A stretch of DNA of 54,006 bases from a virus (lineage: Duplodnaviria > Heunggongvirae > Uroviricota > Caudoviricetes): IMG/VR virus record IMGVR_UViG_2718218355_000004; one strand, written 5' to 3'. This document shows positions 1 through 54,006 of the stretch, piece after piece; positions within the stretch are counted from its first letter, which is position 1, and the number at the start of each line of letters is the position of its first letter. Under the pieces are notes generated by a model, which had not been told where the DNA came from, did no database searches, and was given only the letters and a program-made list of their open reading frames with translations. Made by a program: the position numbers and the translations under genes.

Positions 1-234
1 ATGAAATCAAAAGACACCCTAAAGTGGTTCCCTGCGCAGCTTCCTGAAGTAAGAATTATCCTAGGGGATGCTGTAGTGGAAGTAGCAAAACAGGGAAGAC
101 CTATCAATACCAGAACATTGCTTGATTACATTGAAGGAAACATAAAGAAAAAATCATGGCTGGATAACAAAGAATTATTACAAACAGCGATATCAGTTCT
201 TAAAGACAACCAAAATTTAAATGGTAAAATGTAA
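1..234 (+). CDS. ynaE: Small prophage protein, YnaE/YdfK-like (77 aa)
   Basis: Complete ATG-to-stop ORF at the window start; sequence matches my recollection of the 77-aa YnaE/YdfK proteins next to pin genes in Rac/Qin prophages. Confidence 0.5.
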   Translation: MKSKDTLKWFPAQLPEVRIILGDAVVEVAKQGRPINTRTLLDYIEGNIKKKSWLDNKELLQTAISVLKDNQNLNGKM

Positions 235-550
235 TATAATAAACTTACTTTTTTATCATTTTTCCACTTTAACAACATTTTGCTCCACTTTTCCACGACC
301 AAACAACTTGAAATCTGGTTAAAATAACACGCAACACTATTCTTCTTCCTTGAGTCCGCCCGGAACTCGAAAAACAAACCGAGTTAAAGCCATTTTTCAC
401 AAAATCGATTTTGGGTCTCACCAAAATTACGGGGTTGCATACGCATTCGTTTATTTTCGAACGTGTACATACAAATATGCACAAAAATAATCATAATTAT
501 TTTCTGAGATGCATTATGATATGAACACCAATTTCGTATAGAGTCTCACT

Positions 551-1141
551 ATGTCTCAAATTTTTGCTTACTGTCGGATATCAACGCTGGATCAGACCAC
601 CGAAAATCAACGCCGGGAAATCGAAAGTGCAGGTTTTAAAATCAAACCTCAGCAAATAATCGAAGAACACATTAGTGGCTCAGCAGCAACCAGTGAGCGT
701 CCTGGTTTTAACCGGTTGCTTGCTCGCCTGAAATGTGGTGATCAATTGATTGTGACAAAACTGGATCGCCTTGGTTGTAATGCAATGGATATCAGGAAAA
801 CAGTGGAACAACTGACCGAAACAGGTATCAGAGTGCATTGCTTAGCATTGGGGGGCATTGACCTGACCAGTCCAACAGGAAAAATGATGATGCAAGTAAT
901 TTCAGCAGTCGCTGAATTTGAACGAGACCTTTTACTTGAACGCACTCATTCCGGGATAGTAAGAGCCCGCGGCGCAGGGAAACGTTTTGGTCGACCACCT
1001 GTGTTAAATGAAGAACAGAAACAGGTGGTATTCGAACGAATTAAGTCAGGTGTAAGTATAAGTGCCATTGCCCGGGAATTCAAAACCTCGCGGCAAACCA
1101 TTTTAAGAGCCAAAGCAAAACTTCAGACACCTGACATATAA
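551..1141 (+). CDS. pinR: Serine recombinase, Pin/Gin/Hin-family DNA invertase
   Basis: 196 aa with N-terminal resolvase catalytic domain (YCRIST...DRLGCNAMD, catalytic Ser near N-terminus) and C-terminal HTH; sits next to tail fiber/tfa genes as in Rac pinR. Confidence 0.85.
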
Positions 1142-1238
1142 AAAATAATCTCGGTGTGAGATGCTTTACGTCTTCCAAGCCCCCTTCCTTGCCGTAAATG
1201 GAAAGATACATCTAATTATAGAATTTATATGTTTTACC

Positions 1239-1814
1239 CTACGGCAGTGCTGGCCATTCAATATCCTGTGAAGTTGACGTATCAACACGGTTCAGCAATA
1301 CCCGATACTTTTTCCATGCTTCCAGCAACGAGATTTCTTCCTCCGTTGCAATTTCCAGATCTGCAGCATCCTGAAGCGGCGCAATATGCTCACTGGCTAC
1401 CTGCATCAGGTTGTTTTTTGTTTCTTCCGCCTCCCGGATCCGGAACAGTTTTTCTGCTTCCGTATCCTTCACCCAGGCTGTGCCGTTCCACTTCTGAAAC
1501 TCCCCTTCCGGCGATAACCAGGTAACATTTTCCGGTAACGGACCGAGTTCAGAAATAAATAACGCGTCGCCGGAAGCCACGTCATAAACCGTTTTACCCC
1601 GATGATCTTCAACGAGATGCCACGATGCCTCATCACTGTTGAAAACAGCCACGAAGCCTGCCGGAATATCTGGCGGTGCAATATCGGTACTGTTTGCTGG
1701 CAGACCTGTATGAGGCGGAATATATGCATCACCTTCACCAATAAATTCATTAGTTCCGGCCAGCAGATTATAAATTGTTATGGTCCGTGGTTGTTCACTC
1801 ATTCTGAATACCAT
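1239..1814 (-). CDS. tfaR: Tail fiber assembly protein (Tfa)
   Basis: 191 aa immediately downstream of the side tail fiber gene with overlapping stop/start; sequence typical of Tfa chaperones. Confidence 0.8.
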
Positions 1815-4800
1815 TATGCAAGCCTCACAATATAGTTAAATGCGATGTTTTTGACGGTGTTTTCCGCGTTACCAGCAGCGTTAACGGTGATGGTGTGTCC
1901 ATGTGAGCCAATCGCAACGGAGTGCGTATGAGCACCAATACCGACAGTATGTGCATGTGCGCCTGCGCTTGCAGCAGTGCCGGACAGCGAGTGGGTATGA
2001 GCACCATCTGATGATGTCTTCCCTGCATTACGAGTCTGGCCACTACCGCTTGTTGTGCTCATAATCCCCGCGCTTAGATTTGAAATCGCGGTATAACCAT
2101 TAGGGAAAATGCTCGTGTTCGTGCCACCAAATGCACCGGAACTCTTGTGTTGGTGCGCACCGGCACTATTTGCAGTCCCGCTAATACTATGGGTATGCGC
2201 CCCGGTGTTATTCGTGGATTTGGTTCCGTAATCAAACGACGATGTGTTTTTCGTCCCCAAATCCGTACTGGATGCGCTGGCGCTGTGGGTGTGCGATTTA
2301 ATGCCGTCCTGTTCCTGAGATAATACGGCTCGACCACTGGCAGGTTTGCCCTTAATCGTCCAGCCACGCATATCAGGGATCACGCCTGACGGATAAGCGG
2401 CTGCAAGTTTTGGGTAGGCAGATTTGTCAAAAGTCTGCCCCTGCATCAGGGCATAACCAGACGGAACGGTATCTGATGGCCACGGGATTGGTGCACCGAC
2501 TGGATAAAACTCTGCAGGAGGATGAGCCGAGGTGTAAAGCTGCGCCCAACCACTTTCAAAACCATAACCGTCTCTTGAAGAACGGTAGAACAGACCACCA
2601 TTTCTGTAATGCGCCTTCATCTGCAAGGTCCGGCAACTTCCGACTCCGGTATAGAAGTTAACCAGAATATAGCTGTCGCCAGAGCGGGTGACATTGTAAG
2701 CGCCTGATTCGGCATTCCATGGAACGCCCCCATCCGCATCGGCATACGCATCCGTTGCTCTTCTGGCAAAAGCAGCCACATGCGCGGCGGTTAAAGTGAT
2801 ATCAGTAGAACCATCAAATGGAACACCGGATATTTTTCTTGCAGTCTGAAGTTTTGTAGCAGTTGCAGCATTACCAGTGGTGTTCTGATTACCCGTAGTG
2901 TTTACACCTGGAAGGTTAATATTTGCAGAACCGTCGAAAACAACTCCACCGATAGATCTTGCCGTCTGCAATTTCGTGGCTGTACTTGCATTACCATTCA
3001 ATGAACCAGTTAATCCACCTGTAACAGACAACGGACCTGAAACTGTTCCTCCGGTTGTTGGCAGTGCTCCAATATCTAACGGCGTCGGTTTCTGATGTGT
3101 GCTATACATCGTATAAACAACACCATCGGTAACGCTGGAAGGCTTACTCGCTGAATATGTTGGCGATGTATAAATAGAAACTGTCGCATTTGCAGTACAA
3201 TCCCAATGGATATTTACACGAGTCGCATAATTGCCAATCTCAACGTAAATATCATATGTATCGCCGGATGTGTTGATCCAGGCGAAATTCGTTAATCCGA
3301 CGGCTGTACGCTTCCACAAAGCCCCGGTAATTCCTTTGGGGTTTCCATTGCCTGCTCGTAGAACCAGTTCTGAAATGCCTGCCTGATGTGGGGAACCGAC
3401 GTTGTAACCAGCGCCACCAATCAATGCGATGTAAACGATGGAACTCGCTTGTGGCATGGTAACCGTAGCCAGTTTGAACCACCCAGCCCCGCCAGAGAAA
3501 GACATCGTTACTGAATTTAAAGTACCAATATCTTTCGGCGTTAATGTTATATCCGCAGTCAGTGCTTTTCCGTTAACTTTTCGGTTAGATGGCACCCTGC
3601 TATTCGCATTGTCATTGGCTGCTTTAACTGCTTTTGGCGTTGCGGCCAGCGATTCACTGGTGCTATCAACAGCACTGCTAAGTTTCACAACACCTTTAGT
3701 TGTAAGGCTTGCGTCTTCCATCGCAACTGCACCGGCAATCTCTTCAGCACGATCAGCAGCAGCTTCCGCACGGGTCGCAGCGGATTCAGCAGCAGTTTTG
3801 CTCTGAGATGCTGCCGTCGCACTGCCTGCCGCCTCTGTTGCTTTCGTGGATGCCGTCGTGGCGCTGCCCTTCGCTGCTGACGCCTGTCTGGTCGCCTCAT
3901 CTTTTGAAGCAGACGCAGATGATGCCGATGACGCTGCCGAACTGGCGGACGATGCGGCTGCCGTTTTTGAGGATTCTGCACGGGTTTCCGACGCTTTCGC
4001 ATTCGTTTCGGATGTCTTCGCTGCGGAAGCAGACCTCGCTGCTGAGCTGGCCTGTACAGCGGCTTCGCCAGCCTTCGTTGTGGCTGTTGAAGCGGACGAT
4101 GCAGCACTTTCTGCCGATTTTCCGGCGGCGGTGGCACTGGCTGAGGCCTGCCCGGCACTTGTTGACGCGGCACTGGCAGACGACGCAGCCGCTGTTTTTG
4201 AGCCTGCCGCAGCTGAGGCACTCTGTCCCGCTGCCGTTTCAGAAGCCTTGGCGTTCGTCTCGGACGTTTTTGCCGCCTTCGCAGAATTTGCTGTCGCCGT
4301 TGCCGAGGAAGCTGCGCTGCTGGCGCTCGAGGCTGCGCTCGTTTCTGATGATTTTGCCGCCTCTTTTGAAGCCGACGCATCCCGGGCTGAGGTGGCAGCT
4401 TCTGACGCTTTCGTGGTCGCGGTGGATGCTGAAGTGGCTGCTGATTGTTGTGACGCTGCCGCATTCGTTTCTGACGTTTTTGCCGCAGCGGCACTGGTGG
4501 CCGCCGCGCTTTTTGAGGACTCTGCAGCGGCAGCACTTTTTGATGCTTCAGTGGCCTTTGCTGATGCCGTTCCTGCGCTGGAAGACGCTGACTGAGCCGA
4601 CGAAGCGGCCTGTCCGGCTGACGTGCTGGCTGCGCGTGCTGAGCCTGCAGCATCAGTCGCATGGGTTGCCGCCTCACGGGCAGATGTGCCGGCATCGCCG
4701 GCTGACTTCTTCGCGGCTGCCGTGTTCTGTGCCACTGCGGACGCGTTACGCGCCACCTCTTCCACCATCAGTTCAAAACGGCGCAGTGCCTCTGGCCGGA

Positions 4801-5092
4801 CATCATCCTCCGTCATTGCACCGAGGAAATCATTCAGTGTGCCCGGCTTTGAGTCCTCATATACGGTGATAATCCCGGCGTGTGACGGCGGGAATCCCTC
4901 CACCAACAGACTGACGCTGTACTGACCATACTCGACGTCCATTGTGTAACGCCCGGCTTCATCCGGGTTTTCTGAGGCCACTGTGTTCACCACCACCGTG
5001 GTGCTGTTGCGCCTGGCCTTTAGCTGAATGGTGCAGTTTTGTATCGGCTTACCTGCGCCATCTTTCAGTACACCTGAAATCCGTACTGCCAT
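1814..5092 (-). CDS. stfR: Side tail fiber protein
   Basis: 1092 aa; long Ala/Ser/Thr-rich repetitive shaft; C-terminal His-rich GAHTHS/GAHAH repeats typical of lambdoid side tail fibers; followed by tfa. Confidence 0.8.
3740..4735. repeat. Low-complexity tandem repeat region inside the tail fiber gene
   Basis: About 1 kb encoding reiterated [13 protein letters not shown] / SAASSASS units; generates spurious long ORFs in other frames on both strands. Confidence 0.6.
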
Positions 5093-5103
5093 ATTCCCCC
5101 CAC

Positions 5104-5130
5104 AAAAAAGCCCGCCTGAACCGGCGGGCT
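5104..5130 (-). terminator. Rho-independent terminator downstream of lom
   Basis: Minus-strand hairpin AGCCCGCC-loop-GGCGGGCT followed by TTTTTT. Confidence 0.5.
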
Positions 5131-5156
5131 GTCATAACACTGTGTTACCTGGCTAA

Positions 5157-5756
5157 TCAGAATTTATAACCGACACCAACGATGAAACTGTTGGTACGCC
5201 AGTCACCGCTGCCGGAGCCTTCATAAGCGACGTCAACGGCCACGGATTCGGTCGGGTTAAACTGCACGCCAGCCCCCCACGCCAGAGACGTGTTGCTGTG
5301 GCGACCGTCATCACTTCCGGTCAGCACATCGTGCTTTTTCCCCTTGTTGTCAGTTACGCGGAGATAATCCCCGGAGAAAGTCGACACACGGCTGTAAGCC
5401 ACACCCGCCATCGCATACGCGCTGAACCATTCATTCACGCGCACAGACGGCCCCGCCATTACGCTGAACCAGCGGTTACGAACGGAATCTTCATGCCAGC
5501 GGGTATCGCTGTAACGGGTCAGCTGGCGATTCTTGTCTCCTGCATAGCTGAATGACGTCACCAGCCCCAGTGTGTCCGTAAACTCATAACGGTATTTCAC
5601 GTTAATCCCGTTCAGATCATCACTGCCGGGGACGTTCGTCGAGGCATGAAGATACCCCGCGCTCAGCGTGGACTGATGTTCAGACGCCCATGCAGGCGCA
5701 CCGGATACGGCCAGACAAATGGCTGCGGACAAAATTGCTGCACAAACTTTACGCAT
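5157..5756 (-). CDS. lom: Outer membrane protein Lom (Ail/Lom/PagC family)
   Basis: 199 aa with N-terminal signal peptide and beta-barrel ending in aromatic C-terminus (GYKF); located between J and stf as lambda lom is. Confidence 0.85.
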   Translation of the reverse strand: MRKVCAAILSAAICLAVSGAPAWASEHQSTLSAGYLHASTNVPGSDDLNGINVKYRYEFTDTLGLVTSFSYAGDKNRQLTRYSDTRWHEDSVRNRWFSVMAGPSVRVNEWFSAYAMAGVAYSRVSTFSGDYLRVTDNKGKKHDVLTGSDDGRHSNTSLAWGAGVQFNPTESVAVDVAYEGSGSGDWRTNSFIVGVGYKF

Positions 5757-5777
5757 AATTACCTCTCGCTTTTCTGC

Positions 5778-5803
5778 AATAAAAAAGGCGTCATTCCTGA
5801 CGC
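5778..5803 (-). terminator. Rho-independent terminator between J and lom
   Basis: Minus-strand hairpin GGCGTCA-GGAA-TGACGCC followed by TTTTTTATT. Confidence 0.5.
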
Positions 5804-5826
5804 CCTTTATTGGGGTTATAAATATT

Positions 5827-8800
5827 TCAACGAATACTGATGCCGGAAGCGGCTTTTTTGGTCACAATCACCGTACAGTCGGTGATATTGCCTGCCCCCT
5901 GATTGCCTTTCTGGAAAATCTTAAACTCCAGAGTGACGCTTCCCCTGCCACTCGGCATATCAATAACTGCACTGTAACTACCGGGAATGGCCCCTTTAGT
6001 TTCTCTGGATGCGATTAATACGCCGTTTTTGCGAACTTCAAAACCATAACCCGTGTATCGCGTGCCTCCCGGGTTATTTCCGCTCCCCGGATCGTCATAC
6101 GCTATACCGTTAAAAATAATGGGCGGAATAATAATCTGGCGGTCAAAGTTATGATCATCGCTGATGGTGACTGTAACCGTCCCGTTTGGTGTTTCCGTAT
6201 TACCCCACGTACCAGCCTGTTTCGGGAATGATTTGGATACAGCTTTAACGAAGTCACCTCTGACCTGAGTCGCCTCCAGCATGCCCTTAATCGTACAGTT
6301 TTCATTTACCGTGACATTGTTGAGCGTCCCGGCGTTCGCATTCACACTGCCACTGATATCCGCATTTTTAGCGGTCAGCTTTCCGTCCGGTGTCAGGGAA
6401 AATGCCGGCGGATTTCCACCGCTGGTAATGGTGGGAGCCGTCAGGCGTTTCAGGAACACGTCATTCATGAATATCTGATCACCCTGACCAACAAACATCG
6501 GTTTTGTGTTGCCATTTGCAGGATTAATCATCGCAATCCTGTCCGCCGCCAGCAGCACCTGACTCTGCATGCCGTCAGGGGTGTTCTCAATACCGGCACC
6601 GATACCCGCAATATAAAGGCGTCCGTCCTGCATCTGCTGCAGCTTCACTGCCCACATGCTGTTCAGGTTATTATTTGTATCAACCTGAACCTTCTGTATC
6701 TGCTGGATCGCTGCACTCTGGTCTTCCAGTTTCTTATTGACGGTCTGTGTTATTTCATTGCTGACATCCGTTATGGACGTCCTGATTTCAGTCAGGTCAG
6801 GCGCAAGCTGACCGTTATCAATCTGCGTCCACAGCTCCTGAGCCAGATGGGTTTTCCCGATTTCTCCTTTGAAAAAATCCAGGTAACCTTCCGCATCATC
6901 GCTCGCCCGACCGACAGCCTCCACGAATGCCGATTTGCCAACGGTGTTCACACTGCGGATATAAAAGTAATAATCATGGCCCGGTTTGATATTGATACTG
7001 GCGGCTATCCAGTACAGCGCCGTACCAAGATAGCGGGCTGTGGTTTCAACCTGCCTGATATCGGTAATCCGCTTTTCCGAGAACCAGAACTCAAACTGTA
7101 CCGTCGGGTCATAAACAGCAAGATGCGGCGTGGCGGTTATCTGAAAATAGCCCGGCGTCAGCTCAATCCTCGACGGTGCTGCCGGTGCGGCAATCCGGAA
7201 CGATACCGACGCCGGATCACCCTGCTGCCCCCGGGCATTTACCGCCCGGACTGTCAGCCTGTAGTTCCCCAGCGCCAGTTGCGTGAAGCGGTATGTGGTT
7301 TCCGTCGTCCGGGCCGTGCTGACCAGCCGCTCACTGCCGTCGTCCGCTGTTACGGTCAGACGGAGCAGGAAGCTCACGCCCTTCACCACCTTCGGTGTGT
7401 CCCATCGCGCCAGCACCTGGTATTCCCCACTGTCTGCGGTGACTTCTGCGGTCAGGTGCTGCACCGCTGGCAGCGTGACACCATTCACCGTGCCGCTCTG
7501 GTCGCCGTCAAAGTGCGCCCCGTTATCCACGATGGCTTCTTTTTCCGGTACATGCTGCACGGCGGTGATGGCATACGTGCCGTCGTCGTTCTCACGGATA
7601 CTCACGCAGCGGAACAGGCGCTGGCGCAGCGTCGGCAGCTTCAGCCCCCATACGCTGTATCCGGCAACGCCGTCAGGAACACGGCTCACTTTTACCTTCA
7701 CGCCGTCGGTGACGGACTGGACCTCCACGCTGACCGGATTGCCACTTCCGTCAACCAGGCTTATCAGCGTGGTACCGGAGGATGGCAGCGTGATTTCACG
7801 GTCGAGCGTCAGCGTCCGGGTCTGGCTGTTCACCGCCAGCACGCGCCCGCCGGTGCTGATCCCCGCATAGTCATCATCGCAGACTTCAATGACATCGCCC
7901 GGCACATGGCGAAGCCCTTCCGCACCCACGCTGAAGTCCACGGTCTGCGTTTCCAGTAGTTCCGTTTTAATCAGCCACAGCCCGGCGCGGTGCGCCTGCC
8001 CCCGGCTGGTACAGCCAAAGGCATCCATCTTCGTGACGTTACGACCGTAACGGAGAATGGCCTGCGTATCTTCAACAAGCTCTGTCGCCGTCTCCCAGCC
8101 GTTATCCGGGTCAATCCAGTTCACCTCAACGGCATTATGGCGGTCCTTCAGGGCGCTGAAGCTGTAGCGGAACGGCGCGCCATCATCCGGCATCACCACA
8201 TTACTGCGGTTATAGGTCCACACTTTATCTGATGGTCGGTCCTGCACGAACGTCAGCGTCTGCCCGTTCCATACCGGCATACAGCGCATCGCCGAGCAGA
8301 AATCACTGAGCACATCCCACGCCTTGCGCTGTGTGGTCAGGTACGCATTACAGGTGATGCGCGGCTCCGTGCCGCCAAAGCCGTCCGGCACTGACTGGTC
8401 GCAGTACTGGCCGATGACATACAGCGCCCATTTATCCACATCCGCCGCACCAAGACGTTTCCCCATGCCGTAGCGCGGATGGGTCAGCATATCCCACAGA
8501 CACCAGACCATGTTGTTGCTGTATGCCGGTTTAAACGTTCCGTCCCAGATACCGCTGTATTGCCGCGTCTGCGGGTTATAGTTCGACGGCACCTGCAGAA
8601 TGCGCCCGCGCAGATGATAATTACGGCTCACCTGCTGGCTGCCGAACTGCTCCGAGTCCACCTGCACGCCGACCAGTGCCGTGTTCGGGTAGCACTGTTT
8701 CACATCGATGATTTCGGTGTATGACGACCAGAGCGTTTTGTTCTGCAGCTGGTCTGTGGTGCTGTCCGGCGTCATCCTGCGCATCCGGATACTGAACGGG

Positions 8801-9324
8801 CGCGGCGGCAGGTTATCCACCACCACCGAGGCCAGATACTGTGAAGTGGTTTTACCCTTAATGGTGATGTCTTTTTCCGTCACCCAGCCACCGTTACGCT
8901 GTATCTGAACCAGCAGGCGGACTTCCGACGGATTCCTGTCCCCCTTTGAGGTGGTTTCCACCAGTGCCTGCACGCCGAAAGTAAAACGCAGACGGTCAAT
9001 GTTTGCCGACGTGATGGTCCTGGTGATCGGCGTGTCATATTTCACTTCTGTACCGAGCACCGTCTCGGAGCCGGAGGATTCAAATCCCTCCGGCGGTGTC
9101 TGCTCCTGCTCACCGGCCCGGAACACCACCGTGACGCCGGATATATTGGTATTCCCCTCACTGTCCAGCACTGGCGTACTGTTCAGCAGCACGCTTTTTA
9201 ATCCATCCACCGGACCTTCAACCGGCCCTTCGCTGATGGCATCGATCACACTCAGCAACTGCGTGGACTTCAGGTTGTCCTTCGCTTCGCGCGGAGTATG
9301 CCCCTTACTGCTGCCTTTACCCAT
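5827..9324 (-). CDS. Host specificity protein J (tail tip / central fiber)
   Basis: 1165 aa; lambda gpJ-like sequence throughout, following I/K/L/M in lambda order. Confidence 0.9.
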
Positions 9325-9383
9325 TCCTCACGCTCCATAAACGACAAAACCGCCCGGAGGCGGTTTCACATAAACGTTTTTCA

Positions 9384-10055
9384 TCAGCGACCAATCACCA
9401 CAACCTGACCACCATCCCCTTCGTCTGCCGTGCTGATCTCCTGAGAGACCACCCGCGACCCCACGCGCATTTCACCGTACAGAACCGGCAGAACATTGCC
9501 CTGGGCAACCATGTTATCCAGTGAGGAGAAATAGGTGTTCTGCTTACCGTTATCCGTTGTCTGTGTACGGGGAGTTCTGGCTTTCGGTGCCAGCATCTGC
9601 GCCACACCACCGAGCACCATACTGGCACCGAGAGAAAACAGGATGCCGGTCATACCACCGGTCCCAATGGCTGCCCCCCATGCTGCAAGGGTGGCTCCGG
9701 CGGTAAAGAATGATCCGGCAATGGCGGCAGCCCCCAGGACAATCTGGAATACGCCACCTGACTTGGCCCCGGCGACTCTGGGAACAATATGAATCACAGC
9801 GCCATCAGGCAGAGTCTCATGTAACTGCGCCGTTAACCCGGACGTGCTGACGTCCCGCCCGGCAATCCGTACCTGATACCAGCCGTCGCTCAGTTTCTGA
9901 CGAAACGCCGGGAGCTGTGTGGCCAGTGCCCGGATGGCTTCAGCCCCCGTTTTCACACGAAGGTCGATGCGGCGACCAAATCGTTGTAAATCCCCGTAAA
10001 GGCAGATGCGCGCCATGCCCGGTGACGCCAGAGGGAGTGTGTGCGTCGCTGCCAT
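9384..10055 (-). CDS. Tail assembly protein I
   Basis: 223 aa, lambda gpI-like, with Gly/Ala-rich hydrophobic C-terminal half; position between K and J. Confidence 0.8.
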   Translation of the reverse strand: MAATHTLPLASPGMARICLYGDLQRFGRRIDLRVKTGAEAIRALATQLPAFRQKLSDGWYQVRIAGRDVSTSGLTAQLHETLPDGAVIHIVPRVAGAKSGGVFQIVLGAAAIAGSFFTAGATLAAWGAAIGTGGMTGILFSLGASMVLGGVAQMLAPKARTPRTQTTDNGKQNTYFSSLDNMVAQGNVLPVLYGEMRVGSRVVSQEISTADEGDGGQVVVIGR

Positions 10056-10696
10056 TTGTCGGTGTACCTCTCTCGTTTGCTCAGTTGTTCAGGAATATGG
10101 TGCAGCAGCTCGCCGTCGCCGCAGTAAATTGCGGCGTGATTCGGCACTGATGAACCAAAACAGCACAGCAGCACATCGCCCGGCTGTGCCGCTGACAACG
10201 GCACCTGATACAGCCCCGTCGCCTCCAGATTATCCAGATAGAGATTCTGGCCGTTACGCCACCAGTCATCCTCACGATAAAAGTCCGGCATCTCAATCCC
10301 CGCCAGATGATAAGCATCCCGGAACAGTGTGTAACAGTCCGTCACACCGTGCTCAAAGCGCCGCCCGGTGAGATGCGGCACACAGCGGAACTTATGAATC
10401 GTCCCCCGGCAGACCAGCCACCACGGCAAATCACTCTGCACCTGCAGCCGCCGGTCGGCCTCACTCAGCCAGGGCAGACCACCGGGGTGGCTGTGGACCA
10501 GCGCCACAATCTCACCCTGCATTTCTGCCTGCAGCCAGTCTTCCGGCGACATACGGAAATACGCCTCCGGCTCACCGGAGATATTCACGCAGGGAAAATA
10601 TCTTTCCCCCTCCGGCGTGCTTACCACGAAGCCGCACGACTCCGCTGGCGCACATCGCCGGGCGTGCGCCAGAATCGCTGATTCTGTCTGTGTCAT
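9953..10696 (-). CDS. Tail assembly protein K (MPN/JAB plus NlpC/P60 domains)
   Basis: 247 aa with HSHP metal motif and Cys/His peptidase-like C-terminal region; lambda gpK position. Confidence 0.85.
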   Translation of the reverse strand: MTQTESAILAHARRCAPAESCGFVVSTPEGERYFPCVNISGEPEAYFRMSPEDWLQAEMQGEIVALVHSHPGGLPWLSEADRRLQVQSDLPWWLVCRGTIHKFRCVPHLTGRRFEHGVTDCYTLFRDAYHLAGIEMPDFYREDDWWRNGQNLYLDNLEATGLYQVPLSAAQPGDVLLCCFGSSVPNHAAIYCGDGELLHHIPEQLSKRERYTDKWQRRTHSLWRHRAWRASAFTGIYNDLVAASTFV

Positions 10697-10701
10697 GGGA
10701 T

Positions 10702-11400
10702 TTACTGCGAAAGTTTGTTAATGGAAAGGAAGCCGCCAAAGTTGCCGACGTTATTGCGGAACTTACAACCGCTCAGGCATTTGCTGCATTTATCCTTCGT
10801 GATATCGGACGTTGGCTGGTCATATTCATCCGCGACAGCCGGACCGCTATAACCGCACTCGTCACCGCGATAGGTCCAGGTGCAGGTGTTGGCCAGCATG
10901 ATACGTCCCGGAAAAACAGCGCCATCCGTTTCCGTCGGCGTGGACAGTACAAAGGAGGCACTCACCGCGCTCAGTTCGCTGCACTGCTCAATGCGCCAGC
11001 GGCTGATCACCTCCTGCTCCGGATCGGCGTAACTGTTTCCGTTGACGAAGTTCACCGCATCCAGAAAACGGGCGTAAACCTTACGCCGGACCACCGTTCC
11101 GCCGACCAGACTCTGCATATCTTCCGCCATCCCGGTGACCATACCGTACAGGTTAGAAACCGTCAGCGTGGGGCGCGTACTGGTGCCTTTGCCATTCAGT
11201 TCAAAACCGCTCCCCTGAATGGGATACGGCTGATACTGTCGCCCCTGCCAGGTGACCGGCTCACCTTTTTCGTTCTGCTCATTACAGAAAAAATAACGTT
11301 CTCCACCTACCTCTGTCAGGTCGATTTCCCAGAGCACCACGCTGGCCGACTGCTCCGCACGGGTGCATTCATTCAGTGTTTCCTGTTGTATGTCCTGCAT
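10702..11400 (-). CDS. Minor tail protein L
   Basis: 232 aa, lambda gpL-like including Cys cluster near the C-terminus. Confidence 0.85.
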   Translation of the reverse strand: MQDIQQETLNECTRAEQSASVVLWEIDLTEVGGERYFFCNEQNEKGEPVTWQGRQYQPYPIQGSGFELNGKGTSTRPTLTVSNLYGMVTGMAEDMQSLVGGTVVRRKVYARFLDAVNFVNGNSYADPEQEVISRWRIEQCSELSAVSASFVLSTPTETDGAVFPGRIMLANTCTWTYRGDECGYSGPAVADEYDQPTSDITKDKCSKCLSGCKFRNNVGNFGGFLSINKLSQ

Positions 11401-11738
11401 CAGATCACCACTTCGTCAAACTGACACGAAAAATCGGTATAGGTGATATGTTCTGTCGCTGACCACGTTCGACACACCACTCTGATTTTTCTGTTAATAC
11501 CCGGCGGGCGCCAAAAAAAAGATTTATAGCCTTCATGCCGGGCTAAAAATTTTTCAAATGAATCACGTTCATTCGCCTCAACTTTGAAATCACAGGTGAA
11601 AACGCGCAGAGAATGATTAAGTCCATTTGGACTTCGTTGCTCATAACCATCGCCAAATCTTACAGTTTTTATCGATGGTTTATTTTCTGTTTTCATTCCA
11701 TCCTCTGGTAACCAGTGAAATTCTTCCGTATTAGCCAC
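11400..11738 (-). CDS. Minor tail protein M
   Basis: 112 aa with [10 protein letters not shown] motif as in lambda gpM; the listed start is a GTG. Confidence 0.75.
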
Positions 11739-14700
11739 TTAATATTCCCCCATCACGTCGCATATTTAACAGATTGCCCTGCACCCGCTGATCAACCATC
11801 CCCATAAGTGCTTTTATTGCCTGAGGGCCAATCTCTCCATTCTGGCCGTCATTTTGAATAGTGATTTGGTATACAGGGGCATAGGTAATATCTCCGCCTC
11901 CATTACCACTTTTACTATTAATAGCTCTGACACCAAGAGAACCATCGGAAGTTCGTGTTAATGGCATAATGGCTTCCGGTCCAGCCTCACCAAAAACACC
12001 AGCCCCTTTTGCAAAAGCAAAAAATTGCGGGGAATCATAAATACCGTTCGAATACGTGCTCAATGACGGAGACTCATAAACACCGCCCTTTGCATTCGGA
12101 ATAAATTTACGAATAGCACTCCCGATAGTTCCTAAAATCCCCCCAGAAGAACTGTTACTAATGCTGTCGAAAATCCCAGTAATTGAAGCCTTTAATGCCA
12201 TTCGACTAAGATCCGAAATCACGGAAGTAGCGAAAGAACGAAAATTTGCCTTGCCTGTCGTGACAAAATCACCCAGCGCATCGGTCATCCCATCAAACAT
12301 CTGAGTCGTGGTTGATTTTATCTGCTCACTGATATCCTTAGTGTCATCCAGCCAGTTATTGAATCCCTGGGAGGCACCACTAACCCAGTCTCCTGCCTGA
12401 ATATCGAGCTGCTCGTTTTTCTGTCTGACAATTTCTTTTTCCCGTTCCAGAGCATCATTCAGAGCCTGCATTTTCTCTTGAAAAACATGATCTGACATTC
12501 CACGGGATTTATCTGCATAGTCACGTTCAAGTTGCAGACGCTGATTGTTATATCCATGTTCAATCCGCAGTAATTCCTGCTGGCGTTGCTGATTTTTATC
12601 GCCAACCCCATAACCAGCAATCTGAATATCATACCCCTGCTGACGATTATCAATCGAAGCCTGCAATGAATCACGCCATGCTGTTATTTCGGCGGATTCC
12701 TTGATTAGCCTGTTATTCTTTTCAATCGCAACATTTTTCTCCATCAACGCGGTTATTTCTTCCCGGTGTAAGAGAAGCGATTTCTGATCCTGGGTTAATT
12801 TCGATGATGGTCGTGACTCTAGGTCGGCAATCCGCTGACGCCACTTAACCAGTTCCTGTTCAGAGGAACTTAATTTAACGGTCAACTCAGCTTGTGAACT
12901 TAGTAACGCATTCTGTTGATTCAGATGATCAATCATTCGTTGGGCTGCATCATCAGAATAACCTTTCGCCTTTGGTTGCTTTGGATCTTTATAACGCTCA
13001 TTTATTTGAGCGATAAGATTATTATATTCTTCCTTTGAATACTGATTCTTTAGCTTTTCCAGTTTTGCAAGTTCACTAGCTCTCTGCTGCTCCCGGGTCT
13101 GATATTGTTTTGAAAAGGCATCTGCTCTCTGTCTGAGTTCAATTCCTTCCTGTTGTCGCTTGTTGTAATCGTTTATTGATGAATTTAGTACGTCCTGAGC
13201 AATTTTTTCTGCTTGAAGTACGCCCAATTGCTGCTTTAATCGTGCCAGCCTTTTATTTTGAGCTCCGCCATCTCCAATGCCACCTAACCCGAAAACTCCG
13301 GGTCGGGTATTTTTTTCTATTTCATCAATTTGACGGAGAACATCTGAGATTTTTTGATCAAGGGAGGCCTCACGGCCAATATCCAGCATGGAATCCCATG
13401 CCCATTTTGCGGAGTCTGCGACAGCTTTCCATGCAGTCTCAAGATAACCAAGATTTTCTTTAATCTGGTTGGTGCGCTGGATCATTGAGGATGAGTATTC
13501 TTCTGTCGCAATGCGGGCGGCCTCCTGCTGGTTCCCTTCATCCTGTAGCGCCTTAATCTGGTTATAAGTCGCAAGTGTCAGAAAATGGTACTGATCATTA
13601 AGTTTTGATATGGCACTGACAGGATCCTTTGCAATTTCATTGAAGTCATTAACCAGTTGTTCGGTTGATATTCCTGTTACTTCGCTCGTTTTTACTATCG
13701 CTGTCGTCACTTGCTCCAGCGAACTGCTCGCTACCTTTCCCGAACGCACAAGCTGATTTAATACTGCCGCCGCAGCACCAGTTGTCGAATCAGCCGCATT
13801 CCCGGCACGTTGAGCTATATCGCCCAATTGCCCGCTGGTTGTCCCCAACTGATTTCCGGTAAGAATAAGAGATTTATTAAATTCGTCCTGCTCCTGAGAG
13901 CCTTTATAGTAAGCCAGTCCTAAGACCCCAACGGCTGCTGCGGCCAGGGTAAAAGGATTAATTAATCCCAGCACATAAGAACCTACACCTTTGATCGCCG
14001 GGCCAATCCCACCGAACATATCTTTTAGCTGGCCGCCCTGCTGCATTAACACCATAAATGGCGACTGACCAGTGGACAACCCAACAACAATATCCGTCAT
14101 TTGTGCAGGCAACATGCGCATAGCAAAAGCCGTTTGTTTTGCCGACATTCCGGTTTTGCTTAATTGTGATTGAGTAACCTCAAGCTCACTCCGCATAGCA
14201 CGAAGTTTTCCAGAAAGCTCCTCATACATTTCAGGAGAAAGCATCCCCTTAGCTTTTGCTTCATTGAGCTGTTTCTGTTGTTCTACCAGACGATTAAAAG
14301 CAGTTCCGACAGGATCAAGTTGAGCAATCAGACGTTGCAAAGCAACAACCTGTTCATCATGCGCTTTTGCTGCTTCTCGCTCTGCCTGAGCCTCTCCGGT
14401 AAGCTCTCGCCGTGTTTCCTGTATTTTTCGGCTATAATTCTCAAACTGAGAACCATTTATTTTCCCGGATGCAAACGCAGCATTAAGTTCATCATGCTGT
14501 TGTTCAAGATTTCTTAGCGCCGCAGCCAGAGGGTCGATCTTGTCCAGCATTCTTTGAAAGGCCTGAGCCTGCGCTTCCTGCTGGGCGGCAGCAAGTTTTC
14601 CGGCCTTCTCGGCTTCTCTCTGCGCTTGCGCAACCCCGCTCAATTCCTCTGTGGTTTCATTAAGTTTACGGACAAGAAATTCATATTCTTCTTTATCAAT

Positions 14701-14964
14701 AAGCCCTTTATCGAAAAATTTCTTTAATTCAGAATAGCGTCGACCGACAGTATCAATTGCGGCACCAACTGGATCAATAGCTGCTTTTAATTTTGCGAGC
14801 GCGTTCTTCTCATCTTCTGTTGCCTTAGTCACTTTCCCTGCGCTATTTGCAGCAGTTTCCCCAGCCTGCGTCATTTTGACTAATGAGGAGGTCAGATTGT
14901 CAGCATTATTTTTCGCTCCAGTGCTATCAATAATTATTGCGAGACGCGAGGTTTGCTCTGCCAT
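11731..14964 (-). CDS. Tail tape measure protein
   Basis: 1077 aa, largely coiled-coil/low-complexity, with Gly-rich hydrophobic segment; lies between the chaperone genes and gpM. Confidence 0.85.
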
Positions 14965-15129
14965 TTATTAAAACTCCTGACAACAAAAAACCCACCGCGA
15001 AGTTGGTTTCAGGCGACATAATAGTAGATATAGCGATTACGAGGCCACGCAATGCTTTTCTCCAGGAGCATCATCGATTTAATTAAAGACACCATCACAT
15101 CTCTGTAACAGAGTGTACGTAATTAACAA

Positions 15130-15899
15130 CTACACACACTGCTCCTGAAAATACTGGTCATCCAGTGCAAAGATCACTGCTTCAAATTCATCGCGCTCAA
15201 TCAATACCGGATGAGTGGCTAAATATTCATTTATCTCTGTCAGAGATAAAGGCAAAGGCACCCCAGCCATTCCAGCATAACGTCGGGCACGGGATATTAC
15301 CGAATAGGCGTACAACAACTCCTTAAGCACCGGGTCTATTTCTGGTTCCGGTATCGGTGGCAACCTGAGTTTTTCTCGCTTCCATCTTGCCTTTTCCCCC
15401 CTTTCTCCCCCGAACTCCGATAACCACCGCTGGGCAGCTATGGCTTTTTTATCGTATCCTGCTTCTGCTGCTCTTTACCCTGGGCGATGCTGGCTGCTTC
15501 TGCAAGGATCTGCCAGTACAACTCTGGATTCTGCTTAAGCAGCGCGATCCCTCGTTCTGCCGTATATTCCAGTGCAACCTCAACACCATTAACCAGTTCA
15601 CCAACCCCTTTCCAGTCTTTCAGCAGATAACGAGCGGCATTATCAATGAGTAAATCATCAACAGAATCCACCTCGGAAACCTTTGAAATATCAAACTCCT
15701 TCGTTCCGACGTGCAAACTGGCATCCATTTTCTCAATGTGGCGACGGATTAATGCATTACGGGAGCGATACTGATCGTTATCGCTGCTTGCCACCAACAG
15801 TTTTAACCCGTCTACAGGTTTTAAGTCCTTCATTGGCGTAAACCAGCGTTCTCCACCAATGATAATTTTCTGATTAAGAATAAACATCCATAACCTCAT
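15130..15899 (-). CDS. Tail assembly chaperone G-T fusion made by programmed -1 frameshift
   Basis: The G frame (15438..15899) ends IKKP-stop; the slippery heptamer A_AAA_AAG sits 3 codons before that stop, and the -1 frame stays open from there to 15130. Confidence 0.6.
15438..15899 (-). CDS. Tail assembly chaperone (gpG analogue)
   Basis: 153-aa acidic protein between major tail protein and tape measure. Confidence 0.7.
   Translation of the reverse strand: MRLWMFILNQKIIIGGERWFTPMKDLKPVDGLKLLVASSDNDQYRSRNALIRRHIEKMDASLHVGTKEFDISKVSEVDSVDDLLIDNAARYLLKDWKGVGELVNGVEVALEYTAERGIALLKQNPELYWQILAEAASIAQGKEQQKQDTIKKP
15444..15450 (-). other. -1 ribosomal frameshift slippery site (AAAAAAG)
   Basis: Canonical X_XXY_YYZ heptamer at the 3' end of the chaperone ORF. 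Confidence 0.6.
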
Positions 15900-15947
15900 T
15901 CAATGCGTCCCCCTGTAGGGCAGTACCACAGGAGGAATAACGGAAAA

Positions 15948-16910
15948 TCAACTAATCGCCTCAGCACTGGCTTTTGCGATCACGGCAGCCGGGGAATTTT
16001 TTTTTCTGGTTATCGTAGGTGCTTCATCTGCTGCGGTAATGCTCAATTGAACCTGGATAATGTCGCTATTACCCCCATCAGGCCATTCACCTGACACCTG
16101 AACCTTCGGGAAACTGAAAGTGTATGCCCCCTCTCCATTCGAAAGCGTGAAGCTGAACGGAACTGTTTCTCCAGTCAGTGTTTTACTCCAGATTTCCCAC
16201 GCGGCTTTAGACCATGAAAGCGTCACCGTACCGGACGGTGTAAAAGTAGTCGGAATATTTGCTCCTGCATAAGGCGAGCCAGTCCCGATACAACGCTGTG
16301 TCTGGAGTTTGTTATCGAACTGAATATCAAAACTGTCGATACAAAAACCGTTACCTCCGGCAACACCATTCAGGCTTACTGCTGAAACCTCCTTAAACGA
16401 ATAACGTAGCTTTCCTGCACTATCCACAGGTTCGCCTTTGATAAAATTCGTATCATCGGCCTTTGATTCCCAGTCCAGTCCGGCAAAGGTTACGGTCGCT
16501 GTAATATCGCCGTCGTTAGGGATCTGCATTTTCCATGAGCCAACCTGCGCTCCTCTGACGACAGAGGCAATTCCGACATCGGACGCATAGGTCGCCAGAG
16601 AAAATGTTATTCGCTCATTCCCCATTGTCAGAGAATCGCCTGACCATTCCGCGCCGAAACAGGATGCAAGAAAATCATCATGTTGACCCCAGCGAAATTT
16701 GGTACCAACATCACCGCCGACATCCACAGTGCCAGGCGTCGCCCCCTGAGCCATCCGGGAGCCACCAATCTCATTATTTTCGCCTTTATTCTGGGTGGGT
16801 TTTACTCCCCAGCTTGTGCGTTTTAATAAACTCCAGTCACTACTTGCTGGCGTAGTGCCTGCAACCGTCTCCCGGATAAATGCCGAGATAACCTTTGCAC
16901 CTGAACTCAC
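15948..16910 (-). CDS. Major tail (tube) protein
   Basis: 320 aa with strong AGGAGG SD and a GTG start, directly upstream of the G/GT chaperones. Confidence 0.75.
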   Translation of the reverse strand: MSSGAKVISAFIRETVAGTTPASSDWSLLKRTSWGVKPTQNKGENNEIGGSRMAQGATPGTVDVGGDVGTKFRWGQHDDFLASCFGAEWSGDSLTMGNERITFSLATYASDVGIASVVRGAQVGSWKMQIPNDGDITATVTFAGLDWESKADDTNFIKGEPVDSAGKLRYSFKEVSAVSLNGVAGGNGFCIDSFDIQFDNKLQTQRCIGTGSPYAGANIPTTFTPSGTVTLSWSKAAWEIWSKTLTGETVPFSFTLSNGEGAYTFSFPKVQVSGEWPDGGNSDIIQVQLSITAADEAPTITRKKNSPAAVIAKASAEAIS

Positions 16911-16936
16911 AGGAGCCTCCTATGTCATTAATTGCG

Positions 16937-17329
16937 CTAGAGCGCGCGATATGGAATTTGAAGATTAAGCTGGAACCAGCCATTCTTTTCGCCAACGGCT
17001 ATTGAGGAAACAGCCTGGTAACTGAGACGATCGTCATCCTGAAACTCAAACAGTTCCCGCAATTTATCGGCTGTCTCAGTAATGAGTTTTGAACCAGAAC
17101 CTGCGGGGACAAATAACTGAATAATGATTATCCCCGTGCGATAAACAATCGGCCCCGCGCCAATTTCATTAACTCCAGCCTGCCCGGGAATATTACTTAA
17201 CCGCGCCCAGATTAACTTACCGGAAGGATCGAACGTTGGCGCGTTCGGATACAATACGTCTTTTCCATCAATAATCGTCTGTGCCGTCATTCTGGAAATA
17301 ACCGTATTTCTGATTTCAGTAAACGTCAT
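16937..17329 (-). CDS. Tail terminator-like protein (gpU analogue)
   Basis: 130-aa ORF in conserved position upstream of the major tail gene. Confidence 0.5.
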   Translation of the reverse strand: MTFTEIRNTVISRMTAQTIIDGKDVLYPNAPTFDPSGKLIWARLSNIPGQAGVNEIGAGPIVYRTGIIIIQLFVPAGSGSKLITETADKLRELFEFQDDDRLSYQAVSSIAVGEKNGWFQLNLQIPYRAL

Positions 17330-17706
17330 TTGTAAACCTGTAAAACACCATGAAAAGCGTTGGCATACACGCCAGTTGGCGCTTGTTGTGAATGACCGTT
17401 TTCAAGAGCCTCTGCATAAGGAAGGTTATTCTGGATATAAATAACTCCGTAATTTGCAGCTTTCGAAATAACCCCGATCCCACGCTGAACAGCAATCGTA
17501 CCGTTCGGATCCACGTTATCAGATATACCAAAATCGGGATGCTGTAACGACACCAGGTTGTTATTTCTGAAACGTCCGGTATCAACCGGAGCAGCAATAT
17601 CAATAGCAGTAAGAATCTGAATAGCGATGTAGCGAATCTTCAGCCCTACATCTTCCTCAATCATCCCGGCAAATATTGACGGTTCTATATCCCATGCCTT
17701 TGCCAT
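17326..17706 (-). CDS. Tail completion / neck protein
   Basis: 126-aa ORF, translationally coupled within the head-tail joining cluster. Confidence 0.45.
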   Translation of the reverse strand: MAKAWDIEPSIFAGMIEEDVGLKIRYIAIQILTAIDIAAPVDTGRFRNNNLVSLQHPDFGISDNVDPNGTIAVQRGIGVISKAANYGVIYIQNNLPYAEALENGHSQQAPTGVYANAFHGVLQVYK

Positions 17707-18090
17707 TTACGCTCTCCTTAACTGGATAGAGTAAACTGATGCGGAAGGATCTACACTTGCTGTAATTACCTCGTATCGTTGTAACTGCCTTGATACAGGA
17801 TCATAAATCTCAATAATATGGTCGACAGCTGGTTTATCCGTAACCTCGCATACCAGAGCGGTTAATTTAAGGTCACCATGCAAAATATTAATCCCATCAA
17901 TTCTGCCCAGCTTATAACGTGTCAACACGCCTCGCCCGGTATAGATTGCGGTGGATTCGCCGCCAGTTTCCGTCACAGGATCCCAGTGCAGGTGCGTAAC
18001 GTAAGAACCAGAAAAATCACTCACGGCGTCCGCTAAATCCTCATCAAAAGCAGCGGCAACCTCTGACTGAATCTCTTCACGAAGCCCCAT
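17707..18090 (-). CDS. Head-tail adaptor / head closure protein
   Basis: 127-aa ORF; call is by gene order only. Confidence 0.45.
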   Translation of the reverse strand: MGLREEIQSEVAAAFDEDLADAVSDFSGSYVTHLHWDPVTETGGESTAIYTGRGVLTRYKLGRIDGINILHGDLKLTALVCEVTDKPAVDHIIEIYDPVSRQLQRYEVITASVDPSASVYSIQLRRA

Positions 18091-18485
18091 TATCCCCCCC
18101 TCACAACCCTGACTTGTGAGCGACTAAGTCCGTACGGTTTCAGCAGTGCTATCGCAAGCTGTAAATCGGGTTCAAGCAATGCAGTGCTGTTTGCTGGCAA
18201 CTCAGAAAATGATTTCGATACACTGACCCCGTCAGCCGACACGGCTTTACTGATAACAACGCCAGAATCATTTTTCTGCTGAAACAACTTACCGAATGAG
18301 GCAATTCTGGCTGCATATGCTCCCGCAAGTTTTACCTCTTCCGGAATACGGGATGGGTTAATTTTCAGGTTGAAGCCATTAAGCCAGGCATTAGCCATTA
18401 AAACAGCTTTATTTTTAGCGTTCTCACTCGTCCAGGCGTTCCCAAACGCATTATCAACGTCATCACAGGTCACGTAAGTGATCAT
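18090..18485 (-). CDS. Head-tail connector protein
   Basis: 131-aa ORF; call is by gene order only. Confidence 0.45.
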   Translation of the reverse strand: MITYVTCDDVDNAFGNAWTSENAKNKAVLMANAWLNGFNLKINPSRIPEEVKLAGAYAARIASFGKLFQQKNDSGVVISKAVSADGVSVSKSFSELPANSTALLEPDLQLAIALLKPYGLSRSQVRVVRGG

Positions 18486-18488
18486 GTG

Positions 18489-18665
18489 TTACTCCTGAGT
18501 TTTCCAGCCCATAGCCTTCCAGTTGTCAACTTCATCAGGATGAACATTAGCGATAGTTGGTGCGCCGGGAAACATCTGATAATCGGTCACCATAACCACT
18601 AACTCAATTTGCGTTTTTTGTGCGGCTTCACGCTGTGCTCTTTGCTCTTTAGTTAATCCGGCCAT
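18489..18665 (-). CDS. Small phage structural-cluster protein (58 aa)
   Basis: ATG ORF not in the supplied track, filling the gap between major capsid gene and downstream gene; translation MAGLTKEQRAQREAAQKTQIELVV... Confidence 0.35.
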   Translation of the reverse strand: MAGLTKEQRAQREAAQKTQIELVVMVTDYQMFPGAPTIANVHPDEVDNWKAMGWKTQE

Positions 18666-18707
18666 ATGCCCCCCATTAAAAATGGGGCCGAAGCCCCGTT
18701 TGAATGT

Positions 18708-19847
18708 TTAACCAAGAATCAGACAACCATGTGCCGGCTTCACTGATGAAACACCCCATGCCAGTCCAACTTCATAGCGCACCTGGCGATACTGACGATA
18801 CAGTGCAATCTGGAACGTAATCCCTGAAATCGGGTCCGTAACATTCATTACATCATCAGCATTATCGCCACCTTCCGGCATTGCCGGAGTACGGGATGCC
18901 AGCAGAAACGCGTTGCGATCAAACGCCATATTTGCCGTAAAGGCCCCAACAACTGTGATGGCAGTATCATCGGCCAGATCCTGACGCAGTCCGGGCGCTG
19001 CAAGAGTAATCAGATTGCTGGTCGCTGCTGCCACAACATACTGATTCGGATCACCAGCGAACGTAACAATCTGACCTGCAGAAATACTCCCCGAACCAGT
19101 ATCAATGGAAATAAGAACATCGCCTTCTTTTTTCTCTCCATTCACGAGATAACCAGTTGCAGCAACCTTTGGCGCTCGTTTCACACCTGCCGAACTGTGA
19201 ATATTGAATCCCTCCAGACGCCCCAACACGCCCTCACGCAGTAGCTGTTCAGTGCCGGATTCATTCACTTTAAACAATACAGACTGTTTTCCGCGCAAAT
19301 TAGCAATGGCAGTGGAGCCAAGCACCATCTGCAGATCGGTTGTCGGTGCGCCGTTATCCTCCAGAACCTGACGAGCCAGAGCAGCATCAGAAAGATCATC
19401 TTTAACACCAAACGGCGTTGTCCCTGCGGTTCCCACGGCGCGGGAAGCACCGAAATACAACGCACCAAGATCAGCCTCAACCTCGTTTGCAAGGGCGCGA
19501 AAAGCCTGCTTGAACTGATCAGCCAGAATGGTGTTGTAAGTCCCTGAAGGGCCAAGAGCCAGTTGTTCTTCACCATTCCATTTAACCGGTGCCATTTTGG
19601 ATTTAGTAATTTTTACATCAACAGTGCCAATATTTTGATCACCGGTATTCGGAGCTGACGGCCCCGGTACGATATCTTCGGTTTTCGCCTCAGGCGCAAC
19701 TGGCGCGGTTACCGTCTGATCTTTTGCTGCGGCGTCAGCTTTTGCGTTTTTTGCTACCGCAGGGATAAAACCTACCTGCTCACGGGATACAACATCCAGG
19801 GCGGTATAAATAGTCGGGATCAACCCGGTCAGGGTATTTCCAGCCAT
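18708..19847 (-). CDS. Major capsid protein
   Basis: Start chosen at internal ATG (MAGNTLTG...) preceded by AAGGAA SD; about 380 aa; position after scaffold. Confidence 0.75.
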   Translation of the reverse strand: MAGNTLTGLIPTIYTALDVVSREQVGFIPAVAKNAKADAAAKDQTVTAPVAPEAKTEDIVPGPSAPNTGDQNIGTVDVKITKSKMAPVKWNGEEQLALGPSGTYNTILADQFKQAFRALANEVEADLGALYFGASRAVGTAGTTPFGVKDDLSDAALARQVLEDNGAPTTDLQMVLGSTAIANLRGKQSVLFKVNESGTEQLLREGVLGRLEGFNIHSSAGVKRAPKVAATGYLVNGEKKEGDVLISIDTGSGSISAGQIVTFAGDPNQYVVAAATSNLITLAAPGLRQDLADDTAITVVGAFTANMAFDRNAFLLASRTPAMPEGGDNADDVMNVTDPISGITFQIALYRQYRQVRYEVGLAWGVSSVKPAHGCLILG

Positions 19848-19945
19848 AATTAAATATTCCTTAAAAATTTGCGTAATTGTGAATAGATGGAGTAATGAGC
19901 TATCCAGCCCTGACACCAGCTCCCATCCGGAAGCTGACAAATGTG

Positions 19946-20710
19946 TTAATCAACGATTGTGATACCGTCTTTCAATGCGTTTTGCTTACCTGCAACATCC
20001 AGTGCATCAAAAGCAGAGCGTTTCATCGTTTTCTGACCAATATCATGCTGTGTCGGACGGGAGCCGCCGCCATTGTTGCCACTGGCTTTCAGGATGTAGT
20101 CTTTCTGAGGGTAATTTTCGACAAGGAACTCCAGCGCCTCATCAAACTGCGCCAGTTCGCCAGGCTTCGCGCGGGAATAAATTTTGTTGCCGGAAGCGTC
20201 ATAAGCAACGATCCTCCCTTCTTCCACTTTGAATGCCTGCCCGAAGCGGGCTTGTAATAAATCTGCCGGGATCGCAATTTTATCGGCAATATATTTTGAA
20301 CCCGCAAAACTACCGCCAATCATAGAATCGTAAAGCTGCTTCTCCAGCATCTGAGAGCGTTGCTTTTCTTCATCTAATTGCTGCTGAAAATTTTTCGTAA
20401 TTTCTGCCTTAACCTGGTCAACCTGTCCCGCATCGAGCAGCTTTTTCTGGTCGATTTTTGACAGCATTTCCAGTGCCTCGATCGCCTTCTTCGGGTCTTC
20501 GATAGCGGCAAACTTAGCCAGTTTTTCCTCTGCAGCTTCTTTAGCCAGGCGATGATTTTTTGCCTCGCCATTAAGCTCTGTAATTTTTTTTGTCGCCAGC
20601 GGTGCATCGAAGCCAATTTCTTTACCATCGTCGTGCACATAAACTGGCAGGCCAGCAGTATCAATTTCTGCGTATTGTTTTCCGTTAATCTCGACCGTTT
20701 TCAGTTTCAT
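19946..20710 (-). CDS. Scaffolding protein
   Basis: Start at MKLKTVEINGK; acidic coiled-coil-rich about 254 aa between head morphogenesis and capsid genes. Confidence 0.55.
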   Translation of the reverse strand: MKLKTVEINGKQYAEIDTAGLPVYVHDDGKEIGFDAPLATKKITELNGEAKNHRLAKEAAEEKLAKFAAIEDPKKAIEALEMLSKIDQKKLLDAGQVDQVKAEITKNFQQQLDEEKQRSQMLEKQLYDSMIGGSFAGSKYIADKIAIPADLLQARFGQAFKVEEGRIVAYDASGNKIYSRAKPGELAQFDEALEFLVENYPQKDYILKASGNNGGGSRPTQHDIGQKTMKRSAFDALDVAGKQNALKDGITIVD

Positions 20711-20768
20711 ATTAGTACCTGGTTTAAGTCTTCCGACAGTTACGCTGCTCACCATCCGGATCGCAGCA

Positions 20769-20795
20769 ATAAAAAAGGCCACCCGAAGGTAGCCT
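20769..20795 (-). terminator. Hairpin plus T-tract between head morphogenesis and scaffold genes
   Basis: Minus-strand GGCTACC-TTCG-GGTGGCC followed by TTTTTTATT; imperfect stem. Confidence 0.35.
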
Positions 20796-20814
20796 GTTGT
20801 AATAAATGATTTAT

Positions 20815-21930
20815 TTAAATCCCTGCTTTTCTGAATACCTGTGCATCACGCTCACGGAGCTGCTTCAGCGTCAGCCATTCGCCTTTATCGGTGTAAAATT
20901 CATCTGGCGACATACCACCATCCCGAATCAGCTTTGCTCGGGTTTCCCCCACAATCTGTTTTTGTCTGGTGTAAGGCTGACGCAAAAACCATTCCCTGTA
21001 GGTTGTATCTCCGGCCACCACGCCATCCATGCTGGCCCGCTCAGCCGGGGAAATATCGCGAACATCAATACCCAGTTCCTTCGCTGATTTCAGAATGAAC
21101 GTTTCCGTTGAGCGGCAGCAGAAATGAATTTTTCCCGGCCCCTGCAAATAAGGCACGCTGTGACCTACAGGTTTATTATTCAGCGTATATTTGAGGCGAT
21201 CCCTGATTCGACATTGTGGCGTAGTACGATTATCAAGCGTTGATAACCATTGCTTACCCTTAATCAAATCATTATTCGCGCTGGCAAAACTCTCACGGGC
21301 AGTAGCAGCAAGATGCCCAACCGCTGTTTTTGCAATGCTGGCCGCATTAGCCCGGCTCATCTGCAATGCACCATCCTGAAATCCCTTACTGACATGTCCC
21401 CGAATTTTTCTTGCGATCTGCTCATTGGTATCCCCCAGCAAAAAACCCTGACGCACTGTATTTGTTATGCGTCTGAGCCGATCCGCCTCAAGATCTGAGG
21501 CCCACTCACTGAGCAGTCGTCCCTGGAATGGTCGCGCCATTGCAGCGGCATAAAGTGCATCAGGAGAGATACCAACCAGAGGGTGAACATCAGCAACAAA
21601 ATCAGGTAGCATAGAATCAAACAGACTTAACTGATAACCAGCCTCATAAATTGCCAGCTCGTTCAGCTCTCCGGAGAGACTGGTAAACATGCTGTTAATA
21701 GCAGTGCGGTTAACCTTTCTGACGCTCGCCAGAAGTGACTCCAGGCGCTTAACGGTAAAATTACCTGGATCGAGGCTGTCCAGTGCTATCAGCAGGCGAG
21801 CAGTAAGTTCCGCATCGCTGTCATTCAGTATTTTCACCATTCTGGCAGCCACGCCAGTGCTATAGCGGGATATCCAGACTGCATGAGCAATTGATTCATC
21901 ACGCAGCCGTTCATTCACGGTTTGCATCAT
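20815..21930 (-). CDS. Head morphogenesis protein (Mu gpF / SPP1 gp7-like)
   Basis: 371-aa ORF directly after the portal gene; family resemblance by eye. Confidence 0.7.
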   Translation of the reverse strand: MMQTVNERLRDESIAHAVWISRYSTGVAARMVKILNDSDAELTARLLIALDSLDPGNFTVKRLESLLASVRKVNRTAINSMFTSLSGELNELAIYEAGYQLSLFDSMLPDFVADVHPLVGISPDALYAAAMARPFQGRLLSEWASDLEADRLRRITNTVRQGFLLGDTNEQIARKIRGHVSKGFQDGALQMSRANAASIAKTAVGHLAATARESFASANNDLIKGKQWLSTLDNRTTPQCRIRDRLKYTLNNKPVGHSVPYLQGPGKIHFCCRSTETFILKSAKELGIDVRDISPAERASMDGVVAGDTTYREWFLRQPYTRQKQIVGETRAKLIRDGGMSPDEFYTDKGEWLTLKQLRERDAQVFRKAGI

Positions 21931-23317
21931 TGATTTCCATCAGCATTACACTCTGATTTTTTAATTCATCGATCACTTCCTCTGGACGGGAATCCTGATC
22001 GATAAATTTCAACGCCTGCAACACCCGAACCGCATCAATCTGACGTATATCACCGCCCTGACGCAATGACTGAACAGCCAGCGCGGAGGATGAGTCAAAC
22101 ACCTGGGCAGATACATCCAGTTCAGTGCGCACATCCACATTGCCACCGCAACTCTCTCCGATCCATTCCGCCATTATCTGGAGAATATTATCGAGGGCAT
22201 CTTCGAGGGAGTTCGCCATTGTATAAAGCGGCGAGTTTTCCTGCATTCGCTCTTCATTAGTCTGATCAACAGATTTGGTGGATGTATTTTCAGCACGCAG
22301 AAGTTTAGCGCCGGCATGACGCATCTGATTTTCCAGCTTCTCAAGTGATGTTTCGCCAGATTCTATCGCTGCGCCACTATGTTCAACATATTCGAGGCCA
22401 TTTTTTGTTCTGTCCTCAAAAATCGTAGCGGTGGATGCACCAACCGTCAGTTCTTCATTCCTGTCCAGCCCGTAGGCCACCAGCAATGGAACGCGGGTAA
22501 CATGAAGAATATTGTCCTGCTCGCTCTGGCTTTGCCAGTGCTTGATATTCAGCAAGCCAAGATTAAGCAATGGCGGTGTACCACGCATAAATCCTGTTTT
22601 CTTCGTGTACAGTGTTACCAGAGGAATATCATCACGGCTGGTATTCCATGACTCATGAAGCGTCCAGACAGATTCGCCATTAGTGCTTTCGCTACGTCGA
22701 TAAATTTCAACTCGACGGGGCATAATATGGCGGATCTGCTCCACCTTCTTCTGCCCGAAATCATCACCATCAATAATGATGACCTCTTTTATACGCAAAT
22801 CAGTGAGAACAACTTTCCCTTTTTCAACTTTCGATTTCCATCCAATAACCTGGCGTGGATTCAGCATCGTAACGTACGGACGACCACCGGTCGCGTTTTC
22901 ATCGGCTTTTGTACGAATCTCTTTCATATCCGTTCGTGGATAGTCCACCAGCGCATGTGCCACACCATACTGAAATGCGAGGCTGAAAAATTGCTGCGCC
23001 CACACATCCAGTCGGCTCCCCTCCATGTCGATATTTTCTGCATATTCCCTGATTTTTGCCGGCGTTTCCTCACTCAATACTGTCGGCTCTGCAAATATGC
23101 GCCCAATATTTTGCTTGATGCTTTCTTCATACACAGGAAGTAGCGTAGCCACAGACAGGCGTTTTTTATAAGCGTCTTCATCTTCGTTAGGCCATTTTGG
23201 GAGATAATTTTCCCCCTGCCTGCGCATTTCAAGCGTACCGCCCATCAGTGCGTCGTTAATATCCCACGCCTCCAGCATATCGTTATAGTCGAGGTTGGGT
23301 GTTGATATATCAGCCAT
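21911..23317 (-). CDS. Portal protein
   Basis: 468-aa ORF immediately downstream of the terminase large subunit. Confidence 0.75.
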   Translation of the reverse strand: MADISTPNLDYNDMLEAWDINDALMGGTLEMRRQGENYLPKWPNEDEDAYKKRLSVATLLPVYEESIKQNIGRIFAEPTVLSEETPAKIREYAENIDMEGSRLDVWAQQFFSLAFQYGVAHALVDYPRTDMKEIRTKADENATGGRPYVTMLNPRQVIGWKSKVEKGKVVLTDLRIKEVIIIDGDDFGQKKVEQIRHIMPRRVEIYRRSESTNGESVWTLHESWNTSRDDIPLVTLYTKKTGFMRGTPPLLNLGLLNIKHWQSQSEQDNILHVTRVPLLVAYGLDRNEELTVGASTATIFEDRTKNGLEYVEHSGAAIESGETSLEKLENQMRHAGAKLLRAENTSTKSVDQTNEERMQENSPLYTMANSLEDALDNILQIMAEWIGESCGGNVDVRTELDVSAQVFDSSSALAVQSLRQGGDIRQIDAVRVLQALKFIDQDSRPEEVIDELKNQSVMLMEINDANRE

Positions 23318-23319
23318 AA

Positions 23320-24621
23320 TTAAATCCGAAGTGATGTGACTCTTCCGGTCGGTTTGACAATAGGGAATTGCTTAACGATGAAATAACCTCCGGCATCATT
23401 CGGGTGATCATTGCCAGATTTTTTATCAGGCTCCCCCTTCTCATCCCAGACCTGTTGCTCCAGAGATTCGGCATATAACGGGCAACGCTTCACATTAACT
23501 TTATAGCGACGCTCACCATTGGCATTGCAGAACATTGCATTCATTGAGTTAACGCGATCTTTTACTGGCGGGTTCGAGCTGTTCACCACAACGTTAAAAC
23601 CAGCCTGCTTAAGCTGGGCTATATCCGTCGTACTTGCGTTACTTGATTTTCTGGAATCCCCGGAAGCATCTGGATAAATATAAATTTCCCTCACTTTCCG
23701 GTAATCATTCCCATCATACAGCCAGAAGCGTTCTTTAATGATGCGGATCATATCCGGCGTATCGTAGGCATTGATGATTTCAGTTACCGCACATGGAAGC
23801 CCCAAACGCAGCACATGGACGATTCCCGCCATCTTTCCAACGTTAAAATCCATCCCAATATAAATCGGCTCCCCTGGCTGCTCCACTTCTTCGCAATTAT
23901 TCAGTTTCCGGTCAAACTGATGGTAAACAGTACCACTTGTCAGGTTAGTAAACTGTCCTCGAAGATAGGCTTTAATCAGCTCTGGAGGGTATGATTCAAG
24001 AAGCGAAGGAATGTAATCTGCTGGCAGGTTCTTTTCATTATCGAAAGTAGATGCCTGCACCAGACCATACAGTGAGGCCAGCTCTGTTTTTTCACGCACG
24101 GCTTTAACAAACTGCTCGTAGACAAATTTGAATCCTTCCGGCGTGGTTGTAACGTCAATACCGTTGCGAAGTCCATCAATCTTATAACGCATACGTGCAA
24201 TTATCTTGCGCCACGCCGTTCTGGCTTTTTCCTTCGGCAAAATGTCCAGTTCATCCACCAACGCATTACCAATTTTGAAACCGACGATCGTTTGTGGCTT
24301 CTCCATCGATCTGCAGATAGTGGTTCCCCGATACTGGCGTCCGTAATAAAAGTGAACCTCTTTATTTCCCTCATTAATTTTTACGTTCAATCCCCAGTCA
24401 GCAGCAACTTCTTCCACTGTAGGGTAAAAAATATCGCGAATTTGGGGATACGTTGGCGCAAAATATCCCTGATTTATACCTGGATGCTCCCAAATCCCCT
24501 TGCATATGCCGCCACACCCAACCCATGTTTTGCCCGAGCCAAAACCAGCAATATAGGCTTTAAATTTATGGGGCATTGAAAGAAATCGCGCCTGAGGCAC
24601 ATTAAGCGTCGGAGAGATCAT
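23320..24621 (-). CDS. Terminase large subunit
   Basis: Walker A GFGSGKT near N-terminus and nuclease-like C-terminal half; start set to internal ATG (MISPTLNV) with AAGGAG SD. Confidence 0.9.
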   Translation of the reverse strand: MISPTLNVPQARFLSMPHKFKAYIAGFGSGKTWVGCGGICKGIWEHPGINQGYFAPTYPQIRDIFYPTVEEVAADWGLNVKINEGNKEVHFYYGRQYRGTTICRSMEKPQTIVGFKIGNALVDELDILPKEKARTAWRKIIARMRYKIDGLRNGIDVTTTPEGFKFVYEQFVKAVREKTELASLYGLVQASTFDNEKNLPADYIPSLLESYPPELIKAYLRGQFTNLTSGTVYHQFDRKLNNCEEVEQPGEPIYIGMDFNVGKMAGIVHVLRLGLPCAVTEIINAYDTPDMIRIIKERFWLYDGNDYRKVREIYIYPDASGDSRKSSNASTTDIAQLKQAGFNVVVNSSNPPVKDRVNSMNAMFCNANGERRYKVNVKRCPLYAESLEQQVWDEKGEPDKKSGNDHPNDAGGYFIVKQFPIVKPTGRVTSLRI

Positions 24622-25696
24622 CTTCATCACTCCTTACTCTGGCATCAACCACATTAATATTGATCGCCACAGGCTGGGGATGTTCATTATCTTCCACCGT
24701 TTCGATCTCTTTGCGCAGCTTCTGGTTTTCCATTCTGCGCCGTTCAATTTCCAGTTCCTGTAGCCGTTTATCTGCACATAAAGCCCCGCCAGCAGAAAAC
24801 AAACGCAACAATTCACGCCGGGCGGCAGCCTTATCCTCCAGCAGGATCTCAACGCCGAATTTTCCGAATTTTGCCCCTGCATATAATTGCCGCGCATCCC
24901 CATCAAGCAGAGTGGTATCAGCCATATAAAGCTGTCCCGTTCCCTCACCGCAGCACTTCGGGCAGTCCGGATTGGGTATGGCGTTATCAACAAAGCCGAG
25001 GCCTCCATATTCCGGTTCGGGTTTGCCATCTCTGGAAGCCTGCGCCGCTGCCTTGTCGAATTCTGCTATATCGCGCCACTGGTAGAGATGATTCTCGCCC
25101 CAGCAATAACGGCAGTTAACACGGCGAAATTGTGCAAGCTGATTGGGGTCGGCCAGGACAATAGCCATCAACTGACTCACTAGTAAATCCAGGTCTGCGG
25201 TATAGCGTTTCTGGTACTGATTGCGGAAGTAGCTGATAGCGCGAAAAACCCTGGCATTTCTAAGCATACGACTGGCGTTGCTGTTAGCTGTCGCACCTTG
25301 CCCCTCATAACCGGCTAGTCGGTACGCCTCTGTCGGCTTTTTACCCTGAGCAACAAGCATCGCAAACTTAGCCTGCTGGTCAGAAATGCCGAATTCATCG
25401 GGACAGAACGAAAATTCCTCCGCGTCGCCCTCATTCAGGCCCGCATCGAATACTGGCTTTTTTTCCTGAGATTTTTCGTTCCGCTTTTGTGCAGTCTGCG
25501 CAGATTTTTTCTGCGCACTTTTTTGCGCAGTTTTGCACATTTCTGTCTGCGCATTTTTCGGAGTTTTTTTGATGTAACGACGGGCTGTTGCGTAATTCAG
25601 TCCCCTTGCTTCACACCATGCCACCGGAGATATACCGGAGCGGGTGTATTCAGCAATATACTCCTGCTGCAACGCCCCCCAGTCCGGTCTGCTCAT
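24602..25696 (-). CDS. Terminase small subunit
   Basis: 364 aa; N-terminal HTH-like region and central TerS-like segment (AYRLAGYEG...SRMLRNARV); precedes TerL. Confidence 0.7.
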   Translation of the reverse strand: MSRPDWGALQQEYIAEYTRSGISPVAWCEARGLNYATARRYIKKTPKNAQTEMCKTAQKSAQKKSAQTAQKRNEKSQEKKPVFDAGLNEGDAEEFSFCPDEFGISDQQAKFAMLVAQGKKPTEAYRLAGYEGQGATANSNASRMLRNARVFRAISYFRNQYQKRYTADLDLLVSQLMAIVLADPNQLAQFRRVNCRYCWGENHLYQWRDIAEFDKAAAQASRDGKPEPEYGGLGFVDNAIPNPDCPKCCGEGTGQLYMADTTLLDGDARQLYAGAKFGKFGVEILLEDKAAARRELLRLFSAGGALCADKRLQELEIERRRMENQKLRKEIETVEDNEHPQPVAININVVDARVRSDEDDLSDA

Positions 25697-25699
25697 CAG

Positions 25700-25951
25700 T
25701 TAGTCCTGATTTTTATCCACCCTGAGTAGTTCGCGCAGAGCAAAGGCATCCCCTTTTCTGGCAAGCTTAAACAATGCCGCTCGTAACTCGGCTTCACCTT
25801 TCGCTCTGCCCTTACGGATGGCCGCATAAAAATCTGTCATTGCTTCCCGATTTTCTTTCAGTCGGTTCAGATCAACATCCAGAACGTCAGCGATTTGTTG
25901 TGCAGTCATCCGGCACGCTGCCAGAGACTCGACTTTCGAATACGGAATCAT
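25700..25951 (-). CDS. Hypothetical small HTH-like protein (83 aa)
   Basis: ATG with strong GGGGGTGA SD; overlaps the 3' end of the upstream gene. Confidence 0.4.
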   Translation of the reverse strand: MIPYSKVESLAACRMTAQQIADVLDVDLNRLKENREAMTDFYAAIRKGRAKGEAELRAALFKLARKGDAFALRELLRVDKNQD

Positions 25952-26840
25952 TTGTCACCCCCATTGATATGCAGGGTGTCTTCTTCCTGTATTTTTCGTG
26001 AAGGATTTTTACTGCAGCGTTGTTCCAGGTGACCTGATGGTGAATGCGTTTATGGCTGGCACCCATCAGTGAGATTTTTACGCACGACGGCGCATACATG
26101 ACGGAGTAAAAACTTTTAACGTAGGTTCCGGAATCCAGATACAGCTCGGTCATTCCGCCGCTGTTTTTCTGCGTCTGTTTCTGCCCTAACTGGACAGCAC
26201 CGATCGTCATAAACAATTCACCACAGCGACCGAGATTCGTGTACGTATTCACATCCTCGTTAATGCGCCCCATGAATGAGAACGGTCGATCAACCGAACA
26301 GATAAAGCTGTTCATTGCCTTGCGTTTCACCCACGAAGCATGGCCGCCATTGTCACCAAGAAAATCCCCGCCCTGCGACATAGCGATGGAAAGAGCAGGT
26401 ATTGATTCGTAGTACGCCAGCATTTCAGAAAGGATCGCATCCAGTTTCCTTATCGGAAAATAGGCCTGGTCATAGTTGCGATCCACCCGAAACTGGAACT
26501 CGTGATAATCATCATCGAGCTGAATGAAGTATTTACACCCGACCAGTTTTGCCAGGTCGAAACAGGCATTACGGGCGTAAAAAATTGAGCGGCGGTCACA
26601 GAAATTATCGGCTTCGTCAAAACGACTGGCGATATCGGCTTTGGAAAACACCAGCACCTGTTCACCAAATTCAGCCATGTACTGATTCCGTGTCTTATCT
26701 TCATCATCAACAACGATAAAAATTTTCCCGGTATAGCCAGCACGACGCAACGTCCGGTAAGTCAGAACTTTGTCCGGTCGCCCGTGAGTCAGAATAAAGG
26801 CGCAAAAATCATCACGCATATTCCTCCTCCTCACCACCAT
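25887..26840 (-). CDS. Putative GT-A-fold glycosyltransferase-like / nucleotide-sugar transferase-like protein
   Basis: 317 aa; N-terminal FILTHGRPD...IFIVVDDED resembles the GT2 opening strand-helix-strand, plus a DxD-like LDDDYH motif; no TM segments. Family call is by motif only. Confidence 0.4.
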   Translation of the reverse strand: MVVRRRNMRDDFCAFILTHGRPDKVLTYRTLRRAGYTGKIFIVVDDEDKTRNQYMAEFGEQVLVFSKADIASRFDEADNFCDRRSIFYARNACFDLAKLVGCKYFIQLDDDYHEFQFRVDRNYDQAYFPIRKLDAILSEMLAYYESIPALSIAMSQGGDFLGDNGGHASWVKRKAMNSFICSVDRPFSFMGRINEDVNTYTNLGRCGELFMTIGAVQLGQKQTQKNSGGMTELYLDSGTYVKSFYSVMYAPSCVKISLMGASHKRIHHQVTWNNAAVKILHEKYRKKTPCISMGVTNDSVFESRVSGSVPDDCTTNR

Positions 26841-27603
26841 GCATGATCTCCACCATGCGCTGCGTCATCCGGACAAATCCATTTTCAATAGCCTGCTGAT
26901 AATCAATGATCACCAGCGCCGACTCCTCGAAAAAACACTGAATTTCAGAGGGGGCGTGAGCGTAATAGTCCGCAATTCTGCTGAAATTAAACACCGTGTG
27001 ACGTTCTGCCGCACACAGGAGGAATTTCTCAATATCAGGCTCAAGGGACGCCGAACGTATCCGGCTGATCAGCTCCTGAGTTTTCGTATCGTCGTACAGT
27101 TCACTGATATCCGGTTTACCGCCCGACGGCTCATAAACAGGCGTATCAATTTTCGTCGTATACGGCTCCTCCTCATTTCCTGTACCGGGCAAAACATCCG
27201 TCAACAGTTCATCAATTTCTGTCGGGATGAAGCCTGTCAGGGAGACATCAAAATCAGCATTGATTAGGTCCGACAGCTCCATCCGCAACAGATCTTCATC
27301 CCAGCCAGCATTCATCGGCAGGCGATTATCTGCCAGGCGGTACGCCTTTTTCTGCTCATCCGTCAGGCCAGACAGAACAATGACCGGAACAGAATCCATT
27401 TTGAGCATTTCAGCCGCCATAACACGACCGTGACCCGCAATAATTTCGCCCTTTTCGTCAATCAGCACCGGATTAGTCCAGCCGAATTGCTTAATACTTT
27501 CTACCAGTTGTGCCACCTGCTCAGGGCTGTGCGTCCTGGCGTTGTGCGCATACGGTGACAATTCTTGTAATGGGCGATAGACTATCTTTAATTTCTCGCT
27601 CAT
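26812..27603 (-). CDS. ParB-like nuclease domain protein
   Basis: 263 aa; N-terminal ParB/Srx-fold signature (IIAGHGRVMAA with upstream VPVIVL). Matches my recollection of the ParB-like gene next to trkG in Rac. Confidence 0.7.
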   Translation of the reverse strand: MSEKLKIVYRPLQELSPYAHNARTHSPEQVAQLVESIKQFGWTNPVLIDEKGEIIAGHGRVMAAEMLKMDSVPVIVLSGLTDEQKKAYRLADNRLPMNAGWDEDLLRMELSDLINADFDVSLTGFIPTEIDELLTDVLPGTGNEEEPYTTKIDTPVYEPSGGKPDISELYDDTKTQELISRIRSASLEPDIEKFLLCAAERHTVFNFSRIADYYAHAPSEIQCFFEESALVIIDYQQAIENGFVRMTQRMVEIMHGGEEEEYA

Positions 27604-27740
27604 ACAGCCTTGCTTTATGAATAAAACGCACCCCAGCAGCCAGTGCTACTGGGGACGGAGGGGTTGCTGGTAAAGTTAGGTATTGGATCAATGAGTGAGT
27701 CAACATAATATTAAACTCACAATTATAAATCAGCCATATA

Positions 27741-29198
27741 TTAGGAGCGCCAAAAAAAACCTGAAAACAATATAATAACAGGATAAATTTCAAGGCGACC
27801 AAGAATCATAGCTATGCACATTAAACATTTTGCAATGTCATTAAGCACTCCGAATGACGATGCAGTAGCCCCAAAACCTAATCCCATATTATTAATACAT
27901 GCAGCCACTGTTGCAAATGATGTAAGAAAATCATATCCCATACCATTTAACACCAGTATAAAAAACACCGTGAAGAGAGTATAAAGAAAAAAGAAACTCC
28001 ATACAGACCTCATTACACGATCTGTAACTATCTTCCCTCCTACATTTACACTCAACAACGCTCTGGGATGAGAAAGCTGATTTATCTCGTGTTTGCTTTG
28101 TTTGAAAAGTATAAGAAATCGAAGTGACTTAATTCCACCACAAGTTGAACCTATACATCCCCCAAAGAAACTTGACAACAGCAAAAACACTATCGTGTGC
28201 GTGGGCCAACTTGCATAATCTTGCGTAGCTAAACCATTATCAGTGAGCATGGAGCTGGCAAGAAAAAACGAATGAATAAAACTTCCATGCAAGTCATACA
28301 TACCTATATGCCAGACCTGGAAAGAGGTAACAATGATCACCCCTAAGGCTATTAACAGAAAGAAACGAAGTTCAATATCTCTGATTAAAGGTTTTATCGT
28401 TTTCCTGCTAATAACAATATACCAAAGAGTGAAGTTGAAAGCCGATAGCAGGGAAAAAGAACCAGCCACCAGCTCAACCAAATAGTTATTAAAATATCCG
28501 ATACTCTCGCTATGAGTTGAGAAACCACCAAGCGAAACTGTGGAAATCCCGTGACAAATAGCATCAAACAAAGGCATTCCTGCAAGTCTATAACAGACAA
28601 TACAAGCAATACCTAATAAAGAATAAGTTATCCACAGTGTCCGTGACGTATCGGCCAGGCGGGGAGTGAGTTTGTCATCCTTAAATGGCCCCGGCATTTC
28701 TGACTGATAAAGCTTTGCACCACCAATACCCAATAATGGCAATACAGCAACCGCCAGAACAATAACTCCTAAACCACCTATAAAATTTAACTGTGACCGA
28801 TAGTACAAATATGCCCGAGGTAATGAACTAACATCATCAATTACAGTTGCTCCTGTTGTTGTTATTCCAGAAACCCCTTCAAACAGAGCATCAATGAACG
28901 TTAAATTAAGTTCTGAGTCAATCCATAAAGGGAATGCACTAATAACAGAAAACAAAATCCAAAACATTACAATTATAATAAACCCATCACGGGTACGTAA
29001 TTGAATGCCAGATTTCTTAGTTGTATACCACGCTCCGCCACCAATGCAAAAAAATATAACGAAAGTTATAAAGAAAACGAACAGGCTTTTTTCTTTATAA
29101 AACAATGCTACAACCATTGGTGGCAACATTGAAAGACTATAGAGCCAAACCAGGAACCCACACATATGAGTAACAACTCTTACATGAGATGTATTCAT
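27741..29198 (-). CDS. trkG: Trk-system K+ uptake protein TrkG (TrkH/TrkG family)
   Basis: Polytopic membrane protein; start set to ATG at MNTSHVRV; visibly AT-rich relative to neighbours. Confidence 0.9.
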   Translation of the reverse strand: MNTSHVRVVTHMCGFLVWLYSLSMLPPMVVALFYKEKSLFVFFITFVIFFCIGGGAWYTTKKSGIQLRTRDGFIIIVMFWILFSVISAFPLWIDSELNLTFIDALFEGVSGITTTGATVIDDVSSLPRAYLYYRSQLNFIGGLGVIVLAVAVLPLLGIGGAKLYQSEMPGPFKDDKLTPRLADTSRTLWITYSLLGIACIVCYRLAGMPLFDAICHGISTVSLGGFSTHSESIGYFNNYLVELVAGSFSLLSAFNFTLWYIVISRKTIKPLIRDIELRFFLLIALGVIIVTSFQVWHIGMYDLHGSFIHSFFLASSMLTDNGLATQDYASWPTHTIVFLLLSSFFGGCIGSTCGGIKSLRFLILFKQSKHEINQLSHPRALLSVNVGGKIVTDRVMRSVWSFFFLYTLFTVFFILVLNGMGYDFLTSFATVAACINNMGLGFGATASSFGVLNDIAKCLMCIAMILGRLEIYPVIILFSGFFWRS

Positions 29199-29335
29199 AT
29201 CTAAATATTCTTTCAATTATAACCACCTTGCTGCAATATTATGATTATACTGTATAAAATTTAACTCCTCTTAGATCTTACTTCACTGTTCCTTATGAAA
29301 CAATCATCAAAATGAATCATATTGTAGTTAAGATT

Positions 29336-29800
29336 TTACTTTAAACACTGCTCGGTTATGTATTGCTGAGCACCTTCAAGTTGGGCCTGCATCATTACCA
29401 GTCGTTCCCGGAGGGTGAAATAATCCCGTTCAGCGGTGTCTGCCAGTCGGGGGGAGGCTGCATTATCCACGCCGGAGGCGGTGGTGGCTTCACGCACTGA
29501 CTGACAGACTGCTTTGATGTGCAACCGACGACGACCAGCGGCAACATCATCACGCAGAACATCATTTTCAGCTTTCGCATCAGCTAACTCCTTCGTGTAT
29601 TTTGCATCGAGCGCAGCAACATCACGCTGACGCATCTGCATGTCAGTAATTGCCGCGTTCGCCAGCTTCAGTTCTCTGGCATTTTTGTCGCGCTGTTCTT
29701 TGTAGGCGATGGCGTTATCACGGTAATGATTAACACCCCATGACAGGCAGACGACGATGCAGATAACCAGAGCGGAGATAATCGCGGTTACTCTGTTCAT
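29336..29800 (-). CDS. Rz-like i-spanin
   Basis: N-terminal TM anchor followed by coiled-coil periplasmic domain; start overlaps endolysin stop; contains embedded Rz1. Confidence 0.8.
29395..29580 (-). CDS. Rz1-like o-spanin lipoprotein
   Basis: ORF embedded out-of-frame inside Rz; lipobox VVGC and a proline-rich stretch. Confidence 0.75.
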
Positions 29801-30294
29801 TGCTGACCCCACAAACAGATTTCACGCTCAATCTCACGACGAGTCATGAGACCTTTCCATTGCTTACCGCCAGCATATGTCCAGCGACGTAGCTGATCAC
29901 ATGCGCCTTTGATATCGCCCTGGTTTATTTTGCGAAGAAGCGTCGATGTTCTGAAATTGCCAGCACCCACGTTGTAAACGAATGAGTAAAGAGCGCCGCG
30001 CGTTGTTTCCGGTATATCGACTTTGATGTACGGGTTAATTTGTCTGGCGACCGTGGCAAGGTCTTTATTCAGGAGGGCTTTGCATTCTGCTTTGGTATAC
30101 GTTTTACCGAGCATGATGTCTTTTCCTGTATGCCCGTGACATACAGTCCATACACCAACAATATCTTTGTATGGTATGTAGCTGACACCTTCCAGACCAT
30201 CGTTACCACTTGGGCCAGTGATTAACACTGATGCTATAGCAATTGCTCCGCCACCAATAGCAGCAGCAACGACTTTTCGTAATGATGGAGGCAT
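29797..30294 (-). CDS. SAR endolysin (phage lysozyme, GH24-like)
   Basis: 165 aa with Gly/Ala-rich N-terminal signal-arrest-release segment and a lysozyme-like catalytic region. Confidence 0.85.
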
Positions 30295-30509
30295 TATTCA
30301 CCTCTCGCAGCCTTGCGCTTATCTTCTTTAATCTTGAAATAAAGGTTTGTCAGGTACGTCAGCAGGCCAAATACCAGACTACCCAGCACACCGATTGCAG
30401 CCCACTGTGACGGAGTTACTCTATCGAGCAACTGTAAAAACCAGTAGCCAGCACTGCCTGCGGAGGTGCCGTAGGCAATGCCTGTTGAAATTTTGTCCAT
30501 GGATTTCAT
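30294..30509 (-). CDS. Class II holin (phage 21 S-type pinholin)
   Basis: Start at MKSMDK (dual-start motif) with GGAGGTGAGG SD; two TM helices; charged C-terminus; overlaps endolysin start. Confidence 0.85.
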
Positions 30510-30611
30510 AGCCTCACCTCCGCACGGAACGGATGGCATAGTTATTATGTGTAGGCTTTCAGACACATCAATCAGAGCCTTAATTGATATATATGCTGGA
30601 GACGATGCAAT

Positions 30612-30635
30612 ATAAAAAGCTCGCCGTAGCGAGCT
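30612..30635 (-). terminator. Rho-independent terminator between the TolA-like genes and the holin
   Basis: Minus-strand AGCTCGC-TACG-GCGAGCT perfect 7-bp stem followed by TTTTTAT. Confidence 0.5.
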
Positions 30636-30760
30636 AATAAAATGTATTTCTCTGATATTATGTTTATTTGTATTAGCTCAGACTTGACATCACAGGTTTC
30701 GTATATAGAACATCATCAAATCTGTCAGTTTGCTATGAATGAGATATAGTAATTGAAGAG

Positions 30761-31156
30761 CTAACCTCGCATGTCAAAGCCAGATTTCTGAAAATCTCTG
30801 TAGACTTCCGGATTGTTGAAGGCCGGAAATTTGGCTTTATGAGCTGCGGACTTTATCGCTTCGCAATAGGCTTTATCACCGTTACTGGTAGATATTTTTA
30901 ACGCCGTGCCATCCTGAGAGAATTCCATATGCAACCTGCATTTTTTCCCTTTCCAGTTATGCGGCTCATCAAGTTTGGCATTAATTGCAGCTCTGATTCC
31001 CCGCGCTTGCGCCCCCCATTCATCCTGATCATCCCAGCGTCCTGAACTGCAACTACCTGTAGCAGTAGTTTTGTGGCAATCTGAAGGGTGTAAAGGTGTG
31101 CATCCCGCAACAAAACCGACCCAAAAAGTCAACATAACGATTTTCTTTAATCCCAC
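30761..31156 (-). CDS. Lipoprotein with TolA C-terminal domain (domain III)-like region, paralogue 2
   Basis: 131 aa; GTG start with GAGGAG SD; signal peptide plus lipobox VAGC; C-terminal region shares the spaced GKKC-L / DG / GD-C / EVY-F pattern with the neighbouring paralogue. Confidence 0.55.
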   Translation of the reverse strand: MGLKKIVMLTFWVGFVAGCTPLHPSDCHKTTATGSCSSGRWDDQDEWGAQARGIRAAINAKLDEPHNWKGKKCRLHMEFSQDGTALKISTSNGDKAYCEAIKSAAHKAKFPAFNNPEVYRDFQKSGFDMRG

Positions 31157-31306
31157 TTCTTGCTCCTCAATCCATTAAAATCTCAGCAATAGTAGTTGTT
31201 ACGTCCGCCACTGGCTCAGAGCTGACTATCCGCTAAATTTAGCTCAGTGCCGTAGCTGTGTCAGAACAAACCTAAGCCGAAACCGTTTATTACAAAACAA
31301 TAAATA

Positions 31307-31735
31307 TCAGGGTTTAAAATCCAGCACCCCATTTTGAAATACTTTATATACTTCCGGCGAAGGGGGGGCAGGTATATCAGCATTCTTTATCGCATTCATC
31401 GCTTCACGACATAAATCGAGGTCTCCACTTTCTCTTTTAACCTCCAGTAGAAGGCCATTCGGGGCCATATGCATTCTCAGTGTACACTCTTTTCCTGAAT
31501 ACTTACTCGCATCCCCGAACTGTTTTTCGATGGCGCTCTTGATTTGATGGGCATACAGACGGATATCCTCACTAACATCAGAAGTACGTTCAGATGAACT
31601 CACATACTGTGTCTCTATTGCTTTATCGGAGTAATATGATGTACGGTCATGATAATTTGTCGATACAGCATCAGTGCACCCGATAATAATCCCACTAATA
31701 ATCAACGTAAGAATTGATGCGCTACGAAAACCCAT
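31307..31735 (-). CDS. Lipoprotein with TolA C-terminal domain (domain III)-like region, paralogue 1
   Basis: 142 aa; signal peptide plus lipobox IIGC; C-terminal 85 aa (QIKSAIEKQF...GKECTLRMHMAPNGLLLEV...IPAPPSPEVYKVFQNGVLDFKP) closely resembles my recollection of the TolA C-terminus. Confidence 0.6.
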   Translation of the reverse strand: MGFRSASILTLIISGIIIGCTDAVSTNYHDRTSYYSDKAIETQYVSSSERTSDVSEDIRLYAHQIKSAIEKQFGDASKYSGKECTLRMHMAPNGLLLEVKRESGDLDLCREAMNAIKNADIPAPPSPEVYKVFQNGVLDFKP

Positions 31736-32326
31736 TTTTCCTCACATATGTCATATAGTAAAGGATTATATATACCGTTGTTTTGGACGCTCAAACAGCG
31801 AATCAGATCAAATAAAACGCACATTTGTTAACATTTACACAAAGTCTGCGTGGGATATTCTGAAAGAATATCCATAATGTGGAGAGAATCTATTGAAGTG
31901 CATGGTGCCGGGTGCCTCCCGGTGAACAAAATGTTCGTGATACCTGTCGGCGACAGAAAAGGTTAATGGTATCACCCCACCGCACAGGGGGATTCACCAT
32001 GCAGGAGTTTTCTTAGCAAACTCACTGCGCGCCCGGCAACTCCCAACCACATAAAATGCGGAGTTTGTGGTATTTATGCATATAACTCGCAGGAATTATC
32101 TTAAAAAACTGATGTCGATCCGGATTAAAAAGAAGCAGGTCATCATCAGATGACTGGAAAAAAGGAAAACAAAAAATACTCATCATACAGTTTTGATTGC
32201 AGGGATGAGCCTGCTATGCACAATATGCAGAATATAAGCAAGATAAAAATATGCAGGCATATTATTTCGGATTTTGTTATTAACACAACCTTTTTAATAA
32301 TCATTTGGCATACAATAAACCAGCCC

Positions 32327-32352
32327 AAAAAGAACCGCCTAAACAGGCGGTT
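32327..32352 (-). terminator. Rho-independent terminator on the minus strand
   Basis: AACCGCC-TGTTTA-GGCGGTT followed by CTTTTT on the minus strand, just below the IS2 insertion. Confidence 0.45.
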
Positions 32353-32600
32353 GGTCAATACAAAGGATGCTTCGTCTTTATTATAGTAATCTGAGGCGTC
32401 GGGTGTCTTGTATCAGACAACATATTGTCCCGCTAAACAGCGAATTACAAACCACCCTGCAATGATCTCTCATCTCATTTTATATGAGTTGACGACATCA
32501 GGATAACGCTAGACTGGCCCCCTGAATCTCCAGACAACCAATATCACTTAAATAAGTGATAGTCTTAATACTAGTTTTTAGACTAGTCATTGGAGAGCAG

Positions 32601-32966
32601 ATGATTGATGTCTTAGGACCGGAGAAACGCAGACGGCGTACTACACAGGAAAAGATCGCTATTGTTCAGCAGAGTTTTGAACCGGGAATGACGGTCTCCC
32701 TTGTTGCCCGGCAACACGGTGTGGCAGCCAGCCAGTTATTTCTCTGGCGCAAGCAATACCAGGAGGGAAGTCTTACTGCTGTGGCCGCAGGAGAGCAGGT
32801 CGTTCCTGCCTCTGAACTTGCTGCTGCCATGAAGCAGATTAAAGAACTCCAGCGCCTGCTCGGCAAAAAAACGATGGAAAATGAACTCCTTAAAGAAGCC
32901 GTTGAATACGGGCGTGCAAAAAAGTGGATAGCGCACGCGCCCTTATTGCCCGGGGATGGGGAGTAA
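32601..32966 (+). CDS. insC: IS2 transposase OrfA (InsC)
   Basis: 121 aa from ATG at [13 protein letters not shown]; HTH transposase N-terminal domain. Confidence 0.9.
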
Positions 32967-33829
32967 GCTTAGTCAGCCGTTGTCTCCGGGTGTCGCGTGC
33001 GCAGTTGCACGTAATTCTCAGACGAACCGATGACTGGAAAGATGGTCGCCGCAGCCGTCACTCAGATGATACGGATGTGCTTCTCCGTATACACCATGTT
33101 ATCGGAGAGCTGCCCACGTATGGTTATCGTCGGGTATGGGCGCTGCTTCGCAGACAGGCCGAACTTGATGGTATGCCTGCGATCAATGCCAAACGTGTTT
33201 ACCGGATCATGCGCCAGAATGCGCTGTTGCTTGAGCGAAAAACCGCTGTACCGCCATCGAAACGGGCACATACTGGCAAAGTGGCCGTGAAAGAAAGCAA
33301 TCAACGATGGTGCTCTGACGGGTTCGAGTTCCGCTGTGATAACGGAGAAAAACTGCGAGTCACGTTCGCGCTGGACTGCTGTGACCGTGAGGCACTGCAC
33401 TGGGCAGTCACTACGGGCGGCTTCGACAGTGAAACAGTACAGGACGTAATGCTGGGAGCGGTGGAACGCCGCTTCGGCAACGAGCTTCCGGCGTCTCCAG
33501 TAGAGTGGCTGACGGATAATGGTTCATGCTACCGGGCTAATGAAACACGGCAGTTTGCCCGGATGTTGGGGCTTGAACCGAAGAACACGGCGGTGCGGAG
33601 TCCGGAGAGTAACGGCATAGCAGAGAGCTTCGTGAAAACGATAAAGCGTGACTACATCAGTATCATGCCTAAACCAGACGGGTTAACGGCAGCAAAGAAC
33701 CTTGCAGAGGCGTTCGAGCATTATAACGAATGGCATCCGCATAGTGCACTGGGTTATCGCTCGCCACGGGAATATCTGCGGCAGCAGGCCAGTAATGGGT
33801 TAAGTGATAACAGGTGTCTGGAAATATAG
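32924..33829 (+). CDS. insD: IS2 transposase OrfB (InsD), DDE catalytic domain
   Basis: 301 aa overlapping insC in the -1 frame (typical IS3-family OrfAB arrangement). Confidence 0.9.
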
Positions 33830-34009
33830 GGGCAAATCCAAACGCATCATCAGCCCCTGCCAAGAAATATCAAAACTCCCGCCAGCAATGTGTTATCACA
33901 ATATTGTAAAAAAAACACAGCACCGAAACTATAACTGGTCTCTGTTATAATTTGGAGCAGAAAGACCAGTTGCCCAACTAGCAGCATTCTCCCCTGCTTT
34001 CCTGACGTA

Positions 34010-34036
34010 AAAAAACCGCATTAAGCGGTTTTTTTA
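34010..34036 (-). terminator. tR'-like terminator downstream of the Q-like gene
   Basis: AAAAAAACCGC-ATTAA-GCGGTTTTTTT; symmetric A/T tracts allow termination in either direction; about 80 bp downstream of the putative Q stop. Confidence 0.45.
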
Positions 34037-34115
34037 CGATGTCCATGTCTGCAATCCGCCTCGCGATACAGCTTTGCGAAGCATAGCAAAATTGAAGCAG
34101 TTTATACGTAAGAAA

Positions 34116-34658
34116 TCAAGCCATTTTCTCAGCAAATGATTCACGCATGGGAATATATAGGGCATACTCAGCAACAGCTAACCAATTAGCAATCCGTTTT
34201 TCGCATGTGCTAAAACACCACTCTGGGTGTGCATCATTTAGCAATTCAGCCATTTTGCGCTTAGTCATCCCCCGCCCTTCATAGCGTTGCCGGAGAATGC
34301 AAATCAATCCTGGATGCTCTGCCAGCACCTCACTTATGACTCGATCAATACATAACGCCTCTGCATCAGTACAATGCGCCAGCCAGCTCTTTTGCTTGCC
34401 GTTGATCATCTCTCGCAAAAACGCTTCCAGCTCAGCTTTCTCTATTCCCGCTTTTTTCATTCTGCGCAGGGCTTCATTAATGGCTGTTTTCGTCAGTTTT
34501 TTGGATGCCAACAACTGATTGAACATATTCCCTGACCTGCCACCGCCAATATACGACCAGCGCCCCCACATACGTAGTTTTCCCTGAATCCAGACACTTT
34601 CCAGCGTGGTGAGGCGAAGGTGTTCTCCGCTTTTTCCTGTATTCGTTGGGTAAATCAT
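34116..34658 (-). CDS. Putative late-gene antiterminator (Q-like)
   Basis: 180 aa in the Q position (after ybcO-like gene, before a terminator and the lysis region); assignment by position and general resemblance only. Confidence 0.4.
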   Translation of the reverse strand: MIYPTNTGKSGEHLRLTTLESVWIQGKLRMWGRWSYIGGGRSGNMFNQLLASKKLTKTAINEALRRMKKAGIEKAELEAFLREMINGKQKSWLAHCTDAEALCIDRVISEVLAEHPGLICILRQRYEGRGMTKRKMAELLNDAHPEWCFSTCEKRIANWLAVAEYALYIPMRESFAEKMA

Positions 34659-34945
34659 AAATGACCTTTCTTTCTCCAGATTTCTTGTGTGCGAAAAACC
34701 CCTTCAGCATGCATCAGGCGCAATTCTTCTTTGGTGTAATCGCTGGTTTTTACCCGCCCGTCGATTAGATCGTGGCATGAGCTACAGGCTATCGCCGCCT
34801 GCATATCGTGTGGTTTTGTCGCTGTTCCGCACGTCCCCGCCAGCCTGTAATGCGCCAGCACAGAGGTTTCGGGATTGTGATTGCAGTAGCCAGGGATTCT
34901 GATCTGGCACATCTGGCCTTTAGCCGCTTTACGTAAATTCACCAT
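34655..34945 (-). CDS. YbcO-like putative metal-binding nuclease (DUF1364)
   Basis: 96 aa with Cys/His pattern CQIRIPGYCN...NPETSVLAH...ACSSCHDLIDGR, as I recall for nin-region YbcO proteins. Confidence 0.6.
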   Translation of the reverse strand: MVNLRKAAKGQMCQIRIPGYCNHNPETSVLAHYRLAGTCGTATKPHDMQAAIACSSCHDLIDGRVKTSDYTKEELRLMHAEGVFRTQEIWRKKGHL

Positions 34946-35544
34946 TACGCAAACTCCAGTAGTTGTGCGGCCACATTTTCAACTTCCTCCTGAGAGGAGA
35001 ATTTACGGAACAGAATCCAGTTCCACAGCACATTCAGTACAGATTTATAAACCTGCTGAAACTCGACTTCGTCCATATTCGCAAAAGCGATGGATTTTGC
35101 CCGACGCCCACGGCTACCGTCCGGATAAATATGCTCGGTGTAAAATCCGGCCTGAATGGTTACCCACTCGCGGAAAGCCTCAAACGACTTTAGCAACGCC
35201 GTATCCCGGGTTCTACGAGTCGCAACGGTGTTAAGGTATTGCTCTGCGGCATCACTCAGGGCTGGCGTGTGTTCCCGACCAACTGATTCGCACAGGTAAT
35301 CAACGAAACCAGACAGCAGTTCTCGTTCGCGAGGCGTGATCGCCCCACCGACCGGAGTCCAGTAATCGAATCCCAGTTGCAGGAGTTTGAAAAAACGCTT
35401 GTGGAATGCGTAGTTACGCACACGCTTAAAGTCTGCGTGTATCCACTCACCTATTTTGATTTGATGCAGAAAATCGCAACTCTCCGGCGTCGCCGGGAGA
35501 AGTAAACCAGAAGAAGTTTGTTTGACCAGTTGTATATGCGCCAT
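34945..35544 (-). CDS. nin-region phage protein (YbcN/DUF1367-like)
   Basis: 199 aa translationally coupled to the ybcO-like gene; family name uncertain. Confidence 0.4.
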   Translation of the reverse strand: MAHIQLVKQTSSGLLLPATPESCDFLHQIKIGEWIHADFKRVRNYAFHKRFFKLLQLGFDYWTPVGGAITPRERELLSGFVDYLCESVGREHTPALSDAAEQYLNTVATRRTRDTALLKSFEAFREWVTIQAGFYTEHIYPDGSRGRRAKSIAFANMDEVEFQQVYKSVLNVLWNWILFRKFSSQEEVENVAAQLLEFA

Positions 35545-35817
35545 TTCTCAATCTCTCGATGGCGCAGTGCAGCAGATGCCAGTTGTTCAGGCTGACGTAT
35601 AAAGTATAAATAAACTGGTTCCAGTGTAAAGCCCCCACCTTAATGGAATAAAAACCAAACAACAGATTGCTGGGATACAAACAACGCTTATTATTAAAAG
35701 CGGTTAAACAAATTAAATTTTAATGTTATGCAAATTTGTCAGATCACCATAATATCTCATTTGAAAACCGCTGAAATAACAATCCTATCAGGATTAATCA
35801 TATTAAGGTGAGTAAAT

Positions 35818-35904
35818 ATGGAAAACAACAAATCTGCACATTACGCTCCTTTTTTATCTGTAATACTTTTTGTTTTTTGCTGTGTATGGGCATTATTTTT
35901 ATAA
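35818..35904 (+). CDS. Candidate small hydrophobic peptide (28 aa)
   Basis: ATG preceded by AAGGTGAG SD; translation MENNKSAHYAPFLSVILFVFCCVWALFL has one predicted TM helix; not in supplied ORF track. Confidence 0.3.
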   Translation: MENNKSAHYAPFLSVILFVFCCVWALFL

Positions 35905-35980
35905 AAATATTCACAGATAAAATAAACTCGCCGAATCAGGTTAAGTGTGGGTGCGTTGAGGATGCCTGACACATCAGAGG

Positions 35981-36002
35981 CGGCGAGGGATTTCTCCCTC
36001 GC
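35981..36002. terminator. Perfect 9-bp-stem hairpin 3' of hok
   Basis: GGCGAGGGA-TTTC-TCCCTCGCC immediately downstream of the hok stop; no strong T-tract, so it may be an mRNA 3' stabilising structure rather than a terminator. Confidence 0.35.
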
Positions 36003-36012
36003 CTAGTCACTC

Positions 36013-36168
36013 TTACTCCTCAGGTTCGTAAGCTGTGAAGACAGCGACCTCCGTCTGACCGGTTCGGATTCGCACCTCGCAGAGGTCTTTCCTCGTTACC
36101 AGTGCCGTCACTATGACGGTTAAACAGATGACAATCAGTGCGACTAACATCGCCTTTTGCTGCTTCAT
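36013..36168 (-). CDS. hok: Hok/Gef-family type I toxin (51 aa)
   Basis: MKQQKAMLVALIVICLTVIVTALVTRKDLCEVRIRTGQTEVAVFTAYEPEE, near-identical to my recollection of HokD/RelF; AAGGAG SD 7 nt upstream; the longer in-frame ORF in the track is an artefactual extension. Confidence 0.85.
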   Translation of the reverse strand: MKQQKAMLVALIVICLTVIVTALVTRKDLCEVRIRTGQTEVAVFTAYEPEE

Positions 36169-36379
36169 AGCCTGCTTCTCCTTGCCTTCCGGCGCGTAAG
36201 AGGCTAACCTACATGTGCAAAGCATGAAATTGGCCTCAGATTAATGTTAAGCGTCTTGCCGGACGCGTAATGTTATCTGGGGCTTTTCTCTATCTGCCTT
36301 TGGTGTTCATGCCTGAGGCAGATAGCCTCAAGCACCCGCAGCAATTCTACTTAACTCCCGTCACCTCGCCAATATAAAA

Positions 36380-36469
36380 TCAATCAGAAAGGCGATCCAT
36401 AAGAACAACAGCAAGACAATAAATTGCCATTACAGCCGCAATAGCTAGCGCACATTTGAGAACCAGCAC
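36380..36469 (-). CDS. Candidate small hydrophobic peptide (29 aa)
   Basis: GTG start 5 nt after a perfect AGGAGG SD; translation MLVLKCALAIAAVMAIYCLAVVLMDRLSD; different frame from the 74-aa Cys-rich track ORF. Confidence 0.3.
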   Translation of the reverse strand: MLVLKCALAIAAVMAIYCLAVVLMDRLSD

Positions 36470-36888
36470 GACAACCTCCTGTATTGGACGTACACCAGTT
36501 CTGATAAATATGAGGCTGTCTCATCATTGATTCAATATAACTATTGGGTATAGTTTCTGTGATTTTGTTCTGTAGAAATGGAACACAACAACCAGTCACC
36601 ACCAGCACTTCTTTAAATACGCCAAGTCCGACGCAAGCTAACCTTCTAGTCCGCTTTGAGCGAGGAGCGGACCAAACCCGGCCAACTGACTCTTAAAGGG
36701 GCCGCAGGAATTTTTCGTCTGAACTTTCGAAGCTCCTCTCCCTGAAGACAGAAAACTTCTGTGTGCTGTGGGAATATTGAATCTTTGCCTTAGATATAAA
36801 TAATTTTATCCCGCCTGAAGTTTACATTATTTTATTTATCTGTTTTTCTAAATCAGACTGCACTCCTTACTTAAATCAGGAGCCAGTC

Positions 36889-38088
36889 ATGCCATTTGTT
36901 ATTTATGTGTTTACTATCAGTGCCTTTGCGCTCGGACTCGCGGAATTTGTCCCCATTGGGCTGACAGACGTTATGGCTCAGGGGTTGTGTGTGGGTGTGG
37001 AGCAGACCGGGGCAGCGGTTACAACCTATGCACTGGGGGCAACGTTCGCGGCACCCGTACTGTCTGCGCTGACAGCAAGCTGGAGCCGGAAAAATGTAAT
37101 GCTTACAACTGCCGTTGTGTTTACTGCCGGTAGTCTGGCGGCCGCGTTTGCAGCCACATTACCTCAGCTCCTGTTAGCGCGGTTCATTGCTGGTCTGGGA
37201 CACGGCCTGTTTCTGGCTGCGGCATCCAGTACCGCAGCTCGTCTTGCTGGACCGGGTAAAGCAGGCAGAGCGGTGGCTGTGGTATTTGGTGGCTTTACTC
37301 TGGCGATGGCAATCGGCGTACCGCTGAGTACATGGTTGGGGGGGGTGGTCTCATGGCGTCCAGTTCTCGGCGCTATTGCCGCTTTTGGCGCGTTCGGATT
37401 CCTTGGACTGTTGTTCGGTATGAAAGATCCCGTACGCAGCGTGCCCGGTGAACATAGTGACTCAGCAATGCAGAATATCGGCATGCTGTTTAACCGTAAG
37501 TTGCTGGCCGGCGCGCTGGTTACGGTGCTGGCGTATGCAGGCTCGTTTACGGATTACACCTTTATCGCACCTATTCTGACGCAGGTGACAGGGGTTACCG
37601 GAGCAACGGTGAGTCTGTTTATGCTGGTTTACGGTATTACAGCTGCGGTAGGTAATATTCTTGGTGGGAAACTTACCGACAGCATGGGGGTTAATCGTGC
37701 CAATATACTCATCATTAGCGGCATTGTTGTTGTCGTGCTTGGTATGTGGCTGCTGTCATCCTCACCGGTGAGCATGGGCATTCTGGTTGCGCTGCTGGGT
37801 ATGGTGACATTTGCCGCAGTGCCGGCACTGCAGGCCCGTCTGATTGGTGTCGCTGAGCAACATGCTCCTCATGCGCATGGTGTTGCTGCCGGCCTGAATA
37901 TTGCGGGCTTCAACTCAGGTATAGCGCTGGGATCAGTACTGGGCAGCATTACTATAAGCCACGCCGGTATCGTGTATACCGGTATCAGCGGTGCGATTGT
38001 TTCTCTGCTCGGCCTGCTGTTGCTGCTTGCACAAATCCGTCGCAGCCACAGTCGTAAATTTCAACAGGTTAAAATCGTAGGCCAGTAA
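36889..38088 (+). CDS. MFS transporter (sugar/drug efflux-like)
   Basis: 399 aa with about 12 predicted TM helices and an MFS-type loop 2-3 motif. Confidence 0.8.
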   Translation: MPFVIYVFTISAFALGLAEFVPIGLTDVMAQGLCVGVEQTGAAVTTYALGATFAAPVLSALTASWSRKNVMLTTAVVFTAGSLAAAFAATLPQLLLARFIAGLGHGLFLAAASSTAARLAGPGKAGRAVAVVFGGFTLAMAIGVPLSTWLGGVVSWRPVLGAIAAFGAFGFLGLLFGMKDPVRSVPGEHSDSAMQNIGMLFNRKLLAGALVTVLAYAGSFTDYTFIAPILTQVTGVTGATVSLFMLVYGITAAVGNILGGKLTDSMGVNRANILIISGIVVVVLGMWLLSSSPVSMGILVALLGMVTFAAVPALQARLIGVAEQHAPHAHGVAAGLNIAGFNSGIALGSVLGSITISHAGIVYTGISGAIVSLLGLLLLLAQIRRSHSRKFQQVKIVGQ

Positions 38089-38099
38089 AGGGAGGTTAT

Positions 38100-38792
38100 A
38101 TGCTTACCCGTGAAAATATGCTTAATGGCACATTTGTCAGGGTGCATGAAGCGCTGCTCCCGGCGAATATGCTCTGGGACGCTGAAAAAATACGCGCATC
38201 AATGAACTCTACTCTGGAGGAGCGCCCGACGGGTGCTCCTGTCTGGATATTTGCCTACGGGTCATTGATGTGGAATCCCGTGCTGGCGATTGAAGAAATG
38301 CAACGGGCCCGTCTGAAAGGATGGCAGCGCAGTTTCTGCATTCGTTTGATATCCGGACGAGCGACTCCTGATGTCCCCGGCAGGATGTTATCGCTCGACG
38401 AAGGTGGAATTACCGAAGGTATTGCGTTCAGACTGCCGGAATCGACTCTTATTAATGAGCTGGAAATTGTCTGGACGCGCGAGATGATAACCGGTCTTTA
38501 CCGTCCGGTCTGGGCAGACGTTTCGCTAGGAAACGGTGAGGAAATTCAGGCGCTGGCTTTCGTATCAGACAGACTGCATCCGCATTATGAACAGGACAAT
38601 CTTACAGCGACCGTAGCGTTGAGCATCGCATCTGCCCGTGGAGACATTGGCACGAATGCAGATTATGTATGGAAACTGCAGGCCACTCTGGGTGCGTTGG
38701 GAATACGGGATGATTACGTGAGTGAACTGGCCCTTGCTCTGCATGAGGCTCCCTGTAACGATAAACTTCATCAGCGAGGCGCTTCACTATGA
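38100..38792 (+). CDS. ChaC-family gamma-glutamylcyclotransferase-like protein
   Basis: 230 aa with the ChaC signature IFAYGSLMWNP and alignment to ChaC throughout, from memory. Confidence 0.8.
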   Translation: MLTRENMLNGTFVRVHEALLPANMLWDAEKIRASMNSTLEERPTGAPVWIFAYGSLMWNPVLAIEEMQRARLKGWQRSFCIRLISGRATPDVPGRMLSLDEGGITEGIAFRLPESTLINELEIVWTREMITGLYRPVWADVSLGNGEEIQALAFVSDRLHPHYEQDNLTATVALSIASARGDIGTNADYVWKLQATLGALGIRDDYVSELALALHEAPCNDKLHQRGASL

Positions 38793-39670
38793 GCCATCTG
38801 AGCCATCTGCGAACGTTTCTTGAGGCCTATCGCTCTGGCTCCTTTTCAAAGGCGGCAGAACTACTGGGCATCACTCAGCCCGCGGCGTCACAGCATATCC
38901 AGTCTCTTGAGACTCTGGTTGGTAAGCGTCTGTTTATCAGGCAGGCCAGAGGCGTGACGGCAACCGAAGCTGCGGATGAGCTTGCCCGCTCAGTTTCACC
39001 CTTCATTGATGGTCTGGAAGAAAAGCTGTCCTCTTTCCGGTCAGGCTCTGTACGCGGGGGAACAATTAATCTGGCAGGACCGCCAGATTTTATTCATTCC
39101 CGGCTTGGGACAGTAATGGCTCCACTAATGAAGGAGGGGTATCGCCTACGCTTTCATACCGGCAATAAGCAACGTATTTATTCCCTTTTGCATGACGGGA
39201 GCGCCGATCTCGCTGTTACCGCATCTATGCCTGATGACCGTCTGTACGGCTATGCACATCTACTGACTGAACGCATGCTCCTTGTTCATGCTCCCGCCAT
39301 GTCAGAGATCATCGGATCAGAACCTGGTGCTGAAACGCTTGCCTCATTACCGCTGATTGCTTATGACGAAGAGTTGCCACTGATTAGAGCGCTCTGGGCC
39401 TCCATGTTTCAGAGAGCCCCTGAGATGCAGGCTACATTCACCATTCCGGATTTACGTATTATCCGCGACTTGGTCTGTGACGGCCACGGGTGGACAGTGC
39501 TGCCGGATTATCACTGTGACAATGACCTGAAAAGTGGTCGCCTGATTTCAGTGACACCTGCAGACCTCGCTCCGACTAATCATCTTTATCTGGTCTGGAA
39601 CAAAAGGACGGCTAATAACAGCCGAACCGCCTATGTTCGGGATTACATTCTTAAAACGTTTCCGCGTTGA
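38789..39670 (+). CDS. LysR-family transcriptional regulator
   Basis: 293 aa; N-terminal LysR HTH (FSKAAELLGITQPAASQHIQSLE) and C-terminal substrate-binding domain; start overlaps the chaC-like stop. Confidence 0.85.
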   Translation: MSHLSHLRTFLEAYRSGSFSKAAELLGITQPAASQHIQSLETLVGKRLFIRQARGVTATEAADELARSVSPFIDGLEEKLSSFRSGSVRGGTINLAGPPDFIHSRLGTVMAPLMKEGYRLRFHTGNKQRIYSLLHDGSADLAVTASMPDDRLYGYAHLLTERMLLVHAPAMSEIIGSEPGAETLASLPLIAYDEELPLIRALWASMFQRAPEMQATFTIPDLRIIRDLVCDGHGWTVLPDYHCDNDLKSGRLISVTPADLAPTNHLYLVWNKRTANNSRTAYVRDYILKTFPR

Positions 39671-39800
39671 TGTTTGAAACGGATGATTGGCGATGCGTAT
39701 CATAAGTTACGTATGTCCGCTTCTGGCACAAAGCAGACGCCCACTCTCACGCGAATGCTTTGCCCTTGACTTGCCAACAACCGTATCGCTTGCTCCGCAA

Positions 39801-41078
39801 CTATGGTTTTTTATTAGAATCTTCGCCACTAAATAAATTATAATAAATTGATTTTATTATATATCTGTCAGAATCTATATGGTCAGCACGAGTAGCATGC
39901 TCTAATGTTTCAAATGCTAGGGTTTGTGCGGCTTCAGCAAAAATTCCAGGCCACCCCTTACTCAGCATCGACAGTCCTTTAAGTACCCTTATCTGAATTT
40001 CCCTCATACTGGCACCATCGCGCGCAACAGGTGAGAAAAAGTCTTCAAGTAGATCGTTATTCTGAAGTGGTGCAACATGTACAGAAGGATATTTCACTTC
40101 TATTTCATCAGATTTATTCTGCGCGTAAGCGGAAAGTATACGTACACCTCTGCCAATGACATCAATGGCGGTTCCAGGATCGTTCACTGCGGGGGAAAGG
40201 GCTCGGCAGGCTATTTCGGCCATGACGCTAAGACAAAATCGGGGGTCCTGAGCAAATGAACGTACATCCGAGACAATAATCGTCTCAAGTAAATCGGTGC
40301 TGATTGATGACTCCTGGCCCTGACTCAGGTACAAAACTGGCGTGGACGGATGTATGAAACTGCCCGGCTGCGCCACGAGGTATACATGACGGGGATCATT
40401 GGTCAGCAGCTTGCTGAGTTTCACCATATCAACATATTCAACATAGCCAATCTTTTTCGGATAAACTGCAACCGTTCCTTTCGGCTGTTCATTGTTCTCA
40501 AGCCATGGATATCCGCCGAGACAGGGATTTCTTGCTCTCGCAATAAATGTTTCGATGGCCGCCTGTTCTACTTTTGCCGTTGTCTCACCAACCCTCCCCA
40601 GAGAGGTCAAATGCTGTATCCAGCGAAGCAATGTGATGAGGATTAAGGCAATGACAACCAGTGTTACAATGAATAAAATGACTCTCCCCCTTTCTCCATA
40701 AGCTCCCATATTGAGGGCAATAATCCCTACCAGACTGAAGAGAAAAGAACCGATGAAGGTGGCCAGTACATTTTGTGTGGTGACGTCTTCAACAACTAAA
40801 CGAGTAGCTCTGGGAGTCACATTAGTAGTGGCTGAACCGTAGGCTGTGACCATGATGCTCAGCGAAAATGTGGTCACTGCCAGCATACTCGATGCCAGTA
40901 TGTTCAGAATGTTATCGACTGCTTCCGCACCAACTTTCACGGAAACCGACTCAGGTATCATTGATTTAAAAAGAATTGATAAAAGGGCCGTTATTATTGC
41001 GACAATTGCGAATAACGTTGCCCTGAACCATAGTTTTTTAAATGTCTGCTTCAGCATCCATTTCCAGCGTGAAATCAT
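39801..41078 (-). CDS. Membrane protein, DUF2254-like
   Basis: About 425 aa with N-terminal multi-TM region and soluble C-terminal domain; start chosen at internal ATG with GAGGGA SD; family by recollection. Confidence 0.5.
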   Translation of the reverse strand: MISRWKWMLKQTFKKLWFRATLFAIVAIITALLSILFKSMIPESVSVKVGAEAVDNILNILASSMLAVTTFSLSIMVTAYGSATTNVTPRATRLVVEDVTTQNVLATFIGSFLFSLVGIIALNMGAYGERGRVILFIVTLVVIALILITLLRWIQHLTSLGRVGETTAKVEQAAIETFIARARNPCLGGYPWLENNEQPKGTVAVYPKKIGYVEYVDMVKLSKLLTNDPRHVYLVAQPGSFIHPSTPVLYLSQGQESSISTDLLETIIVSDVRSFAQDPRFCLSVMAEIACRALSPAVNDPGTAIDVIGRGVRILSAYAQNKSDEIEVKYPSVHVAPLQNNDLLEDFFSPVARDGASMREIQIRVLKGLSMLSKGWPGIFAEAAQTLAFETLEHATRADHIDSDRYIIKSIYYNLFSGEDSNKKP

Positions 41079-41113
41079 TCTGCATTCCCTCATATTGCAG
41101 CCGGGATAAATAA

Positions 41114-41134
41114 ATGCCGCCTCTGTGGCGGCAT
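41114..41134 (-). terminator. Hairpin downstream of the BCCT transporter gene
   Basis: ATGCCGCC-ACAGA-GGCGGCAT (minus strand) followed by an A/T-rich tract. Confidence 0.35.
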
Positions 41135-41141
41135 GTTGCTG

Positions 41142-43145
41142 TTAACGAACCAGATGCAGGAAGTGCAGGTGTTTTTCGTACTGGTCCAGTATGTCATTAA
41201 TCAGCTGTTCCTGATTCCAGCCCATTACATCATAATTTTGGCCGCCCTCTTTGAGATAGACTTCAGCGCGATAATATCGATGTTGTTCACTCTGCTGCTC
41301 ATCATTATCCAGCGCAGCGAGCGCGAAGGTCGGTGAGTTATACCCGCGAAGCCTCACTTCATATATATAATTCAGCTCGTTGCCCAAATCGACTTCAAGG
41401 CGAATACGATCCTCGGCGGCGTCACTGATGTGGCTTATCGTTCCCTGCTTGTTAAGTTCCTCCTGAACCAGCGTCATGGCGGGTTGGATAATGTCGTCCA
41501 TAAAACGTTTCACAAGAGAGCGCTTCGGCAAATACGCGATATTGCGTAACCTTCTCTGCCAGGGAATTGGGTTACGTGCAGCCGTAGGAGCAATAGTCGC
41601 CATGCTAAGGCTTTCACGCTTGGTCAAATCCCGACGCAGGGCTTTTAACAGTCCGTATATGGATATTAATAAGATAACTGAGAAGGGCAATGCACTCGCT
41701 ATCGTTACGGTTTGCAACGCACTCAGCCCCCCTGCGATCAGCAGGGCAATAGCAACAACGCCCATGAGCGATGCCCAGAAAATTCGCTGCCAGACGGGCG
41801 TGTTTGCCACCCCACCTGATGCCAGAGTATCCACAACCATTGCCCCCGAATCAGCAGACGTTACAAAGAAGACGATGACCATCGCCATTGCAATGAATGA
41901 CAGCACGGAAGAGAACGGGAAATGCTCCAGGAAATTAAACAGGGCAAGCGCAACATCCTGCTGAACGGTATTGGCGAGGTCAGTGGCGCCCTGGTTCATG
42001 ATGAGATAGATGGCGCTGTTTCCAAACACCGTCATCCACATGAGCGTAAAGCCGGCGGGAACAAACAACACGCCAGTCACGAACTCACGAATTGTCCTGC
42101 CGCGGGAAACGCGTGCAATGAACATACCTACAAACGGCGACCATGAAAGCCACCATCCCCAGTATAATAATGTCCAGCCCCCCAGCCAGTTGCTCGACTT
42201 GGGTTCATACGCGTAAAGGTTGAACGTTTTACTCACCAGTTCCGACAGATAACCACCCGTATTTTCCACAAATGACTTCAGCAGAAGCACAGTGGGACCC
42301 AGGCACAAGACCAGCGCCAGGAGCAACACCGCCAGGCCCAGATTAAGCTCAGACAGGATGCGTATTCCCTTGTCCAGGCCGGACACCACCGAAATCGTCG
42401 CTAACCCCGTGATGACCACGATCAAAATGACCTGTACCGTTTCATTGATGGGCACGCCGAAAAGATGGTTCAAACCGGCATTCACCTGCAATACACCGTA
42501 ACCCAGCGATGTTGCAACGCCAAAGACAGTGCCTATCACGGCGAAGATATCAACCGCGTGGCCTATAGGCCCGTAAATGCGATCGCCGATAATGGGATAG
42601 AGCGCAGAACGCAGCGTTAAAGGCAGACCGTGACGGTAACTGAAAAAGGCCAGAATCAGCGCCACGATGGCATAAATTGCCCATGCGTGCAGACCCCAGT
42701 GGAAGAACGTCAGGCGCATGGCTTCCTTCGCTGCCGCAACGGTCTCTGGAGTGCCGACAGGTGGCGAAAGATAATGCATCACAGGTTCGGCAACGCCAAA
42801 GAACATCAGGCCGATCCCCATCCCTGCCGAAAAAAGCATCGCGAACCAGGAGTGGTAGCTGAAATCAGGCTGCGCATGGTCTGGGCCCAGCTTTATATCA
42901 CCGTAACGTGAGAGTCCAAGGAACGTGACGCTCAGTAAAATCAGGGCCACAGCAAGTATGTAGAACCAGCTGGCATTCGTGAAGATTTGTTGCTGAAGTA
43001 GTTTAAAATTTTTGTCGGCGACATCCGGGAATACGGCGGCAAAGGCGACAAGAAGGAAAATTAGCAAAGCAGATGTAAAGAATACCGCTTTGTTAATCTG
43101 GCTTGTAGACTTCTTTGGGGTTGTATCATTTTCACTCATAATCAT
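41142..43145 (-). CDS. BCCT-family transporter, BetT-like (choline/betaine/carnitine)
   Basis: 667 aa; BCCT transmembrane core with conserved Trp-rich motif (WTLLYWGWWLSWSPFVGMFIARVSRGRTIREF) and long C-terminal cytoplasmic extension like BetT. Confidence 0.85.
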   Translation of the reverse strand: MIMSENDTTPKKSTSQINKAVFFTSALLIFLLVAFAAVFPDVADKNFKLLQQQIFTNASWFYILAVALILLSVTFLGLSRYGDIKLGPDHAQPDFSYHSWFAMLFSAGMGIGLMFFGVAEPVMHYLSPPVGTPETVAAAKEAMRLTFFHWGLHAWAIYAIVALILAFFSYRHGLPLTLRSALYPIIGDRIYGPIGHAVDIFAVIGTVFGVATSLGYGVLQVNAGLNHLFGVPINETVQVILIVVITGLATISVVSGLDKGIRILSELNLGLAVLLLALVLCLGPTVLLLKSFVENTGGYLSELVSKTFNLYAYEPKSSNWLGGWTLLYWGWWLSWSPFVGMFIARVSRGRTIREFVTGVLFVPAGFTLMWMTVFGNSAIYLIMNQGATDLANTVQQDVALALFNFLEHFPFSSVLSFIAMAMVIVFFVTSADSGAMVVDTLASGGVANTPVWQRIFWASLMGVVAIALLIAGGLSALQTVTIASALPFSVILLISIYGLLKALRRDLTKRESLSMATIAPTAARNPIPWQRRLRNIAYLPKRSLVKRFMDDIIQPAMTLVQEELNKQGTISHISDAAEDRIRLEVDLGNELNYIYEVRLRGYNSPTFALAALDNDEQQSEQHRYYRAEVYLKEGGQNYDVMGWNQEQLINDILDQYEKHLHFLHLVR

Positions 43146-43479
43146 TTATTCCATTAATTAAATCCGCACTGGATAGAAGGTACTACCTCTCACAGAGTAG
43201 CAAAGTTCAACTGGCTATGCGGGGTTAATCGGAATGCATGGTGGAATGAGTGCCGATACAAATCATCCTATATTCTAAGGAGTTTTAAGTTACTCAGCCT
43301 GCCAATTACTGGGGCATTTAATTTGTATGATCTGTATCAAAGCTGGGATATAAGTTAAGTGAAGTATATTAGGCACGAATTACCAGCGTCTGCTCTTGGC
43401 ACAAAGCGGACAACCACGCTAGCTCTACCCTGTGCCACAAAATGTCAATTTGCATCTGAACTAATGCACTTTAATCTCG

Positions 43480-43902
43480 TCACTTCAATAAATACCGAAC
43501 ATCCCCCTGATAAAACGACAATATGCGCTGCATAACTTCGCTCTTCCGGCACTCGCGACAGATTATGTTTAGGCGACTGTCGTAGCGACGTATTTCTCCG
43601 TCAGGTAATGACCAGATAAGGTCCGGATCAACCACAACCGGTTTCTTCAGCTTTGCCCTCGATAATTTTTTGCGGGCATTTTGCCAGTCTTTACGAGCCT
43701 GTTCAGACGGGAATAACCCGTAGCCAGAATTGTATACATCGCCACTGGCAACCAGCTCTCTGGCCAGAACGCTCATCAGATATCTTGTTGCCCCAGTTTT
43801 AGCTTCCAGTTGTCGTAACGTCTCGCGCCCACTCTGGCGTACGAGTTCAAGAACCTGCCCTTTAATTTTTTCCCGCTCTTCTTGTGTAAAAACTTTTGCC
43901 AC
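43480..43902 (-). CDS. Hypothetical protein (140 aa), possible winged-helix
   Basis: GTG start with AGGAGG SD; sits immediately after the replication initiator gene, where lambdoid phages usually encode a helicase loader, but shows no ATPase motifs. Confidence 0.4.
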   Translation of the reverse strand: MAKVFTQEEREKIKGQVLELVRQSGRETLRQLEAKTGATRYLMSVLARELVASGDVYNSGYGLFPSEQARKDWQNARKKLSRAKLKKPVVVDPDLIWSLPDGEIRRYDSRLNIICRECRKSEVMQRILSFYQGDVRYLLK

Positions 43903-43942
43903 AAGCCCTCCTGAAAATTACCTCATGACCAGAAATTAACAC

Positions 43943-45013
43943 TTACCCCCTGAAGCCCGGCGGAATTTCGTTATCCGGTTCAGAAATATGATTCACACAA
44001 CGCTGGTTGTTCGTGCCGCTTACCGGGAGCAACCAGGGGTTCTCAAAATTCCGGTCCGGTCCAAAAAACGTCGTCGCTCGCTGAACAAATTCCGTTCCCG
44101 TTTTCCCGGTAGCCGCCAAGTATCTTGCGTAACGCCTCACGCCATCCAGCATGGCCTCTGGTGGCACCCCCTCGCGTAATCTGGCCTTCCAGGCACTGAA
44201 AGCGGATTTCTTCGGGTTTGCCCCAGCACGCAACGGGTACTCCCGCCAGACCTGTTCGAACACATCCGGATAATCCACTCGTCCCACAGACTGCCCGGTG
44301 TTTTCCGGGACTACCCGATCGGCTTCCCGCTGAATGGCGGAATCGGCTTCAGGCTGCTGCAGTTGGTGTGATTGCTCCGCCCTTGCGGTCATCACCTGCT
44401 GCACAGCGCCCGAATCGGCTTTCAGCGCATACGCTGAATCGGCTTCCGGTGTCGTGCCTGCTGGCTGACCAAGATTGACGGTCTGAACATCCCCTGCCTG
44501 GTTCGTGGCGTTTTTTACGCCATGGACCATAGTGTTTTGATCTTCTTGATCTGTATCTTTATCTGTATCTTTATCTGTCGTGACTCGTCGTGACATGTGC
44601 GTGACATTTCGTGACGCGCCGTGACAATCGCCATTTTGTTCCCGCTTTCTTTCCCTCTCTCGCTGCGCCCTCTTGCGCTCTGCAGGAGATTTTGCGGTTT
44701 GCGAAATATTGCCGTTGTCCTCTTTAAGCACCTGGCGTTTTTCCCATCCAGTGATTAAATCACCATCAAGTACCCGCCCCTGCATCGTCTGCAAAATTGA
44801 ATCAATTACCTCTTCTGTCACGTCGAGCGCACTTGCCAAATCTTCTGTCGTGACATCAATGTGACCTCGCGTGACATTTCGTGACGCGCTCACCAGGAGG
44901 TGGATATACACTGCCATCACTGTTGCAATTGGCTGTCCTGACACCCTGGCAATTGTTCGCCACTTAGGGTCATTTGGCATGTCATGCCATAATCTGAGCC
45001 AGGCGTTAGCCAT
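43943..45013 (-). CDS. Replication initiator / replisome organizer protein
   Basis: N-terminal MANAWLRLWHDMPNDPKW resembles replisome-organizer N-domains; gene contains two iteron arrays; lies directly after the cro-like ydaS/ydaT pair. Confidence 0.6.
   Translation of the reverse strand: MANAWLRLWHDMPNDPKWRTIARVSGQPIATVMAVYIHLLVSASRNVTRGHIDVTTEDLASALDVTEEVIDSILQTMQGRVLDGDLITGWEKRQVLKEDNGNISQTAKSPAERKRAQRERERKREQNGDCHGASRNVTHMSRRVTTDKDTDKDTDQEDQNTMVHGVKNATNQAGDVQTVNLGQPAGTTPEADSAYALKADSGAVQQVMTARAEQSHQLQQPEADSAIQREADRVVPENTGQSVGRVDYPDVFEQVWREYPLRAGANPKKSAFSAWKARLREGVPPEAMLDGVRRYARYLAATGKTGTEFVQRATTFFGPDRNFENPWLLPVSGTNNQRCVNHISEPDNEIPPGFRG
44578..44624. repeat. Iteron array 1 (5 x CGTGAC at 10-11 bp phasing), putative ori
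   Basis: CGTGAC at 44578, 44588, 44599, 44609, 44619, preceded by AT-rich TATCTTTATCTG repeats at 44548-44577. Confidence 0.6.
44859..44895. repeat. Iteron array 2 (4 x (C/T)GTGAC at 10-11 bp phasing)
   Basis: Copies at 44859, 44870, 44880, 44890; the two arrays encode the repeated peptide SRNVT..VTT in the initiator. Confidence 0.55.
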
Positions 45014-45084
45014 ACTCACCTCTTTTGATACCGAATCTTTTTACTCACAAATTGCCGGAAGTGATCCGGTATGAATATTGCGAG

Positions 45085-45510
45085 TCAATGCACAGCCACA
45101 ATATTTCCTGCAGGGCCACCACGATTCATCTGGTTGAAACCAGCGATCGCCACTGCGACAAAATCATCAGCGTCTCTCACCAGTCGTTCCCGCGTCTCCA
45201 CTAGTTCCCGAAAATAGGCTGAGCTATGGCTGCGCATTCGGGCCACCAGCAGAGGTGGCATTGCTTTTTCGATAGCTGGTAACAACGCCTGAATTTTTTC
45301 AACTGCATCAGGGGTGTCTTTCTCTACCCAGCGGAAAATTTTCTGGGTATTGCGAGCCAGGGCTTCCGGATGGCTGTCGTCATACAGTTCTGGGAACGTC
45401 ATACCCAGTTCAAAATAAGCCCTGGTTATTTCAGCTGCCGGAACTTTTTCACCGTCCGGATGCGCCCAGGCATTCATCGCCATGCGGATGTGTTCATGCT
45501 TGATTTTCAT
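45085..45510 (-). CDS. ydaT: YdaT-like protein (cro-operon, toxic when derepressed)
   Basis: 141 aa; ATG overlapping the 3' end of ydaS; matches my recollection of Rac YdaT. Confidence 0.7.
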   Translation of the reverse strand: MKIKHEHIRMAMNAWAHPDGEKVPAAEITRAYFELGMTFPELYDDSHPEALARNTQKIFRWVEKDTPDAVEKIQALLPAIEKAMPPLLVARMRSHSSAYFRELVETRERLVRDADDFVAVAIAGFNQMNRGGPAGNIVAVH

Positions 45511-45775
45511 GAATCAAGCTCCTAGAAAGTGGTTGTGTTAACATTTTGGTATCTTCCAGCTCGGGCCAAATATTCATCCAATCAAAAGGCCTTAGTTGCT
45601 GACGTGTAACTTCACCATTACTGGCTCGCTCAATAAGGACACATAACGATGCCCCTAACACTTGACCTTTACTCAATGCCTTTCTTAGATAACCGATGCT
45701 GGTACCACACTCGCATGCAAACATACGCTGTTCATCTGACGAAAGAGAATTGAGAAATATTCTTAATTCTTCCAT
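45494..45775 (-). CDS. ydaS: Cro-like HTH protein YdaS
   Basis: 93 aa with HTH (ECGTSIGYLRKALSKGQ); divergent from the repressor gene across an operator region. Confidence 0.65.
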   Translation of the reverse strand: MEELRIFLNSLSSDEQRMFACECGTSIGYLRKALSKGQVLGASLCVLIERASNGEVTRQQLRPFDWMNIWPELEDTKMLTQPLSRSLIHENQA

Positions 45776-45804
45776 AGCTACTCCTTAGTAAACACAGCAA
45801 AGAA

Positions 45805-45880
45805 TACCCATAGGTAAACAAAAGTCAATACCCACAGGTTGTTTACCTTGCAGTAATCGCATCTATTATTTACCTATGGA
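45805..45880. promoter_or_regulatory. OR-like divergent promoter/operator region
   Basis: Three copies of a 12-bp operator-like motif: TACCCATAGGTA (45805-45816), TACCCACAGGTT (45829-45840), TACCTATGGA (45871-45880, overlapping the repressor start codon), plus inverted repeat TAGGTAAACA / TGTTTACCT. Confidence 0.5.
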
Positions 45881-46295
45881 CAAATATGAATTTAGACGAC
45901 AGCAACTCATCAAAATTCGTGATGAGAAATGCGATGGTAAAGCGGTTAACGTGGCCAGAAAGATCGGGCGCGAGCCTTCTTATGTATCAAGAATGTTGTA
46001 CCCAGAGGGGAAAAAGGGAAAAAAACGGATCGCTGATGATATGGTGGAGATTATCGAAGAGTCCTTTGGGTTACCCCGGGGATGGATGGATGGTATCGTT
46101 TCATCATCAACGAACACAGCCTCCAGTTATGAAACAAGGGTTCTAACGCCACGACAACGTATTTTTTTAGATCTCTTAGACGAACTGCCAGAAAGTGAAG
46201 CGGATAACTTATTAAAAACTCTTGAAGAGAAAAAACAGTATTACAATATGATCTACGAAGAAATCCGTAAAAAGAAAGCACAAAACGCATCATAG
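45876..46295 (+). CDS. racR: Prophage repressor (CI-like HTH), RacR-like
   Basis: 139 aa with HTH (VNVARKIGREPSYVSRML); divergent from ydaS/ydaT; operators on both sides. Confidence 0.55.
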   Translation: MDKYEFRRQQLIKIRDEKCDGKAVNVARKIGREPSYVSRMLYPEGKKGKKRIADDMVEIIEESFGLPRGWMDGIVSSSTNTASSYETRVLTPRQRIFLDLLDELPESEADNLLKTLEEKKQYYNMIYEEIRKKKAQNAS

Positions 46296-46327
46296 CTCAC
46301 CAAACAACTAGTCACCAGTTAAGACAC

Positions 46328-46365
46328 CGCAAAAAGTTACCCATGGGTATTTACTTTTTAAATAC
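46328..46365. promoter_or_regulatory. OL-like operator pair downstream of the repressor gene
   Basis: Perfect 12-bp palindrome TACCCATGGGTA (46328-46339) and TACCTATGGGTA (46354-46365), the latter the reverse complement of the OR site at 45805. Confidence 0.5.
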
Positions 46366-46549
46366 CTATGGGTATCCTTCTTTTCATACCAACCCACCCC
46401 GCCCCACAGAATGCAGGGCAATACTTCGAGTTACCAGGCAGTGGTCAGGGGTTAAGTAGCCAGCCCGAGGCGTAAGAACATGACGGCGGGATTCAAATTT
46501 TGCAGTGCAGCAGTTAGTTCCGCCACCCGGCGTTAAGGGGAGAGATAAG

Positions 46550-46684
46550 ATGGTGCATTACGAAGTAGTTCAGTATTTGATGGATTGTTGCGGTATCACT
46601 TACAACCAGGCTGTGCAGGCTTTACGCAGCAACGACTGGGATCTCTGGCAGGCAGAAGTCGCTATACGTAGCAACAAGATGTGA
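46550..46684 (+). CDS. Small prophage protein (44 aa)
   Basis: ATG with AAGGGGAGAG SD; MVHYEVVQYLMDCCGITYNQAVQALRSNDWDLWQAEVAIRSNKM; not in supplied track; resembles small Rac ORFs (ydaF/ydaG region). Confidence 0.4.
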   Translation: MVHYEVVQYLMDCCGITYNQAVQALRSNDWDLWQAEVAIRSNKM

Positions 46685-46694
46685 GATTCGCAAA

Positions 46695-46850
46695 ATGCAA
46701 AAAATCGACCTCGGCAACAACGAATCCCTGGTGTGCGGCGTGTTCCCCAACCAGGATGGAACGTTCACTGCCATGACGTATACCAAAAGCAAAACATTTA
46801 AAACCGAAACTGGTGCGCGCCGATGGTTGGAGAAGCACACAGTAAGCTAA
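46695..46850 (+). CDS. Small prophage protein (51 aa)
   Basis: ATG ORF MQKIDLGNNESLVCGVFPNQDGTFTAMTYTKSKTFKTETGARRWLEKHTVS immediately after the 44-aa ORF; not in supplied track. Confidence 0.4.
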   Translation: MQKIDLGNNESLVCGVFPNQDGTFTAMTYTKSKTFKTETGARRWLEKHTVS

Positions 46851-47335
46851 CGATTAAAACGTCTACTCCTGCTGTTCCAGAATAACTTCATAAAATGGGA
46901 GTATTTTTCGGTGACGAGATAATAAGAACAGTTTGCGCTATCACTCTGATGTTGAATGATGCCCTTCCGTTCTAATTTTTTCATAACCGGGTTACGGCAA
47001 GGAGAAGTGATAATAAGATTTCCTGTTTTAAGGAAATCTTTAAATACAGCGATTTCTTTCTCAGATAAACGAAGCAATACTCGTTGCTCTGGTAGTAATG
47101 AATAATGCTTTTGAATATGTGCTCGCAATCTTGAGAAGGAAATGGCGACCACGAAAGAAAAGGCAAAAACGATAATCTGAAAGAGCCAAGGTATTTCAGT
47201 ATAAGCATTGAATGCGACAGTAAACTCTTTCGGTATCAGCCAGAGAGTGAGACCAAAAATGATAATCGTATACATAAGTCTTTCGAGTGGCTCGTTAGCA
47301 AAAAGTTTCAACAATGGAGTAAATACATCCAACAT
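46847..47335 (-). CDS. sieB: Superinfection exclusion protein B
   Basis: Start at MLDVFTPLLK; 162 aa with two TM helices. Confidence 0.85.
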   Translation of the reverse strand: MLDVFTPLLKLFANEPLERLMYTIIIFGLTLWLIPKEFTVAFNAYTEIPWLFQIIVFAFSFVVAISFSRLRAHIQKHYSLLPEQRVLLRLSEKEIAVFKDFLKTGNLIITSPCRNPVMKKLERKGIIQHQSDSANCSYYLVTEKYSHFMKLFWNSRSRRFNR

Positions 47336-47776
47336 ATCAATAACTCTCAACTGTAAGGGTATTGAAATGTTAACACAAGCTCTCGCTGTAGGGGTATAGC
47401 CGAGACCACCGAAGCCCGGAGGTGGTGAAATAAAACCGGGCACAACACGAAGGCGCATTTCCGATATCCATAAAGAGTCGGTCTTGTCTGTTAAATTTAA
47501 ATGGTGGGAGTGCGCCTCCGGTTGTAAATAACGACATTGCTGTGTGTAGTCCTGGCGGCATCAGTTTTTTTCTTGAAGTTCGGCTGATGTCCGCCCTTTT
47601 TAAAGTGAATTTTGTGATGCGGTGAATGCGGCTAAGCGCACGTGGCACAGTTAAAAGTCATGTTAGTCCTTATTGGTTTGAGTGGGAAAGCCGACTGTAA
47701 TTGTTAACTGGTTGCAGTCACCTGGAGGCACCAGACACCGCATCAACAAAGTTCATTTGTAAAAATGGAGATAATT

Positions 47777-47998
47777 ATGATTGCACATCACTTCGGAACT
47801 GATGAAATACCACGTCAGTGTGTGACTCCTGGCGATTATGTTCTTCATGAAGGCCGGACATATATTGCCTCGGCAAACAATATTAAAAAGCGAAAACTAT
47901 ATATTCGTAACCTGACCACAAAAACATTCATTACTGACCGCATGATTAAAGTCTTCCTCGGTCGTGATGGTTTACCTGTAAAGGCGGAGTCATGGTGA
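47777..47998 (+). CDS. kilR: Killing protein KilR (FtsZ inhibitor)
   Basis: 73 aa from ATG at [10 protein letters not shown]; first gene of the early-left operon. Confidence 0.8.
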
Positions 47999-48168
47999 TG
48001 ACTAAGAAAATAAAATGTGCTTACCACCTTTGCAAAAAAGACGTTGAAGAAAGCAAAGCTATTGAAAGAATGCTTCACTTCATGCACGGGATTTTATCAA
48101 AAGACGAACCGAGAAAATATTGCAGTGAAGCTTGTGCCGAAAAAGACCAGATGGCACATGAACTTTAA
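47998..48168 (+). CDS. ydaE: Small zinc-ribbon protein YdaE (56 aa)
   Basis: ATG overlapping the kilR stop; [14 protein letters not shown]...CSEACAEKDQMAHEL with two Cys pairs; not in supplied track. Confidence 0.6.
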   Translation: MTKKIKCAYHLCKKDVEESKAIERMLHFMHGILSKDEPRKYCSEACAEKDQMAHEL

Positions 48169-48242
48169 TTAATTGACTATTCGAAACTGAATTTATGCCA
48201 GAAATGGCAGGTATTCGCTCAACCTTAATTAAGGAGAAAAAC

Positions 48243-48518
48243 ATGATTACCAATTATGAAGCCACTGTTGTAACTACCGATGACATTGTTCACGAGGTGA
48301 ATCTGGAAGGAAAGCGCATTGGCTACGTAATTAAAACAGAAAATAAAGAAACCCCATTCACTGTGGTTGATATCGATGGTCCATCAGGCAACGTAAAAAC
48401 ACTTGATGAAGGTGTCAAAAAAATGTGCCTGGTGCATATCGGAAAGAATCTGCCCGCAGAAAAAAAAGCCGAATTTCTGGCAACTCTAATTGCAATGAAA
48501 TTAAAAGGTGAAATCTGA
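48243..48518 (+). CDS. racC: RacC protein
   Basis: 91 aa from ATG at MITNYEATVV; immediately upstream of recE. Confidence 0.7.
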   Translation: MITNYEATVVTTDDIVHEVNLEGKRIGYVIKTENKETPFTVVDIDGPSGNVKTLDEGVKKMCLVHIGKNLPAEKKAEFLATLIAMKLKGEI

Positions 48519-48619
48519 AAGAAATAGCCTGCGTATGGCGCAGGCTATGAACAGTGTGTATCCGGCAAGATCATTCACTGAACAAAACGAATTTTAATCT
48601 GAGTTGAGGTTAAAAAACA

Positions 48620-51220
48620 ATGAGCACAAAACCACTCTTCCTGTTACGGAAAGCGAAAAAATCATCCGGTGAACCTGACGTCGTCCTGTGGGCAAGCAAC
48701 GATTTTGAATCGACCTGTGCCACTCTGGACTACCTGATCGTTAAGTCAGGTAAAAAACTGAGCAGCTATTTTAAAGCTGTTGCCACGAATTTTCCTGTCG
48801 TTAATGACCTGCCCGCTGAAGGTGAGATCGATTTTACCTGGAGTGAACGCTATCAACTCAGCAAAGACTCCATGACATGGGAACTAAAACCGGGAGCAGC
48901 ACCAGACAACGCTCACTATCAAGGCAATACCAACGTCAACGGCGAAGACATGACTGAGATTGAGGAGAATATGCTACTCCCAATTTCTGGCCAGGAACTG
49001 CCCATTCGTTGGCTTGCTCAACACGGCAGCGAAAAACCGGTAACGCACGTTTCACGCGACGGACTCCAGGCATTACACATTGCTCGGGCTGAAGAACTAC
49101 CGGCTGTTACTGCCCTGGCTGTTTCCCACAAAACCAGCCTGCTCGACCCGCTGGAAATTCGCGAACTCCACAAACTGGTTCGTGACACTGACAAAGTTTT
49201 CCCTAATCCTGGTAATTCAAACCTGGGACTGATAACTGCTTTTTTCGAAGCATACCTGAACGCTGACTACACCGATCGAGGACTGCTGACAAAAGAGTGG
49301 ATGAAGGGTAATCGTGTTTCACACATCACTCGCACGGCTTCCGGTGCTAATGCTGGCGGCGGAAACCTCACCGATCGCGGCGAAGGTTTCGTACACGATC
49401 TGACGTCACTGGCGCGCGACGTAGCCACTGGCGTACTGGCCCGTTCAATGGATCTGGACATCTATAACCTTCATCCGGCACACGCTAAACGCATTGAGGA
49501 AATTATCGCTGAAAATAAACCGCCCTTTTCTGTTTTCCGCGACAAATTCATCACCATGCCTGGCGGGCTGGATTATTCCCGCGCCATCGTGGTTGCGTCC
49601 GTAAAAGAAGCACCAATTGGGATCGAGGTCATCCCCGCGCACGTCACTGAATATCTGAACAAAGTACTGACTGAAACCGATCATGCCAACCCTGATCCGG
49701 AAATCGTGGATATTGCCTGCGGTCGCTCCTCTGCCCCGATGCCGCAGCGAGTAACAGAAGAAGGAAAACAGGATGATGAAGAAAAACCGCAACCATCTGG
49801 AACAACGGCAGTTGAACAGGGAGAGGCTGAAACAATGGAACCGGACGCAACTGAACATCATCAGGACACGCAGCCGCTGGATGCTCAGTCACAGGTAAAT
49901 TCTGTTGATGCGAAATATCAGGAACTGCGGGCAGAACTCCATGAAGCCCGGAAAAACATTCCATCAAAAAATCCTGTCGATGACGATAAATTGCTTGCTG
50001 CATCACGTGGTGAATTTGTTGACGGAATTAGCGACCCGAACGATCCGAAATGGGTAAAGGGGATCCAGACTCGCGATTGTGTGTACCAGAACCAGCCAGA
50101 AACGGAAAAAACCAGCCCAGATATGAATCAACCTGAGCCAGTAGTGCAACAGGAACCGGAAATAGCCTGCAATGCCTGCGGCCAGACTGGCGGGGATAAC
50201 TGCCCTGACTGTGGTGCGGTGATGGGCGACGCAACATACCAGGAAACATTCGATGAAGAGAGTCAGGTTGAAGCTAAGGAAAATGATCCGGAGGAAATGG
50301 AAGGCGCTGAACATCCGCACAATGAGAATGCTGGCAGCGATCCGCATCGCGATTGCAGTGATGAAACTGGCGAAGTCGCAGATCCCGTAATCGTAGAAGA
50401 CATAGAGCCAGGTATTTATTACGGAATTTCGAATGAGAATTACCACGCGGGTCCCGGTATCAGTAAGTCTCAGCTCGATGACATTGCTGATACTCCGGCA
50501 CTATATTTGTGGCGTAAAAATGCCCCCGTGGACACCACAAAGACAAAAACGCTCGATTTAGGAACTGCTTTCCACTGCCGGGTACTTGAACCGGAAGAAT
50601 TCAGTAACCGCTTTATCGTAGCACCTGAATTTAACCGCCGTACAAACGCCGGAAAAGAAGAAGAGAACGCGTTTCTGATGGAATGCGCAAGCACAGGAAA
50701 AACGGTTATCACTGCGGAAGAAGGCCGGAAAATTGAACTCATGTATCAAAGCGTTATGGCTTTGCCGCTGGGGCAATGGCTTGTTGAAAGCGCCGGACAC
50801 GCTGAATCATCAATTTACTGGGAAGATCCTGAAACAGGAATTTTGTGTCGGTGCCGTCCGGACAAAATTATCCCTGAATTTCACTGGATCATGGACGTGA
50901 AAACTACGGCGGATATTCAACGATTCAAAACCGCTTATTACGACTACCGCTATCACGTTCAGGATGCATTCTACAGTGACGGTTATGAAGCACAGTTTGG
51001 AGTGCAGCCAACTTTCGTTTTTCTGGTTGCCAGCACAACTATTGAATGCGGACGTTATCCGGTTGAAATTTTCATGATGGGCGAAGAAGCAAAACTGGCA
51101 GGTCAACAGGAATATCACCGCAATCTGCGAACCCTGTCTGACTGCCTGAATACCGATGAATGGCCAGCTATTAAGACATTATCACTGCCCCGCTGGGCTA
51201 AGGAATATGCAAATGACTAA
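48620..51220 (+). CDS. recE: Exodeoxyribonuclease VIII (RecE)
   Basis: 866 aa; C-terminal PD-(D/E)xK nuclease domain; stop overlaps the recT start (ATGACTAA). Confidence 0.95.
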
Positions 51221-52022
51221 GCAACCACCAATCGCAAAAGCCGATCTGCAAAAAACTCAGGGAAACCGTGCACCAGCAGCAGTTAAAAATAGCGACGTGA
51301 TTAGTTTTATTAACCAGCCATCAATGAAAGAGCAACTGGCAGCAGCTCTTCCACGCCATATGACGGCTGAACGTATGATCCGTATCGCCACCACAGAAAT
51401 TCGTAAAGTTCCGGCGTTAGGAAACTGTGACACTATGAGTTTTGTCAGTGCGATCGTACAGTGTTCACAGCTCGGACTTGAGCCAGGTAGCGCCCTCGGT
51501 CATGCATATTTACTGCCTTTTGGTAATAAAAACGAAAAGAGCGGTAAAAAGAACGTTCAGCTAATCATTGGCTATCGCGGCATGATTGATCTGGCTCGCC
51601 GTTCTGGTCAAATCGCCAGCCTGTCAGCCCGTGTTGTCCGTGAAGGTGACGAGTTTAGCTTCGAATTTGGCCTTGATGAAAAGTTAATACACCGCCCGGG
51701 AGAAAACGAAGATGCCCCGGTTACCCACGTCTATGCTGTCGCAAGACTGAAAGACGGAGGTACTCAGTTTGAAGTTATGACGCGCAAACAGATTGAGCTG
51801 GTGCGCAGCCTGAGTAAAGCTGGTAATAACGGGCCGTGGGTAACTCACTGGGAAGAAATGGCAAAGAAAACGGCTATTCGTCGCCTGTTCAAATATCTGC
51901 CCGTATCAATTGAGATCCAGCGTGCAGTATCAATGGATGAAAAGGAACCACTGACAATCGATCCTGCAGATTCCTCTGTATTAACCGGGGAATACAGTGT
52001 AATCGATAATTCAGAGGAATAA
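51213..52022 (+). CDS. recT: Recombinase RecT (single-strand annealing protein)
   Basis: 269 aa from ATG at [14 protein letters not shown]. Confidence 0.95.
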
Positions 52023-52078
52023 TTCAGCCTGGCGGTGTAATGCACCGCCAACTTGAAATATTTTTTATGAGAAAAATT

Positions 52079-52273
52079 ATGAGATATGACAATGTTAAAC
52101 CATGTCCATTTTGTGGTTGTCCATCAGTAACGGTGAAAGCCATTTCAGGATATTACCGAGCGAAGTGTAACGGATGCGAATCCCGAACCGGTTATGGTGG
52201 AAGTGAAAAAGAAGCACTCGAAAGATGGAATAAACGAACCACTGGAAATAATAATGGAGGTGTTCATGTATAA
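52079..52273 (+). CDS. ralR: Restriction alleviation protein RalR/Lar
   Basis: 64 aa from ATG at MRYDNVKPCPFCGC, Cys-rich. Confidence 0.8.
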   Translation: MRYDNVKPCPFCGCPSVTVKAISGYYRAKCNGCESRTGYGGSEKEALERWNKRTTGNNNGGVHV

Positions 52274-52475
52274 AATTACCGCCACTATTGAAAAGGAAGG
52301 TGGCACTCCTACTAACTGGACAAGATATTCAAAATCTAAACTAACGAAATCAGAATGCGAAAAAATGCTCTCAGGTAAAAAAGAAGCAGGCGTTTCCAGA
52401 GAGCAGAAAGTAAAACTGATAAATTTTAATTGCGAGAAACTTCAGTCCTCGAGAATTGCATTGTATTCAAATTAA
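52266..52475 (+). CDS. ydaC: YdaC-like small protein
   Basis: 69 aa from ATG at MYKITATIEKEGG, overlapping the ralR stop. Confidence 0.6.
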   Translation: MYKITATIEKEGGTPTNWTRYSKSKLTKSECEKMLSGKKEAGVSREQKVKLINFNCEKLQSSRIALYSN

Positions 52476-52553
52476 AAATTCATAGCTGATTATTAATAAT
52501 CAACATCGGGCGTCAATTTCAGTCTAACATTGGCGCCTGCCAGAGGTGATGCG

Positions 52554-52769
52554 ATGGCACAAGTAATCTTTAATGAAGAGTGGATGGTTGAATACGGCCT
52601 GATGCTTCGCACTGGTCTGGGGGCCAGACAAATTGAAGCATACCGCCAGAACTGTTGGGTGGAGGGCTTCCACTTCAAACGAGTATCTCCTTTAGGTAAG
52701 CCAGACAGCAAACGAGGGATTATCTGGTACAACTATCCAAAGATAAATCAGTTTATCAAAGACTCATGA
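52554..52769 (+). CDS. xisR: Excisionase
   Basis: 71 aa from ATG at [15 protein letters not shown] with AGAGGTGA SD; ends 2 nt before the int start. Confidence 0.7.
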
Positions 52770-52770
52770 T

Positions 52771-54006
52771 ATGTCTAAATTACCAACAGGTGTCGAGATT
52801 AGAGGTAGATACATTCGCATCTGGTTCATGTTTCGAGGAAAACGATGTCGGGAAACATTAAAAGGCTGGGAGATTACAAACAGTAATATTAAAAAGGCCG
52901 GAAATTTAAGAGCGCTGATAGTTCATGAAATAAACTCCGGTGAATTTGAGTATTTAAGACGTTTTCCCCAGTCCAGCACTGGGGCAAAAATGGTGACAAC
53001 GAGAGTCATAAAAACGTTCGGAGAGCTTTGTGATATCTGGACAAAAATTAAAGAGACAGAGTTAACAACAAACACAATGAAGAAAACGAAATCACAATTA
53101 AAAACACTCAGAATAATAATTTGTGAAAGTACCCCGATATCACATATTCGTTATAGCGATATCTTAAACTACCGGAATGAACTGCTGCATGGAGAAACGC
53201 TTTACCTGGATAATCCAAGATCCAACAAAAAAGGAAGAACCGTGCGCACAGTTGATAACTATATCGCCCTGCTCTGTTCGCTGTTGCGTTTTGCGTATCA
53301 GTCGGGATTTATATCAACCAAACCATTTGAAGGAGTAAAAAAATTACAGCGAAACAGAATAAAGCCTGATCCGTTATCTAAAACAGAATTCAATGCATTA
53401 ATGGAAAGTGAAAAAGGACAGAGCCAGAACTTGTGGAAATTTGCCGTTTACTCAGGACTTCGTCACGGGGAACTGGCAGCTCTGGCGTGGGAGGATGTGG
53501 ATCTCGAAAAGGGAATAGTGAATGTCAGAAGAAACCTGACGATACTTGATATGTTCGGTCCCCCAAAAACAAATGCCGGGATCCGAACAGTAACACTACT
53601 GCAGCCTGCTCTTGAAGCACTGAAGGAGCAATACAAACTGACCGGGCATCATCGCAAAAGCGAAATCACCTTTTATCATCGGGAGTACGGCAGAACCGAA
53701 AAGCAAAAACTGCATTTTGTTTTCATGCCCAGGGTGTGTAACGGAAAACAAAAACCTTATTACTCGGTAAGCAGTTTGGGGGCAAGGTGGAATGCAGCAG
53801 TAAAACGTGCTGGTATTCGCCGCCGTAATCCGTACCATACGCGGCATACTTTTGCCTGCTGGCTGTTGACGGCAGGAGCGAACCCGGCATTTATAGCCAG
53901 CCAAATGGGGCATGAAACTGCGCAGATGGTGTATGAAATTTACGGTATGTGGATTGATGACATGAACGACGAACAGATAGCCATGTTGAATGCGCGGTTA
54001 TCGTAG
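52771..54006 (+). CDS. intR: Tyrosine integrase
   Basis: 411 aa; C-terminal catalytic region with HTRHT motif; stop codon is the last 3 nt of the window, so attP/attR lies beyond it. Confidence 0.9.
   Translation: MSKLPTGVEIRGRYIRIWFMFRGKRCRETLKGWEITNSNIKKAGNLRALIVHEINSGEFEYLRRFPQSSTGAKMVTTRVIKTFGELCDIWTKIKETELTTNTMKKTKSQLKTLRIIICESTPISHIRYSDILNYRNELLHGETLYLDNPRSNKKGRTVRTVDNYIALLCSLLRFAYQSGFISTKPFEGVKKLQRNRIKPDPLSKTEFNALMESEKGQSQNLWKFAVYSGLRHGELAALAWEDVDLEKGIVNVRRNLTILDMFGPPKTNAGIRTVTLLQPALEALKEQYKLTGHHRKSEITFYHREYGRTEKQKLHFVFMPRVCNGKQKPYYSVSSLGARWNAAVKRAGIRRRNPYHTRHTFACWLLTAGANPAFIASQMGHETAQMVYEIYGMWIDDMNDEQIAMLNARLS

What the first reader, a model, noticed from the sequence alone, without database searches (positions are those of the whole stretch)
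25887..27603. ParB-like nuclease plus glycosyltransferase-like protein inserted between trkG/lysis and the terminase
A 263-aa ParB/Srx-fold protein is followed, with coupled translation, by a 317-aa soluble protein whose N-terminus (FILTHGRPD...IFIVVDDED) and LDDDYH motif look like a GT-A nucleotide-sugar transferase fold. The pair is not needed for packaging in classical lambdoid phages and sits in a known accessory slot. It could be a DNA modification or anti-restriction module; the function is open.
Basis: partly seen in the sequence, partly recalled or inferred. Interest (0 to 1): 0.65.

Follow-up and report, generated by a model that had tools for sequence, protein, structure and literature searches.

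The report
Phage sugar-transferase with ParB-like partner
An intact Rac-type prophage of E. coli carries, just upstream of its DNA-packaging genes, a two-gene module found in tailed viruses from bacteria to haloarchaea: a sugar-transferring enzyme of the family that glycosylates phage DNA, plus a dedicated ParB-like partner; these phages have no genes for the chemical handle such enzymes normally need, so its target is unknown.

Summary
ynaK (26812-27603, minus strand, 263 aa) has a ParB-CTPase/Srx fold. It overlaps by 8 nt a GT-A glycosyltransferase of Pfam family TAGT (PF20691, 121 bits). The invariant DDD motif is present. The real start is probably ATG 26819 (310 aa), not the 317-aa maximal ORF.

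The pair is not a casual insert; trkG is the inserted gene. In 59 of 60 related loci the same partner lies directly upstream of the transferase. In at least 42 of 50 loci the next large gene is a terminase, from several unrelated terminase families. Hosts include Proteobacteria, Firmicutes, Actinobacteria, Bacteroidota and a haloarchaeal virus.

The conserved core is the partner's C-terminal ~125-aa module. In lytic phages this module stands alone next to the transferase, without the ParB domain.

Rac and two complete Lactobacillus phages have no annotated TET or hydroxymethylase gene, so the usual acceptor is missing.

Best reading (about 0.5): late, partner-activated glycosylation of phage DNA around packaging. 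Rivals are protein glycosylation, a nucleotide target, or action only on hydroxymethylated DNA.

The family and the ParB link were already noted computationally. The biochemistry is unknown. Interest is moderate to high.

The parts
26812..27603 (-). ynaK, 263 aa. This is the dedicated partner of the transferase. It has a ParB-CTPase/Srx-fold N-domain, a helical middle part, a conserved linker peptide and a C-terminal helical module. It is acidic (pI 4.5).
   Evidence: Pfam ParB_N and phrog_620 hits. PDB sequence hits. Fold search. Full-length conservation in partners from Yersinia, a haloarchaeal virus, Lactobacillus phages and metagenomes. pI.
27199..27603 (-). YnaK residues 1-135: the ParB-CTPase fold (about residues 1-95) plus the helical region. 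The P-motif reads G57-H58-G59-R60 where ParB has GERR. N93 lies at the box III position.
   Evidence: G57, H58, R60 and N93 are invariant across distant partners. Residues 3-141 match the N-terminus of phage ParB-DNA-methyltransferase fusions, phrog_498, at E = 1.2e-50. pLDDT is 70-90.
27094..27198 (-). YnaK residues 136-170: a predicted disordered linker carrying the motif Y-T-x-K-I-x-x-P-x-Y-E-P. Tyr148 and Tyr157 are invariant.
   Evidence: Translation. pLDDT below 50. Both tyrosines are invariant in 20 sequences that include stand-alone modules.
26815..27093 (-). YnaK residues 171-263: the helical C-terminal module (FLxxAAxRHxxF..IADYYA...Q.LxExSALVIID..AIxxGF). Together with the linker it forms the transferase-associated module, which also occurs as a stand-alone protein of about 130 aa.
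   Evidence: Stand-alone homologues lie directly upstream of the transferase in a Vibrio 195-kb phage and in three metagenomic lineages. Alignment A6. No Pfam family, only sub-threshold PF23887 hits.
25887..26819 (-). TAGT-family GT-A glycosyltransferase, 310 aa (the maximal ORF runs to 26840, 317 aa). RefSeq annotates it as 'hypothetical' or 'GREB1-related protein'. Residues 283-310 are a lineage-specific acidic tail.
   Evidence: PF20691 at 121 bits. phrog_842 at E = 1.2e-103. Model with pLDDT 72 and fold hits. Start codon. Tail.
26508..26516 (-). D102-D103-D104, the DxD motif expected to bind the metal and the nucleotide-sugar.
   Evidence: Translation IQLDDDYHE. D104 is invariant and D102/D103 are at least 90% conserved in 27 sequences down to 39% identity. 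All three are invariant in A1.
27631..27654 (-). Terminator-like hairpin (10-bp stem, 7 G-C pairs, T-rich tail) between the trkG stop and the ynaK start.
   Evidence: Consensus scan. It is only a pattern match. It suggests that trkG is a self-contained inserted gene and that ynaK and the transferase are read by antiterminated late transcription.
25700..25909 (-). Small ORF (69 aa in RefSeq; 83 aa as the maximal ORF starting at 25951) that overlaps the 3' end of the transferase gene. It resembles part of a terminase small subunit.
   Evidence: phrog_309 at E = 8.3e-23. RefSeq CDS in SE11. An 82-aa ORF sits at the same place in the Yersinia loci.
23320..25696 (-). Terminase small subunit (24602-25696) and large subunit (23320-24630). 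These are context: the conserved downstream neighbours of the pair.
   Evidence: Pfam Terminase_2, Terminase_6N and Terminase_6C. Synteny statistics.

Best explanation
ynaK and the downstream gene form one functional module of the phage late operon.

The downstream protein is a basic, metal-dependent GT-A glycosyltransferase of the TAGT family that uses a nucleotide-sugar. This is the family of the T2/T6 second glucosyltransferase and of the TET-associated DNA glycosyltransferases.

YnaK is its dedicated acidic partner. The partner's C-terminal module (a Tyr-rich linker peptide plus a small helical domain) is the part that goes with the transferase. The N-terminal ParB-CTPase fold is an added nucleotide-binding switch, the same N-terminal unit that other phages fuse to DNA methyltransferases.

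Most likely, the pair is made late in lytic growth together with terminase. It then puts a sugar on replicated phage DNA shortly before or during packaging, with YnaK activating or directing the enzyme on double-stranded DNA. The modified genome would be protected from restriction or other DNA-targeting defences in the next host.

Shown here: family, fold, motifs, the gene pairing, the link to terminase, and the absence of annotated hydroxymethyl-base genes.

Inferred: late expression, DNA as the acceptor, the activator role, and the protective role.

Unknown: which atom of DNA is glycosylated and which sugar is used.
For: Enzyme identity:
- PF20691 at 121 bits against a cut-off of 27.5.
- GT-A fold.
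- DxD motif conserved down to 39% identity.
- Natural fusions of this clade to SAM methyltransferases, a sulfotransferase and P-loop kinase-like domains, all typical sugar-tailoring partners.

Obligate pairing:
- The partner is directly upstream in 59 of 60 loci (with for Nocardia phage NTR1).
- Both proteins are conserved at about 38-48% identity between E. coli, Lactobacillus phages and haloarchaeal virus HHTV-2.
- The partner's C-module alone lies next to the transferase in lytic phages.

Context is always DNA metabolism:
- A terminase large subunit is the next large gene in at least 42 of 50 loci, from Terminase_6N/3, GpA and TerL_ATPase families.
- In lytic phages the neighbours are DNA polymerase A, SNF2 helicases, primase/helicase and a C5 DNA methylase.
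- Hosts share no envelope chemistry, so the acceptor must be universal.

Charge: the transferase clade has a median pI of 8.85; partners have pI 4.05-4.63.

ParB link:
- YnaK residues 3-141 are homologous to the N-termini of phage ParB-methyltransferase fusions.
- There is an experimental precedent. A phage ParB-like protein lacking a DNA-binding domain is required for a DNA thymine dioxygenase to act on dsDNA, and both its nucleotide-binding and C-terminal domains are needed (PMC13229309).

Timing: the pair has the same orientation as the Q-like antiterminator, lysis and terminase genes. A terminator-like hairpin follows trkG.
Against: No gene for 5-hydroxymethylpyrimidine synthesis (TET/JBP dioxygenase, dCMP/dUMP hydroxymethylase, C5 methylase, alpha/beta-glucosyltransferase) was found among the scanned or annotated genes of:
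- the window;
- the related SE11 prophage stretch, about 42 kb;
- the complete genomes of phages c5 and phi jlb1.

All characterised DNA glycosyltransferases of this kind add sugar to a hydroxymethyl or sugar hydroxyl, so no known acceptor exists on these genomes. Direct glycosylation of canonical DNA by a GT-A enzyme has no precedent known to me.

The family can also use protein acceptors: GREB1 O-GlcNAcylates ER-alpha (PMC7968844).

The rest of the evidence is weak or negative:
- The Rac enzyme shows no pairwise or profile-sequence similarity to the T6 enzyme.
- No modified base has been reported, as far as I could find, for any phage carrying the cassette.
- The acidic partner could be an inhibitor rather than an activator.
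- The C-terminal halves of both models are of low confidence.
Confidence: 0.5

Rival explanations
1. Protein glycosylation. The transferase glycosylates its own partner on the invariant Tyr148/Tyr157 (or Thr149) of the disordered linker, in a glycogenin-like way, or it glycosylates another protein. The glycosylated ParB-like protein would then be the functional product.
For: Two tyrosines are invariant in a predicted disordered, proline-rich peptide, from archaeal viruses to E. coli, immediately before a small domain that always accompanies the transferase. The wider family includes a protein O-GlcNAc transferase, GREB1 (PMC7968844). No DNA acceptor is evident. Sugar-tailoring fusions fit a glycan being built on any acceptor.
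Against: An invariant linear motif fits a docking peptide equally well. Thr149 is not invariant. Neighbours are consistently DNA enzymes. The partner's N-domain is the one that is fused to DNA methyltransferases. The basic charge of the transferase fits nucleic-acid binding.
Confidence: 0.2
2. Nucleotide or small-molecule target. The transferase glycosylates a nucleotide, for example one bound by the ParB-fold domain or a defence signalling nucleotide. It would then act as an anti-defence or metabolic enzyme rather than a DNA modifier.
For: ParB-CTPase folds bind CTP, ATP or GTP (PMC12704722). The P-motif arginine R60 and N93 are invariant. Nucleotides are universal acceptors with free hydroxyls. 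Fusions to P-loop kinase-like domains exist, and a cytidylyltransferase-like gene lies next to the transferase.
Against: The stand-alone partner lacks the nucleotide-binding domain altogether yet keeps the pairing. No characterised member of the family acts on free nucleotides. Linkage to terminase or polymerase is not explained.
Confidence: 0.1
3. Classical activity only. The enzyme still needs 5-hydroxymethylcytosine/uracil or glucosyl-hmC. It would therefore act only on such DNA, for example DNA of superinfecting T-even-like phages, as exclusion or interference. Otherwise it is a relic in these prophages.
For: It shares a Pfam family and a PHROG with the T6 enzyme. A preprint has floated the idea that prophage glycosyltransferases might hypermodify invading genomes.
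Against: The protein is very strongly conserved with an intact active site in hundreds of lineages, including haloarchaeal and Lactobacillus phages; as far as I know, no hmC phages are described for those hosts. It sits in the late operon behind a terminator-like hairpin, not in a lysogen-expressed position. It has no detectable similarity to the T6 enzyme.
Confidence: 0.08
4. Packaging or partition accessory. YnaK acts as a ParB-type nuclease or DNA-organising factor that helps terminase, as HNH proteins do in cos phages, or it partitions the phage genome. The transferase would be a passenger.
For: The pair lies immediately upstream of terS/terL in most loci, and directly after the cos site in phage c5. 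The 'ParB-like nuclease' label is traditional.
Against: No ParA gene and no HTH domain were found, and no parS site was looked for. The protein is acidic. The pairing holds with four different terminase families and also far from any terminase in lytic phages. The part that is always kept is the non-ParB C-module together with the transferase. Lambda packages without these genes.
Confidence: 0.07

Closest known systems
T2/T6 beta-glucosyl-HMC-alpha-glucosyltransferase. This is the characterised founder of Pfam PF20691 and the name PHROG 842 gives to the Rac protein.
   Same: Same Pfam family and same PHROG. Same GT-A fold class (PMC13216743). Both are encoded by phages.
   Different: No pairwise or profile-sequence similarity. 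The T6 enzyme scores 37 bits on the Pfam model, the Rac enzyme 121. T6 adds a second glucose to alpha-glucosyl-hmC and sits beside the gene at T4 gene 42's position (annotated 'thymidylate synthase', presumably dCMP hydroxymethylase), with an alpha-glucosyltransferase gene about 12 kb away. Rac has none of these. T6 has no annotated ParB-like or C-module partner in the 30-kb stretch examined. The inherited product name is therefore misleading for the Rac protein.
TET/5mYOX-associated phage DNA glycosyltransferases (Burke et al. 2021, PMC8256090; bioRxiv 10.1101/2023.12.21.572611) and the kinetoplastid base-J glucosyltransferase
   Same: GT-A enzymes that glycosylate DNA after replication. In metaviromes they are often found near ParB-like genes and terminases.
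   Different: Those enzymes use 5hmC or 5hmU made by a neighbouring dioxygenase, with or without a C5 methyltransferase. No dioxygenase or methyltransferase is annotated in the Rac window or in phages c5 and phi jlb1.
ParB-dependent thymine dioxygenase system ParB176/5mYOX176 (O'Toole et al. 2026, PMC13229309)
   Same: A phage ParB-fold protein with a nucleotide-binding domain and a C-terminal domain, but no evident DNA-binding domain, is encoded beside a DNA-modifying enzyme. It is needed for that enzyme's activity on dsDNA. This is the best working model for YnaK.
   Different: The client enzyme is a Fe/2OG dioxygenase, not a glycosyltransferase. I could not test whether YnaK's C-module is homologous to the ParB176 C-terminal domain because the sequences are not held.
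ParB-N fused DNA methyltransferases of prophages (phrog_498; N6_N4_Mtase fusions surveyed in PMC12704722)
   Same: YnaK residues 3-141 match the N-terminal 140 residues of these fusions at E = 1.2e-50. The fusions are enriched in prophages.
   Different: There the catalytic domain is fused to the ParB-N unit. Here the ParB-N unit carries a non-catalytic module, and the catalytic protein is a separate gene whose start overlaps the ynaK stop.
GREB1 glycosyltransferase domain. UniRef and newer RefSeq annotation call the Rac protein 'GREB1-related'.
   Same: A related GT-A domain, according to the database naming.
   Different: GREB1 is a large eukaryotic protein that O-GlcNAcylates a protein, ER-alpha (PMC7968844). 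The relationship was not tested here beyond the database names.

Membership tests
Pfam PF20691 TAGT (TET-associated glycosyltransferase) | Profile match above the curated gathering score | tested here: met
   121 bits against a cut-off of 27.5, E = 8.4e-35, residues 15-229 covering profile positions 4-205 of 205.
Pfam PF20691 TAGT (TET-associated glycosyltransferase) | GT-A fold with a conserved DxD nucleotide-sugar/metal motif | tested here: met
   All significant PDB fold hits are GT-A enzymes such as SpsA, LARGE1, COLGALT1 and glycogenin. The top viral hits are TAGT-domain proteins, with TM-score normalised by target length up to 0.76. D102-D104 are conserved.
Pfam PF20691 TAGT (TET-associated glycosyltransferase) | Genomic association with an enzyme that makes the hydroxymethyl or glucosyl acceptor (TET/JBP dioxygenase with a C5 methylase, or a pyrimidine hydroxymethylase with alpha/beta-glucosyltransferase) | tested here: not met
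   None was found among the window genes scanned with Pfam or in the SE11 RefSeq annotation of the related prophage stretch. None is annotated in the complete genomes of phages c5 and phi jlb1. None appears within 7-8 kb of the gene in nine metagenomic or genomic lineages, apart from one C5 methylase in L173.
Pfam PF20691 TAGT (TET-associated glycosyltransferase) | Transfer of a sugar to a DNA base | not testable with these tools
   Needs biochemistry or nucleoside mass spectrometry.
T2/T6 beta-glucosyl-HMC-alpha-glucosyltransferase (the PHROG 842 product name) | Membership of the same remote-homology cluster | tested here: met
   Against phrog_842, the Rac protein scores E = 1.2e-103 and the T6 protein E = 3.6e-85.
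T2/T6 beta-glucosyl-HMC-alpha-glucosyltransferase (the PHROG 842 product name) | Recognisable sequence similarity to the characterised T6 enzyme | tested here: not met
   Best BLASTP E = 1.6. hhalign of the clade profile against T6 gives probability 0.1.
T2/T6 beta-glucosyl-HMC-alpha-glucosyltransferase (the PHROG 842 product name) | A phage that makes alpha-glucosyl-hmC DNA (dCMP hydroxymethylase plus alpha-glucosyltransferase) | tested here: not met
   Both genes are annotated in the T6 stretch examined; the one at T4 gene 42's position is labelled 'thymidylate synthase'. Both are absent from the window genes scanned and annotated.
ParB-CTPase / ParB-Srx fold | ParB_N domain and fold | tested here: met
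   PF02195 at 28.9 bits against a cut-off of 26.3. PDB sequence hits to Spo0J/ParB. Fold hits to Noc, ParB, PadC, KorB, Srx and SerK.
ParB-CTPase / ParB-Srx fold | Conserved nucleotide-binding residues (P-motif GxxR arginine, box III asparagine) | tested here: met
   G57, H58, R60 and N93 are invariant in partners from E. coli to HHTV-2. This shows conservation only; nucleotide binding itself is not testable here.
Canonical ParABS partition ParB | HTH DNA-binding domain, ParA partner, parS site | tested here: not met
   No HTH or dimerisation-domain Pfam hit. No ParA among the genes scanned or annotated. pI 4.5. parS sites were not searched for.
ParB-activated DNA-modifying enzyme pairs (ParB176/5mYOX176 type) | A ParB-fold protein with a nucleotide-binding domain and a C-terminal domain, no DNA-binding domain, encoded next to a DNA-modifying enzyme | tested here: inconclusive
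   The architecture and adjacency match. The client enzyme is of a different class. Homology of the C-terminal domains could not be tested because the sequences are not held.
ParB-activated DNA-modifying enzyme pairs (ParB176/5mYOX176 type) | Enzyme activity on dsDNA depends on the ParB-like protein | not testable with these tools
   Needs in vivo or in vitro reconstitution.
ParB-N DNA methyltransferase fusions (phrog_498) | ParB-N unit plus a fused methyltransferase domain | tested here: not met
   The N-terminal unit is homologous: residues 3-141 against profile positions 31-171 of 633, E = 1.2e-50. No methyltransferase domain is present.

The most novel reading that the evidence does not exclude
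The ParB-linked TAGT clade puts a sugar directly on canonical DNA, on a base nitrogen or oxygen, the backbone or a DNA end, with no prior hydroxymethylation. It would do so under the control of a ParB-CTPase-fold partner, around the time of packaging. That would be a new chemical class of DNA modification. It would be present in a sixth of sequenced E. coli genomes (as Rac-type prophages) and in tailed viruses of at least four bacterial phyla and haloarchaea.
Probability: 0.25. Interest if true: 0.9.

Novelty: new variant of a known kind. Interest (0 to 1): 0.62.

Why it matters
Every characterised phage DNA glycosyltransferase depends on a hydroxymethylated base. This clade is common, strongly conserved and clearly intact, yet it sits in small temperate phages with no recognisable way to make such a base.

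- If the target is DNA, there is an undescribed DNA modification in very common E. coli prophages. It would affect restriction, CRISPR and other defences, and nanopore/PacBio sequencing of induced phages. The enzyme could also be useful as a tool.
- If the target is the partner protein, this would be the first glycosylated ParB-fold protein.

Either way, the module offers a second, genetically tractable case of a ParB-fold protein working with a modifying enzyme. It can be tested in E. coli, because K-12 has lost these genes by deletion and so provides a clean background for adding them back. A 2026 paper lists 'solitary TAGT' phages (288 of 753) as functionally undefined (PMC13216743). This locus is a convenient entry point to that question.

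Tried and rejected
Dead ends:
- Iyer et al. 2013 (NAR), the paper that named TAGT and proposed that ParB directs modification enzymes, is not held. I know its claim only through citations.
- A single-protein scan of viral contigs returned only near-identical E. coli prophages. An alignment query was needed to reach diverse loci.
- A profile search of PDB sequences with the transferase clade found nothing meaningful. Only fold comparison worked.
- The AFDB50 fold library was unavailable.
- The YnaK model has a low-confidence C-terminal part, so the fold of the C-module is unresolved.
- Sequences of ParB176 are not in the held supplements.
- Literature searches for ynaK, PF20691 and ParB plus glycosyltransferase found no functional study of this pair. 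The M.EcoGII/ParB lead from memory could not be verified and is not used.

Readings rejected:
- A morphogenesis protein without a transferase fold.
- A seroconversion glycosyltransferase. The module is conserved across hosts with unrelated envelopes.
- A plasmid-type partition system. There is no ParA or HTH, and the protein is acidic.
- A natural ParB-TAGT fusion. The long homologues turned out to be fusions to methyltransferase, sulfotransferase, kinase-like or second TAGT domains.
Full report
**What the window is.** The window is an intact Rac-type lambdoid prophage of E. coli. The 2.3 kb around the finding is 100% identical to many E. coli chromosomes, including strain SE11, and to induced 'vB_EcoS' phage records. 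In SE11 the minus-strand gene order is: DUF1133/antiterminator-Q-like protein, two TolA-C-terminal-like genes, holin, lysozyme, lysis protein, trkG, the ParB/Srx protein (named ynaK in many other RefSeq E. coli records), a 'hypothetical protein', a small ORF, terS, terL, portal, head and tail genes. The Q-like label rests on a weak window Pfam hit (Phage_antitermQ, 26.1 bits against a cut-off of 26).

**Observation.** Both ORFs are present as described.
- ynaK (26812-27603, 263 aa) matches Pfam ParB_N just above threshold, and strongly matches PHROG 620. Its model matches ParB, Noc, PadC, KorB, sulfiredoxin and serine-kinase structures.
- The downstream ORF carries the quoted motifs.
- Its true start is most likely ATG 26819. 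Every homologue begins MR(D/E)DF. A GAGGAGGAGG run precedes that ATG, and ATGCGTGA overlaps the ynaK stop by 8 nt. RefSeq aa.

**The transferase.**
- It hits Pfam PF20691, the TET-associated glycosyltransferase family TAGT, at 121 bits against a cut-off of 27.5.
- An AlphaFold model (pLDDT 72; mostly above 90 over the first ~150 residues, with dips near residues 70-80 and 110-120) finds only GT-A glycosyltransferases in the PDB. Among viral models it finds TAGT-domain proteins first.
- D102-D103-D104 (26508-26516) are conserved down to 39% identity, as are D41, N187 and D189.
- By position these resemble the uracil-binding Asp, the DxD motif and the catalytic base of inverting GT2 enzymes such as SpsA. 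That is my recollection and was not tested here.

**Relation to the characterised enzyme.** PHROG 842 names the protein 'beta-glucosyl-HMC-alpha-glucosyltransferase' after the T2/T6 enzyme. The T6 protein is in the same PHROG and Pfam family. It shows no pairwise or profile-sequence similarity to the Rac protein. It also sits beside the hydroxymethylase-position gene, with an alpha-glucosyltransferase gene about 12 kb away. The transferred name should not be read as a function.

**The pair is a conserved module, not an insert.**
- Homologues number in the thousands: at least 7970 by word-index search, and 1324 clusters at 50% identity.
- Loci with a precomputed ParB_N hit upstream show ParB-like (about 260 aa), transferase (overlapping start), terS, terL in Yersinia and in a metagenomic phage. 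Locus L002 has the same layout, but its 284-aa upstream gene carried no precomputed Pfam hit and was recognised only by my partner profile.
- The same order holds in Lactobacillus phages c5 (directly after the cos site) and phi jlb1, Nocardia phage NTR1 and a Porphyromonas phage. In haloarchaeal virus HHTV-2 the terminase lies about 3 kb downstream.
- I ran my own ORF calling and HMM searches on 60 loci. The partner is directly upstream in 58, plus NTR1 by its annotation. The one exception has it 3 kb upstream.
- The first large downstream ORF is a terminase large subunit in at least 42 of 50 non-identical loci. The families are Terminase_6N (34), GpA (4) and TerL_ATPase (4), with Terminase_3 hits that overlap Terminase_6N.
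- In the slot between lysis and the pair, Rac has trkG while a Yersinia prophage has an LT-II-like enterotoxin. That slot, not the pair, is the accessory site.

**The partner's anatomy.** Full-length alignment of partners from E. coli, Yersinia, metagenomes, HHTV-2 and Lactobacillus phages (38-56% identity) shows four parts:
1. A ParB-CTPase fold with invariant G57-H58-x-R60 and N93.
2. A helical region.
3. A predicted disordered linker with the motif Y-T-x-K-I-x-x-P-x-Y-E-P.
4. A helical C-terminal domain.

Residues 3-141 match the N-termini of phage ParB-DNA-methyltransferase fusions at E = 1.2e-50.

The key result concerns parts 3 and 4. In the ~195-kb Vibrio phages the gene directly upstream of the transferase encodes only these two parts (139 aa, E = 8e-51 to my partner profile). 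Searching with YnaK residues 136-263 finds many stand-alone proteins of about 130 aa. In all three lineages examined, these lie immediately upstream of, or one gene away from, a TAGT gene, next to DNA polymerase A, SNF2 helicases, a C5 DNA methylase, a SAM methyltransferase or a cytidylyltransferase-like gene.

Across 20 such sequences Tyr148, Tyr157, E226, L230, V231, D234, A238 and G242 are invariant. The module has no Pfam family, only sub-threshold PF23887 hits. So the core unit is C-module plus transferase, and the ParB fold is an addition typical of the terminase-linked versions.

**Further clues.**
- The transferase clade is basic (median pI 8.85). The partners are acidic throughout (pI 4.05-4.63).
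- Members of the clade are fused to SAM methyltransferases of the small-molecule type, to a sulfotransferase, to P-loop kinase-like domains, or duplicated in tandem. This is the repertoire of sugar tailoring.
- A terminator-like hairpin lies between trkG and ynaK. This suggests the pair is transcribed with the late genes rather than in the lysogen. That is a pattern match, not a measurement.

**The missing acceptor.** No TET/JBP dioxygenase, pyrimidine hydroxymethylase, C5 methylase or alpha/beta-glucosyltransferase was found among the window genes scanned with Pfam or in the SE11 annotation of the related prophage stretch. None is annotated in the complete genomes of phage c5 (31.8 kb) and phi jlb1 (38.3 kb). 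The known acceptors of the family (5hmC, 5hmU, glucosyl-hmC) are therefore not provided.

**Literature.**
- A 2026 NAR paper notes that 288 of 753 phages have 'solitary' TAGT homologues of undefined function.
- Burke et al. 2021 cite Aravind's proposal that ParB proteins direct modification machinery during packaging.
- O'Toole et al. 2026 show experimentally that a phage ParB-like protein without a DNA-binding domain is required for a thymine dioxygenase to act on dsDNA. They report ParB, glycosyltransferase and terminase genes as the commonest neighbours of phage dioxygenases.
- A 2025 survey of ParB-CTPase folds describes prophage fusions to methyltransferases but does not mention glycosyltransferases or YnaK.
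- GREB1, after which databases name the Rac protein, O-GlcNAcylates a protein.
- I found no functional study of ynaK or of this pair.

**Interpretation.** The best-supported model is a late-expressed, two-subunit DNA glycosylation module. The basic GT-A enzyme is activated or directed by its acidic partner through the C-module. The ParB fold acts as a nucleotide-dependent switch, and the module works on replicated DNA around packaging (confidence about 0.5).
- Shown: membership, fold, motifs, pairing, synteny, and the absence of annotated hydroxymethyl-base genes.
- Inferred: late expression, DNA as the acceptor, the activator role, and protection from defences.
- Main rival: glycosylation of the partner's invariant tyrosine peptide (0.2).
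- Minor rivals: a nucleotide target (0.1), activity restricted to hydroxymethylated DNA (0.08), and a packaging or partition accessory role (0.07).

**Prevalence and tractability.** The near-complete pair is present in 889 of 5426 complete E. coli genomes. About 690 further genomes hold only a remnant, ranging from partial copies to the K-12-type ynaK stump. In K-12 MG1655 ynaK is an 87-aa stump joined by deletion to ydaY, and the transferase and terminase are gone. That probably explains why the module has not been studied, and it gives a clean host for reconstitution.

**Verdict.** The genes belong to known families, and the ParB link has been noted computationally. The clade's acceptor and biology are unknown, and the standard acceptor is absent. 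I file it as a new variant of a known kind, interest 0.62.

Noticed in passing
L005:2180-3332 (Yersinia enterocolitica prophage; sister locus L006 lacks it): A heat-labile enterotoxin type II-like A/B gene pair (Pfam Enterotoxin_a/Scabin-like plus LT-IIB). It sits between the lysis cassette and the ParB-transferase pair, in the slot where Rac has trkG.
   Followed up: no
window 27631-27654 (minus strand): A terminator-like hairpin (10-bp stem, 7 G-C pairs, T-rich tail) between the trkG stop and the ynaK start. It suggests trkG is a self-terminating inserted gene.
   Followed up: partly
window 30761-31156 and 31307-31735 (minus strand): Two small ORFs upstream of the holin. In strain SE11 they are annotated as TolA C-terminal-domain proteins. 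Their role in the phage is unexplained.
   Followed up: no
window 32556-33829 and 36889-43145: An IS3-family element (orfA/orfB). Beyond it is a block of cargo genes not seen at this place in SE11: MFS transporter, ChaC-like protein, LysR regulator, DUF2254 membrane protein and BCCT transporter. The block lies inside the prophage between the Q-like region and the replication genes and has higher G+C.
   Followed up: partly
L181:4378-4981 (E. coli K-12 MG1655, Rac): K-12 ynaK is an 87-aa stump followed directly by ydaY. The deletion removed the rest of ynaK, the transferase, the terminase and the head genes.
   Followed up: yes
window 25887-25970 (transferase residues 283-310): The E. coli lineage has a 28-aa acidic C-terminal tail that is absent from other homologues. 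It overlaps the start of the next small ORF by 23-65 nt.
   Followed up: partly
proteins P0128, P0130, P0164, P0151, P0186, P0199, P0147, P0148: Members of the same transferase clade are fused to SAM methyltransferase, sulfotransferase or P-loop kinase-like domains, or duplicated in tandem.
   Followed up: partly
L173:7001-10982 and L178:6976-9766: In lytic-type metagenomic phages the stand-alone C-module and the transferase are flanked by a SAM methyltransferase, a C5 DNA methylase and a dGTP diphosphohydrolase-like gene (L173). In L178 the flanks are DNA polymerase A, a cytidylyltransferase-like gene and a weak beta-clamp-like ORF. These are possibly larger modification clusters.
   Followed up: no
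L003:15837-16894: Two further Glycos_transf_2 genes lie just after the capsid gene in a metagenomic phage that also has the ParB-transferase pair.
   Followed up: no

Follow-up and report, generated by a model that had tools for sequence, protein, structure and literature searches.

Two prophage lipoproteins carrying TolA domain III as candidate decoys for Tol-dependent invaders

The window analyzed here, a stretch of 54,006 nucleotides from a virus of the class Caudoviricetes (IMG/VR record IMGVR_UViG_2718218355_000004), holds two adjacent genes, A and B, immediately ahead of a phage lysis cassette. Profile searches and structure models support the assignment of both products as lipoprotein-type precursors that end in a true TolA domain III (TolA-III), a domain required by group A colicins as well as by filamentous phages. 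From their signals and models, A and B are predicted to be exported, lipid-anchored proteins in which a flexible tether of 20–30 residues leads to a disulfide-containing TolA-III. Unlike E. coli TolA, they are without the inner-membrane helix (domain I) and the long helical domain II, through which TolA is connected to the TolQR motor, so proton-motive-force coupling is absent and a lipoprotein anchor stands in its place. We consider it plausible, at slightly less than an even chance, that A and B act as outer-membrane-tethered, uncoupled decoys for Tol-dependent invaders.

Table 1 Features of the A/B locus, with positions in the window.
Feature	Position	Strand	Description	Basis
Rz	29336-29812	-		PHROG
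Lysis cassette	29336-30566	-	directly downstream of B	PHROG holin, endolysin, spanin, E 1e-29 to 1e-78
Rz1 lipoprotein	29395-29580	-	embedded in Rz	PHROG
Endolysin	29797-30294	-		PHROG
Holin	30294-30566	-		PHROG
Terminator-like hairpin	30618-30635	-	3′ of B, before holin	consensus scan and direct reading
Gene B	30761-31156	-	131-aa lipoprotein precursor, GTG start	ORF and Shine-Dalgarno sequence
Weak promoter-like site	31236-31264	-	CTGACA-17-TAAATT, A-B spacer	9/12 consensus
Gene A	31307-31735	-	142-aa lipoprotein precursor, ATG start	ORF and Shine-Dalgarno sequence
Sigma-70 promoter-like site	31765-31794	-	TTGAGC-18-TATAAT, ~30 nt upstream of A start	10/12 consensus
STnc100 sRNA family match	31846-32032	-	full length, immediately upstream of A	Rfam
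Terminator-like hairpin	32333-32352	-	upstream of A	consensus scan and direct reading
Promoter-like site	32380-32409	-	AAGACA-18-TATAAT	10/12 consensus
IS2-like insertion	32510-33840	+	1331 bp, 5-bp target duplication	transposase ORFs, blastn breakpoints
Q-like late antiterminator	34116-34658	-	DUF1133 type	PHROG 753 'anti-termination protein Q-like', E 2e-79

A sequence-only reading of this DNA had described two open reading frames with lipoprotein signals, and both were recovered, each behind a Shine-Dalgarno sequence (GTGAGGaaaaATG 5′ of A and GAGGAGcaagaaGTG 5′ of B). The start position and Shine-Dalgarno sequence of B are kept in the plasmid, Enterobacter, Serratia, and Citrobacter copies of the gene, so the 131-residue form is favored over the 124-residue call made by PGAP. 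In A, a signal peptide ending in the lipobox IIGC (Cys20, followed by Thr) precedes a disordered linker of ~30 residues and TolA-III at residues ~50–142. In B, the lipobox VAGC (Cys19, also followed by Thr) leads to a conserved Cys27-x8-Cys36 linker and a diverged TolA-III at residues ~42–131. Both signals have a basic n-region, a hydrophobic core, and a lipobox (MGFRSASILTLIISGIIIGC in A and MGLKKIVMLTFWVGFVAGC in B) that fits the applied pattern [LVI][ASTVI][GAS]C, and the lipobox cysteine is invariant in a 22-sequence alignment of the A and B families. At least 40 of 60 short standalone TolA-III relatives also carry a lipobox, and none of these 40 places Asp at position +2. Since that residue is likewise Thr, not Asp, in both A and B, the Lol +2 rule predicts that the two proteins are anchored in the outer membrane.

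The TolA-III likeness put forward in the earlier reading holds by both profile search and structural superposition. Pfam PF06519 matches A with E 2.4e-23 (82.6 bits) and B with E 1.3e-14 (54.6 bits), far above chance and above the gathering cutoff of 25 bits, and phmmer aligns A with TolA-III chains from the PDB at E values of about 1e-27 to 5e-28. In the AF2 models, the TolA-III domain has a pLDDT above 90 in both proteins, and residues 1–49 of A fall below 50. The A model superposes on 2x9a_B with an rmsd of 0.6 Å over 88 columns (TM 0.96), and the B model on 3qdp with 1.1 Å over 83 columns (TM 0.89, 32% identity; Foldseek). The fold, three strands, helices, and disulfide of E. coli TolA-III (~334–421; PDB 1S62, 3QDP, 1TOL, and 2X9A) are the same in the two models, and neither cysteine of the disulfide pair C363/C388 (E. 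coli numbering) varies in A, B, or any of the 25 aligned sequences. Against E. coli TolA 334–421, identity is 59.1% for A, in which the C-terminal LDFKP strand is preserved, and 30.7% for B. A closely imitates E. coli TolA-III.

Neither protein is a full-length TolA. The NCBIfam equivalog NF007065 scores A at 107.8 and B at 53.7 against a cutoff of 213, matching profile positions ~293–386 of 387 only, and TIGR02794 (cutoff 59.45) is passed by A alone (75.6), via its C-terminal 98 positions only. Because A and B are 131–142 residues long and carry a lipoprotein signal without the full TolA architecture, the database name 'TolA' is a misnomer, and thousands of RefSeq records wrongly name A 'TolA' or a tolA pseudogene. 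The domain or family is already recognized by RefSeq, RAST, Pfam, and PHROG 5772, so the earlier label of an undescribed system survives only with respect to function: a full-text literature search found no functional study of A or B. A transcriptome paper that apparently names a prophage 'TolA' actually concerns a tail-fibre gene.

BLASTP detects homology between A and B (E 2e-18), yet they share only 29% identity and their lineages are also found apart, so they are not the duplicated paralogue pair that the earlier term 'paralogous' implied; on this comparison the pair is a combination of two separate lineages rather than a recent duplication. Among 5426 complete E. coli genomes searched by blastn, 898 carry A and 1269 carry B (about one in six and one in four), and about 14% carry the A-B pair. 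In 782 genomes the A sequence is conserved at 99% identity or more, and other genomes hold diverged but intact 142-residue alleles. A-type genes also occur without B in other prophages; A-type alone occupies the position that stx has in Stx phages. B-type genes lie on I-complex conjugative plasmids, whose pili are receptors for the TolA-dependent phage If1, and on the chromosomes of other genera. The B family retains 78–89% identity across Enterobacterales genera, together with the linker PLHPSxCHKTTATGSC that holds the Cys-x8-Cys pair. Both genes are under purifying selection, with dN/dS values of 0.26 for the A domain and 0.06–0.09 for the B domain. Related TolA-III lipoproteins occur on bacteriocin and IncR plasmids, and standalone TolA-III lipoproteins form a large family. 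A B-type gene on pO157, considered as a second independent plasmid context (IncF leading region), was rejected as a relic of the I-complex nikB-B segment: 2.7 kb around it are 99% identical to the I-complex nikB 3′ end plus B.

PGAP labels A 'tolA, incomplete, missing N-terminus', and truncated or frameshifted variants exist, for example P0130, which is shifted at the C7 tract 31362–31368. Taken at face value, the label would make A a fragment of a tolA pseudogene and B a decaying copy, which we find hardly credible and which the selection and conservation data contradict. Both open reading frames are intact, complete with Shine-Dalgarno sequences, signal peptides, and lipoboxes, the diverged A alleles have kept their length, and the pseudogene flag arises because the equivalog model matches only the C-terminal quarter of its profile. 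A also has no blastn similarity to E. coli tolA. Since tolA is expected in every E. coli and A finds matches only in the 898 genomes (blastn, about 65–70% sensitivity), a recent phage capture of E. coli tolA was likewise rejected.

The ligand-contact surfaces of the two proteins differ. In the region contacted by g3p, colicin N, and TolB, A is identical to TolA at 18 of 26 positions and B at 6 of 26. Along the β3 edge the counts are 7 of 10 for A, including L417-D418-F419-K420-P421, and 2 of 10 for B, and among the helix α1 contacts they are 11 and 4 of 16. In TolA, D418P and K420P abolish the binding of colicin N, g3p, and TolB (PMC4339652). The colicin A site, with residues as defined in PMC3365938, comprises the β2 box 375-LLDIKP-380 plus K368, K379, and K396; the box region reads HLLEVKRK in A (4/8 identical) and EALKISTH in B (2/8), and A keeps L375, L376, K379, and K396. 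The 'motif-for-motif' alignment with TolA that the earlier reading described for A holds for that protein only. Identity of A to TolA is not significantly higher at contact positions (18/26) than elsewhere in the domain (34/62; Fisher p = 0.24), and TolA-identical residues in B are not enriched at contacts either (p = 0.45). Trp47 of B aligns with TolA I337 in helix α1, and the segment SSGRWDDQDEW lies at the start of this helix in the AF2 model; its candidacy as a mimic of the colicin TolB box (DG[ST]GWSSE...W) was dropped, as the key Asp is absent and the Trp spacing is different.

By the Lol +2 rule, A and B would be tethered to the periplasmic side of the outer membrane, the place at which colicin translocation domains and g3p N1 first reach the periplasm. 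A appears to keep the surface of TolA that receives g3p N1, colicin N, and the TolB N-terminus, namely the β3 edge (LDFKP) and most of α1, and to retain half of the colicin A box. Because this g3p/colicin N surface is kept, A would capture Tol-dependent invaders, trapping them in dead-end complexes and giving the lysogen tolerance of both filamentous phages and group A colicins. The reported affinities of TolA-III are about 1 µM for g3p and colicin N, although SPR fitting later in that work put g3p N1 at 12–15 µM, and 13–200 µM for TolB, so a modest level of decoy could intercept parasite ligands and still spare Tol-Pal. B belongs to a separate, presumably older lineage with a remodeled but very strongly conserved surface, and it probably binds a different set of ligands.

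Several points weigh against a decoy role, among them the lack of significant enrichment at contact positions in A, promoter-like sites that do not exceed shuffled sequence, and the absence of a match to PADLOC defense models. A should still bind TolB, and at a high local level at the outer membrane it could inhibit Tol-Pal. Most TolA contact residues are lost in B, and a simple TolA-mimic decoy leaves B unexplained.

The pair was placed between Q and holin in the sequence-only reading, and PHROG matches to Q, holin, endolysin, and Rz/Rz1 bear this out: the order is Q, A, B, holin, endolysin, and Rz, a typical moron position, and the functional phage mEp460 carries the A-B pair at 99–100% amino-acid identity in the identical slot. 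mEp460 is the sole carrier of A or B among 50,697 GenBank phage records; in IMG/VR, the best 80 of 149 matches are all one allele and add no diversity. Presence among related phages is patchy, as in morons. Of the IMG/VR contigs, 77 extend 650 nt or more past A on the downstream side, and in every one of these B directly follows A and the same holin allele accompanies them, while R/Rz and the upstream flank vary; the A-B-holin cassette sits on at least two backbones.

This co-inheritance, and the location within the late transcription unit immediately ahead of the holin, would also suit late Tol-Pal antagonists, in which outer-membrane-tethered TolA-III, flooding the periplasm by Q-dependent read-through upon induction, captures the TolB N-terminus, blocks Pal mobilization, and aids phage release, the outer membrane being destabilized or hypervesiculating just before holin, endolysin, and spanin act. 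The TolB-binding β3 residues kept in A fit such a role, as does the leaky outer membrane that exported TolAIII causes (PMC6195910). We nevertheless consider it unlikely. B-type genes thrive on conjugative plasmids and chromosomes without lysis genes, related TolA-III lipoproteins occur on bacteriocin and IncR plasmids, and both spanins needed to breach the outer membrane are already encoded by the phage. The flanking terminator-like hairpins and promoter-like sites would fit independently expressed cargo.

The hairpins that the earlier reading saw bracketing the pair were found on both sides, AGCTCGCtacgGCGAGCT then TTTTTATATTG 3′ of B, and AACCGCCtgttTAGGCGGTT then CTTTTTGG upstream of A, the latter just downstream of a promoter-like site that, from its position, is a candidate pR′-like late promoter. 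Terminator-like sites in the region are not in excess (4 versus 3.7 expected in shuffled sequence), and neither are promoter-like sites (10 versus 7.8). The promoter-like site nearest A is not conserved upstream of a 66%-identical A allele in another prophage type, and a search for a conserved promoter upstream of A alleles gave none, the upstream sequences being unrelated. In the A-B spacer, a CTGACAnAGCTAnGGnACTGAG block is common to the prophage and I-complex plasmid copies; upstream of B, the Shine-Dalgarno-proximal part alone is conserved across all contexts. Under the decoy reading, the lysogen would express some A and B from their own weak promoters, and induction would bring strong expression by Q-dependent read-through.

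The distribution of B-type genes bears on a further alternative, to which we assign a low likelihood: that A and especially B are envelope-physiology lipoproteins with a non-parasite ligand of their own, carried for host fitness as are the mobile-element genes Bor and TraT. B would then be an accessory outer-membrane partner of Tol-Pal or peptidoglycan, or a factor related to I-complex conjugation. Its surface is unlike that of TolA yet strongly conserved across genera and under tight constraint, as is its linker; on the I-complex plasmids it lies 68 nt 3′ of nikB on the same strand. In Enterobacter, B-type genes occur among ordinary chromosomal genes in 24 similar places, a housekeeping-like context that suggests a physiological envelope role and counts against decoys. 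Against this, the chromosomal site differs from genus to genus and in Serratia adjoins the defense genes GmrSD and HEPN, as mobile cargo would; on the plasmids, nikB and B have a terminator-like hairpin between them; and no partner candidate is evident.

Experimental counterparts of the proposed decoys exist. Engineered periplasmic TolAIII (Levengood-Freyermuth, Click & Webster 1993; Wan & Baneyx 1998) is likewise a free exported domain, and E. coli with signal-sequence-fused TolAIII releases periplasmic protein (Wan & Baneyx 1998; Levengood-Freyermuth 1993; via PMC6195910). The engineered domain is soluble, overproduced, and artificial, whereas A and B are natural, predicted to be lipid-anchored, of two diverged lineages, and presumably low in native level. 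The TolAIII that Levengood-Freyermuth, Click, and Webster exported in 1993 reportedly gave colicin and phage tolerance. Periplasmic g3p N1 makes cells resistant to colicin A and lowers phage uptake by 4 logs, a superinfection immunity ascribed to the sequestration of TolA (PMC10424213). There, the same TolA-III/ligand interface is targeted to block Tol-dependent import, with the logic inverted: TolA is occupied by its overproduced ligand, whereas A and B would occupy the ligand with a copy of TolA-III.

Phage T5 Llp, phi80/N15 Cor, plasmid TraT, and lambda Bor are small accessory outer-membrane lipoproteins of phages and plasmids, and those of the Llp/Cor/TraT type shield the cell that carries them against phages, colicins, or DNA arriving from outside. 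A and B, with their predicted anchoring, resemble them as small outer-membrane lipoproteins carried as mobile-element cargo, but have no known sequence or fold relationship to any of the four. Llp, Cor, and TraT mask an outer-membrane receptor (such as FhuA or OmpA), whereas A and B would imitate the tip of a periplasmic energy transducer.

A further parallel is found on Klebsiella ColRNAI cloacin plasmids (e.g., NZ_CP031718.1), which encode a short lipoprotein (LLTAC, followed by K) with a TolA-III ending in NAPLDFRP. As with A and B, a mobile-element TolA-III lipoprotein stands in tandem with a second transducer-tip domain. The Klebsiella partner is a TonB C-terminal domain, secreted by way of an ordinary signal peptide, whereas the partner of A is a second TolA-III, and the pair on the 10-kb plasmid lies beside a cloacin-immunity-lysis operon rather than a phage lysis cassette. 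The Klebsiella lipoprotein receives only a passing mention in PMC10269471 and is as uncharacterized as A and B. PADLOC-DB 2.0 defense models gave no match at E <= 1 for A, B, or this protein.

It is possible, though on balance doubtful, that such proteins make up a widespread, unrecognized 'import immunity' class on Enterobacterales phages, plasmids, and genomic islands, built from outer-membrane-tethered or secreted TolA-III or TonB C-terminal tips. If so, copies of the tips would catch filamentous-phage g3p and the translocation domains of bacteriocins as soon as they have crossed the outer membrane, giving broad protection independent of a cognate immunity protein, and the A-B pair would cover two ligand specificities. 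Should A and B blunt the TolA-III route, they would have a large and overlooked influence on colicin sensitivity, bacteriocin-based therapeutics, and M13/If1 host range. A natural uncoupled outer-membrane TolA-III could also help to separate binding from force transduction in Tol-Pal research.

Two further elements lie upstream of the pair. The STnc100 match reaches 86.6 bits (E 4e-18), well over the gathering score of 47, and this element, ~110 nt upstream of A, is also found in mEp460 and in IMG/VR contigs. The IS2-like copy between Q and the A/B slot is absent from strain ECCHD184 by blastn and is a strain-specific insertion, present in this strain only.

The two minus-strand reading frames proposed in the sequence-only reading, A and B, are real genes, each preceded by a good Shine-Dalgarno sequence. 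RefSeq/PGAP puts the B start seven codons late (124 aa); the start position and Shine-Dalgarno sequence are kept in plasmid, Enterobacter, Serratia, and Citrobacter copies, so the 131-aa form is better supported. Both N-termini carry the lipoprotein signals claimed for them: a basic n-region, a hydrophobic core, and a lipobox (IIGC followed by T in A, VAGC followed by T in B) whose Cys is invariant in a 22-sequence alignment. By the +2 rule, both proteins are probably anchored in the outer membrane.

Profile, sequence, and structure all bear out the proposed relationship to TolA-III, the C-terminal domain of E. coli TolA. Both proteins match the Pfam TolA C-terminal domain above its 25-bit cutoff (A, E = 2.4e-23, 82.6 bits; B, E = 1.3e-14, 54.6 bits) and share 59.1% (A) and 30.7% (B) identity with TolA residues 334-421; phmmer aligns A with solved E. 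coli TolA-III chains at E of about 1e-27 to 5e-28. AlphaFold2 models both domains with pLDDT >90, leaving the 20-30 residues past the lipobox disordered. The predicted fold of A best matches 2x9a_B (TolA-III with IF1 g3p; 0.6 Å over 88 columns, TM 0.96) and that of B 3qdp (1.1 Å over 83 columns, TM 0.89). The TolA disulfide pair C363/C388 is present in both. Unlike TolA proper, A and B have neither the membrane helix nor domain II, and they score 107.8 and 53.7 against the cutoff of 213 for the NCBIfam TolA equivalog NF007065. Neither is TolA itself; they are secreted, lipobox-bearing, tethered TolA-III domains without motor coupling.

Features of the window around genes A and B
Feature	Coordinates	Strand	Details
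Gene A	31307-31735	-	142 aa, ATG start
C7 homopolymer within A	31362-31368	-	codon ~123
Gene B	30761-31156	-	131 aa, GTG start
Q-like antiterminator gene	34116-34658		PHROGs
IS2-like element	32510-33840	+	1331 bp, 5-bp target duplication; between Q-like gene and putative promoter/terminator pair
Putative promoter/terminator pair	32409-32333
Terminator-like hairpin	32352-32333	coding strand
Terminator-like hairpin	30635-30618	coding strand
Rfam sRNA family STnc100	31846-32032	-	full-length match, about 110 nt upstream of A
trkG	27741-29216	-	potassium transporter gene, directly after Rz
Change from phage to host DNA past nin region and hokD	~36170-36889		beyond about 36889, ordinary host genes (MFS transporter, gamma-glutamylcyclotransferase, LysR)

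The pair occupies the Q-to-lysis slot and lies between terminator-like hairpins, much as the sequence-only reading had it: holin, endolysin, Rz, and Rz1 genes follow directly downstream of B by PHROGs annotation, a gene context consistent with the late region of a lambdoid phage. The functional phage mEp460 carries the same A-B pair (99-100% amino-acid identity) between Q and holin. All 77 IMG/VR contigs that extend at least 650 nt beyond A on its downstream side have B and then the same holin allele after it; they differ in their endolysin/Rz genes and in the sequence upstream of 31926. Such tight A-B-holin linkage would suit late, high-level expression of A and B that antagonizes Tol-Pal and so helps lysis, but plasmid and chromosomal homologs have no lysis genes nearby, and we consider this main alternative unlikely.

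A and B are only 29% identical and represent separate lineages, not the simple tandem duplicates that "paralogous" had implied. The A lineage is mainly restricted to prophages of Escherichia and Shigella; it includes intact alleles of 142 aa that are 91%, 74%, and about 66% identical. The 66% allele occurs alone, without B, in another prophage type with the order Q (Antiterm family), TfpB, AraC-like, tRNAs, A, nanS-p-like, holin; in its comparison records (L007-L010:3636-6429), a TfpB-family gene, an AraC-type regulator, and two tRNA genes lie upstream of A and a nanS-p-like esterase gene downstream. The slot in these prophages, which we take to be the place of stx in the Stx-phage gene order, is cargo-rich.

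The B lineage, 78-89% identical across Citrobacter, Enterobacter, Klebsiella, Raoultella, and Serratia, conserves an extra Cys-x8-Cys linker segment. On I-complex conjugative plasmids (IncI1/B/O, IncK2/Z, IncI-gamma/K1), the nikB relaxase gene precedes B by 68 nt. A 2.7-kb pO157 block with a B-type gene matches the nikB 3′ end and B of these plasmids at 99% identity (records L101:1376-4046 vs L098:1376-4051; L003), indicating that pO157 carries an IncI-type relaxase-region fragment (relic nikB-B) after psiB-psiA-hok. The chromosomal site differs by genus: in Enterobacter, B sits amid ordinary metabolic genes; in Citrobacter, it is close to WYL and ars genes; and in Serratia marcescens (L092, L093:5001-7736), it lies directly upstream of genes for a GmrSD-like (DUF262) protein and a HEPN-domain protein, a defence-island-like neighbourhood. 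B might have an envelope-physiology or conjugation-related role.

Purifying selection indicates that both genes are functional, with dN/dS of 0.26 (domain) and 0.36 (whole gene) for A and 0.06-0.09 and 0.08-0.12 for B. Among 5426 complete E. coli genomes, A occurs in 898 (959 of 962 places chromosomal; 782 records at ≥99% identity) and B in 1269 (826 chromosomal and 536 plasmid places; 784 such records). Used as a tblastn query, B matches 1297 plasmid records, ~690 of them more distant TolA-III genes, mostly from Klebsiella.

Database names for these proteins, commonly "cell envelope integrity protein TolA" or "colicin import membrane protein", derive from the C-terminal match alone. RefSeq/PGAP makes A a tolA pseudogene ("missing N-terminus") in L001 (NZ_CP033250.1, features at 9162-9968) and "cell envelope integrity protein TolA" elsewhere. 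This naming and the late B start look like systematic errors affecting >1000 contigs; the data on selection and conservation contradict a pseudogene interpretation. Since annotation pipelines already make the domain assignment, that part of the proposed "undescribed system" is not new; what appears uncharacterised is a class of naturally occurring TolA-III proteins, encoded by phages and plasmids, that are lipid-anchored and lack the motor. A full-text literature search found no functional work on such lipoproteins, no catalogued defence model in PADLOC-DB 2.0 matches A or B, and one paper briefly mentions genes of this kind on a cloacin plasmid but does not study them (PMC10269471). We place the class among the cargo lipoproteins by which mobile elements interfere with routes of entry through the envelope, its function unproven.

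Searching the full set of 1.84 billion cluster representatives with A by HMMER yielded 126 matches at E ≤ 1e-10. Among 60 short relatives examined (about 107-168 aa), at least 40 have a lipobox, none of these with Asp at +2, and several of the remainder carry ordinary signal peptides. Two Klebsiella plasmids were inspected. A 10,060-bp ColRNAI plasmid (L005, NZ_CP031718.1) carries a cloacin-type bacteriocin gene with those for its immunity protein and a lysis protein; divergent from this operon, at 1512-2245 (-), lie tandem genes for a 123-aa TolA-III lipoprotein (lipobox LLTAC followed by K, C-terminal end NAPLDFRP) and a 121-aa TonB C-terminal domain with a signal peptide. Both transducer tips thus occur as small secreted proteins beside a bacteriocin gene. 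On an IncR plasmid (L006, NZ_CP141857.1:5217-6246, +), a 144-aa TolA-III lipoprotein directly follows a thioredoxin/DsbA-like periplasmic protein, which may be a dedicated oxidoreductase for the domain disulfide.

The TolA-III sites of g3p N1, colicin N, and the TolB N-terminus comprise the β3 edge and helix α1, and D418P and K420P abolish all three interactions (PMC4339652; PMC7391070); colicin A uses the β2 edge 375-LLDIKP-380 with K368, K379, and K396 (PMC3365938). A is identical to TolA at 11/16 α1, 7/10 β3-edge (including LDFKP), and 4/8 colicin A positions, and B at 4/16, 2/10, and 2/8. Within A, conservation at the contact positions does not significantly exceed that of the remaining domain (p = 0.24). 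The surface of B is nearly invariant within its own family, which points to a different, specific ligand.

We infer that A and B may act as decoys, the tethered TolA-III domain intercepting Tol-dependent invaders. Work from 1993 reportedly linked exported TolAIII to colicin and phage tolerance. The decoy reading draws on the activity of exported TolAIII in E. coli, a leaky outer membrane (PMC6195910); on the mirror experiment, in which periplasmic g3p N1 made cells resistant to colicin A and lowered phage uptake by 4 logs (PMC10424213); on affinities; and on the carriers, mobile elements that include pilus-encoding plasmids and a bacteriocin plasmid. TolA-III binds parasite ligands at roughly 1 µM and TolB at 13-200 µM (PMC4339652; PMC7391070), so a low decoy level could be selective for invader ligands over TolB. 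The genes are very common, and the hypothesis is very easy to test.

Full-length STnc100 matches also lie about 110 nt upstream of A in mEp460 and IMG/VR contigs (L002:5444-5634; L012, L013:3700-3890); together with the one in the window, they score 86.6-114 bits vs a gathering score of 47. Homology between the window and mEp460 stops at 31926, within this element, which might act as a leader of A or represent an sRNA made from the late-promoter region. The IS2 copy between Q and the slot is found in this strain only, being absent from strain ECCHD184, and may here uncouple the A-B-lysis region from late transcription or change that transcription. On the host-gene side of the prophage, no repressor, replication, or integrase region was seen, so the prophage looks defective; trkG lies inside the prophage. 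A database variant of A (P0130, 158 aa, 3 contigs) is frameshifted exactly at the C7 homopolymer and loses the C-terminal β3 strand, which could be slippage-prone on/off variation or a sequencing error.

What the first reader, a model, noticed from the sequence alone, without database searches (positions are those of the whole stretch)
32505..33845. IS2 with intact 5-bp target-site duplication inserted in the late-operon leader between Q/tR' and the lysis genes
A complete 1331-bp IS2 flanked by AACGC direct repeats lies downstream of the Q-like gene and tR'-like terminator (34010-34036) and upstream of the TolA-like and lysis genes. The insertion likely uncouples Q-dependent late transcription from the lysis and morphogenesis genes, making an otherwise complete-looking prophage defective or altering its induction.
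Basis: partly seen in the sequence, partly recalled or inferred. Interest (0 to 1): 0.55.

Follow-up and report, generated by a model that had tools for sequence, protein, structure and literature searches.

The report
IS2 copy in a prophage late leader
A common E. coli jumping gene (IS2) recently inserted into a non-coding stretch of a Rac-type prophage, just past the point where the phage's late-gene switch engages, so it is an ordinary insertion that probably does not switch the late genes off.

Summary
Window 32510-33840 is an intact 1331-bp IS2, 100% identical to copies elsewhere in E. coli. It is flanked by a 5-bp duplication, AACGC. The reconstructed empty site occurs, uninterrupted and 100% identical, in more than 400 complete E. 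coli genomes, including a near-isogenic prophage in strain OSUCMP42NDM. The exact insertion is in none of 5,426 complete genomes, so it is recent and private.

The host element is a Rac-site lambdoid prophage whose late genes lie on the minus strand. The Q-like gene (DUF1133) is a distant Q21 homologue of the Gifsy-1 AntQ type. Comparison of 25 related loci places the late promoter on the Q stop codon, a conserved -10-like pause element five bases after the -10, and the terminator at 34004-34036. IS2 therefore sits about +240 from the start site and about 160 nt past the terminator, downstream of where Q loads.

Q-loaded polymerase suppresses polarity and ignores terminators. This leader also already contains two further terminators and varies by kilobases among relatives. 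The claim that IS2 uncouples Q from the late genes is therefore not supported, though it remains untested. A different strain, AH01, has an IS2 exactly between the -10 and the pause element; that insertion would uncouple them.

This is ordinary biology of low interest.

The parts
32505..32509 (.). Left copy of the 5-bp target-site duplication, AACGC
   Evidence: Read directly from the sequence. The site is present as a single copy in empty-site genomes.
32510..33840 (+). Complete IS2, 1331 bp. The transposase genes are on the + strand, antisense to prophage late transcription.
   Evidence: Full-length copies 100% identical occur elsewhere. It is 95-96% identical to copies annotated as IS2.
32510..32551 (.). 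IS2 left terminal inverted repeat (IRL)
   Evidence: Inverted repeat I1; end sequences printed.
33800..33840 (.). IS2 right terminal inverted repeat (IRR). Late transcription enters the element here.
32601..32966 (+). IS2 orfA (InsC-like, HTH_Tnp_1 domain). The A6G frameshift site is at 32918-32924.
   Evidence: The 11PC annotation of the identical copy as a programmed-frameshift gene supports this.
32924..33829 (+). IS2 orfB (InsD-like; HTH_21, rve and rve_3 DDE integrase core)
33841..33845 (.). Right copy of the target-site duplication, AACGC
34116..34658 (-). Q-like antiterminator gene (DUF1133, AntQ type, distant Q21 homologue)
   Evidence: Pfam DUF1133 with a marginal PF06530 match. PHROG 753 'Q-like', E = 2e-79. 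A family profile hits Q21 structures 6P18/6JNX at E = 1.7e-5. Relatives 84-89% identical are followed by Rfam isrK.
34080..34119 (-). Predicted late promoter PR'. The -35 is TTGATT (34119-34114, overlapping the Q stop codon), followed by a 17-nt spacer, the -10 TTCAAT (34096-34091), 5 nt, and the -10-like TATGCT (34085-34080), a candidate sigma-dependent pause element. The start site is at about 34084.
   Evidence: The same -35/17/-10/N5/TAnGCT geometry appears in 20 of 26 sequences (the window plus 25 related loci from several genera). It is a prediction and has not been mapped.
34004..34036 (-). tR'-like intrinsic terminator. It is symmetric (A-run, hairpin, T-run), so it should also stop transcription leaving IS2 toward Q.
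   Evidence: The 88-nt segment 33998-34085 folds at -30.4 kcal/mol, z = -3.9. A hairpin plus T-run lies 65-105 nt after the -10 in relatives. A weak isrK-like Rfam match spans 34009-34082.
32325..32352 (-). Second intrinsic terminator on the late strand, downstream of IS2
31846..32032 (-). STnc100-family sRNA-like element in the leader
   Evidence: Rfam 86.6 bits against a gathering score of 47.
30761..31735 (-). Two tandem TolA-C-terminal-domain genes (31307-31735 and 30761-31156). They form a moron with its own promoter-like site (31794-31765) and a terminator at 30635-30618.
   Evidence: Pfam TolA, PHROG 5772 and the promoter/terminator scan.
29336..30509 (-). Lysis cassette: S21-type holin (30294-30509), lysozyme (29797-30294) and Rz (29336-29812)
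   Evidence: Pfam and RefSeq annotation of relatives.

Best explanation
This is a recent, strain-private transposition of an intact IS2 into the long, non-coding, cargo-tolerant leader of the late operon of a Rac-site lambdoid prophage.

The insertion point is about 240 nt downstream of the predicted late-promoter start site and about 160 nt beyond tR'. It is therefore past the place where the Q21-type antiterminator (DUF1133/AntQ type) loads onto RNA polymerase. Late transcription enters IS2 through its right end and runs antisense to the transposase genes.

Q-loaded polymerase ignores hairpin terminators and suppresses Rho-dependent polarity. The most likely consequence is therefore a late leader lengthened by 1.3 kb, with at most a modest loss of late-gene expression and no uncoupling.

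What is shown: the identity and integrity of IS2, the target-site duplication, the empty site, and the position relative to conserved promoter, pause-element and terminator sequences. What is inferred: that the promoter and pause element function as in phages 21 and lambda, and that Q-modified polymerase reads through IS2.
For: - IS2 identity: 100% identical full-length copies elsewhere, with the expected transposase domains and frameshift site.
- Empty site: the reconstructed site is found 100% identical and contiguous in complete genomes, with 444 genomes holding at least 80% of it in one place.
- Recency: the near-isogenic prophage in OSUCMP42NDM (99.98-100% identical over the flanks) lacks the IS2. 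The exact junction is absent from 5,426 complete genomes, from metagenome contigs and from viral contigs.
- Q family membership: PHROG 753 at 2e-79; the family profile hits Q21 structures at E = 1.7e-5; relatives 84-89% identical carry isrK immediately after Q, as at Gifsy-1 antQ (PMC4825925).
- PR', pause element and terminator: the architecture is conserved in 20 of 26 sequences across Escherichia, Shigella, Citrobacter, Klebsiella, Enterobacter, Buttiauxella and others. The terminator segment folds at -30.4 kcal/mol.
- Native obstacles: the uninterrupted leader already holds terminators at 32352-32325 and 30635-30618.
- No strong hairpin-plus-U terminator was found inside IS2 on the late strand.
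- Leader plasticity: a relative with 92% identical Q and 99% identical lysis genes has an unrelated 1.2-kb leader carrying two tRNA genes.
- Literature: Q loads at the QBE and pause element and then ignores pauses and terminators. [quoted passage not shown]
Against: - There are no expression or induction data for this strain.
- The promoter, pause element and start site are predicted from conservation, not mapped.
- This promoter's spacer lacks the TGAGCA repeats that form the phage 21 QBE, so the Q-binding site here is unidentified.
- DUF1133 antitermination has been studied only for Gifsy-1 AntQ, and not on this template.
- A few weak hairpin-plus-U motifs exist inside IS2 on the late strand.
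- 1.3 kb of untranslated antisense RNA is a good Rho substrate if Q modification is incomplete.
- The extra 1.3 kb could matter for headful packaging of an already long prophage (at least 54 kb).
Confidence: 0.62

Rival explanations
1. IS2 acts as a polar block, and late transcripts terminate inside the element through Rho-dependent or weak intrinsic sites. Lysis and morphogenesis genes are then no longer driven by Q, and the prophage is defective.
For: IS2 lies between PR'/tR' and all late genes. Its late-strand RNA is untranslated antisense RNA 1.3 kb long. A few weak hairpin-plus-U motifs are present, for example near 33242 and 33352. IS2 insertions are classical polar mutations for ordinary transcription; the titles cited link IS2 polarity in gal to rho.
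Against: The insertion is downstream of the Q-loading region. Q complexes suppress polarity and terminators. The native leader already contains stronger terminators that Q must overcome. No strong intrinsic terminator lies within IS2.
Confidence: 0.2
2. IS2 is functionally irrelevant because the prophage is already domesticated or non-inducible for other reasons. Possible reasons are the cargo island between the replication and nin/Q genes, an oversize genome for its capsid, or unknown point defects.
For: A 6.3-kb block of non-phage genes (MFS transporter, gamma-glutamylcyclotransferase, LysR regulator, DUF2254 protein, BCCT transporter; 36889-43145) lies between the replication module and the nin/Q genes. 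It is conserved in relatives. The trkG and TolA-like morons add further length. The prophage is at least 54 kb and has a P22-type capsid and terminase. The same prophage type is visibly decayed in other strains, such as HS30-1. The 'phage' records that resemble it are in-silico prophage predictions, not isolated virions.
Against: All structural, lysis, replication, recombination and integrase ORFs are full length. The 100%/99.98% identical relative has no pseudogene flags in these modules apart from model-length artefacts at tolA and ynaK. Sakai prophage Sp10, which integrates at the Rac site, is transferable (PMC2669165).
Confidence: 0.3
3. IS2 acts as a mobile promoter that switches on the downstream TolA-like or lysis genes in the lysogen.
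For: IS3-family ends can carry or evolve outward promoters (PMC12095673).
Against: The promoter scan reported no promoter-like site at the left junction facing the TolA and lysis genes. The IS2 end tested in that paper had no detectable promoter activity. A terminator at 32352-32325 lies between IS2 and the downstream genes, which have their own promoter-like site.
Confidence: 0.03

Closest known systems
IS2 (IS3 family) as catalogued for E. coli K-12 (InsC/InsD)
   Same: The length is 1331 bp, the duplication is 5 bp, and the terminal repeats are imperfect. There are two ORFs with an A6G -1 frameshift, an HTH domain and a DDE (rve) domain. Identity to copies annotated as IS2 or InsC/InsD is 95-96%.
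   Different: This is an isoform about 4-5% diverged from the copies labelled IS2. It is itself widespread: 1,284 records are at least 99% identical. Nothing in it is structurally new.
Classical polar IS2 insertions (gal, lambda), whose polarity is Rho-dependent and relieved by phage antitermination
   Same: An IS2 sits inside a transcription unit, between the promoter and the distal genes.
   Different: Here the incoming polymerase is expected to be Q-modified before it reaches the element, so the classical polarity should be largely suppressed. The comparison rests on the literature and on my own recollection of the gal/N experiments. It was not tested here.
Phage 21 Q / PR' / QBE / pause element / tR' cassette (PDB 6P18, 6JNX)
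   Same: The Q protein is homologous (profile E = 1.7e-5). The promoter lies directly after Q, a -10-like element sits in the initially transcribed region, and a terminator lies 65-105 nt downstream. Several relatives carry GTGAGC motifs in the spacer that resemble the TGAGCA subsites of phage 21.
   Different: The window's promoter is displaced about 23 bp relative to most relatives: the hexamer that serves as their -10 serves here as the -35. Its spacer has no TGAGCA repeat. Sequence identity to Q21 is very low.
Gifsy-1 antQ-isrK locus of Salmonella (PMC4825925)
   Same: Salmonella and E. coli DUF1133 loci 84-89% identical to the window's Q carry Rfam isrK immediately after the Q gene. The short terminated transcript predicted here (34082-34009) gives a full-length but sub-threshold isrK match.
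   Different: The window lacks the C4 antisense RNA and antirepressor module that follows isrK in those loci. Its leader instead carries an STnc100-like element and TolA-like genes.
Moron slot between Q and S in lambdoid phages (stx and tRNA genes in Stx phages; nmpC::IS5 in DLP12)
   Same: This is a variable, kilobase-scale, non-essential region that Q-dependent transcription has to cross. Relatives here carry tRNA genes instead.
   Different: The cargo here is an IS plus TolA-domain genes. The Stx and DLP12 comparisons come from general knowledge and were not tested here.

Membership tests
IS2 (IS3 family) | Element of about 1.33 kb bounded by imperfect terminal inverted repeats | tested here: met
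   The element is 1331 bp. The terminal arms at 32519-32551 and 33800-33832 are 79% complementary, and the ends are TAGACTGG... and ...AAATCCA.
IS2 (IS3 family) | 5-bp target-site duplication | tested here: met
   AACGC lies on both sides and is single-copy in empty-site genomes. Four other independent IS2 insertions in the same leader also show 5-bp duplications.
IS2 (IS3 family) | orfA (HTH) and orfB (DDE/rve) joined by a -1 frameshift at A6G | tested here: met
   Pfam finds HTH_Tnp_1 in orfA, and HTH_21, rve and rve_3 in orfB. AAAAAAG lies at 32918-32924. The identical copy is annotated as a programmed-frameshift gene.
IS2 (IS3 family) | High nucleotide identity to reference IS2 | tested here: met
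   Identity is 95.5% to the feature annotated 'insertion sequence:IS2' in SfX and 96.5% to copies annotated InsC/InsD. It is 95.8% to the AH01 copy named 'IS3-like element IS2 family transposase'.
IS2 (IS3 family) | Transposition competence (circle or figure-eight intermediates, junction promoter) | not testable with these tools
   This is inferred only from intact ORFs and ends and from 100% identical copies at many loci.
Q21-type late antitermination cassette | Q protein homologous to Q21 (PF06530) | tested here: met
   PF06530 scores 26.1 bits against a cut-off of 26. PHROG 753 gives E = 2e-79. A profile of 16 family members hits 6P18/6JNX at E = 1.7e-5.
Q21-type late antitermination cassette | Promoter immediately downstream of Q with a -10-like pause element in the initially transcribed region | tested here: met
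   TTGATT-17-TTCAAT-N5-TATGCT is present, and the same geometry appears in 20 of 26 sequences. Only sequence presence and conservation are shown; pausing itself is not testable here.
Q21-type late antitermination cassette | Q-binding element: direct repeats between -35 and -10 (TGAGCA x2 in phage 21) | tested here: inconclusive
   There is no TGAGCA in the window's spacer, TCTTACGTATAAACTGC. Relatives have GTGAGC motifs. The window-type QBE is unidentified.
Q21-type late antitermination cassette | Intrinsic terminator between the promoter and the late genes | tested here: met
   A hairpin plus U7 lies at 34036-34004; the 88-nt segment containing it folds at -30.4 kcal/mol, z = -3.9. It is conserved in relatives.
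Q21-type late antitermination cassette | Q-dependent read-through of the terminator | not testable with these tools
   This needs in vivo or in vitro transcription assays.
Polar IS insertion that inactivates a downstream operon | IS located between the promoter and the distal genes of one transcription unit | tested here: met
   IS2 lies at about +240 of the predicted late transcript, upstream of all late genes.
Polar IS insertion that inactivates a downstream operon | Transcription actually terminates within the IS | not testable with these tools
   No strong intrinsic terminator lies on the late strand inside IS2. Rho-dependent termination cannot be assessed in silico.
Polar IS insertion that inactivates a downstream operon | The polymerase entering the IS is termination-sensitive | tested here: inconclusive
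   The insertion is downstream of the predicted Q-loading region, so the polymerase should be Q-modified and resistant. That step is inference and was not measured.

The most novel reading that the evidence does not exclude
The Q-to-lysis leader of this Rac-type prophage may be a recurrent, selected landing pad for insertion sequences that tune or silence prophage functions in a position-dependent way. Roughly 450 carriers in the collection, plus this window, show five independent IS2 insertions and one IS1 within about 2.4 kb. One of them (AH01) falls precisely between the late promoter's -10 and its pause element. Another (FDAARGOS_1279) falls inside the predicted TolA-moron promoter. Two more lie about 45 nt upstream of an STnc100-like sRNA. 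If this is selected, it would represent stepwise domestication of a prophage lysis switch by insertion sequences.
Probability: 0.1. Interest if true: 0.4.

Novelty: already known. Interest (0 to 1): 0.12.

Why it matters
It matters little. The case is a clean, datable example of an IS2 hop into a prophage, with a near-isogenic empty-site relative available for comparison.

It offers a convenient natural test of whether a DUF1133/AntQ-type antiterminator carries polymerase through an IS. The window strain (IS2 at about +240), AH01 (IS2 between the -10 and the pause element) and OSUCMP42NDM (empty site) form a ready-made allelic series.

The comparative work also pins down the late promoter, pause element and terminator for the poorly characterised DUF1133 Q family. 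That may help annotators of Rac-type and Gifsy-type prophages.

Tried and rejected
- **Alternative late promoters near the insertion.** I considered the promoter-like site at 33873-33846, whose -10 abuts the duplication, and the site at 32409-32380, which is followed by a terminator. I rejected both as the Q-dependent promoter. They are weak consensus matches in a scan that found no more sites than shuffled sequence (10 found against 8.0 +/- 2.9 expected). The conserved architecture lies at the Q stop codon instead.
- **Exact filled junction elsewhere.** I searched complete E. coli genomes, metagenome contigs and viral contigs and found none.
- **Orientation bias of IS2 in the leader.** My first searches could only join same-strand pieces, so the apparent 4-of-4 same orientation was an ascertainment artefact. 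Inverted-end queries found one opposite-orientation insertion. The final count, 4 to 1, is not significant.
- **Hot-spot hypothesis.** IS2 has about 24,000 places across 5,426 genomes of about 5 Mb each. About one IS2 copy is therefore expected in 450 leaders of 2.4 kb. Four were observed in the collection. That is a modest excess, of the size expected for non-essential, non-coding DNA, and I did not pursue it.
- **Active relatives.** The similar 'phage' records (vB_EcoS-...) turned out to be in-silico prophage predictions from clinical isolates. They are not evidence of active phages.
- **Q versus PDB with a single sequence.** This search was sub-threshold (E = 0.27) and needed a family profile to become significant. 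I judged structure prediction unnecessary after that.
- **tRNA genes.** None were found in the window.
Full report
**1. The observation**

Window 32510-33840 reads as an IS2. It starts TAGACTGGCCCCCTGAATCTCC and ends GGGGCAAATCCA, and it is 1331 bp long. The terminal regions form imperfect inverted repeats.

It has two overlapping + strand ORFs. The first, 32601-32966, carries an HTH_Tnp_1 domain. The second, 32924-33829, carries HTH_21 plus rve/rve_3 integrase-core domains. They are joined at an AAAAAAG slippery site at 32918-32924.

A megablast against 5,426 complete E. coli genomes finds full-length copies that are 100% identical on many chromosomes and plasmids. In all, 1,284 records are at least 99% identical. 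Copies explicitly annotated as IS2 or InsC/InsD are 95-96% identical. The copy in strain 11PC is 100% identical and is annotated as a programmed-frameshift IS3-family transposase.

AACGC lies directly outside both ends, at 32505-32509 and 33841-33845. I rebuilt the empty site by joining the flanks with a single AACGC. That 1205-bp sequence matches contiguously at 100% in the 39 uninterrupted records listed, and 444 complete genomes hold at least 80% of it in one place.

**2. Context**

The flanks map to the Rac prophage locus, between ttcA and ydfK/uspF/ompN. The window is essentially one Rac-type lambdoid prophage.
- The pin recombinase gene lies near position 551 and the integrase gene ends at 54006.
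- The recET and early-left genes are on the + strand.
- The cro-like, replication, nin, Q, lysis, terminase, head and tail genes are on the - strand.

Late transcription therefore runs leftward on the - strand. It enters IS2 at its right end, antisense to the transposase genes.

Downstream of IS2 in that direction lie the following features:
- an intrinsic terminator at 32352-32325;
- an STnc100-family sRNA-like element at 32032-31846 (Rfam 86.6 bits);
- two tandem TolA-C-terminal-domain genes with their own promoter-like site and terminator;
- an S21-type holin, a lysozyme and Rz;
- trkG, a ParB-like gene, a TAGT glycosyltransferase gene, terminase, and P22-type head and lambda-type tail genes.

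**3. How recent and how private the insertion is**

Strain OSUCMP42NDM carries the same prophage. It is 100.0% identical over window 1-25000 and 99.98-100% identical over the rest. Its site is empty. Its only other large difference is an IS1-bounded composite inserted at window 36858-36867.

Queries spanning either filled junction find no genome with IS2 at this exact site. The 32-nt junction is also absent from the metagenome and viral contig collections.

**4. Whether the upstream gene is a Q**

The 180-aa product of 34658-34116 is Pfam DUF1133, with a threshold-level match to PF06530. Yin et al. give PF06530 as the Q21 family.
- PHROGs places it in family 753, 'anti-termination protein Q-like', at E = 2e-79.
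- Alone it hits the Q21 structures only at E = 0.27.
- A profile of 16 family members from seven genera hits Q21 (6P18, 6JNX) at E = 1.7e-5 over most of the chain.
- Salmonella and E. coli loci whose Q is 84-89% identical carry the Rfam family isrK, above its gathering score, immediately after the Q stop codon.

IsrK is the short terminated transcript made just downstream of antQ, the experimentally studied Gifsy-1 antiterminator (PMC4825925). The 'Q-like' call is well supported.

**5. Where Q acts**

I took the sequence downstream of the Q stop codon in the window and in 25 related loci. In 20 of the 26 sequences the same layout recurs:
- a TTGnnn -35;
- a 17-nt spacer;
- a TTnAAT -10;
- exactly five bases;
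- a -10-like TAnGCT hexamer;
- 65-105 nt further on, a GC-rich hairpin followed by a T-run.

This is the promoter, sigma-dependent pause element and terminator arrangement described for Q cassettes.

In the window the elements are as follows:
- -35 TTGATT at 34119-34114, overlapping the Q stop codon;
- -10 TTCAAT at 34096-34091;
- TATGCT at 34085-34080;
- a hairpin plus U7 at 34036-34004. The 88-nt segment containing it folds at -30.4 kcal/mol, z = -3.9.

A full-length but sub-threshold isrK match covers 34082-34009, which is exactly the predicted short transcript.

Two caveats apply. None of this is mapped experimentally. The window's spacer also lacks the TGAGCA repeats of the phage 21 Q-binding element, although several relatives carry GTGAGC there.

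**6. Consequence of the insertion**

IS2 sits about 240 nt after the predicted start site and about 160 nt after the terminator's U-tract. By then Q should already be riding on the polymerase.
- Q-loaded complexes ignore pauses and terminators, because Q narrows the RNA-exit channel.
- The uninterrupted leader is already about 2.2 kb of mostly untranslated RNA, with two further intrinsic terminators that late transcription must pass.
- Neither the consensus scan nor my hairpin-plus-U scan finds a strong intrinsic terminator inside IS2 on the late strand; there are only a few weak candidates.
- The leader is evolutionarily plastic. A relative with 92% identical Q and 99% identical lysis genes has an unrelated 1.2-kb leader carrying two tRNA genes.
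- The symmetric terminator at 34004-34036 should stop any transcription that leaves IS2 toward Q.
- The promoter scan reported no promoter-like site at the IS2 left junction facing the downstream genes.

My best reading is that IS2 is a near-neutral passenger that lengthens the leader. I put about 0.6 on largely preserved Q-dependent late expression and about 0.2 on strong polarity.

Whether the prophage is inducible at all is a separate, open question.
- Its structural, lysis, replication and recombination genes look intact.
- It carries a 6.3-kb non-phage cargo island between the replication and nin/Q genes.
- It is at least 54 kb long, with a P22-type capsid and terminase.
- The similar 'phage' records are computational predictions, not isolated virions.

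**7. A useful contrast**

Other strains carry independent insertions in the same leader:

| Strain | Element | Duplication (window coordinates) | Orientation |
|---|---|---|---|
| 11PC | IS2 | GTTAT, 33944-33948 | same as the window's |
| ABW_A19 | IS2 | GCATA, 32078-32082 | same as the window's |
| 2017.15.01CC | IS1 | at 32071-32078 | not applicable |
| FDAARGOS_1279 | IS2 | 31772-31776, inside the predicted TolA-moron promoter spacer | opposite |
| AH01 | IS2 | GCAAA, 34086-34090 | same as the window's |

The AH01 duplication consists of exactly the five bases between the -10 and TATGCT. That allele separates the promoter, and presumably the Q-binding site, from the pause element and everything downstream.

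The number of hits is modestly above a uniform expectation: about one expected against four in the collection, based on IS2 copy density. That excess is what one expects for dispensable non-coding DNA. The 4-to-1 orientation split is not significant. My first searches could not have detected the opposite orientation.

**8. Comparison with known systems and verdict**

The element is IS2 by every feature I could test. The surrounding switch is a Q21-family cassette of the Gifsy-1 antQ-isrK type, with an unidentified Q-binding site.

An IS in the Q-to-S 'moron slot' of a lambdoid prophage is a familiar situation. Nothing here lies outside known biology. The finding is real, its anatomy is correct, its functional claim is unsupported but untested, and its interest is low.

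Noticed in passing
L030 (E. coli AH01) 3491-4831; equivalent to window 34086-34090: An independent IS2 is inserted with the duplication GCAAA. Those are exactly the five bases between the predicted late-promoter -10 (TTCAAT) and the conserved -10-like TATGCT. This allele, unlike the window's, should truly disconnect Q loading from the late genes.
   Followed up: yes
L002 (11PC), L031 (ABW_A19), L032 (2017.15.01CC), L036 (FDAARGOS_1279); window equivalents 33944-48, 32078-82, 32071-78, 31772-76: Four more independent IS insertions (three IS2, one IS1) lie in the same 2.4-kb Q-to-TolA leader. One is inside the predicted TolA-moron promoter spacer. Two are about 45 nt upstream of the STnc100-like element.
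   Followed up: partly
window 31846-32032 (-): There is an Rfam STnc100 sRNA match (86.6 bits against a gathering score of 47) in the late leader, just upstream of the first TolA-like gene. It ends at a hairpin plus T-run near 31816-31850.
   Followed up: no
window 34009-34082 (-); L009 4588-4661; L005 4588-4664: The predicted short late-promoter transcript gives a full-length but sub-threshold isrK match (21.6 bits). Close DUF1133 relatives carry bona fide isrK followed by a C4 antisense RNA and an antirepressor-like gene, as at Gifsy-1 antQ.
   Followed up: partly
window 34080-34119 (-) compared with L010-L027: In the window type (also L003, L004, L007, L011 and L012) the late promoter is shifted about 23 bp downstream. 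The hexamer overlapping the Q stop codon, which is the -10 in most relatives, serves here as the -35. The -10/N5/TAnGCT spacing is preserved, and the spacer loses the GTGAGC (phage 21 QBE-like) motif.
   Followed up: partly
window 30761-31735 (-): Two tandem genes encode TolA C-terminal domains (142 and 131 aa; PHROG 5772, function unknown). They are arranged as a moron with its own promoter-like site (31794-31765) and terminator (30635-30618). They are candidate decoys for colicins or filamentous phages that use TolA; this is speculation.
   Followed up: no
window 36889-43145: A 6.3-kb block of non-phage cargo (MFS transporter, gamma-glutamylcyclotransferase, LysR regulator, DUF2254 protein, BCCT transporter) sits between the replication/DUF977 genes and the hokD/nin/Q genes. 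It is conserved in HS30-1 and OSUCMP42NDM. In HS30-1 an ISApl1-mcr-1 unit lies next to it.
   Followed up: partly
window 36858-36867; L034 13027-18649: The near-isogenic prophage of OSUCMP42NDM has a 5.6-kb IS1-bounded composite at this site, containing a truncated ISEcp1 and small toxin genes. The site is empty in the window.
   Followed up: partly
window 25887-27603 (-): A ParB_N-domain gene (263 aa) overlaps a TET-associated glycosyltransferase (TAGT) gene (317 aa) between trkG and the small terminase gene. This may be a DNA-modification module.
   Followed up: no
window 32325-32409 (-): A promoter-like site (AAGACA-18-TATAAT) is followed about 30 nt later by a good intrinsic terminator. 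It could be a very short transcript or a second regulatory leader, just downstream of the IS2 site. There is no Rfam match.
   Followed up: no
window 33850-33987 (-): A 45-codon hydrophobic ORF (MLLVGQLVFLLQ...) ends 5 nt before the IS2 duplication. It is unannotated in relatives, is disrupted by the IS2 of strain 11PC, and may be a chance ORF.
   Followed up: no
window 52272-52450 (-), 36163-36337 (-), 1273-1471 (-): Rfam finds RalA (antitoxin of RalR), sok (partner of hokD) and IS009 at gathering score, as expected for Rac-type prophages.
   Followed up: no

What the first reader, a model, noticed from the sequence alone, without database searches (positions are those of the whole stretch)
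35981..36330. Hok-family toxin locus without relBE, with structured leader and 3' hairpin
A 51-aa Hok/Gef-type toxin gene with good SD is present in the nin region. Its leader (minus strand) carries a 9-bp inverted repeat (36290-36325), and a perfect 9-bp-stem hairpin lies just 3' of the stop (35981-36002); these could be the fold-back elements that regulate hok mRNAs. No antisense Sok promoter could be assigned by eye, so whether the toxin is controlled is open.
Basis: partly seen in the sequence, partly recalled or inferred. Interest (0 to 1): 0.5.

Follow-up and report, generated by a model that had tools for sequence, protein, structure and literature searches.

The report
Complete hok/mok/sok toxin-antitoxin cassette in Rac prophage

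Summary
A 51-aa Hok/Gef toxin gene lies at 36013-36168 (minus strand), with a 9/10-bp leader stem and a perfect 9-bp hairpin just 3' of the stop.

It is a canonical hok/mok/sok type I toxin-antitoxin cassette, about 36372-35915. Rfam's sok family matches the leader at 116 bits (cut-off 59). 63 E. coli genome records match an 801-nt stretch at >=99% identity (the 15 listed are 100% identical), where the gene is annotated hokD. The locus is 92% identical to hokW-sokW of Stx2 prophage Sp5, which has been shown experimentally to be a type I system.

The two hairpins are conserved parts of the hok mRNA and show compensatory changes, but they are not the fold-back pair. That pair (tac/fbi) is 36326-36337 with 35949-35961.

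A Sok gene can be assigned on the plus strand: -35 TTGCCT (36182-36187), 17-nt spacer, -10 TAACCT (36205-36210), start near 36217, about 77 nt long. Both hexamers are identical to those of sokW.

K-12 hokD keeps only the part from 36182 downstream, so this locus is the intact form.

The one anomaly is the terminator after fbi. It is destroyed in this allele (-0.4 versus -11.3 kcal/mol). Only 64 of 2757 E. coli records carry the allele. No expression or toxicity data exist for it.

Novelty is nil and interest is low.

The parts
36344..36372 (-). hok/mok promoter: -35 TTGGCG (36372-36367), 17-nt spacer, -10 TAGAAT (36349-36344)
   Evidence: Found by the consensus scan. A -10-like hexamer (TAGAAT, TATGAT, TACAAT or TATAAT) sits exactly 6 nt before the conserved GGGTGC/GGCGC in the window type, R1 type, IncHI1B-typed plasmid type and hokC loci. 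The -35 is not conserved among relatives, so it is the weaker inference.
35949..36337 (-). hok mRNA from the inferred start (G at 36337) to the end of fbi (389 nt). In relatives the transcript continues about 30 nt further to a terminator.
   Evidence: The Rfam sok model starts at 36337. The start is placed by alignment to the R1 hok mRNA 5' end. The 400-nt fold has a z-score of -6.5 against shuffles.
36326..36337 (-). tac (translational activator element), GGGUGCUUGAGG, mRNA nt 1-12
   Evidence: Pairs with 35949-35961 in the full-length minimum-energy fold. 97.7% of cells are paired across 77 loci. Position 4 is U-A here and C-G in R1, with both the fbi partner and the metastable partner.
36309..36319 (-). 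3' arm of the metastable 5' hairpin of the nascent transcript (nt 19-29, pairing with nt 3-13)
   Evidence: Hairpin of -19.6 kcal/mol in the first 36 nt. 99.8% of cells are paired in 77 loci, with a U-A to C-G change in the R1 type. The concept is described in PMC9841398.
36290..36325 (-). Central stem of the 5' tac-stem hairpin (nt 13-22 with nt 39-48).
   Evidence: 97.1% of cells paired. Compensatory series A-U / G-U / G-C / U-A at one pair and C-G / U-A at another.
36279..36285 (-). ucb (anti-SD of mok), AAGCCCC, nt 53-59
   Evidence: Pairs with the mok SD in the full-length fold, and with tac when the mRNA is cut at 35975 or 35970. Invariant GCCCC in alignment A2. The tac/ucb helix is 99.4% paired.
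36234..36237 (-). mok Shine-Dalgarno GAGG, 8 nt before the mok ATG
   Evidence: Invariant in 77 loci. Sequestered by ucb in the full-length fold. Corresponds to R1 G105-G108 (PMC9841398).
36013..36225 (-). mok reading frame (70 codons), here in frame with hok as in mokC/hokC
   Evidence: ORF list. The same 213-nt ORF is annotated in VT2-Sakai (orf74) and as mok in phage Rac 442/2. The mok ATG is conserved, but its frame relative to hok varies among relatives because of 1-2 nt indels.
36200..36204 (-). dcb (downstream complementary box), GCCUC, next to the Sok -10 on the other strand
   Evidence: Invariant GCCTCTT in A2, R1 included. Identified by alignment to R1, where the Sok-promoter mutation lies in dcb (PMC9841398). 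The pairing itself was not tested here.
36182..36210 (+). Sok promoter: -35 TTGCCT (36182-36187), 17-nt spacer, -10 TAACCT (36205-36210)
   Evidence: Coordinates. Both hexamers and the spacing are identical to hokW-sokW of Sp5. There the -10 was mutated TAACCT to GAGCCG to give a promoter-less construct, as inferred from primer YO-421. R1 has TTGCGC-17-TATCCT at the same place. The scan tool missed it because the -10 has only 3 of 6 consensus bases.
36217..36293 (+). Predicted Sok antisense RNA, about 77 nt: a free 5' tail of about 9 nt in the fold, a long hairpin, then GGGGCUUUUCUCUAU
   Evidence: Fold of -30.6 kcal/mol. Both ends were placed by eye against the annotated K-12 sokC coordinates; hokC-type loci from other strains align to the window without gaps across the start region in A2. 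Expression was not tested.
36013..36168 (-). hok toxin gene, 51 aa, one residue (I9V) from K-12 HokD
   Evidence: Pfam HOK_GEF 83.6 bits. Weak NCBIfam Hok-family match, below that model's cut-off. PGAP name hokD in identical genomes. Comparison with K-12 hokD.
35982..36003 (-). Perfect 9-bp hairpin (GAAA loop) 10 nt after the stop; inferred 3'-terminal stem-loop of the processed mRNA
   Evidence: 98.8% of cells paired and 5 of 9 pairs with compensatory changes. The role is inferred from R1, where mutations weakening this stem-loop abolish toxicity (PMC9841398).
35949..35961 (-). fbi (fold-back inhibitory element), CCUCAA(C)GCACCC
   Evidence: Pairs with nt 1-12 in the minimum-energy fold. Found as repeats I13/I4. 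More than 90% conserved in alignment A2. The R1-type control gives the same architecture.
35915..35942 (-). Degenerate intrinsic terminator: AACCUGA-UUCG-GCGAGUU followed by UAUUUUAU
   Evidence: Four near-unique substitutions at 35938, 35936, 35928 and 35923. Hairpin -0.4 versus -11.3 kcal/mol for the consensus. The allele is in 64 of 2757 E. coli records that match this stretch.

Best explanation
This is a complete hok/mok/sok type I toxin-antitoxin cassette of the hokD/hokW type, carried in the nin-like region of a Rac-like prophage.

Inferred mechanism, by homology to R1 hok/sok and Sp5 hokW-sokW:
1. A constitutive promoter (-10 at 36344-36349) starts the hok mRNA at about 36337.
2. While the mRNA is being made, its 5' end folds into a metastable hairpin.
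3. In the finished mRNA the 5' tac element pairs with the 3' fbi element. The ucb box then covers the mok ribosome-binding site, so the mRNA is stable, untranslated and not bound by Sok.
4. Slow 3' trimming, back to the 9-bp hairpin at 35982-36003, removes fbi.
5. tac then pairs with ucb, which exposes the mok ribosome-binding site and the Sok target.
6. If the short-lived Sok RNA (plus strand, about 36217-36293) is present, it pairs with the mRNA and the duplex is destroyed. If Sok is gone, mok is translated and with it hok. In this allele mok is in frame with hok, so reading from the mok ATG gives a 70-aa extended Hok.
7. The membrane peptide then kills or lyses the cell.

Shown here: the Hok domain, sequence homology, presence and positions of all elements, predicted pairings and their conservation and covariation.
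Inferred: transcription starts, 3' processing, Sok expression, toxicity and biological role. The role could be prophage retention or help with lysis on induction, as reported for hokW-sokW.
For: - Pfam HOK_GEF E=7e-24.
- Rfam RF01794 sok, 116.1 bits against a cut-off of 59, over 36163-36337.
- An 801-nt stretch matches at >=99% identity in 63 E. coli records (the 15 listed are 100% identical), annotated hokD; 4767 of 5426 genomes hold a related locus.
- Phage copies at 91-94% identity, annotated hok, mok or mokW.
- 92.4% identity over 420 nt to hokW-sokW of VT2-Sakai/Sp5, with identical Sok promoter hexamers. That system was shown to be a type I TA, with a promoter-less sokW control and northern detection of sokW (PMC8621323).
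- In about 80 IMG/VR prophage loci, homology starts near the hok -10 and stops after the terminator. The unit is therefore a discrete cassette of about 430 nt.
- The full-length fold pairs nt 1-12 with nt 377-389, and ucb with the mok SD; z = -6.5. The R1-type control gives the same architecture.
- Across 77 distinct loci, 94.4% of cells in the structure are paired, against 39-49% for slid registers. 14 pairs carry compensatory changes (0 of 500 shuffles reach this).
- The tac/ucb helix and the metastable helix are 99.4% and 99.8% paired.
- The predicted Sok ends, placed by eye, coincide with the annotated ends of K-12 sokC.
Against: - There are no expression or toxicity data for this allele.
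- The intrinsic terminator after fbi is destroyed. The 3' end of the transcript, and the way trimming starts, may therefore differ from the model.
- The Sok -10 has only 3 of 6 consensus bases and was not picked up by the scan.
- Several chromosomal hok loci were reported unable to mediate post-segregational killing (cited in bioRxiv 10.1101/2025.08.07.668861).
- Folds of the truncated mRNA depend on the chosen 3' end. The R1 control cut at nt 361 gives the metastable hairpin rather than tac/ucb. The refolding step is therefore only consistent with the model, not demonstrated.
- The tac/fbi helix is almost invariant in the sample, so covariation for it rests mainly on the comparison with R1.
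Confidence: 0.9

Rival explanations
1. The cassette is a decaying relic. It is intact in sequence but no longer works as a conditional killer, like the inactivated chromosomal hok loci of K-12, and the lost terminator is the first visible lesion.
For: The terminator hairpin is reduced to -0.4 kcal/mol by four near-unique substitutions, none of them compensatory. The prophage around it is degraded, with IS5 and IS3 insertions, a split tolA-like gene and a truncated recombinase. Chromosomal hok loci are reported inactive for post-segregational killing.
Against: Every other element is intact and identical or near-identical to the functional hokW-sokW locus. The Hok ORF has no lesion and differs from K-12 HokD by one conservative residue. 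The allele is kept at >=99% identity in 63-64 E. coli records from varied sources (pig, chicken, duck, deer, human among those listed). A toxin gene with a live promoter and a dead antitoxin would not persist, so at least Sok control, or silence of both genes, must hold.
Confidence: 0.2
2. Hok is expressed here without antisense control. This is the reader's open possibility: for example it could be driven only by read-through from upstream phage transcription and act purely as an auxiliary lysis protein.
For: The consensus scan finds no plus-strand promoter in the leader. hokW contributes to lysis and phage release on induction (PMC8621323).
Against: The Sok promoter hexamers, spacing and start region are identical to sokW, which is transcribed from its own promoter and neutralises HokW. 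The Sok terminator hairpin plus U-tract is intact at -30.6 kcal/mol. The leader scores 116 bits against the Rfam sok family.
Confidence: 0.03
3. Without a terminator, the hok transcript of this allele reads through into the downstream DUF1367-ybcO-Q genes. The hok mRNA would then be the 5' part of a longer operon transcript, and fbi removal would depend on endonuclease cleavage rather than on 3' trimming from a terminator. This would be a variant regulatory timing.
For: The terminator is lost. No other terminator-like site lies on the minus strand between 35924 and the next gene at 35544. The downstream genes are on the same strand.
Against: This is inference only. An A/U-rich tract remains and could still allow some termination or Rho-dependent termination in the 380-nt non-coding stretch. 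The allele is rare, in 64 of 2757 records, so it may simply be neutral drift.
Confidence: 0.25

Closest known systems
hokW-sokW of Sakai prophage 5 / VT2-Sakai (Takada et al. 2021, PMC8621323)
   Same: Both sit in a lambdoid prophage upstream of the late-gene region. 92.4% nucleotide identity over 420 nt. The hok promoter -10, tac, ucb, mok SD, the 70-codon in-frame mok ORF, the Sok -35/-10 hexamers and spacing, and fbi are the same.
   Different: The Hok C-terminus differs (TAYEPEE here, VDYESEK in HokW), and there is an I9V change. The 3' hairpin sequence differs by compensatory changes. This allele lacks a working terminator. The host prophage is Rac-like, not an Stx phage.
hok/sok (parB) of plasmid R1
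   Same: Same architecture and order of elements: promoter, tac, metastable hairpin, central stem, ucb, mok SD, mok, dcb with the Sok promoter, hok, 3' stem-loop, fbi. The fold has the same architecture as the R1-type control. Covarying positions link the two.
   Different: The Hok protein is only 39% identical. mok is out of frame with hok in R1 (my reading of the recalled R1 sequence). The leader loop and the Sok hairpin differ in length; Sok is about 77 nt here and about 64 nt in R1 (R1 length from my own knowledge). R1 is plasmid-borne with a post-segregational killing role.
hokD (relF) of the K-12 Qin prophage
   Same: The Hok protein is 50/51 identical. The DNA is about 94% identical from 14 nt before the hok ATG through fbi and the terminator. 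PGAP gives this locus the name hokD.
   Different: In K-12 everything upstream of window position 36182 is replaced by relBE. The hok promoter, tac, ucb, mok start, Sok RNA and Sok -10 are all missing there. Here all of them are present, and relBE is absent.
hokC(gef)/mokC/sokC of the E. coli chromosome
   Same: 75% DNA identity. mok is in frame with hok. The Sok ends coincide with those I place here. The tac sequence is identical.
   Different: hokC lies in the core chromosome next to dnaJ and is interrupted by IS186 in K-12. Its Sok is shorter, at 59 nt. Its terminator is different.

Membership tests
[quoted passage not shown] | Small Hok/Gef membrane toxin (Pfam PF01848) | tested here: met
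   83.6 bits against a cut-off of 22, E=7e-24. The Cys15, Thr17, Leu29, Glu31, Glu40 and Ala46 positions shared by six Hok proteins are present.
[quoted passage not shown] | Leader RNA homologous to the family (Rfam RF01794) | tested here: met
   116.1 bits against a gathering score of 59, full model 1-157, at 36163-36337 on the minus strand.
[quoted passage not shown] | Upstream overlapping mok frame with its own SD, through which hok is translated | tested here: met
   70-codon ORF at 36013-36225, with GAGG 8 nt upstream. The mok ATG and SD are conserved in 77 loci while the frame relative to hok varies. Translational coupling itself was not tested.
[quoted passage not shown] | Cis-encoded antisense Sok gene (promoter, target-complementary 5' tail, terminator hairpin) overlapping the mok start region | tested here: met
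   TTGCCT-17-TAACCT at 36182-36210, hairpin plus U-tract at -30.6 kcal/mol. Hexamers identical to the validated sokW. Ends placed by eye at the positions of annotated sokC. The gene is present in sequence; whether it is transcribed was not tested.
[quoted passage not shown] | Long-range tac/fbi pairing between the 5' and 3' ends of the full-length mRNA | tested here: met
   A 12-bp helix with one bulge in the minimum-energy fold. 97.7% of cells paired in 77 loci. U-A here versus C-G in R1 at position 4.
[quoted passage not shown] | ucb/mok-SD pairing in the closed form, and the alternative tac/ucb stem in the processed form | tested here: inconclusive
   The closed form is predicted and 100% paired in its core helix. 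The tac/ucb stem is 99.4% paired but almost invariant. It appears as the minimum-energy fold only for some 3' ends, and not in the R1 control at nt 361.
[quoted passage not shown] | Metastable 5' hairpin of the nascent transcript | tested here: met
   -19.6 kcal/mol. 99.8% of cells paired, with a compensatory change in the R1 type.
[quoted passage not shown] | [quoted passage not shown] | tested here: met
   Perfect 9-bp stem at -19.6 kcal/mol. 5 of 9 pairs show compensatory changes.
[quoted passage not shown] | Intrinsic terminator after fbi (present in the consensus of this subfamily) | tested here: not met
   Window hairpin -0.4 versus consensus -11.3 kcal/mol. This is an allele-specific lesion rather than a family-level criterion.
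[quoted passage not shown] | Hok toxicity, and neutralisation by Sok through RNA pairing | not testable with these tools
   Shown for the 92%-identical hokW-sokW locus (PMC8621323) and for the HokD coding sequence (bioRxiv 10.1101/2025.08.07.668861). Not shown for this allele.
relBE-hokD (relF) arrangement of K-12 Qin | hok gene lying directly downstream of relE in K-12, with no leader, mok or sok of its own | tested here: not met
   No relBE is present. The full leader, mok and sok are present. K-12 homology starts only at window position 36182.

The most novel reading that the evidence does not exclude
The terminator-less allele, found in 64 E. coli genome records, may rewire the hok timer. 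The toxin mRNA would be made as the 5' part of a transcript reading into the DUF1367-ybcO-Q late-control genes, so that Hok activation is tied to prophage late-gene transcription. Separately, the conserved but unannotated 29-34-aa membrane ORF that abuts the hok promoter (36380-36469) may be a new small protein partner of prophage hok cassettes.
Probability: 0.1. Interest if true: 0.35.

Novelty: already known. Interest (0 to 1): 0.1.

Why it matters
It matters little for discovery. hok/sok is the founding type I toxin-antitoxin family, hok genes are known to be enriched in prophages (bioRxiv 10.1101/2025.08.07.668861), and a 92%-identical prophage locus (hokW-sokW) has been characterised experimentally.

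The practical value is in annotation. RefSeq labels only the 51-aa CDS as hokD, a name borrowed from the truncated K-12 copy. It omits mok, the Sok RNA and the regulatory elements, although this locus is the intact form of which K-12 hokD is a remnant.

The broken terminator gives a natural allele for testing how the 3' end sets the activation delay of hok mRNAs.

Tried and rejected
- The sigma-70 and terminator consensus scan found the hok promoter. It missed the Sok promoter (its -10 has 3 of 6 consensus bases), the Sok terminator and the remnant of the hok terminator. These were placed by homology instead.
Diversity was taken instead from IMG/VR prophages, ~90-120-kb IncHI1B-typed plasmids, hokC loci and R1-type plasmids.
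- MAFFT did not align the R1 3' UTR in register, so the R1 tac/fbi covariation was read by hand and from a separate fold.
- Folds of the truncated mRNA change with the chosen end. The R1 control at nt 361 does not give tac/ucb. I therefore do not treat the refolding step as demonstrated.
- A permissive Rfam scan of 35500-36900 found nothing beyond sok.
Pfam, PHROGs and NCBIfam gave no family.
- I considered that the two 9-bp stems were chance matches, since a third perfect 9-bp repeat at 36149-36157 / 36388-36396 probably is. I rejected this for the two flagged stems because of their conservation and compensatory changes.
- I considered the K-12-like relBE-hokD arrangement and rejected it.
Full report
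**What is in the sequence**

- On the minus strand, 36013-36168 encodes a 51-aa peptide: MKQQKAMLVALIVICLTVIVTALVTRKDLCEVRIRTGQTEVAVFTAYEPEE. AAGGAG lies 9 nt before the ATG.
- The peptide matches Pfam HOK_GEF at 83.6 bits, E=7e-24. It differs from K-12 HokD by one residue, I9V.
- The same frame is open from an ATG at 36225. This gives a 70-codon mok frame in frame with hok, as in mokC/hokC of K-12 and orf74 of VT2-Sakai.
  - The leader repeat is CTATCTGCC/GGCAGATAG (36325-36317 with 36298-36290).
  - The 3' hairpin is a perfect 9-bp stem with a GAAA loop at 35982-36003, one base off the stated coordinates.

**Identity of the locus**

- Rfam's sok family (RF01794) matches 36163-36337 on the minus strand, end to end, at 116.1 bits against a gathering score of 59. 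A permissive scan of the region found nothing else.
- An 801-nt stretch around the locus matches at >=99% identity in 63 E. coli genome records; the 15 listed are 100% identical. Only the 51-aa CDS is annotated there, as hokD. 4767 of 5426 complete E. coli genomes hold a related locus.
- Phage records match at 91-94%, with annotations such as HokD, MokW, mok and hok.
- The window is collinear with strain CP53. It covers chromosomal genes from tynA/feaB to uspF, followed by a Rac-like prophage: recE, racC, kilR, sieB, ydaT, lysis genes, trkG, terminase and capsid. The RalA sRNA also falls in the prophage.

**The unit is a discrete cassette**

- In about 80 IMG/VR prophage loci that encode a 98-100% identical Hok, DNA homology to the window nearly always runs from about 36357 to about 35924. 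That is from just upstream of the hok -10 to the end of the terminator. The flanks differ between loci.
- K-12 hokD, and two K-12-like loci, match only from window position 36182 downstream, which is 14 nt before the hok ATG. In K-12, relE and relB occupy the place of the leader.
- The window therefore holds the intact form of which K-12 hokD is a truncated remnant. From my own knowledge, this agrees with Pedersen and Gerdes (1999), who attributed hokD inactivation to a major rearrangement.

**Map of the regulatory elements**

*Promoter and transcription start*
- The promoter scan finds TTGGCG-17-TAGAAT at 36372-36344 on the minus strand.
- In the window type, the R1 type, the IncHI1B-typed plasmid type and hokC loci, a -10-like hexamer (TAGAAT, TATGAT, TACAAT, TATAAT) sits exactly 6 nt before the conserved GGGTGC/GGCGC. 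This puts the start at about 36337, where the Rfam model also begins.

*Full-length fold*
- A 397-400-nt transcript from 36337 folds with a z-score of -6.5 against shuffles.
- In this fold nt 1-12 (36337-36326, GGGUGCUUGAGG) pair with nt 377-389 (35961-35949, CCUCAA-C-GCACCC).
- The AAGCCCC box (36285-36279) pairs with the mok ribosome-binding site GAGG (36237-36234).
- This is the tac/fbi and ucb/SD arrangement described for the closed, full-length R1 hok mRNA (PMC9841398).
- An R1-type sequence folded the same way gives tac(1-7)/fbi(390-396) and ucb(71-75)/SD(105-109). I had recalled that sequence from memory and confirmed it at 100% identity in IncF plasmids.

*Truncated and nascent folds*
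- Cutting the window mRNA at 35975 or 35970 switches the 5' end to pair with ucb, forming the tac stem.
- Other cut points give the 5' metastable hairpin instead (nt 3-13 with nt 19-29, -19.6 kcal/mol).
- The R1 control cut at nt 361 also gives the metastable hairpin. The refolding step is therefore consistent with the model but is not shown by these folds.

- The leader repeat is the central stem of the 5' tac-stem hairpin (nt 13-22 with nt 39-48). It is present in the full-length fold and in two of the five truncated folds.
- The 3' hairpin lies 10 nt after the stop and 20 nt before fbi. It corresponds to the last stem-loop of the processed R1 mRNA. Mutations that weaken that stem-loop abolish toxicity, which the authors ascribe to exposure to 3'-to-5' exonucleases (PMC9841398).
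- Neither hairpin is the fold-back pair.

**Conservation and covariation**

I aligned 77 distinct loci: the window, IMG/VR prophages, phage Rac 442/2, ~90-120-kb IncHI1B-typed plasmids, IS-free hokC loci and two R1-type plasmids. I then counted pairs for the structures read from the window.

| Structure | Cells paired | Compensatory changes |
|---|---|---|
| Whole closed form | 94.4% | 14 pairs (shuffles 4.7 +/- 1.6; 0 of 500 reach it) |
| Registers slid 1-3 columns | 39-49% | 5-9 pairs |
| tac/fbi | 97.7% | none in this alignment (helix almost invariant) |
| Leader stem | 97.1% | 2 pairs (A-U/G-U/G-C/U-A and C-G/U-A) |
| 3' hairpin | 98.8% | 5 of 9 pairs |
| tac/ucb | 99.4% | none (helix almost invariant) |
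| Metastable hairpin | 99.8% | 1 pair (R1 type) |

- Position 4 of the mRNA is U in the window type and C in the R1 type. Its metastable partner and its fbi partner both change to match, from A to G.
- From my own knowledge, this is the kind of coupled covariation reported for the family by Gultyaev, Franch and Gerdes (1997).

**The Sok gene**

- By alignment, the plus strand reads CTCCTTGCCTTCCGGCGCGTAAGAGGCTAACCTACATGTGCAAAGC. The -35 is TTGCCT (36182-36187), the spacer is 17 nt, the -10 is TAACCT (36205-36210), and a G lies 7 nt further on at 36217.
- R1 has TTGCGC-17-TATCCT at the same place.
- The hokW-sokW locus of Sakai prophage 5 is 92.4% identical to the window over 420 nt. It has the same two hexamers and the same spacing, with only two spacer differences.
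- Takada et al. showed three things for hokW-sokW (PMC8621323):
  - HokW is toxic.
  - sokW expressed from its own promoter neutralises it, and a promoter-less mutant loses that protection. Their primer YO-421 shows the change was TAACCT to GAGCCG.
  - sokW RNA is detectable from the native prophage.
- The predicted window Sok RNA runs from 36217 to about 36293, about 77 nt. It has a free 5' tail of about 9 nt in the fold and a long hairpin (-30.6 kcal/mol) followed by GGGGCUUUUCUCUAU. Placed by eye against K-12, its two ends coincide with the annotated ends of sokC.
- The hairpin is the antisense image of the ucb/SD hairpin. The Sok -10 adjoins the invariant GCCUC that corresponds to dcb in R1.

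**The one anomaly**

- In the subfamily consensus, and in K-12 hokD, fbi is followed 6 nt later by AACCCGC-TTCG-GCGGGTTTTT, an obvious intrinsic terminator.
- The window has AACCTGA-TTCG-GCGAGTTTATTTT. Four substitutions (35938, 35936, 35928, 35923) are each found in only 1-3 of 65 relatives, and none is compensatory.
- The hairpin drops from -11.3 to -0.4 kcal/mol.
- The allele is in 64 of 2757 E. coli records that match this stretch. That is about the same set as the 63 records that share the whole 801-nt region at >=99%.
- No other terminator-like site lies on this strand before the next gene at 35544.
- I cannot tell whether this causes read-through into DUF1367-ybcO-Q, alters the 3'-trimming delay, or is neutral drift in a degraded prophage.

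**Mechanism and role**

- The most likely reading is a standard hok/mok/sok module working as in R1 and Sp5.
  - A stable, closed mRNA is activated slowly by 3' trimming.
  - A short-lived antisense RNA removes the activated form.
  - The membrane toxin is translated through mok when Sok is lost.
- The biological role is inferred only. It could be retention of the prophage or cargo, or earlier lysis and better phage release on induction, as reported for hokW-sokW.
- hok genes are reported to be enriched about four-fold in prophages (bioRxiv 10.1101/2025.08.07.668861), so the location is expected.

**Verdict**

The feature is already known. Interest is low. The only points worth a second look are the broken terminator and the small conserved ORF just upstream.

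Noticed in passing
window 36380-36469 (minus strand): Unannotated 29-aa hydrophobic ORF, MLVLKCALAIAAVMAIYCLAVVLMDRLSD, with a GTG start and AGGAGG 6 nt upstream. It ends 7 nt before the hok -35. It is kept as an open frame next to hok in about 25 lambdoid prophage loci. These include a 34-aa form, MSDDISLAMEGALAVIAVVGVYCLVVFLMDRLGN, that differs at 34-35 of 90 nt. Differences are enriched at third codon positions (54, against 34 and 23). No Pfam, PHROG or NCBIfam family matches, and it is unannotated in RefSeq and in phages Tritos, Evi and mEp460.
   Followed up: partly
window 35915-35942 (minus strand): The intrinsic terminator of the hok mRNA is destroyed by four near-unique, non-compensatory substitutions (-0.4 versus -11.3 kcal/mol). 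The allele is in 64 of 2757 matching E. coli records. The consequence for transcript ends is unknown.
   Followed up: partly
window 36026-36031 (minus strand; Hok Tyr47 codon TAC at 36028-36030): The Tyr47 codon lies in UUACGAA, a sequence like the tRNA-Arg anticodon loop. TACGAA is invariant across the window type, hokC and R1 loci. A preprint states that hokC, hokD and hokE mRNAs undergo TadA A-to-I editing that recodes this Tyr to Cys (bioRxiv 10.1101/2025.08.07.668861). Not tested here.
   Followed up: no
window 36889-43139: A cargo block of about 6 kb with non-phage genes (MFS transporter, gamma-glutamylcyclotransferase, LysR regulator, DUF2254 protein, BCCT transporter). It sits inside the Rac-like prophage between the replication/ydaT region and the hok cassette. 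Of the fetched loci, only CP53 and one IMG/VR contig share it.
   Followed up: partly
window 52272-52450 (minus strand): RalA sRNA, the antitoxin of the RalR/RalA type I system of Rac, at 225 bits, full length. This prophage therefore carries two type I toxin-antitoxin systems.
   Followed up: no
window 29362-32903: IS3-family and IS5 insertions, with the IS5 splitting a TolA-like gene downstream of Q. The Rfam STnc100 hit at 31846-32032 (minus strand) lies inside the IS5 transposase gene. The prophage also ends in a truncated recombinase at 15601-16107, so it is probably defective.
   Followed up: no
window 1273-1471 (minus strand): Rfam IS009 RNA family hit at 221 bits, inside the feaB coding region (258-1757) of the chromosomal flank.
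   Followed up: no
alignment A2 columns 140-175 (window 36168-36225): Among close relatives, the mok frame is either in frame or out of frame with hok, because of a 1-nt insertion (AAGG-T-CAAGG) and a 2-nt deletion after the mok ATG. The mok ATG and SD stay conserved. This fits the idea that mok matters as a translated frame, not as a protein.
   Followed up: partly

Follow-up and report, generated by a model that had tools for sequence, protein, structure and literature searches.

A conserved 29-codon reading frame upstream of hokD in a Rac-like lambdoid prophage is a candidate gene for a small inner-membrane peptide

Introduction

The type I toxins TisB, ZorO, ShoB, Ibs, and DinQ are peptides of 19 to 35 amino acids that consist of a single hydrophobic helix, are often unannotated, and are often carried on mobile elements. 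Each is accompanied by an antitoxin sRNA, encoded in cis or divergently, and their mRNAs have long, processed leaders in which translation is blocked; in several of the short E. coli type I toxins, polar or charged residues line the helix. The mRNAs of hok and other type I toxins also show pairing between their 5' and 3' ends. The small membrane proteins MgtS, AcrZ, KdpF, PmrR, MgtR, and CydX/AppX are chromosomally encoded, usually within or close to their partner's operon. In phages, morons such as bor and lom of lambda are autonomous promoter-gene-terminator units inserted between phage genes.

Here we describe a 29-codon open reading frame (ORF) upstream of hokD in a stretch of Caudoviricetes DNA of 54,006 nucleotides (IMG/VR record IMGVR_UViG_2718218355_000004), the whole of which is referred to below as the window. 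Our preferred reading, to which we would give a probability of about 0.6, is that the ORF is a real, translated gene for a 29-residue inner-membrane peptide, that it forms an autonomous moron-like module of lambdoid/Rac-like prophages that is expressed in the lysogen, and that the peptide acts through helix packing.

Results

The ORF, its Shine-Dalgarno sequence, and its annotation

The ORF occupies positions 36380..36469 of the minus strand, with a GTG start at 36469-36467 and a TGA stop at 36382-36380, and its translation is MLVLKCALAIAAVMAIYCLAVVLMDRLSD (29 residues). The Shine-Dalgarno (SD) sequence AGGAGG, at 36480-36475 on the minus strand, is separated from the GTG by a 5-nt spacer, and the minus strand reads ...CATATTTATCAGAACTGGTGTACGTCCAATAC AGGAGG TTGTC GTG CTG GTT ... 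GAT TGA. The initial annotation had reported a GTG-initiated frame 5 nt past an AGGAGG, with coordinates, SD, and translation that are all borne out here, although it did not name the strand, which is minus throughout, and its estimate that the frame lies about 210 bp upstream of hok on the same strand agrees with the measured distance: the start of hokD is 212 nt beyond the ORF stop, and both are on the minus strand. The motif by itself is within chance, as AGGAGG-N5-RTG is seen twice in the window against 0.66 expected, two or more copies are seen in 13 of 100 shuffles, and ORFs of at least 20 aa are plentiful locally (35 within 2.1 kb). The ORF rises above chance because of the intactness of its frame, its codon-periodic substitution, and the conservation of its SD, spacing, and start, all of which are detailed below.

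The description of the peptide as unannotated is correct for most PGAP annotation, since PGAP places no feature at the ORF in an identical genome or in nearly all of the matches listed, but it does not hold throughout: PGAP calls a variant of the ORF once, as the hypothetical protein WP_000960667.1, Prokka calls the Shigella M90T copy, and the exact 29-residue peptide is present in protein databases as a "hypothetical protein" from 146 contigs, with one variant found in 650 contigs. In the deposit of phage HannyBb (L002 3345-3634), two hypothetical CDSs are drawn on the opposite strand over the ORF region, and these are probably a mis-call made in place of the SD-preceded 29-codon ORF.

Distribution and homology searches

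Of 5426 complete E. coli genomes, 2513 have a match to the 261-nt segment that surrounds the ORF, and 1692 of these contain at least 80% of it; a genome has up to five matching places, and the total is roughly 3000. Only four isolated coliphages contain the segment (Tritos, Evi, mEp460_ev081, and HannyBb), and it is found in 143 plasmid records, of which 124 are Shigella virulence plasmids (pINV). A codon-degenerate pattern scan, which covered one genome per species, gave matches only in species of the E. coli group (E. albertii, E. ruysiae, and Shigella) and in three short MAG contigs. These contigs of 2.6-3.3 kb (L134, L135, and L137, labelled Collinsella, Scatousia, and Haemophilus) hold an E. 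coli-type ORF and are most likely mis-binned coliphage fragments rather than a sign of wider host range. On these searches the family is confined to Escherichia/Shigella.

The 29-residue peptide is too short to be used as a protein homology query, and a 40-aa in-frame translation was therefore used. Among 5.8 billion proteins searched, all matches were Escherichia entries, 28-68 aa long and labelled "hypothetical" or "membrane protein"; those at the upper end of this range stem from gene callers picking non-conserved upstream starts, and the search gave no longer homologue that would make the ORF a gene fragment. Neither Pfam (E≤10) nor NCBIfam nor PADLOC matched the peptide, and PHROGs gave one match, far under significance. 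In a literature search, the peptide and its accessions were mentioned nowhere. SMP3 and SMP7, the two novel membrane peptides for which a preprint on UPEC small proteins gives coordinates, differ from the ORF in length and locus.

Evidence for coding and selection

The frame was examined in 138 loci, which were collected as BLAST matches in E. coli genomes and phages and as pattern matches in viral and genome contigs, with changes counted by parsimony on a neighbour-joining tree. The pattern scan, the source of most loci, demanded the C-terminal residues and thereby constrains codons 16-29; a separate test of codons 2-15 controls for this pattern constraint, though not for how the loci were chosen. 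The 29-codon frame is intact in 132 of the 138 loci. The stop is lost in four, adding 2 or 6 residues, and a frameshift is found in two, and it is these same two in which the SD is degraded to AGAAAG and the putative -10 hexamer to TGTATT. All intact copies have AGGAGG, AGGAGA, GGGAGG, or AGGGGG as SD, at constant spacing, and the start codon is GTG everywhere except in the Shigella copy, where it is ATG.

Changes at codon positions 1, 2, and 3 number 32, 19, and 58, respectively, and the ORF has the lowest substitution density of the region, with 1.26 changes per site compared with 2.38 in the hok promoter, 1.86 in the hok leader, and 3-6 in the upstream sequence. Classed by codon, 36 changes are synonymous and 34 are non-synonymous, for 22 and 62 sites, respectively, which corresponds to a dN/dS of ~0.34 (binomial p 5.9e-6), the best of the six frames. 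Codons 2-15 alone give a dN/dS of 0.28 (p 2.3e-5). In the two remaining sense frames the values are 0.7-1.3, and the best antisense frame has a value of 0.4-0.5, the usual echo of a coding frame. Pairwise pN/pS against the most divergent BLAST-derived copies is 0.24 (L006) and 0.18 (L112). All replacements are conservative (A/V/T/I/L/M in the helix, D/E, R/H, and L/F), and 13 positions of the peptide are invariant. Since the family is young and narrow, with a mean column identity of 93%, the selection test draws on only ~70 inferred changes. The initial annotation had allowed that the frame might not be conserved, or that the region might belong to the hok leader and promoter only; the frame proves to be conserved, bears a coding signature, and, as described in the next section, is also found without hok. 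We are fairly confident that translation and selection act on the frame, or did so until very recently.

Linkage to hok and module boundaries

The hokD locus occupies 36013..36337 of the minus strand, with the leader/sok-complementary region at 36337-36163 and the CDS at 36168-36013. The Rfam hok/sok model RF01794 matches from 36337 to 36163 with 116 bits, and PGAP names the gene hokD. Its promoter, TTGGCG-17-TAGAAT (36344..36372, minus), has a -35 hexamer (36372-36367) that starts 8 nt after the ORF stop. Among 128 informative loci, hok lies 201-213 nt downstream of the ORF in 109 (85%), and the ORF is present without hok in 19. In 17 of these 19, similarity ends 2 nt beyond the TGA and a convergent gene follows, annotated as DUF1971 in L007. 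Hok loci of the 933W type share only 35939-36357 and have no ORF, and many hok loci retain just the last 23 nt of the ORF, abutting a queH gene. On the upstream side, homology breakpoints recur at ~36672, which is the outer edge of a conserved block of 190 nt (see below), at 36512, just upstream of the putative -10 hexamer, and at 36492, just upstream of the SD, with BL21 as an example of the last. By these comparisons the ORF is a separable unit, dispensable in that it is often lost, that usually but not necessarily rides with hok. The proposal that it makes a cluster of small membrane peptides together with hok finds no backing here, as the adjacency looks like linkage between two separable mosaic modules.

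In BL21 (L004 2571-2930), a truncated DUF977 gene (119 aa versus 140 aa) reads on into the ORF for 13 codons, in another frame; PGAP labels this chimera a plain DUF977 protein and leaves the 29-codon ORF, with its SD AGGAGA and its GTG at NZ_CP053601.1:1561986 on the minus strand (L004:2610), uncalled. We considered and rejected the idea that the ORF is itself a DUF977 remnant, as the BL21 DUF977 gene is truncated, is in another frame, and enters the ORF past the recombination junction at 36492. Other short hydrophobic ORFs occur near hok, at 35545-36012 and 36113-36199; among them are a 28-aa frame on the plus strand (35818..35904, MENNKSAHYAPFLSVILFVFCCVWALFL) and another 28-aa frame on the plus strand, at 36113..36199, that is antisense to hok. 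One of the two is presumably the 28-aa peptide to which the initial annotation refers.

Prophage context and cargo hotspot

The 1-kb region around the ORF is 100% identical to several E. coli chromosomes. In an identical genome, PGAP gives the gene order of the rightward phage operon (window minus strand) as intR-xisR-rcbA-ralR-recT-recE-racC-ydaE-kilR-sieB-ydaF, continuing further on with a ydaT-family gene, a replication gene, and DUF977, after which come five cargo genes, an unannotated gap with the ORF, hokD, DUF1367, DUF1364, and DUF1133. The window region is a Rac-like lambdoid prophage. From the PGAP annotation and the ORF coordinates, the DUF977 gene is at 43480-43902 (minus), and the five genes of the cargo island fill 6.3 kb at 36889..43139; from the DUF977 side, they encode a BCCT transporter, a DUF2254 protein, a LysR regulator, a gamma-glutamylcyclotransferase, and an MFS transporter. 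A view of the MFS side as host flank was discarded, as the full annotation places the cargo inside the Rac-like prophage. The ORF and the MFS-LysR portion of this cargo are convergent, and for this reason read-through from the early operon cannot feed the ORF here; because the cargo cuts it off from that operon, the ORF would have to use a promoter of its own in this arrangement.

A conserved non-coding block at 36540..36672 travels with the ORF and is ~130 nt long. Its outer edge has a GC-rich hairpin, GTCCGCT-N10-AGCGGAC (36672-36649), that is not followed by a T-run, and in eight loci with different upstream genes the homology begins at 36667-36673. Searches of the block (36540-36672) found no ORF or Rfam match. 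Its role may be that of a processing or termination element acting on cargo transcripts, or simply of a homology arm for cargo exchange. Elsewhere, the slot between DUF977 and the block (36889-43902 in the window) is filled with genes for DUF4145, HEPN, LA2681-HEPN, SEC-C-domain, and QueH proteins, methyltransferases, and proteins of no known function, on either strand, as judged by comparison of other E. coli prophages (L005, L008-L013, L141, and L142). The slot looks like an exchange site for defence genes and other cargo with a fixed right-hand boundary near 36672.

Predicted promoter of the ORF

A predicted sigma-70-type promoter precedes the ORF at 36507..36535 on the minus strand, with a -35 hexamer TTGAAT (36535-36530), a 17-nt spacer, and a -10 hexamer CATATT (36512-36507). 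It has 8 of 12 consensus matches, which is under the threshold of the promoter scan. The hexamers (TTGAAG/TTGAGT plus CATATT) and the 17-nt distance are kept in four to five diverged lineages with different spacers (L008, L112, L133, L017, and L006), and nowhere upstream of the ORF were fewer changes counted than in the -10 hexamer. The -35 hexamer or the whole promoter is absent or mutated in some lineages (BL21, the L136 group, and the L089/L118 group), whereas E. coli W (NC_017664.1, around 1512166-1512424) and 042 have alleles that include it. Conservation of the hexamers despite divergence of the spacer is the pattern expected of a working promoter, and such a promoter would place the transcription start near 36500 and give a leader of ~31 nt. 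Two other candidate control elements were rejected: a minus-strand promoter ATCACA-18-TATATT, which is not conserved in the alignments, and a LexA box in the conserved CTGG...ACAG / TACGTC stretch of the leader, the spacing of which is wrong.

The dRNA-seq start-site table of S. flexneri M90T has no start at the position equivalent to the predicted promoter, and, on the same strand, the closest starts lie ~320 nt ahead of the ORF start and at icsP. Published work describes the region of pINV around this copy as H-NS-silenced. As the region is silenced and the copy has diverged, the missing start is weak negative evidence.

A plus-strand promoter-like site, TTGATT-16-TATAGT (36527-36554), stands back-to-back with the predicted -35 hexamer of the ORF, and the diverged pINV copy retains its -10 as well. 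The site points away from the ORF and would here drive transcription toward the MFS operon, whose start codon is at 36889; the M90T table has no corresponding start.

The copy on the Shigella virulence plasmid

Homology to pINV spans window positions 36569 to 36285 and then ends, and the fragment (L006 2435-2704; S. flexneri M90T pWR100 90908-90997, complement) is 78% identical. It keeps the ORF, intact and with ATG as its start codon, together with the ORF promoter region, the promoter of hok, and the first hairpin of the hok leader; hok itself is deleted. As the fragment lies ~290 nt upstream of icsP, the upstream regulatory region of icsP is in part the remnant of a phage hok locus. The M90T dRNA-seq data also contain an orphan minus-strand start at 91318, transcription from which would read through the ORF toward icsP.

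Properties of the peptide

The hydrophobic stretch of the peptide comprises residues 2-24, with a Kyte-Doolittle hydropathy of 2.7 over the 19 residues 6-24, and the GRAVY is 1.81. The only charged residue ahead of the C-terminal DRLSD tail is Lys5. The hydropathy and the acidic tail agree with the initial description of a single TM helix with a short polar tail. By the positive-inside rule, the charge distribution predicts a single-pass topology with an N-in/C-out orientation. Residues A7, A11, A15, C18, and V22 share one helical face, forming a small-residue surface, and the helix core is uniformly apolar, without charged or polar lining. It is suggestive only that a small-residue face is of the kind used for helix-helix packing, and likewise that the helix has no lining that would indicate an ion path through a bundle of such single helices. 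The tail sequence LMDRLSD resembles LDPRLKS of AppX, but kinship was rejected as a Pfam search gave no match of the peptide to the CydX family.

Discussion

In our proposed model, the module would comprise a sigma-70-type promoter of its own and a GTG start preceded by a strong SD, and it would sit at the inner edge of a cargo hotspot, between the DUF977 gene of the replication module and the hok/nin region. Expression from its own promoter would imply expression in the lysogen. The peptide is predicted to be oriented with the Lys5 side in the cytoplasm, a helix of approximately residues 2-24 across the membrane, and the acidic DRLSD tail outside. Because of the uniform hydrophobicity, the lack of internal charge, and the small-residue face (A7/A11/A15/C18), the peptide may pack against another membrane helix, either its own or that of a host or phage membrane protein, and it would then be a modulator or exclusion factor rather than a self-sufficient pore-forming toxin. 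This mode of action is deduced from composition only.

The initial annotation called the peptide toxin-like, and an alternative to our model is that it is a type I toxin that damages the inner membrane, is silenced by an RNA antitoxin and/or by a fold that hides its SD, and forms a two-toxin cluster with hok. The size and hydrophobicity of the peptide and its prophage site beside hok/sok fit this proposal, and two sequence features could be taken to speak for it. RNAalifold predicts a 13-bp helix between the SD region (GUC-AAU-CAGGAGG, 36475-36492) and the 3' end of the ORF (CUUUCUG-AUU-GAU, 36379-36391) that is formable in 95.9% of sequence-pair cells, which recalls the 5'-3' pairing of type I toxin mRNAs, and the window contains an antisense promoter-like site, TTAACT-18-TAAAAT, at 36351-36380 on the plus strand. 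However, the helix, which may form, shows no compensatory pairs, shuffling of alignment columns does equally well (491 of 500), both of its arms are constrained in any case as SD and coding sequence, and it is missing from the single-sequence minimum-energy fold, which puts the SD in a loop; that fold is no better than shuffles (z of -0.53), and its hairpin between the 5' leader and codons 5-9 was dismissed because it is lost in L008-type alleles. The antisense site was rejected as the promoter of an antisense RNA, as its -10 is TGAAAT in most alleles, which loses the key A at position 2, and the downstream flank is replaced in the arrangement without hok. The search for an overlapping antisense RNA that had been suggested as a check, carried out here on the sequence, thus gave no conserved antisense promoter, and Rfam gave no family overlapping the ORF even at E≤1; a repeat search at the ORF found no direct repeat indicative of a divergent, complementary sRNA. 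The peptide is not similar to Hok, with no BLASTP alignment to HokD at E≤100, and has no match in Pfam, NCBIfam, or PADLOC; its helix has no charged or polar lining, the predicted leader is only ~31 nt, and up to five matching places are found per genome with no partner gene identified. The toxin-like label is therefore not supported, and we consider a type I toxin unlikely. Because the predicted promoter is moderately strong, the strong SD is exposed, and no antitoxin was identified, a benign membrane protein would be easier to reconcile with the sequence than a potent toxin.

Two further explanations give the peptide itself no role. The DNA might be a control region upstream of hok, or a recombination anchor of the cargo hotspot, in which the frame is incidental: 8 nt separate the end of the ORF from the -35 hexamer of hok, 85% of loci are hok-linked at a fixed distance, the SD-start motif is within chance, PGAP is normally silent at this position, and the M90T table has no start at the predicted promoter of the Shigella copy. 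Third-position bias and a dN/dS of ~0.3 that are specific to the ORF frame argue in the other direction, as do the conserved start, SD, and spacing, which decay together only in the frameshifted copies; moreover, the ORF is intact where hok is missing, in the DUF1971 arrangement and on pINV, and 933W-type hok loci, in which homology ends at 36357, work without it. A non-coding explanation is on this evidence very unlikely. The ORF might alternatively be translated as a uORF whose peptide is irrelevant, and modulate hok by promoter occlusion or by yielding a 5'-extended mRNA unable to pair its 5' and 3' ends. Transcription of the ORF would indeed cross the hok promoter, with no terminator in between, and the distance to hok is fixed at 212 nt, but purifying selection on the amino acid sequence would be needless for a purely cis-acting uORF, and the ORF is maintained where hok is absent, so that this explanation is hardly probable.

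A more far-reaching possibility, which we regard as distinctly unlikely, is that the peptide is a membrane-acting effector of prophage-host conflict that moves as the fixed edge of a lambdoid cargo/defence hotspot and has been co-opted upstream of icsP on the Shigella plasmid. Such an effector may be a type I-like toxin in which the SD pairs with the 3' end of the ORF and thereby gates translation, or it may be a helix that tunes or partners Hok or a host membrane protein, leading to phage exclusion or lysogen stabilisation.

If the ORF is translated, as in our preferred reading of an autonomous module for a small inner-membrane peptide, then roughly one in three or more of the E. coli genomes sequenced, and essentially every Shigella virulence plasmid sampled, encode a tiny membrane protein of a family that routine RefSeq annotation omits and no curated family library includes. 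The small membrane proteins of prophages are under-counted, and the ORF provides one testable candidate for them; it overturns nothing that is known. The ORF also marks the conserved inner boundary of a hotspot with the order DUF977, cargo, ORF, and hok, and can help to delimit lambdoid cargo islands.

Comparison with known systems

The members of the Hok/Gef family resemble the ORF peptide in being small and hydrophobic, with one TM helix, and in being carried by lambdoid prophages, and here hokD is adjacent on the same strand. Hok/Gef proteins are of ~50 aa compared with 29 aa for the peptide, which is without a periplasmic domain, and homology to them was not detected, as both Pfam at E≤10 and BLASTP against HokD at E≤100 were empty. 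Unlike hok, the ORF was found to have no overlapping mok-like frame, Sok-like antisense RNA, or structured long leader. A peptide of 29 residues with a hydropathy of 2.7 is a small hydrophobic membrane peptide of the kind seen among the type I toxins TisB, ZorO, ShoB, Ibs, and DinQ, but the ORF differs from these in that no sRNA signature was found, either antisense or divergent, by promoter scan, Rfam, and repeat searches at the locus (an RNA acting in trans may be encoded elsewhere), and in its inferred leader of ~31 nt and the apolar core of its helix.

In form, the peptide is similar to MgtS, AcrZ, KdpF, PmrR, MgtR, and CydX/AppX: like these, it is ~30 aa long, spans the membrane with one helix that has a small-residue face, and is preceded by a strong SD, and proteins of that kind need no toxicity for their function. 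The purifying selection on its frame (dN/dS of 0.34, intact in 132 of 138 loci) is also as would be expected of a small-protein gene. It is unlike them in being an accessory gene of prophages that has no constant neighbour other than hok, and none of their families matched it.

The resemblance to morons lies in the genetic setting. The ORF is positioned between phage modules with a predicted promoter of its own and boundaries that hug the unit, it is dispensable, and it would be expressed in the lysogen; mosaic junctions bound the unit, which is absent from 933W-type hok loci and shortened in others. It differs from morons in lacking a clear intrinsic terminator after the ORF in the hok-linked arrangement, where a terminator scan found none between the ORF stop and the hok promoter, and in having a promoter that is only predicted; in the arrangement without hok, the scan placed terminator-like sites only inside the ORF and none downstream. 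The ORF family is best placed among the small inner-membrane proteins that prophages carry, as a new and uncharacterised family.
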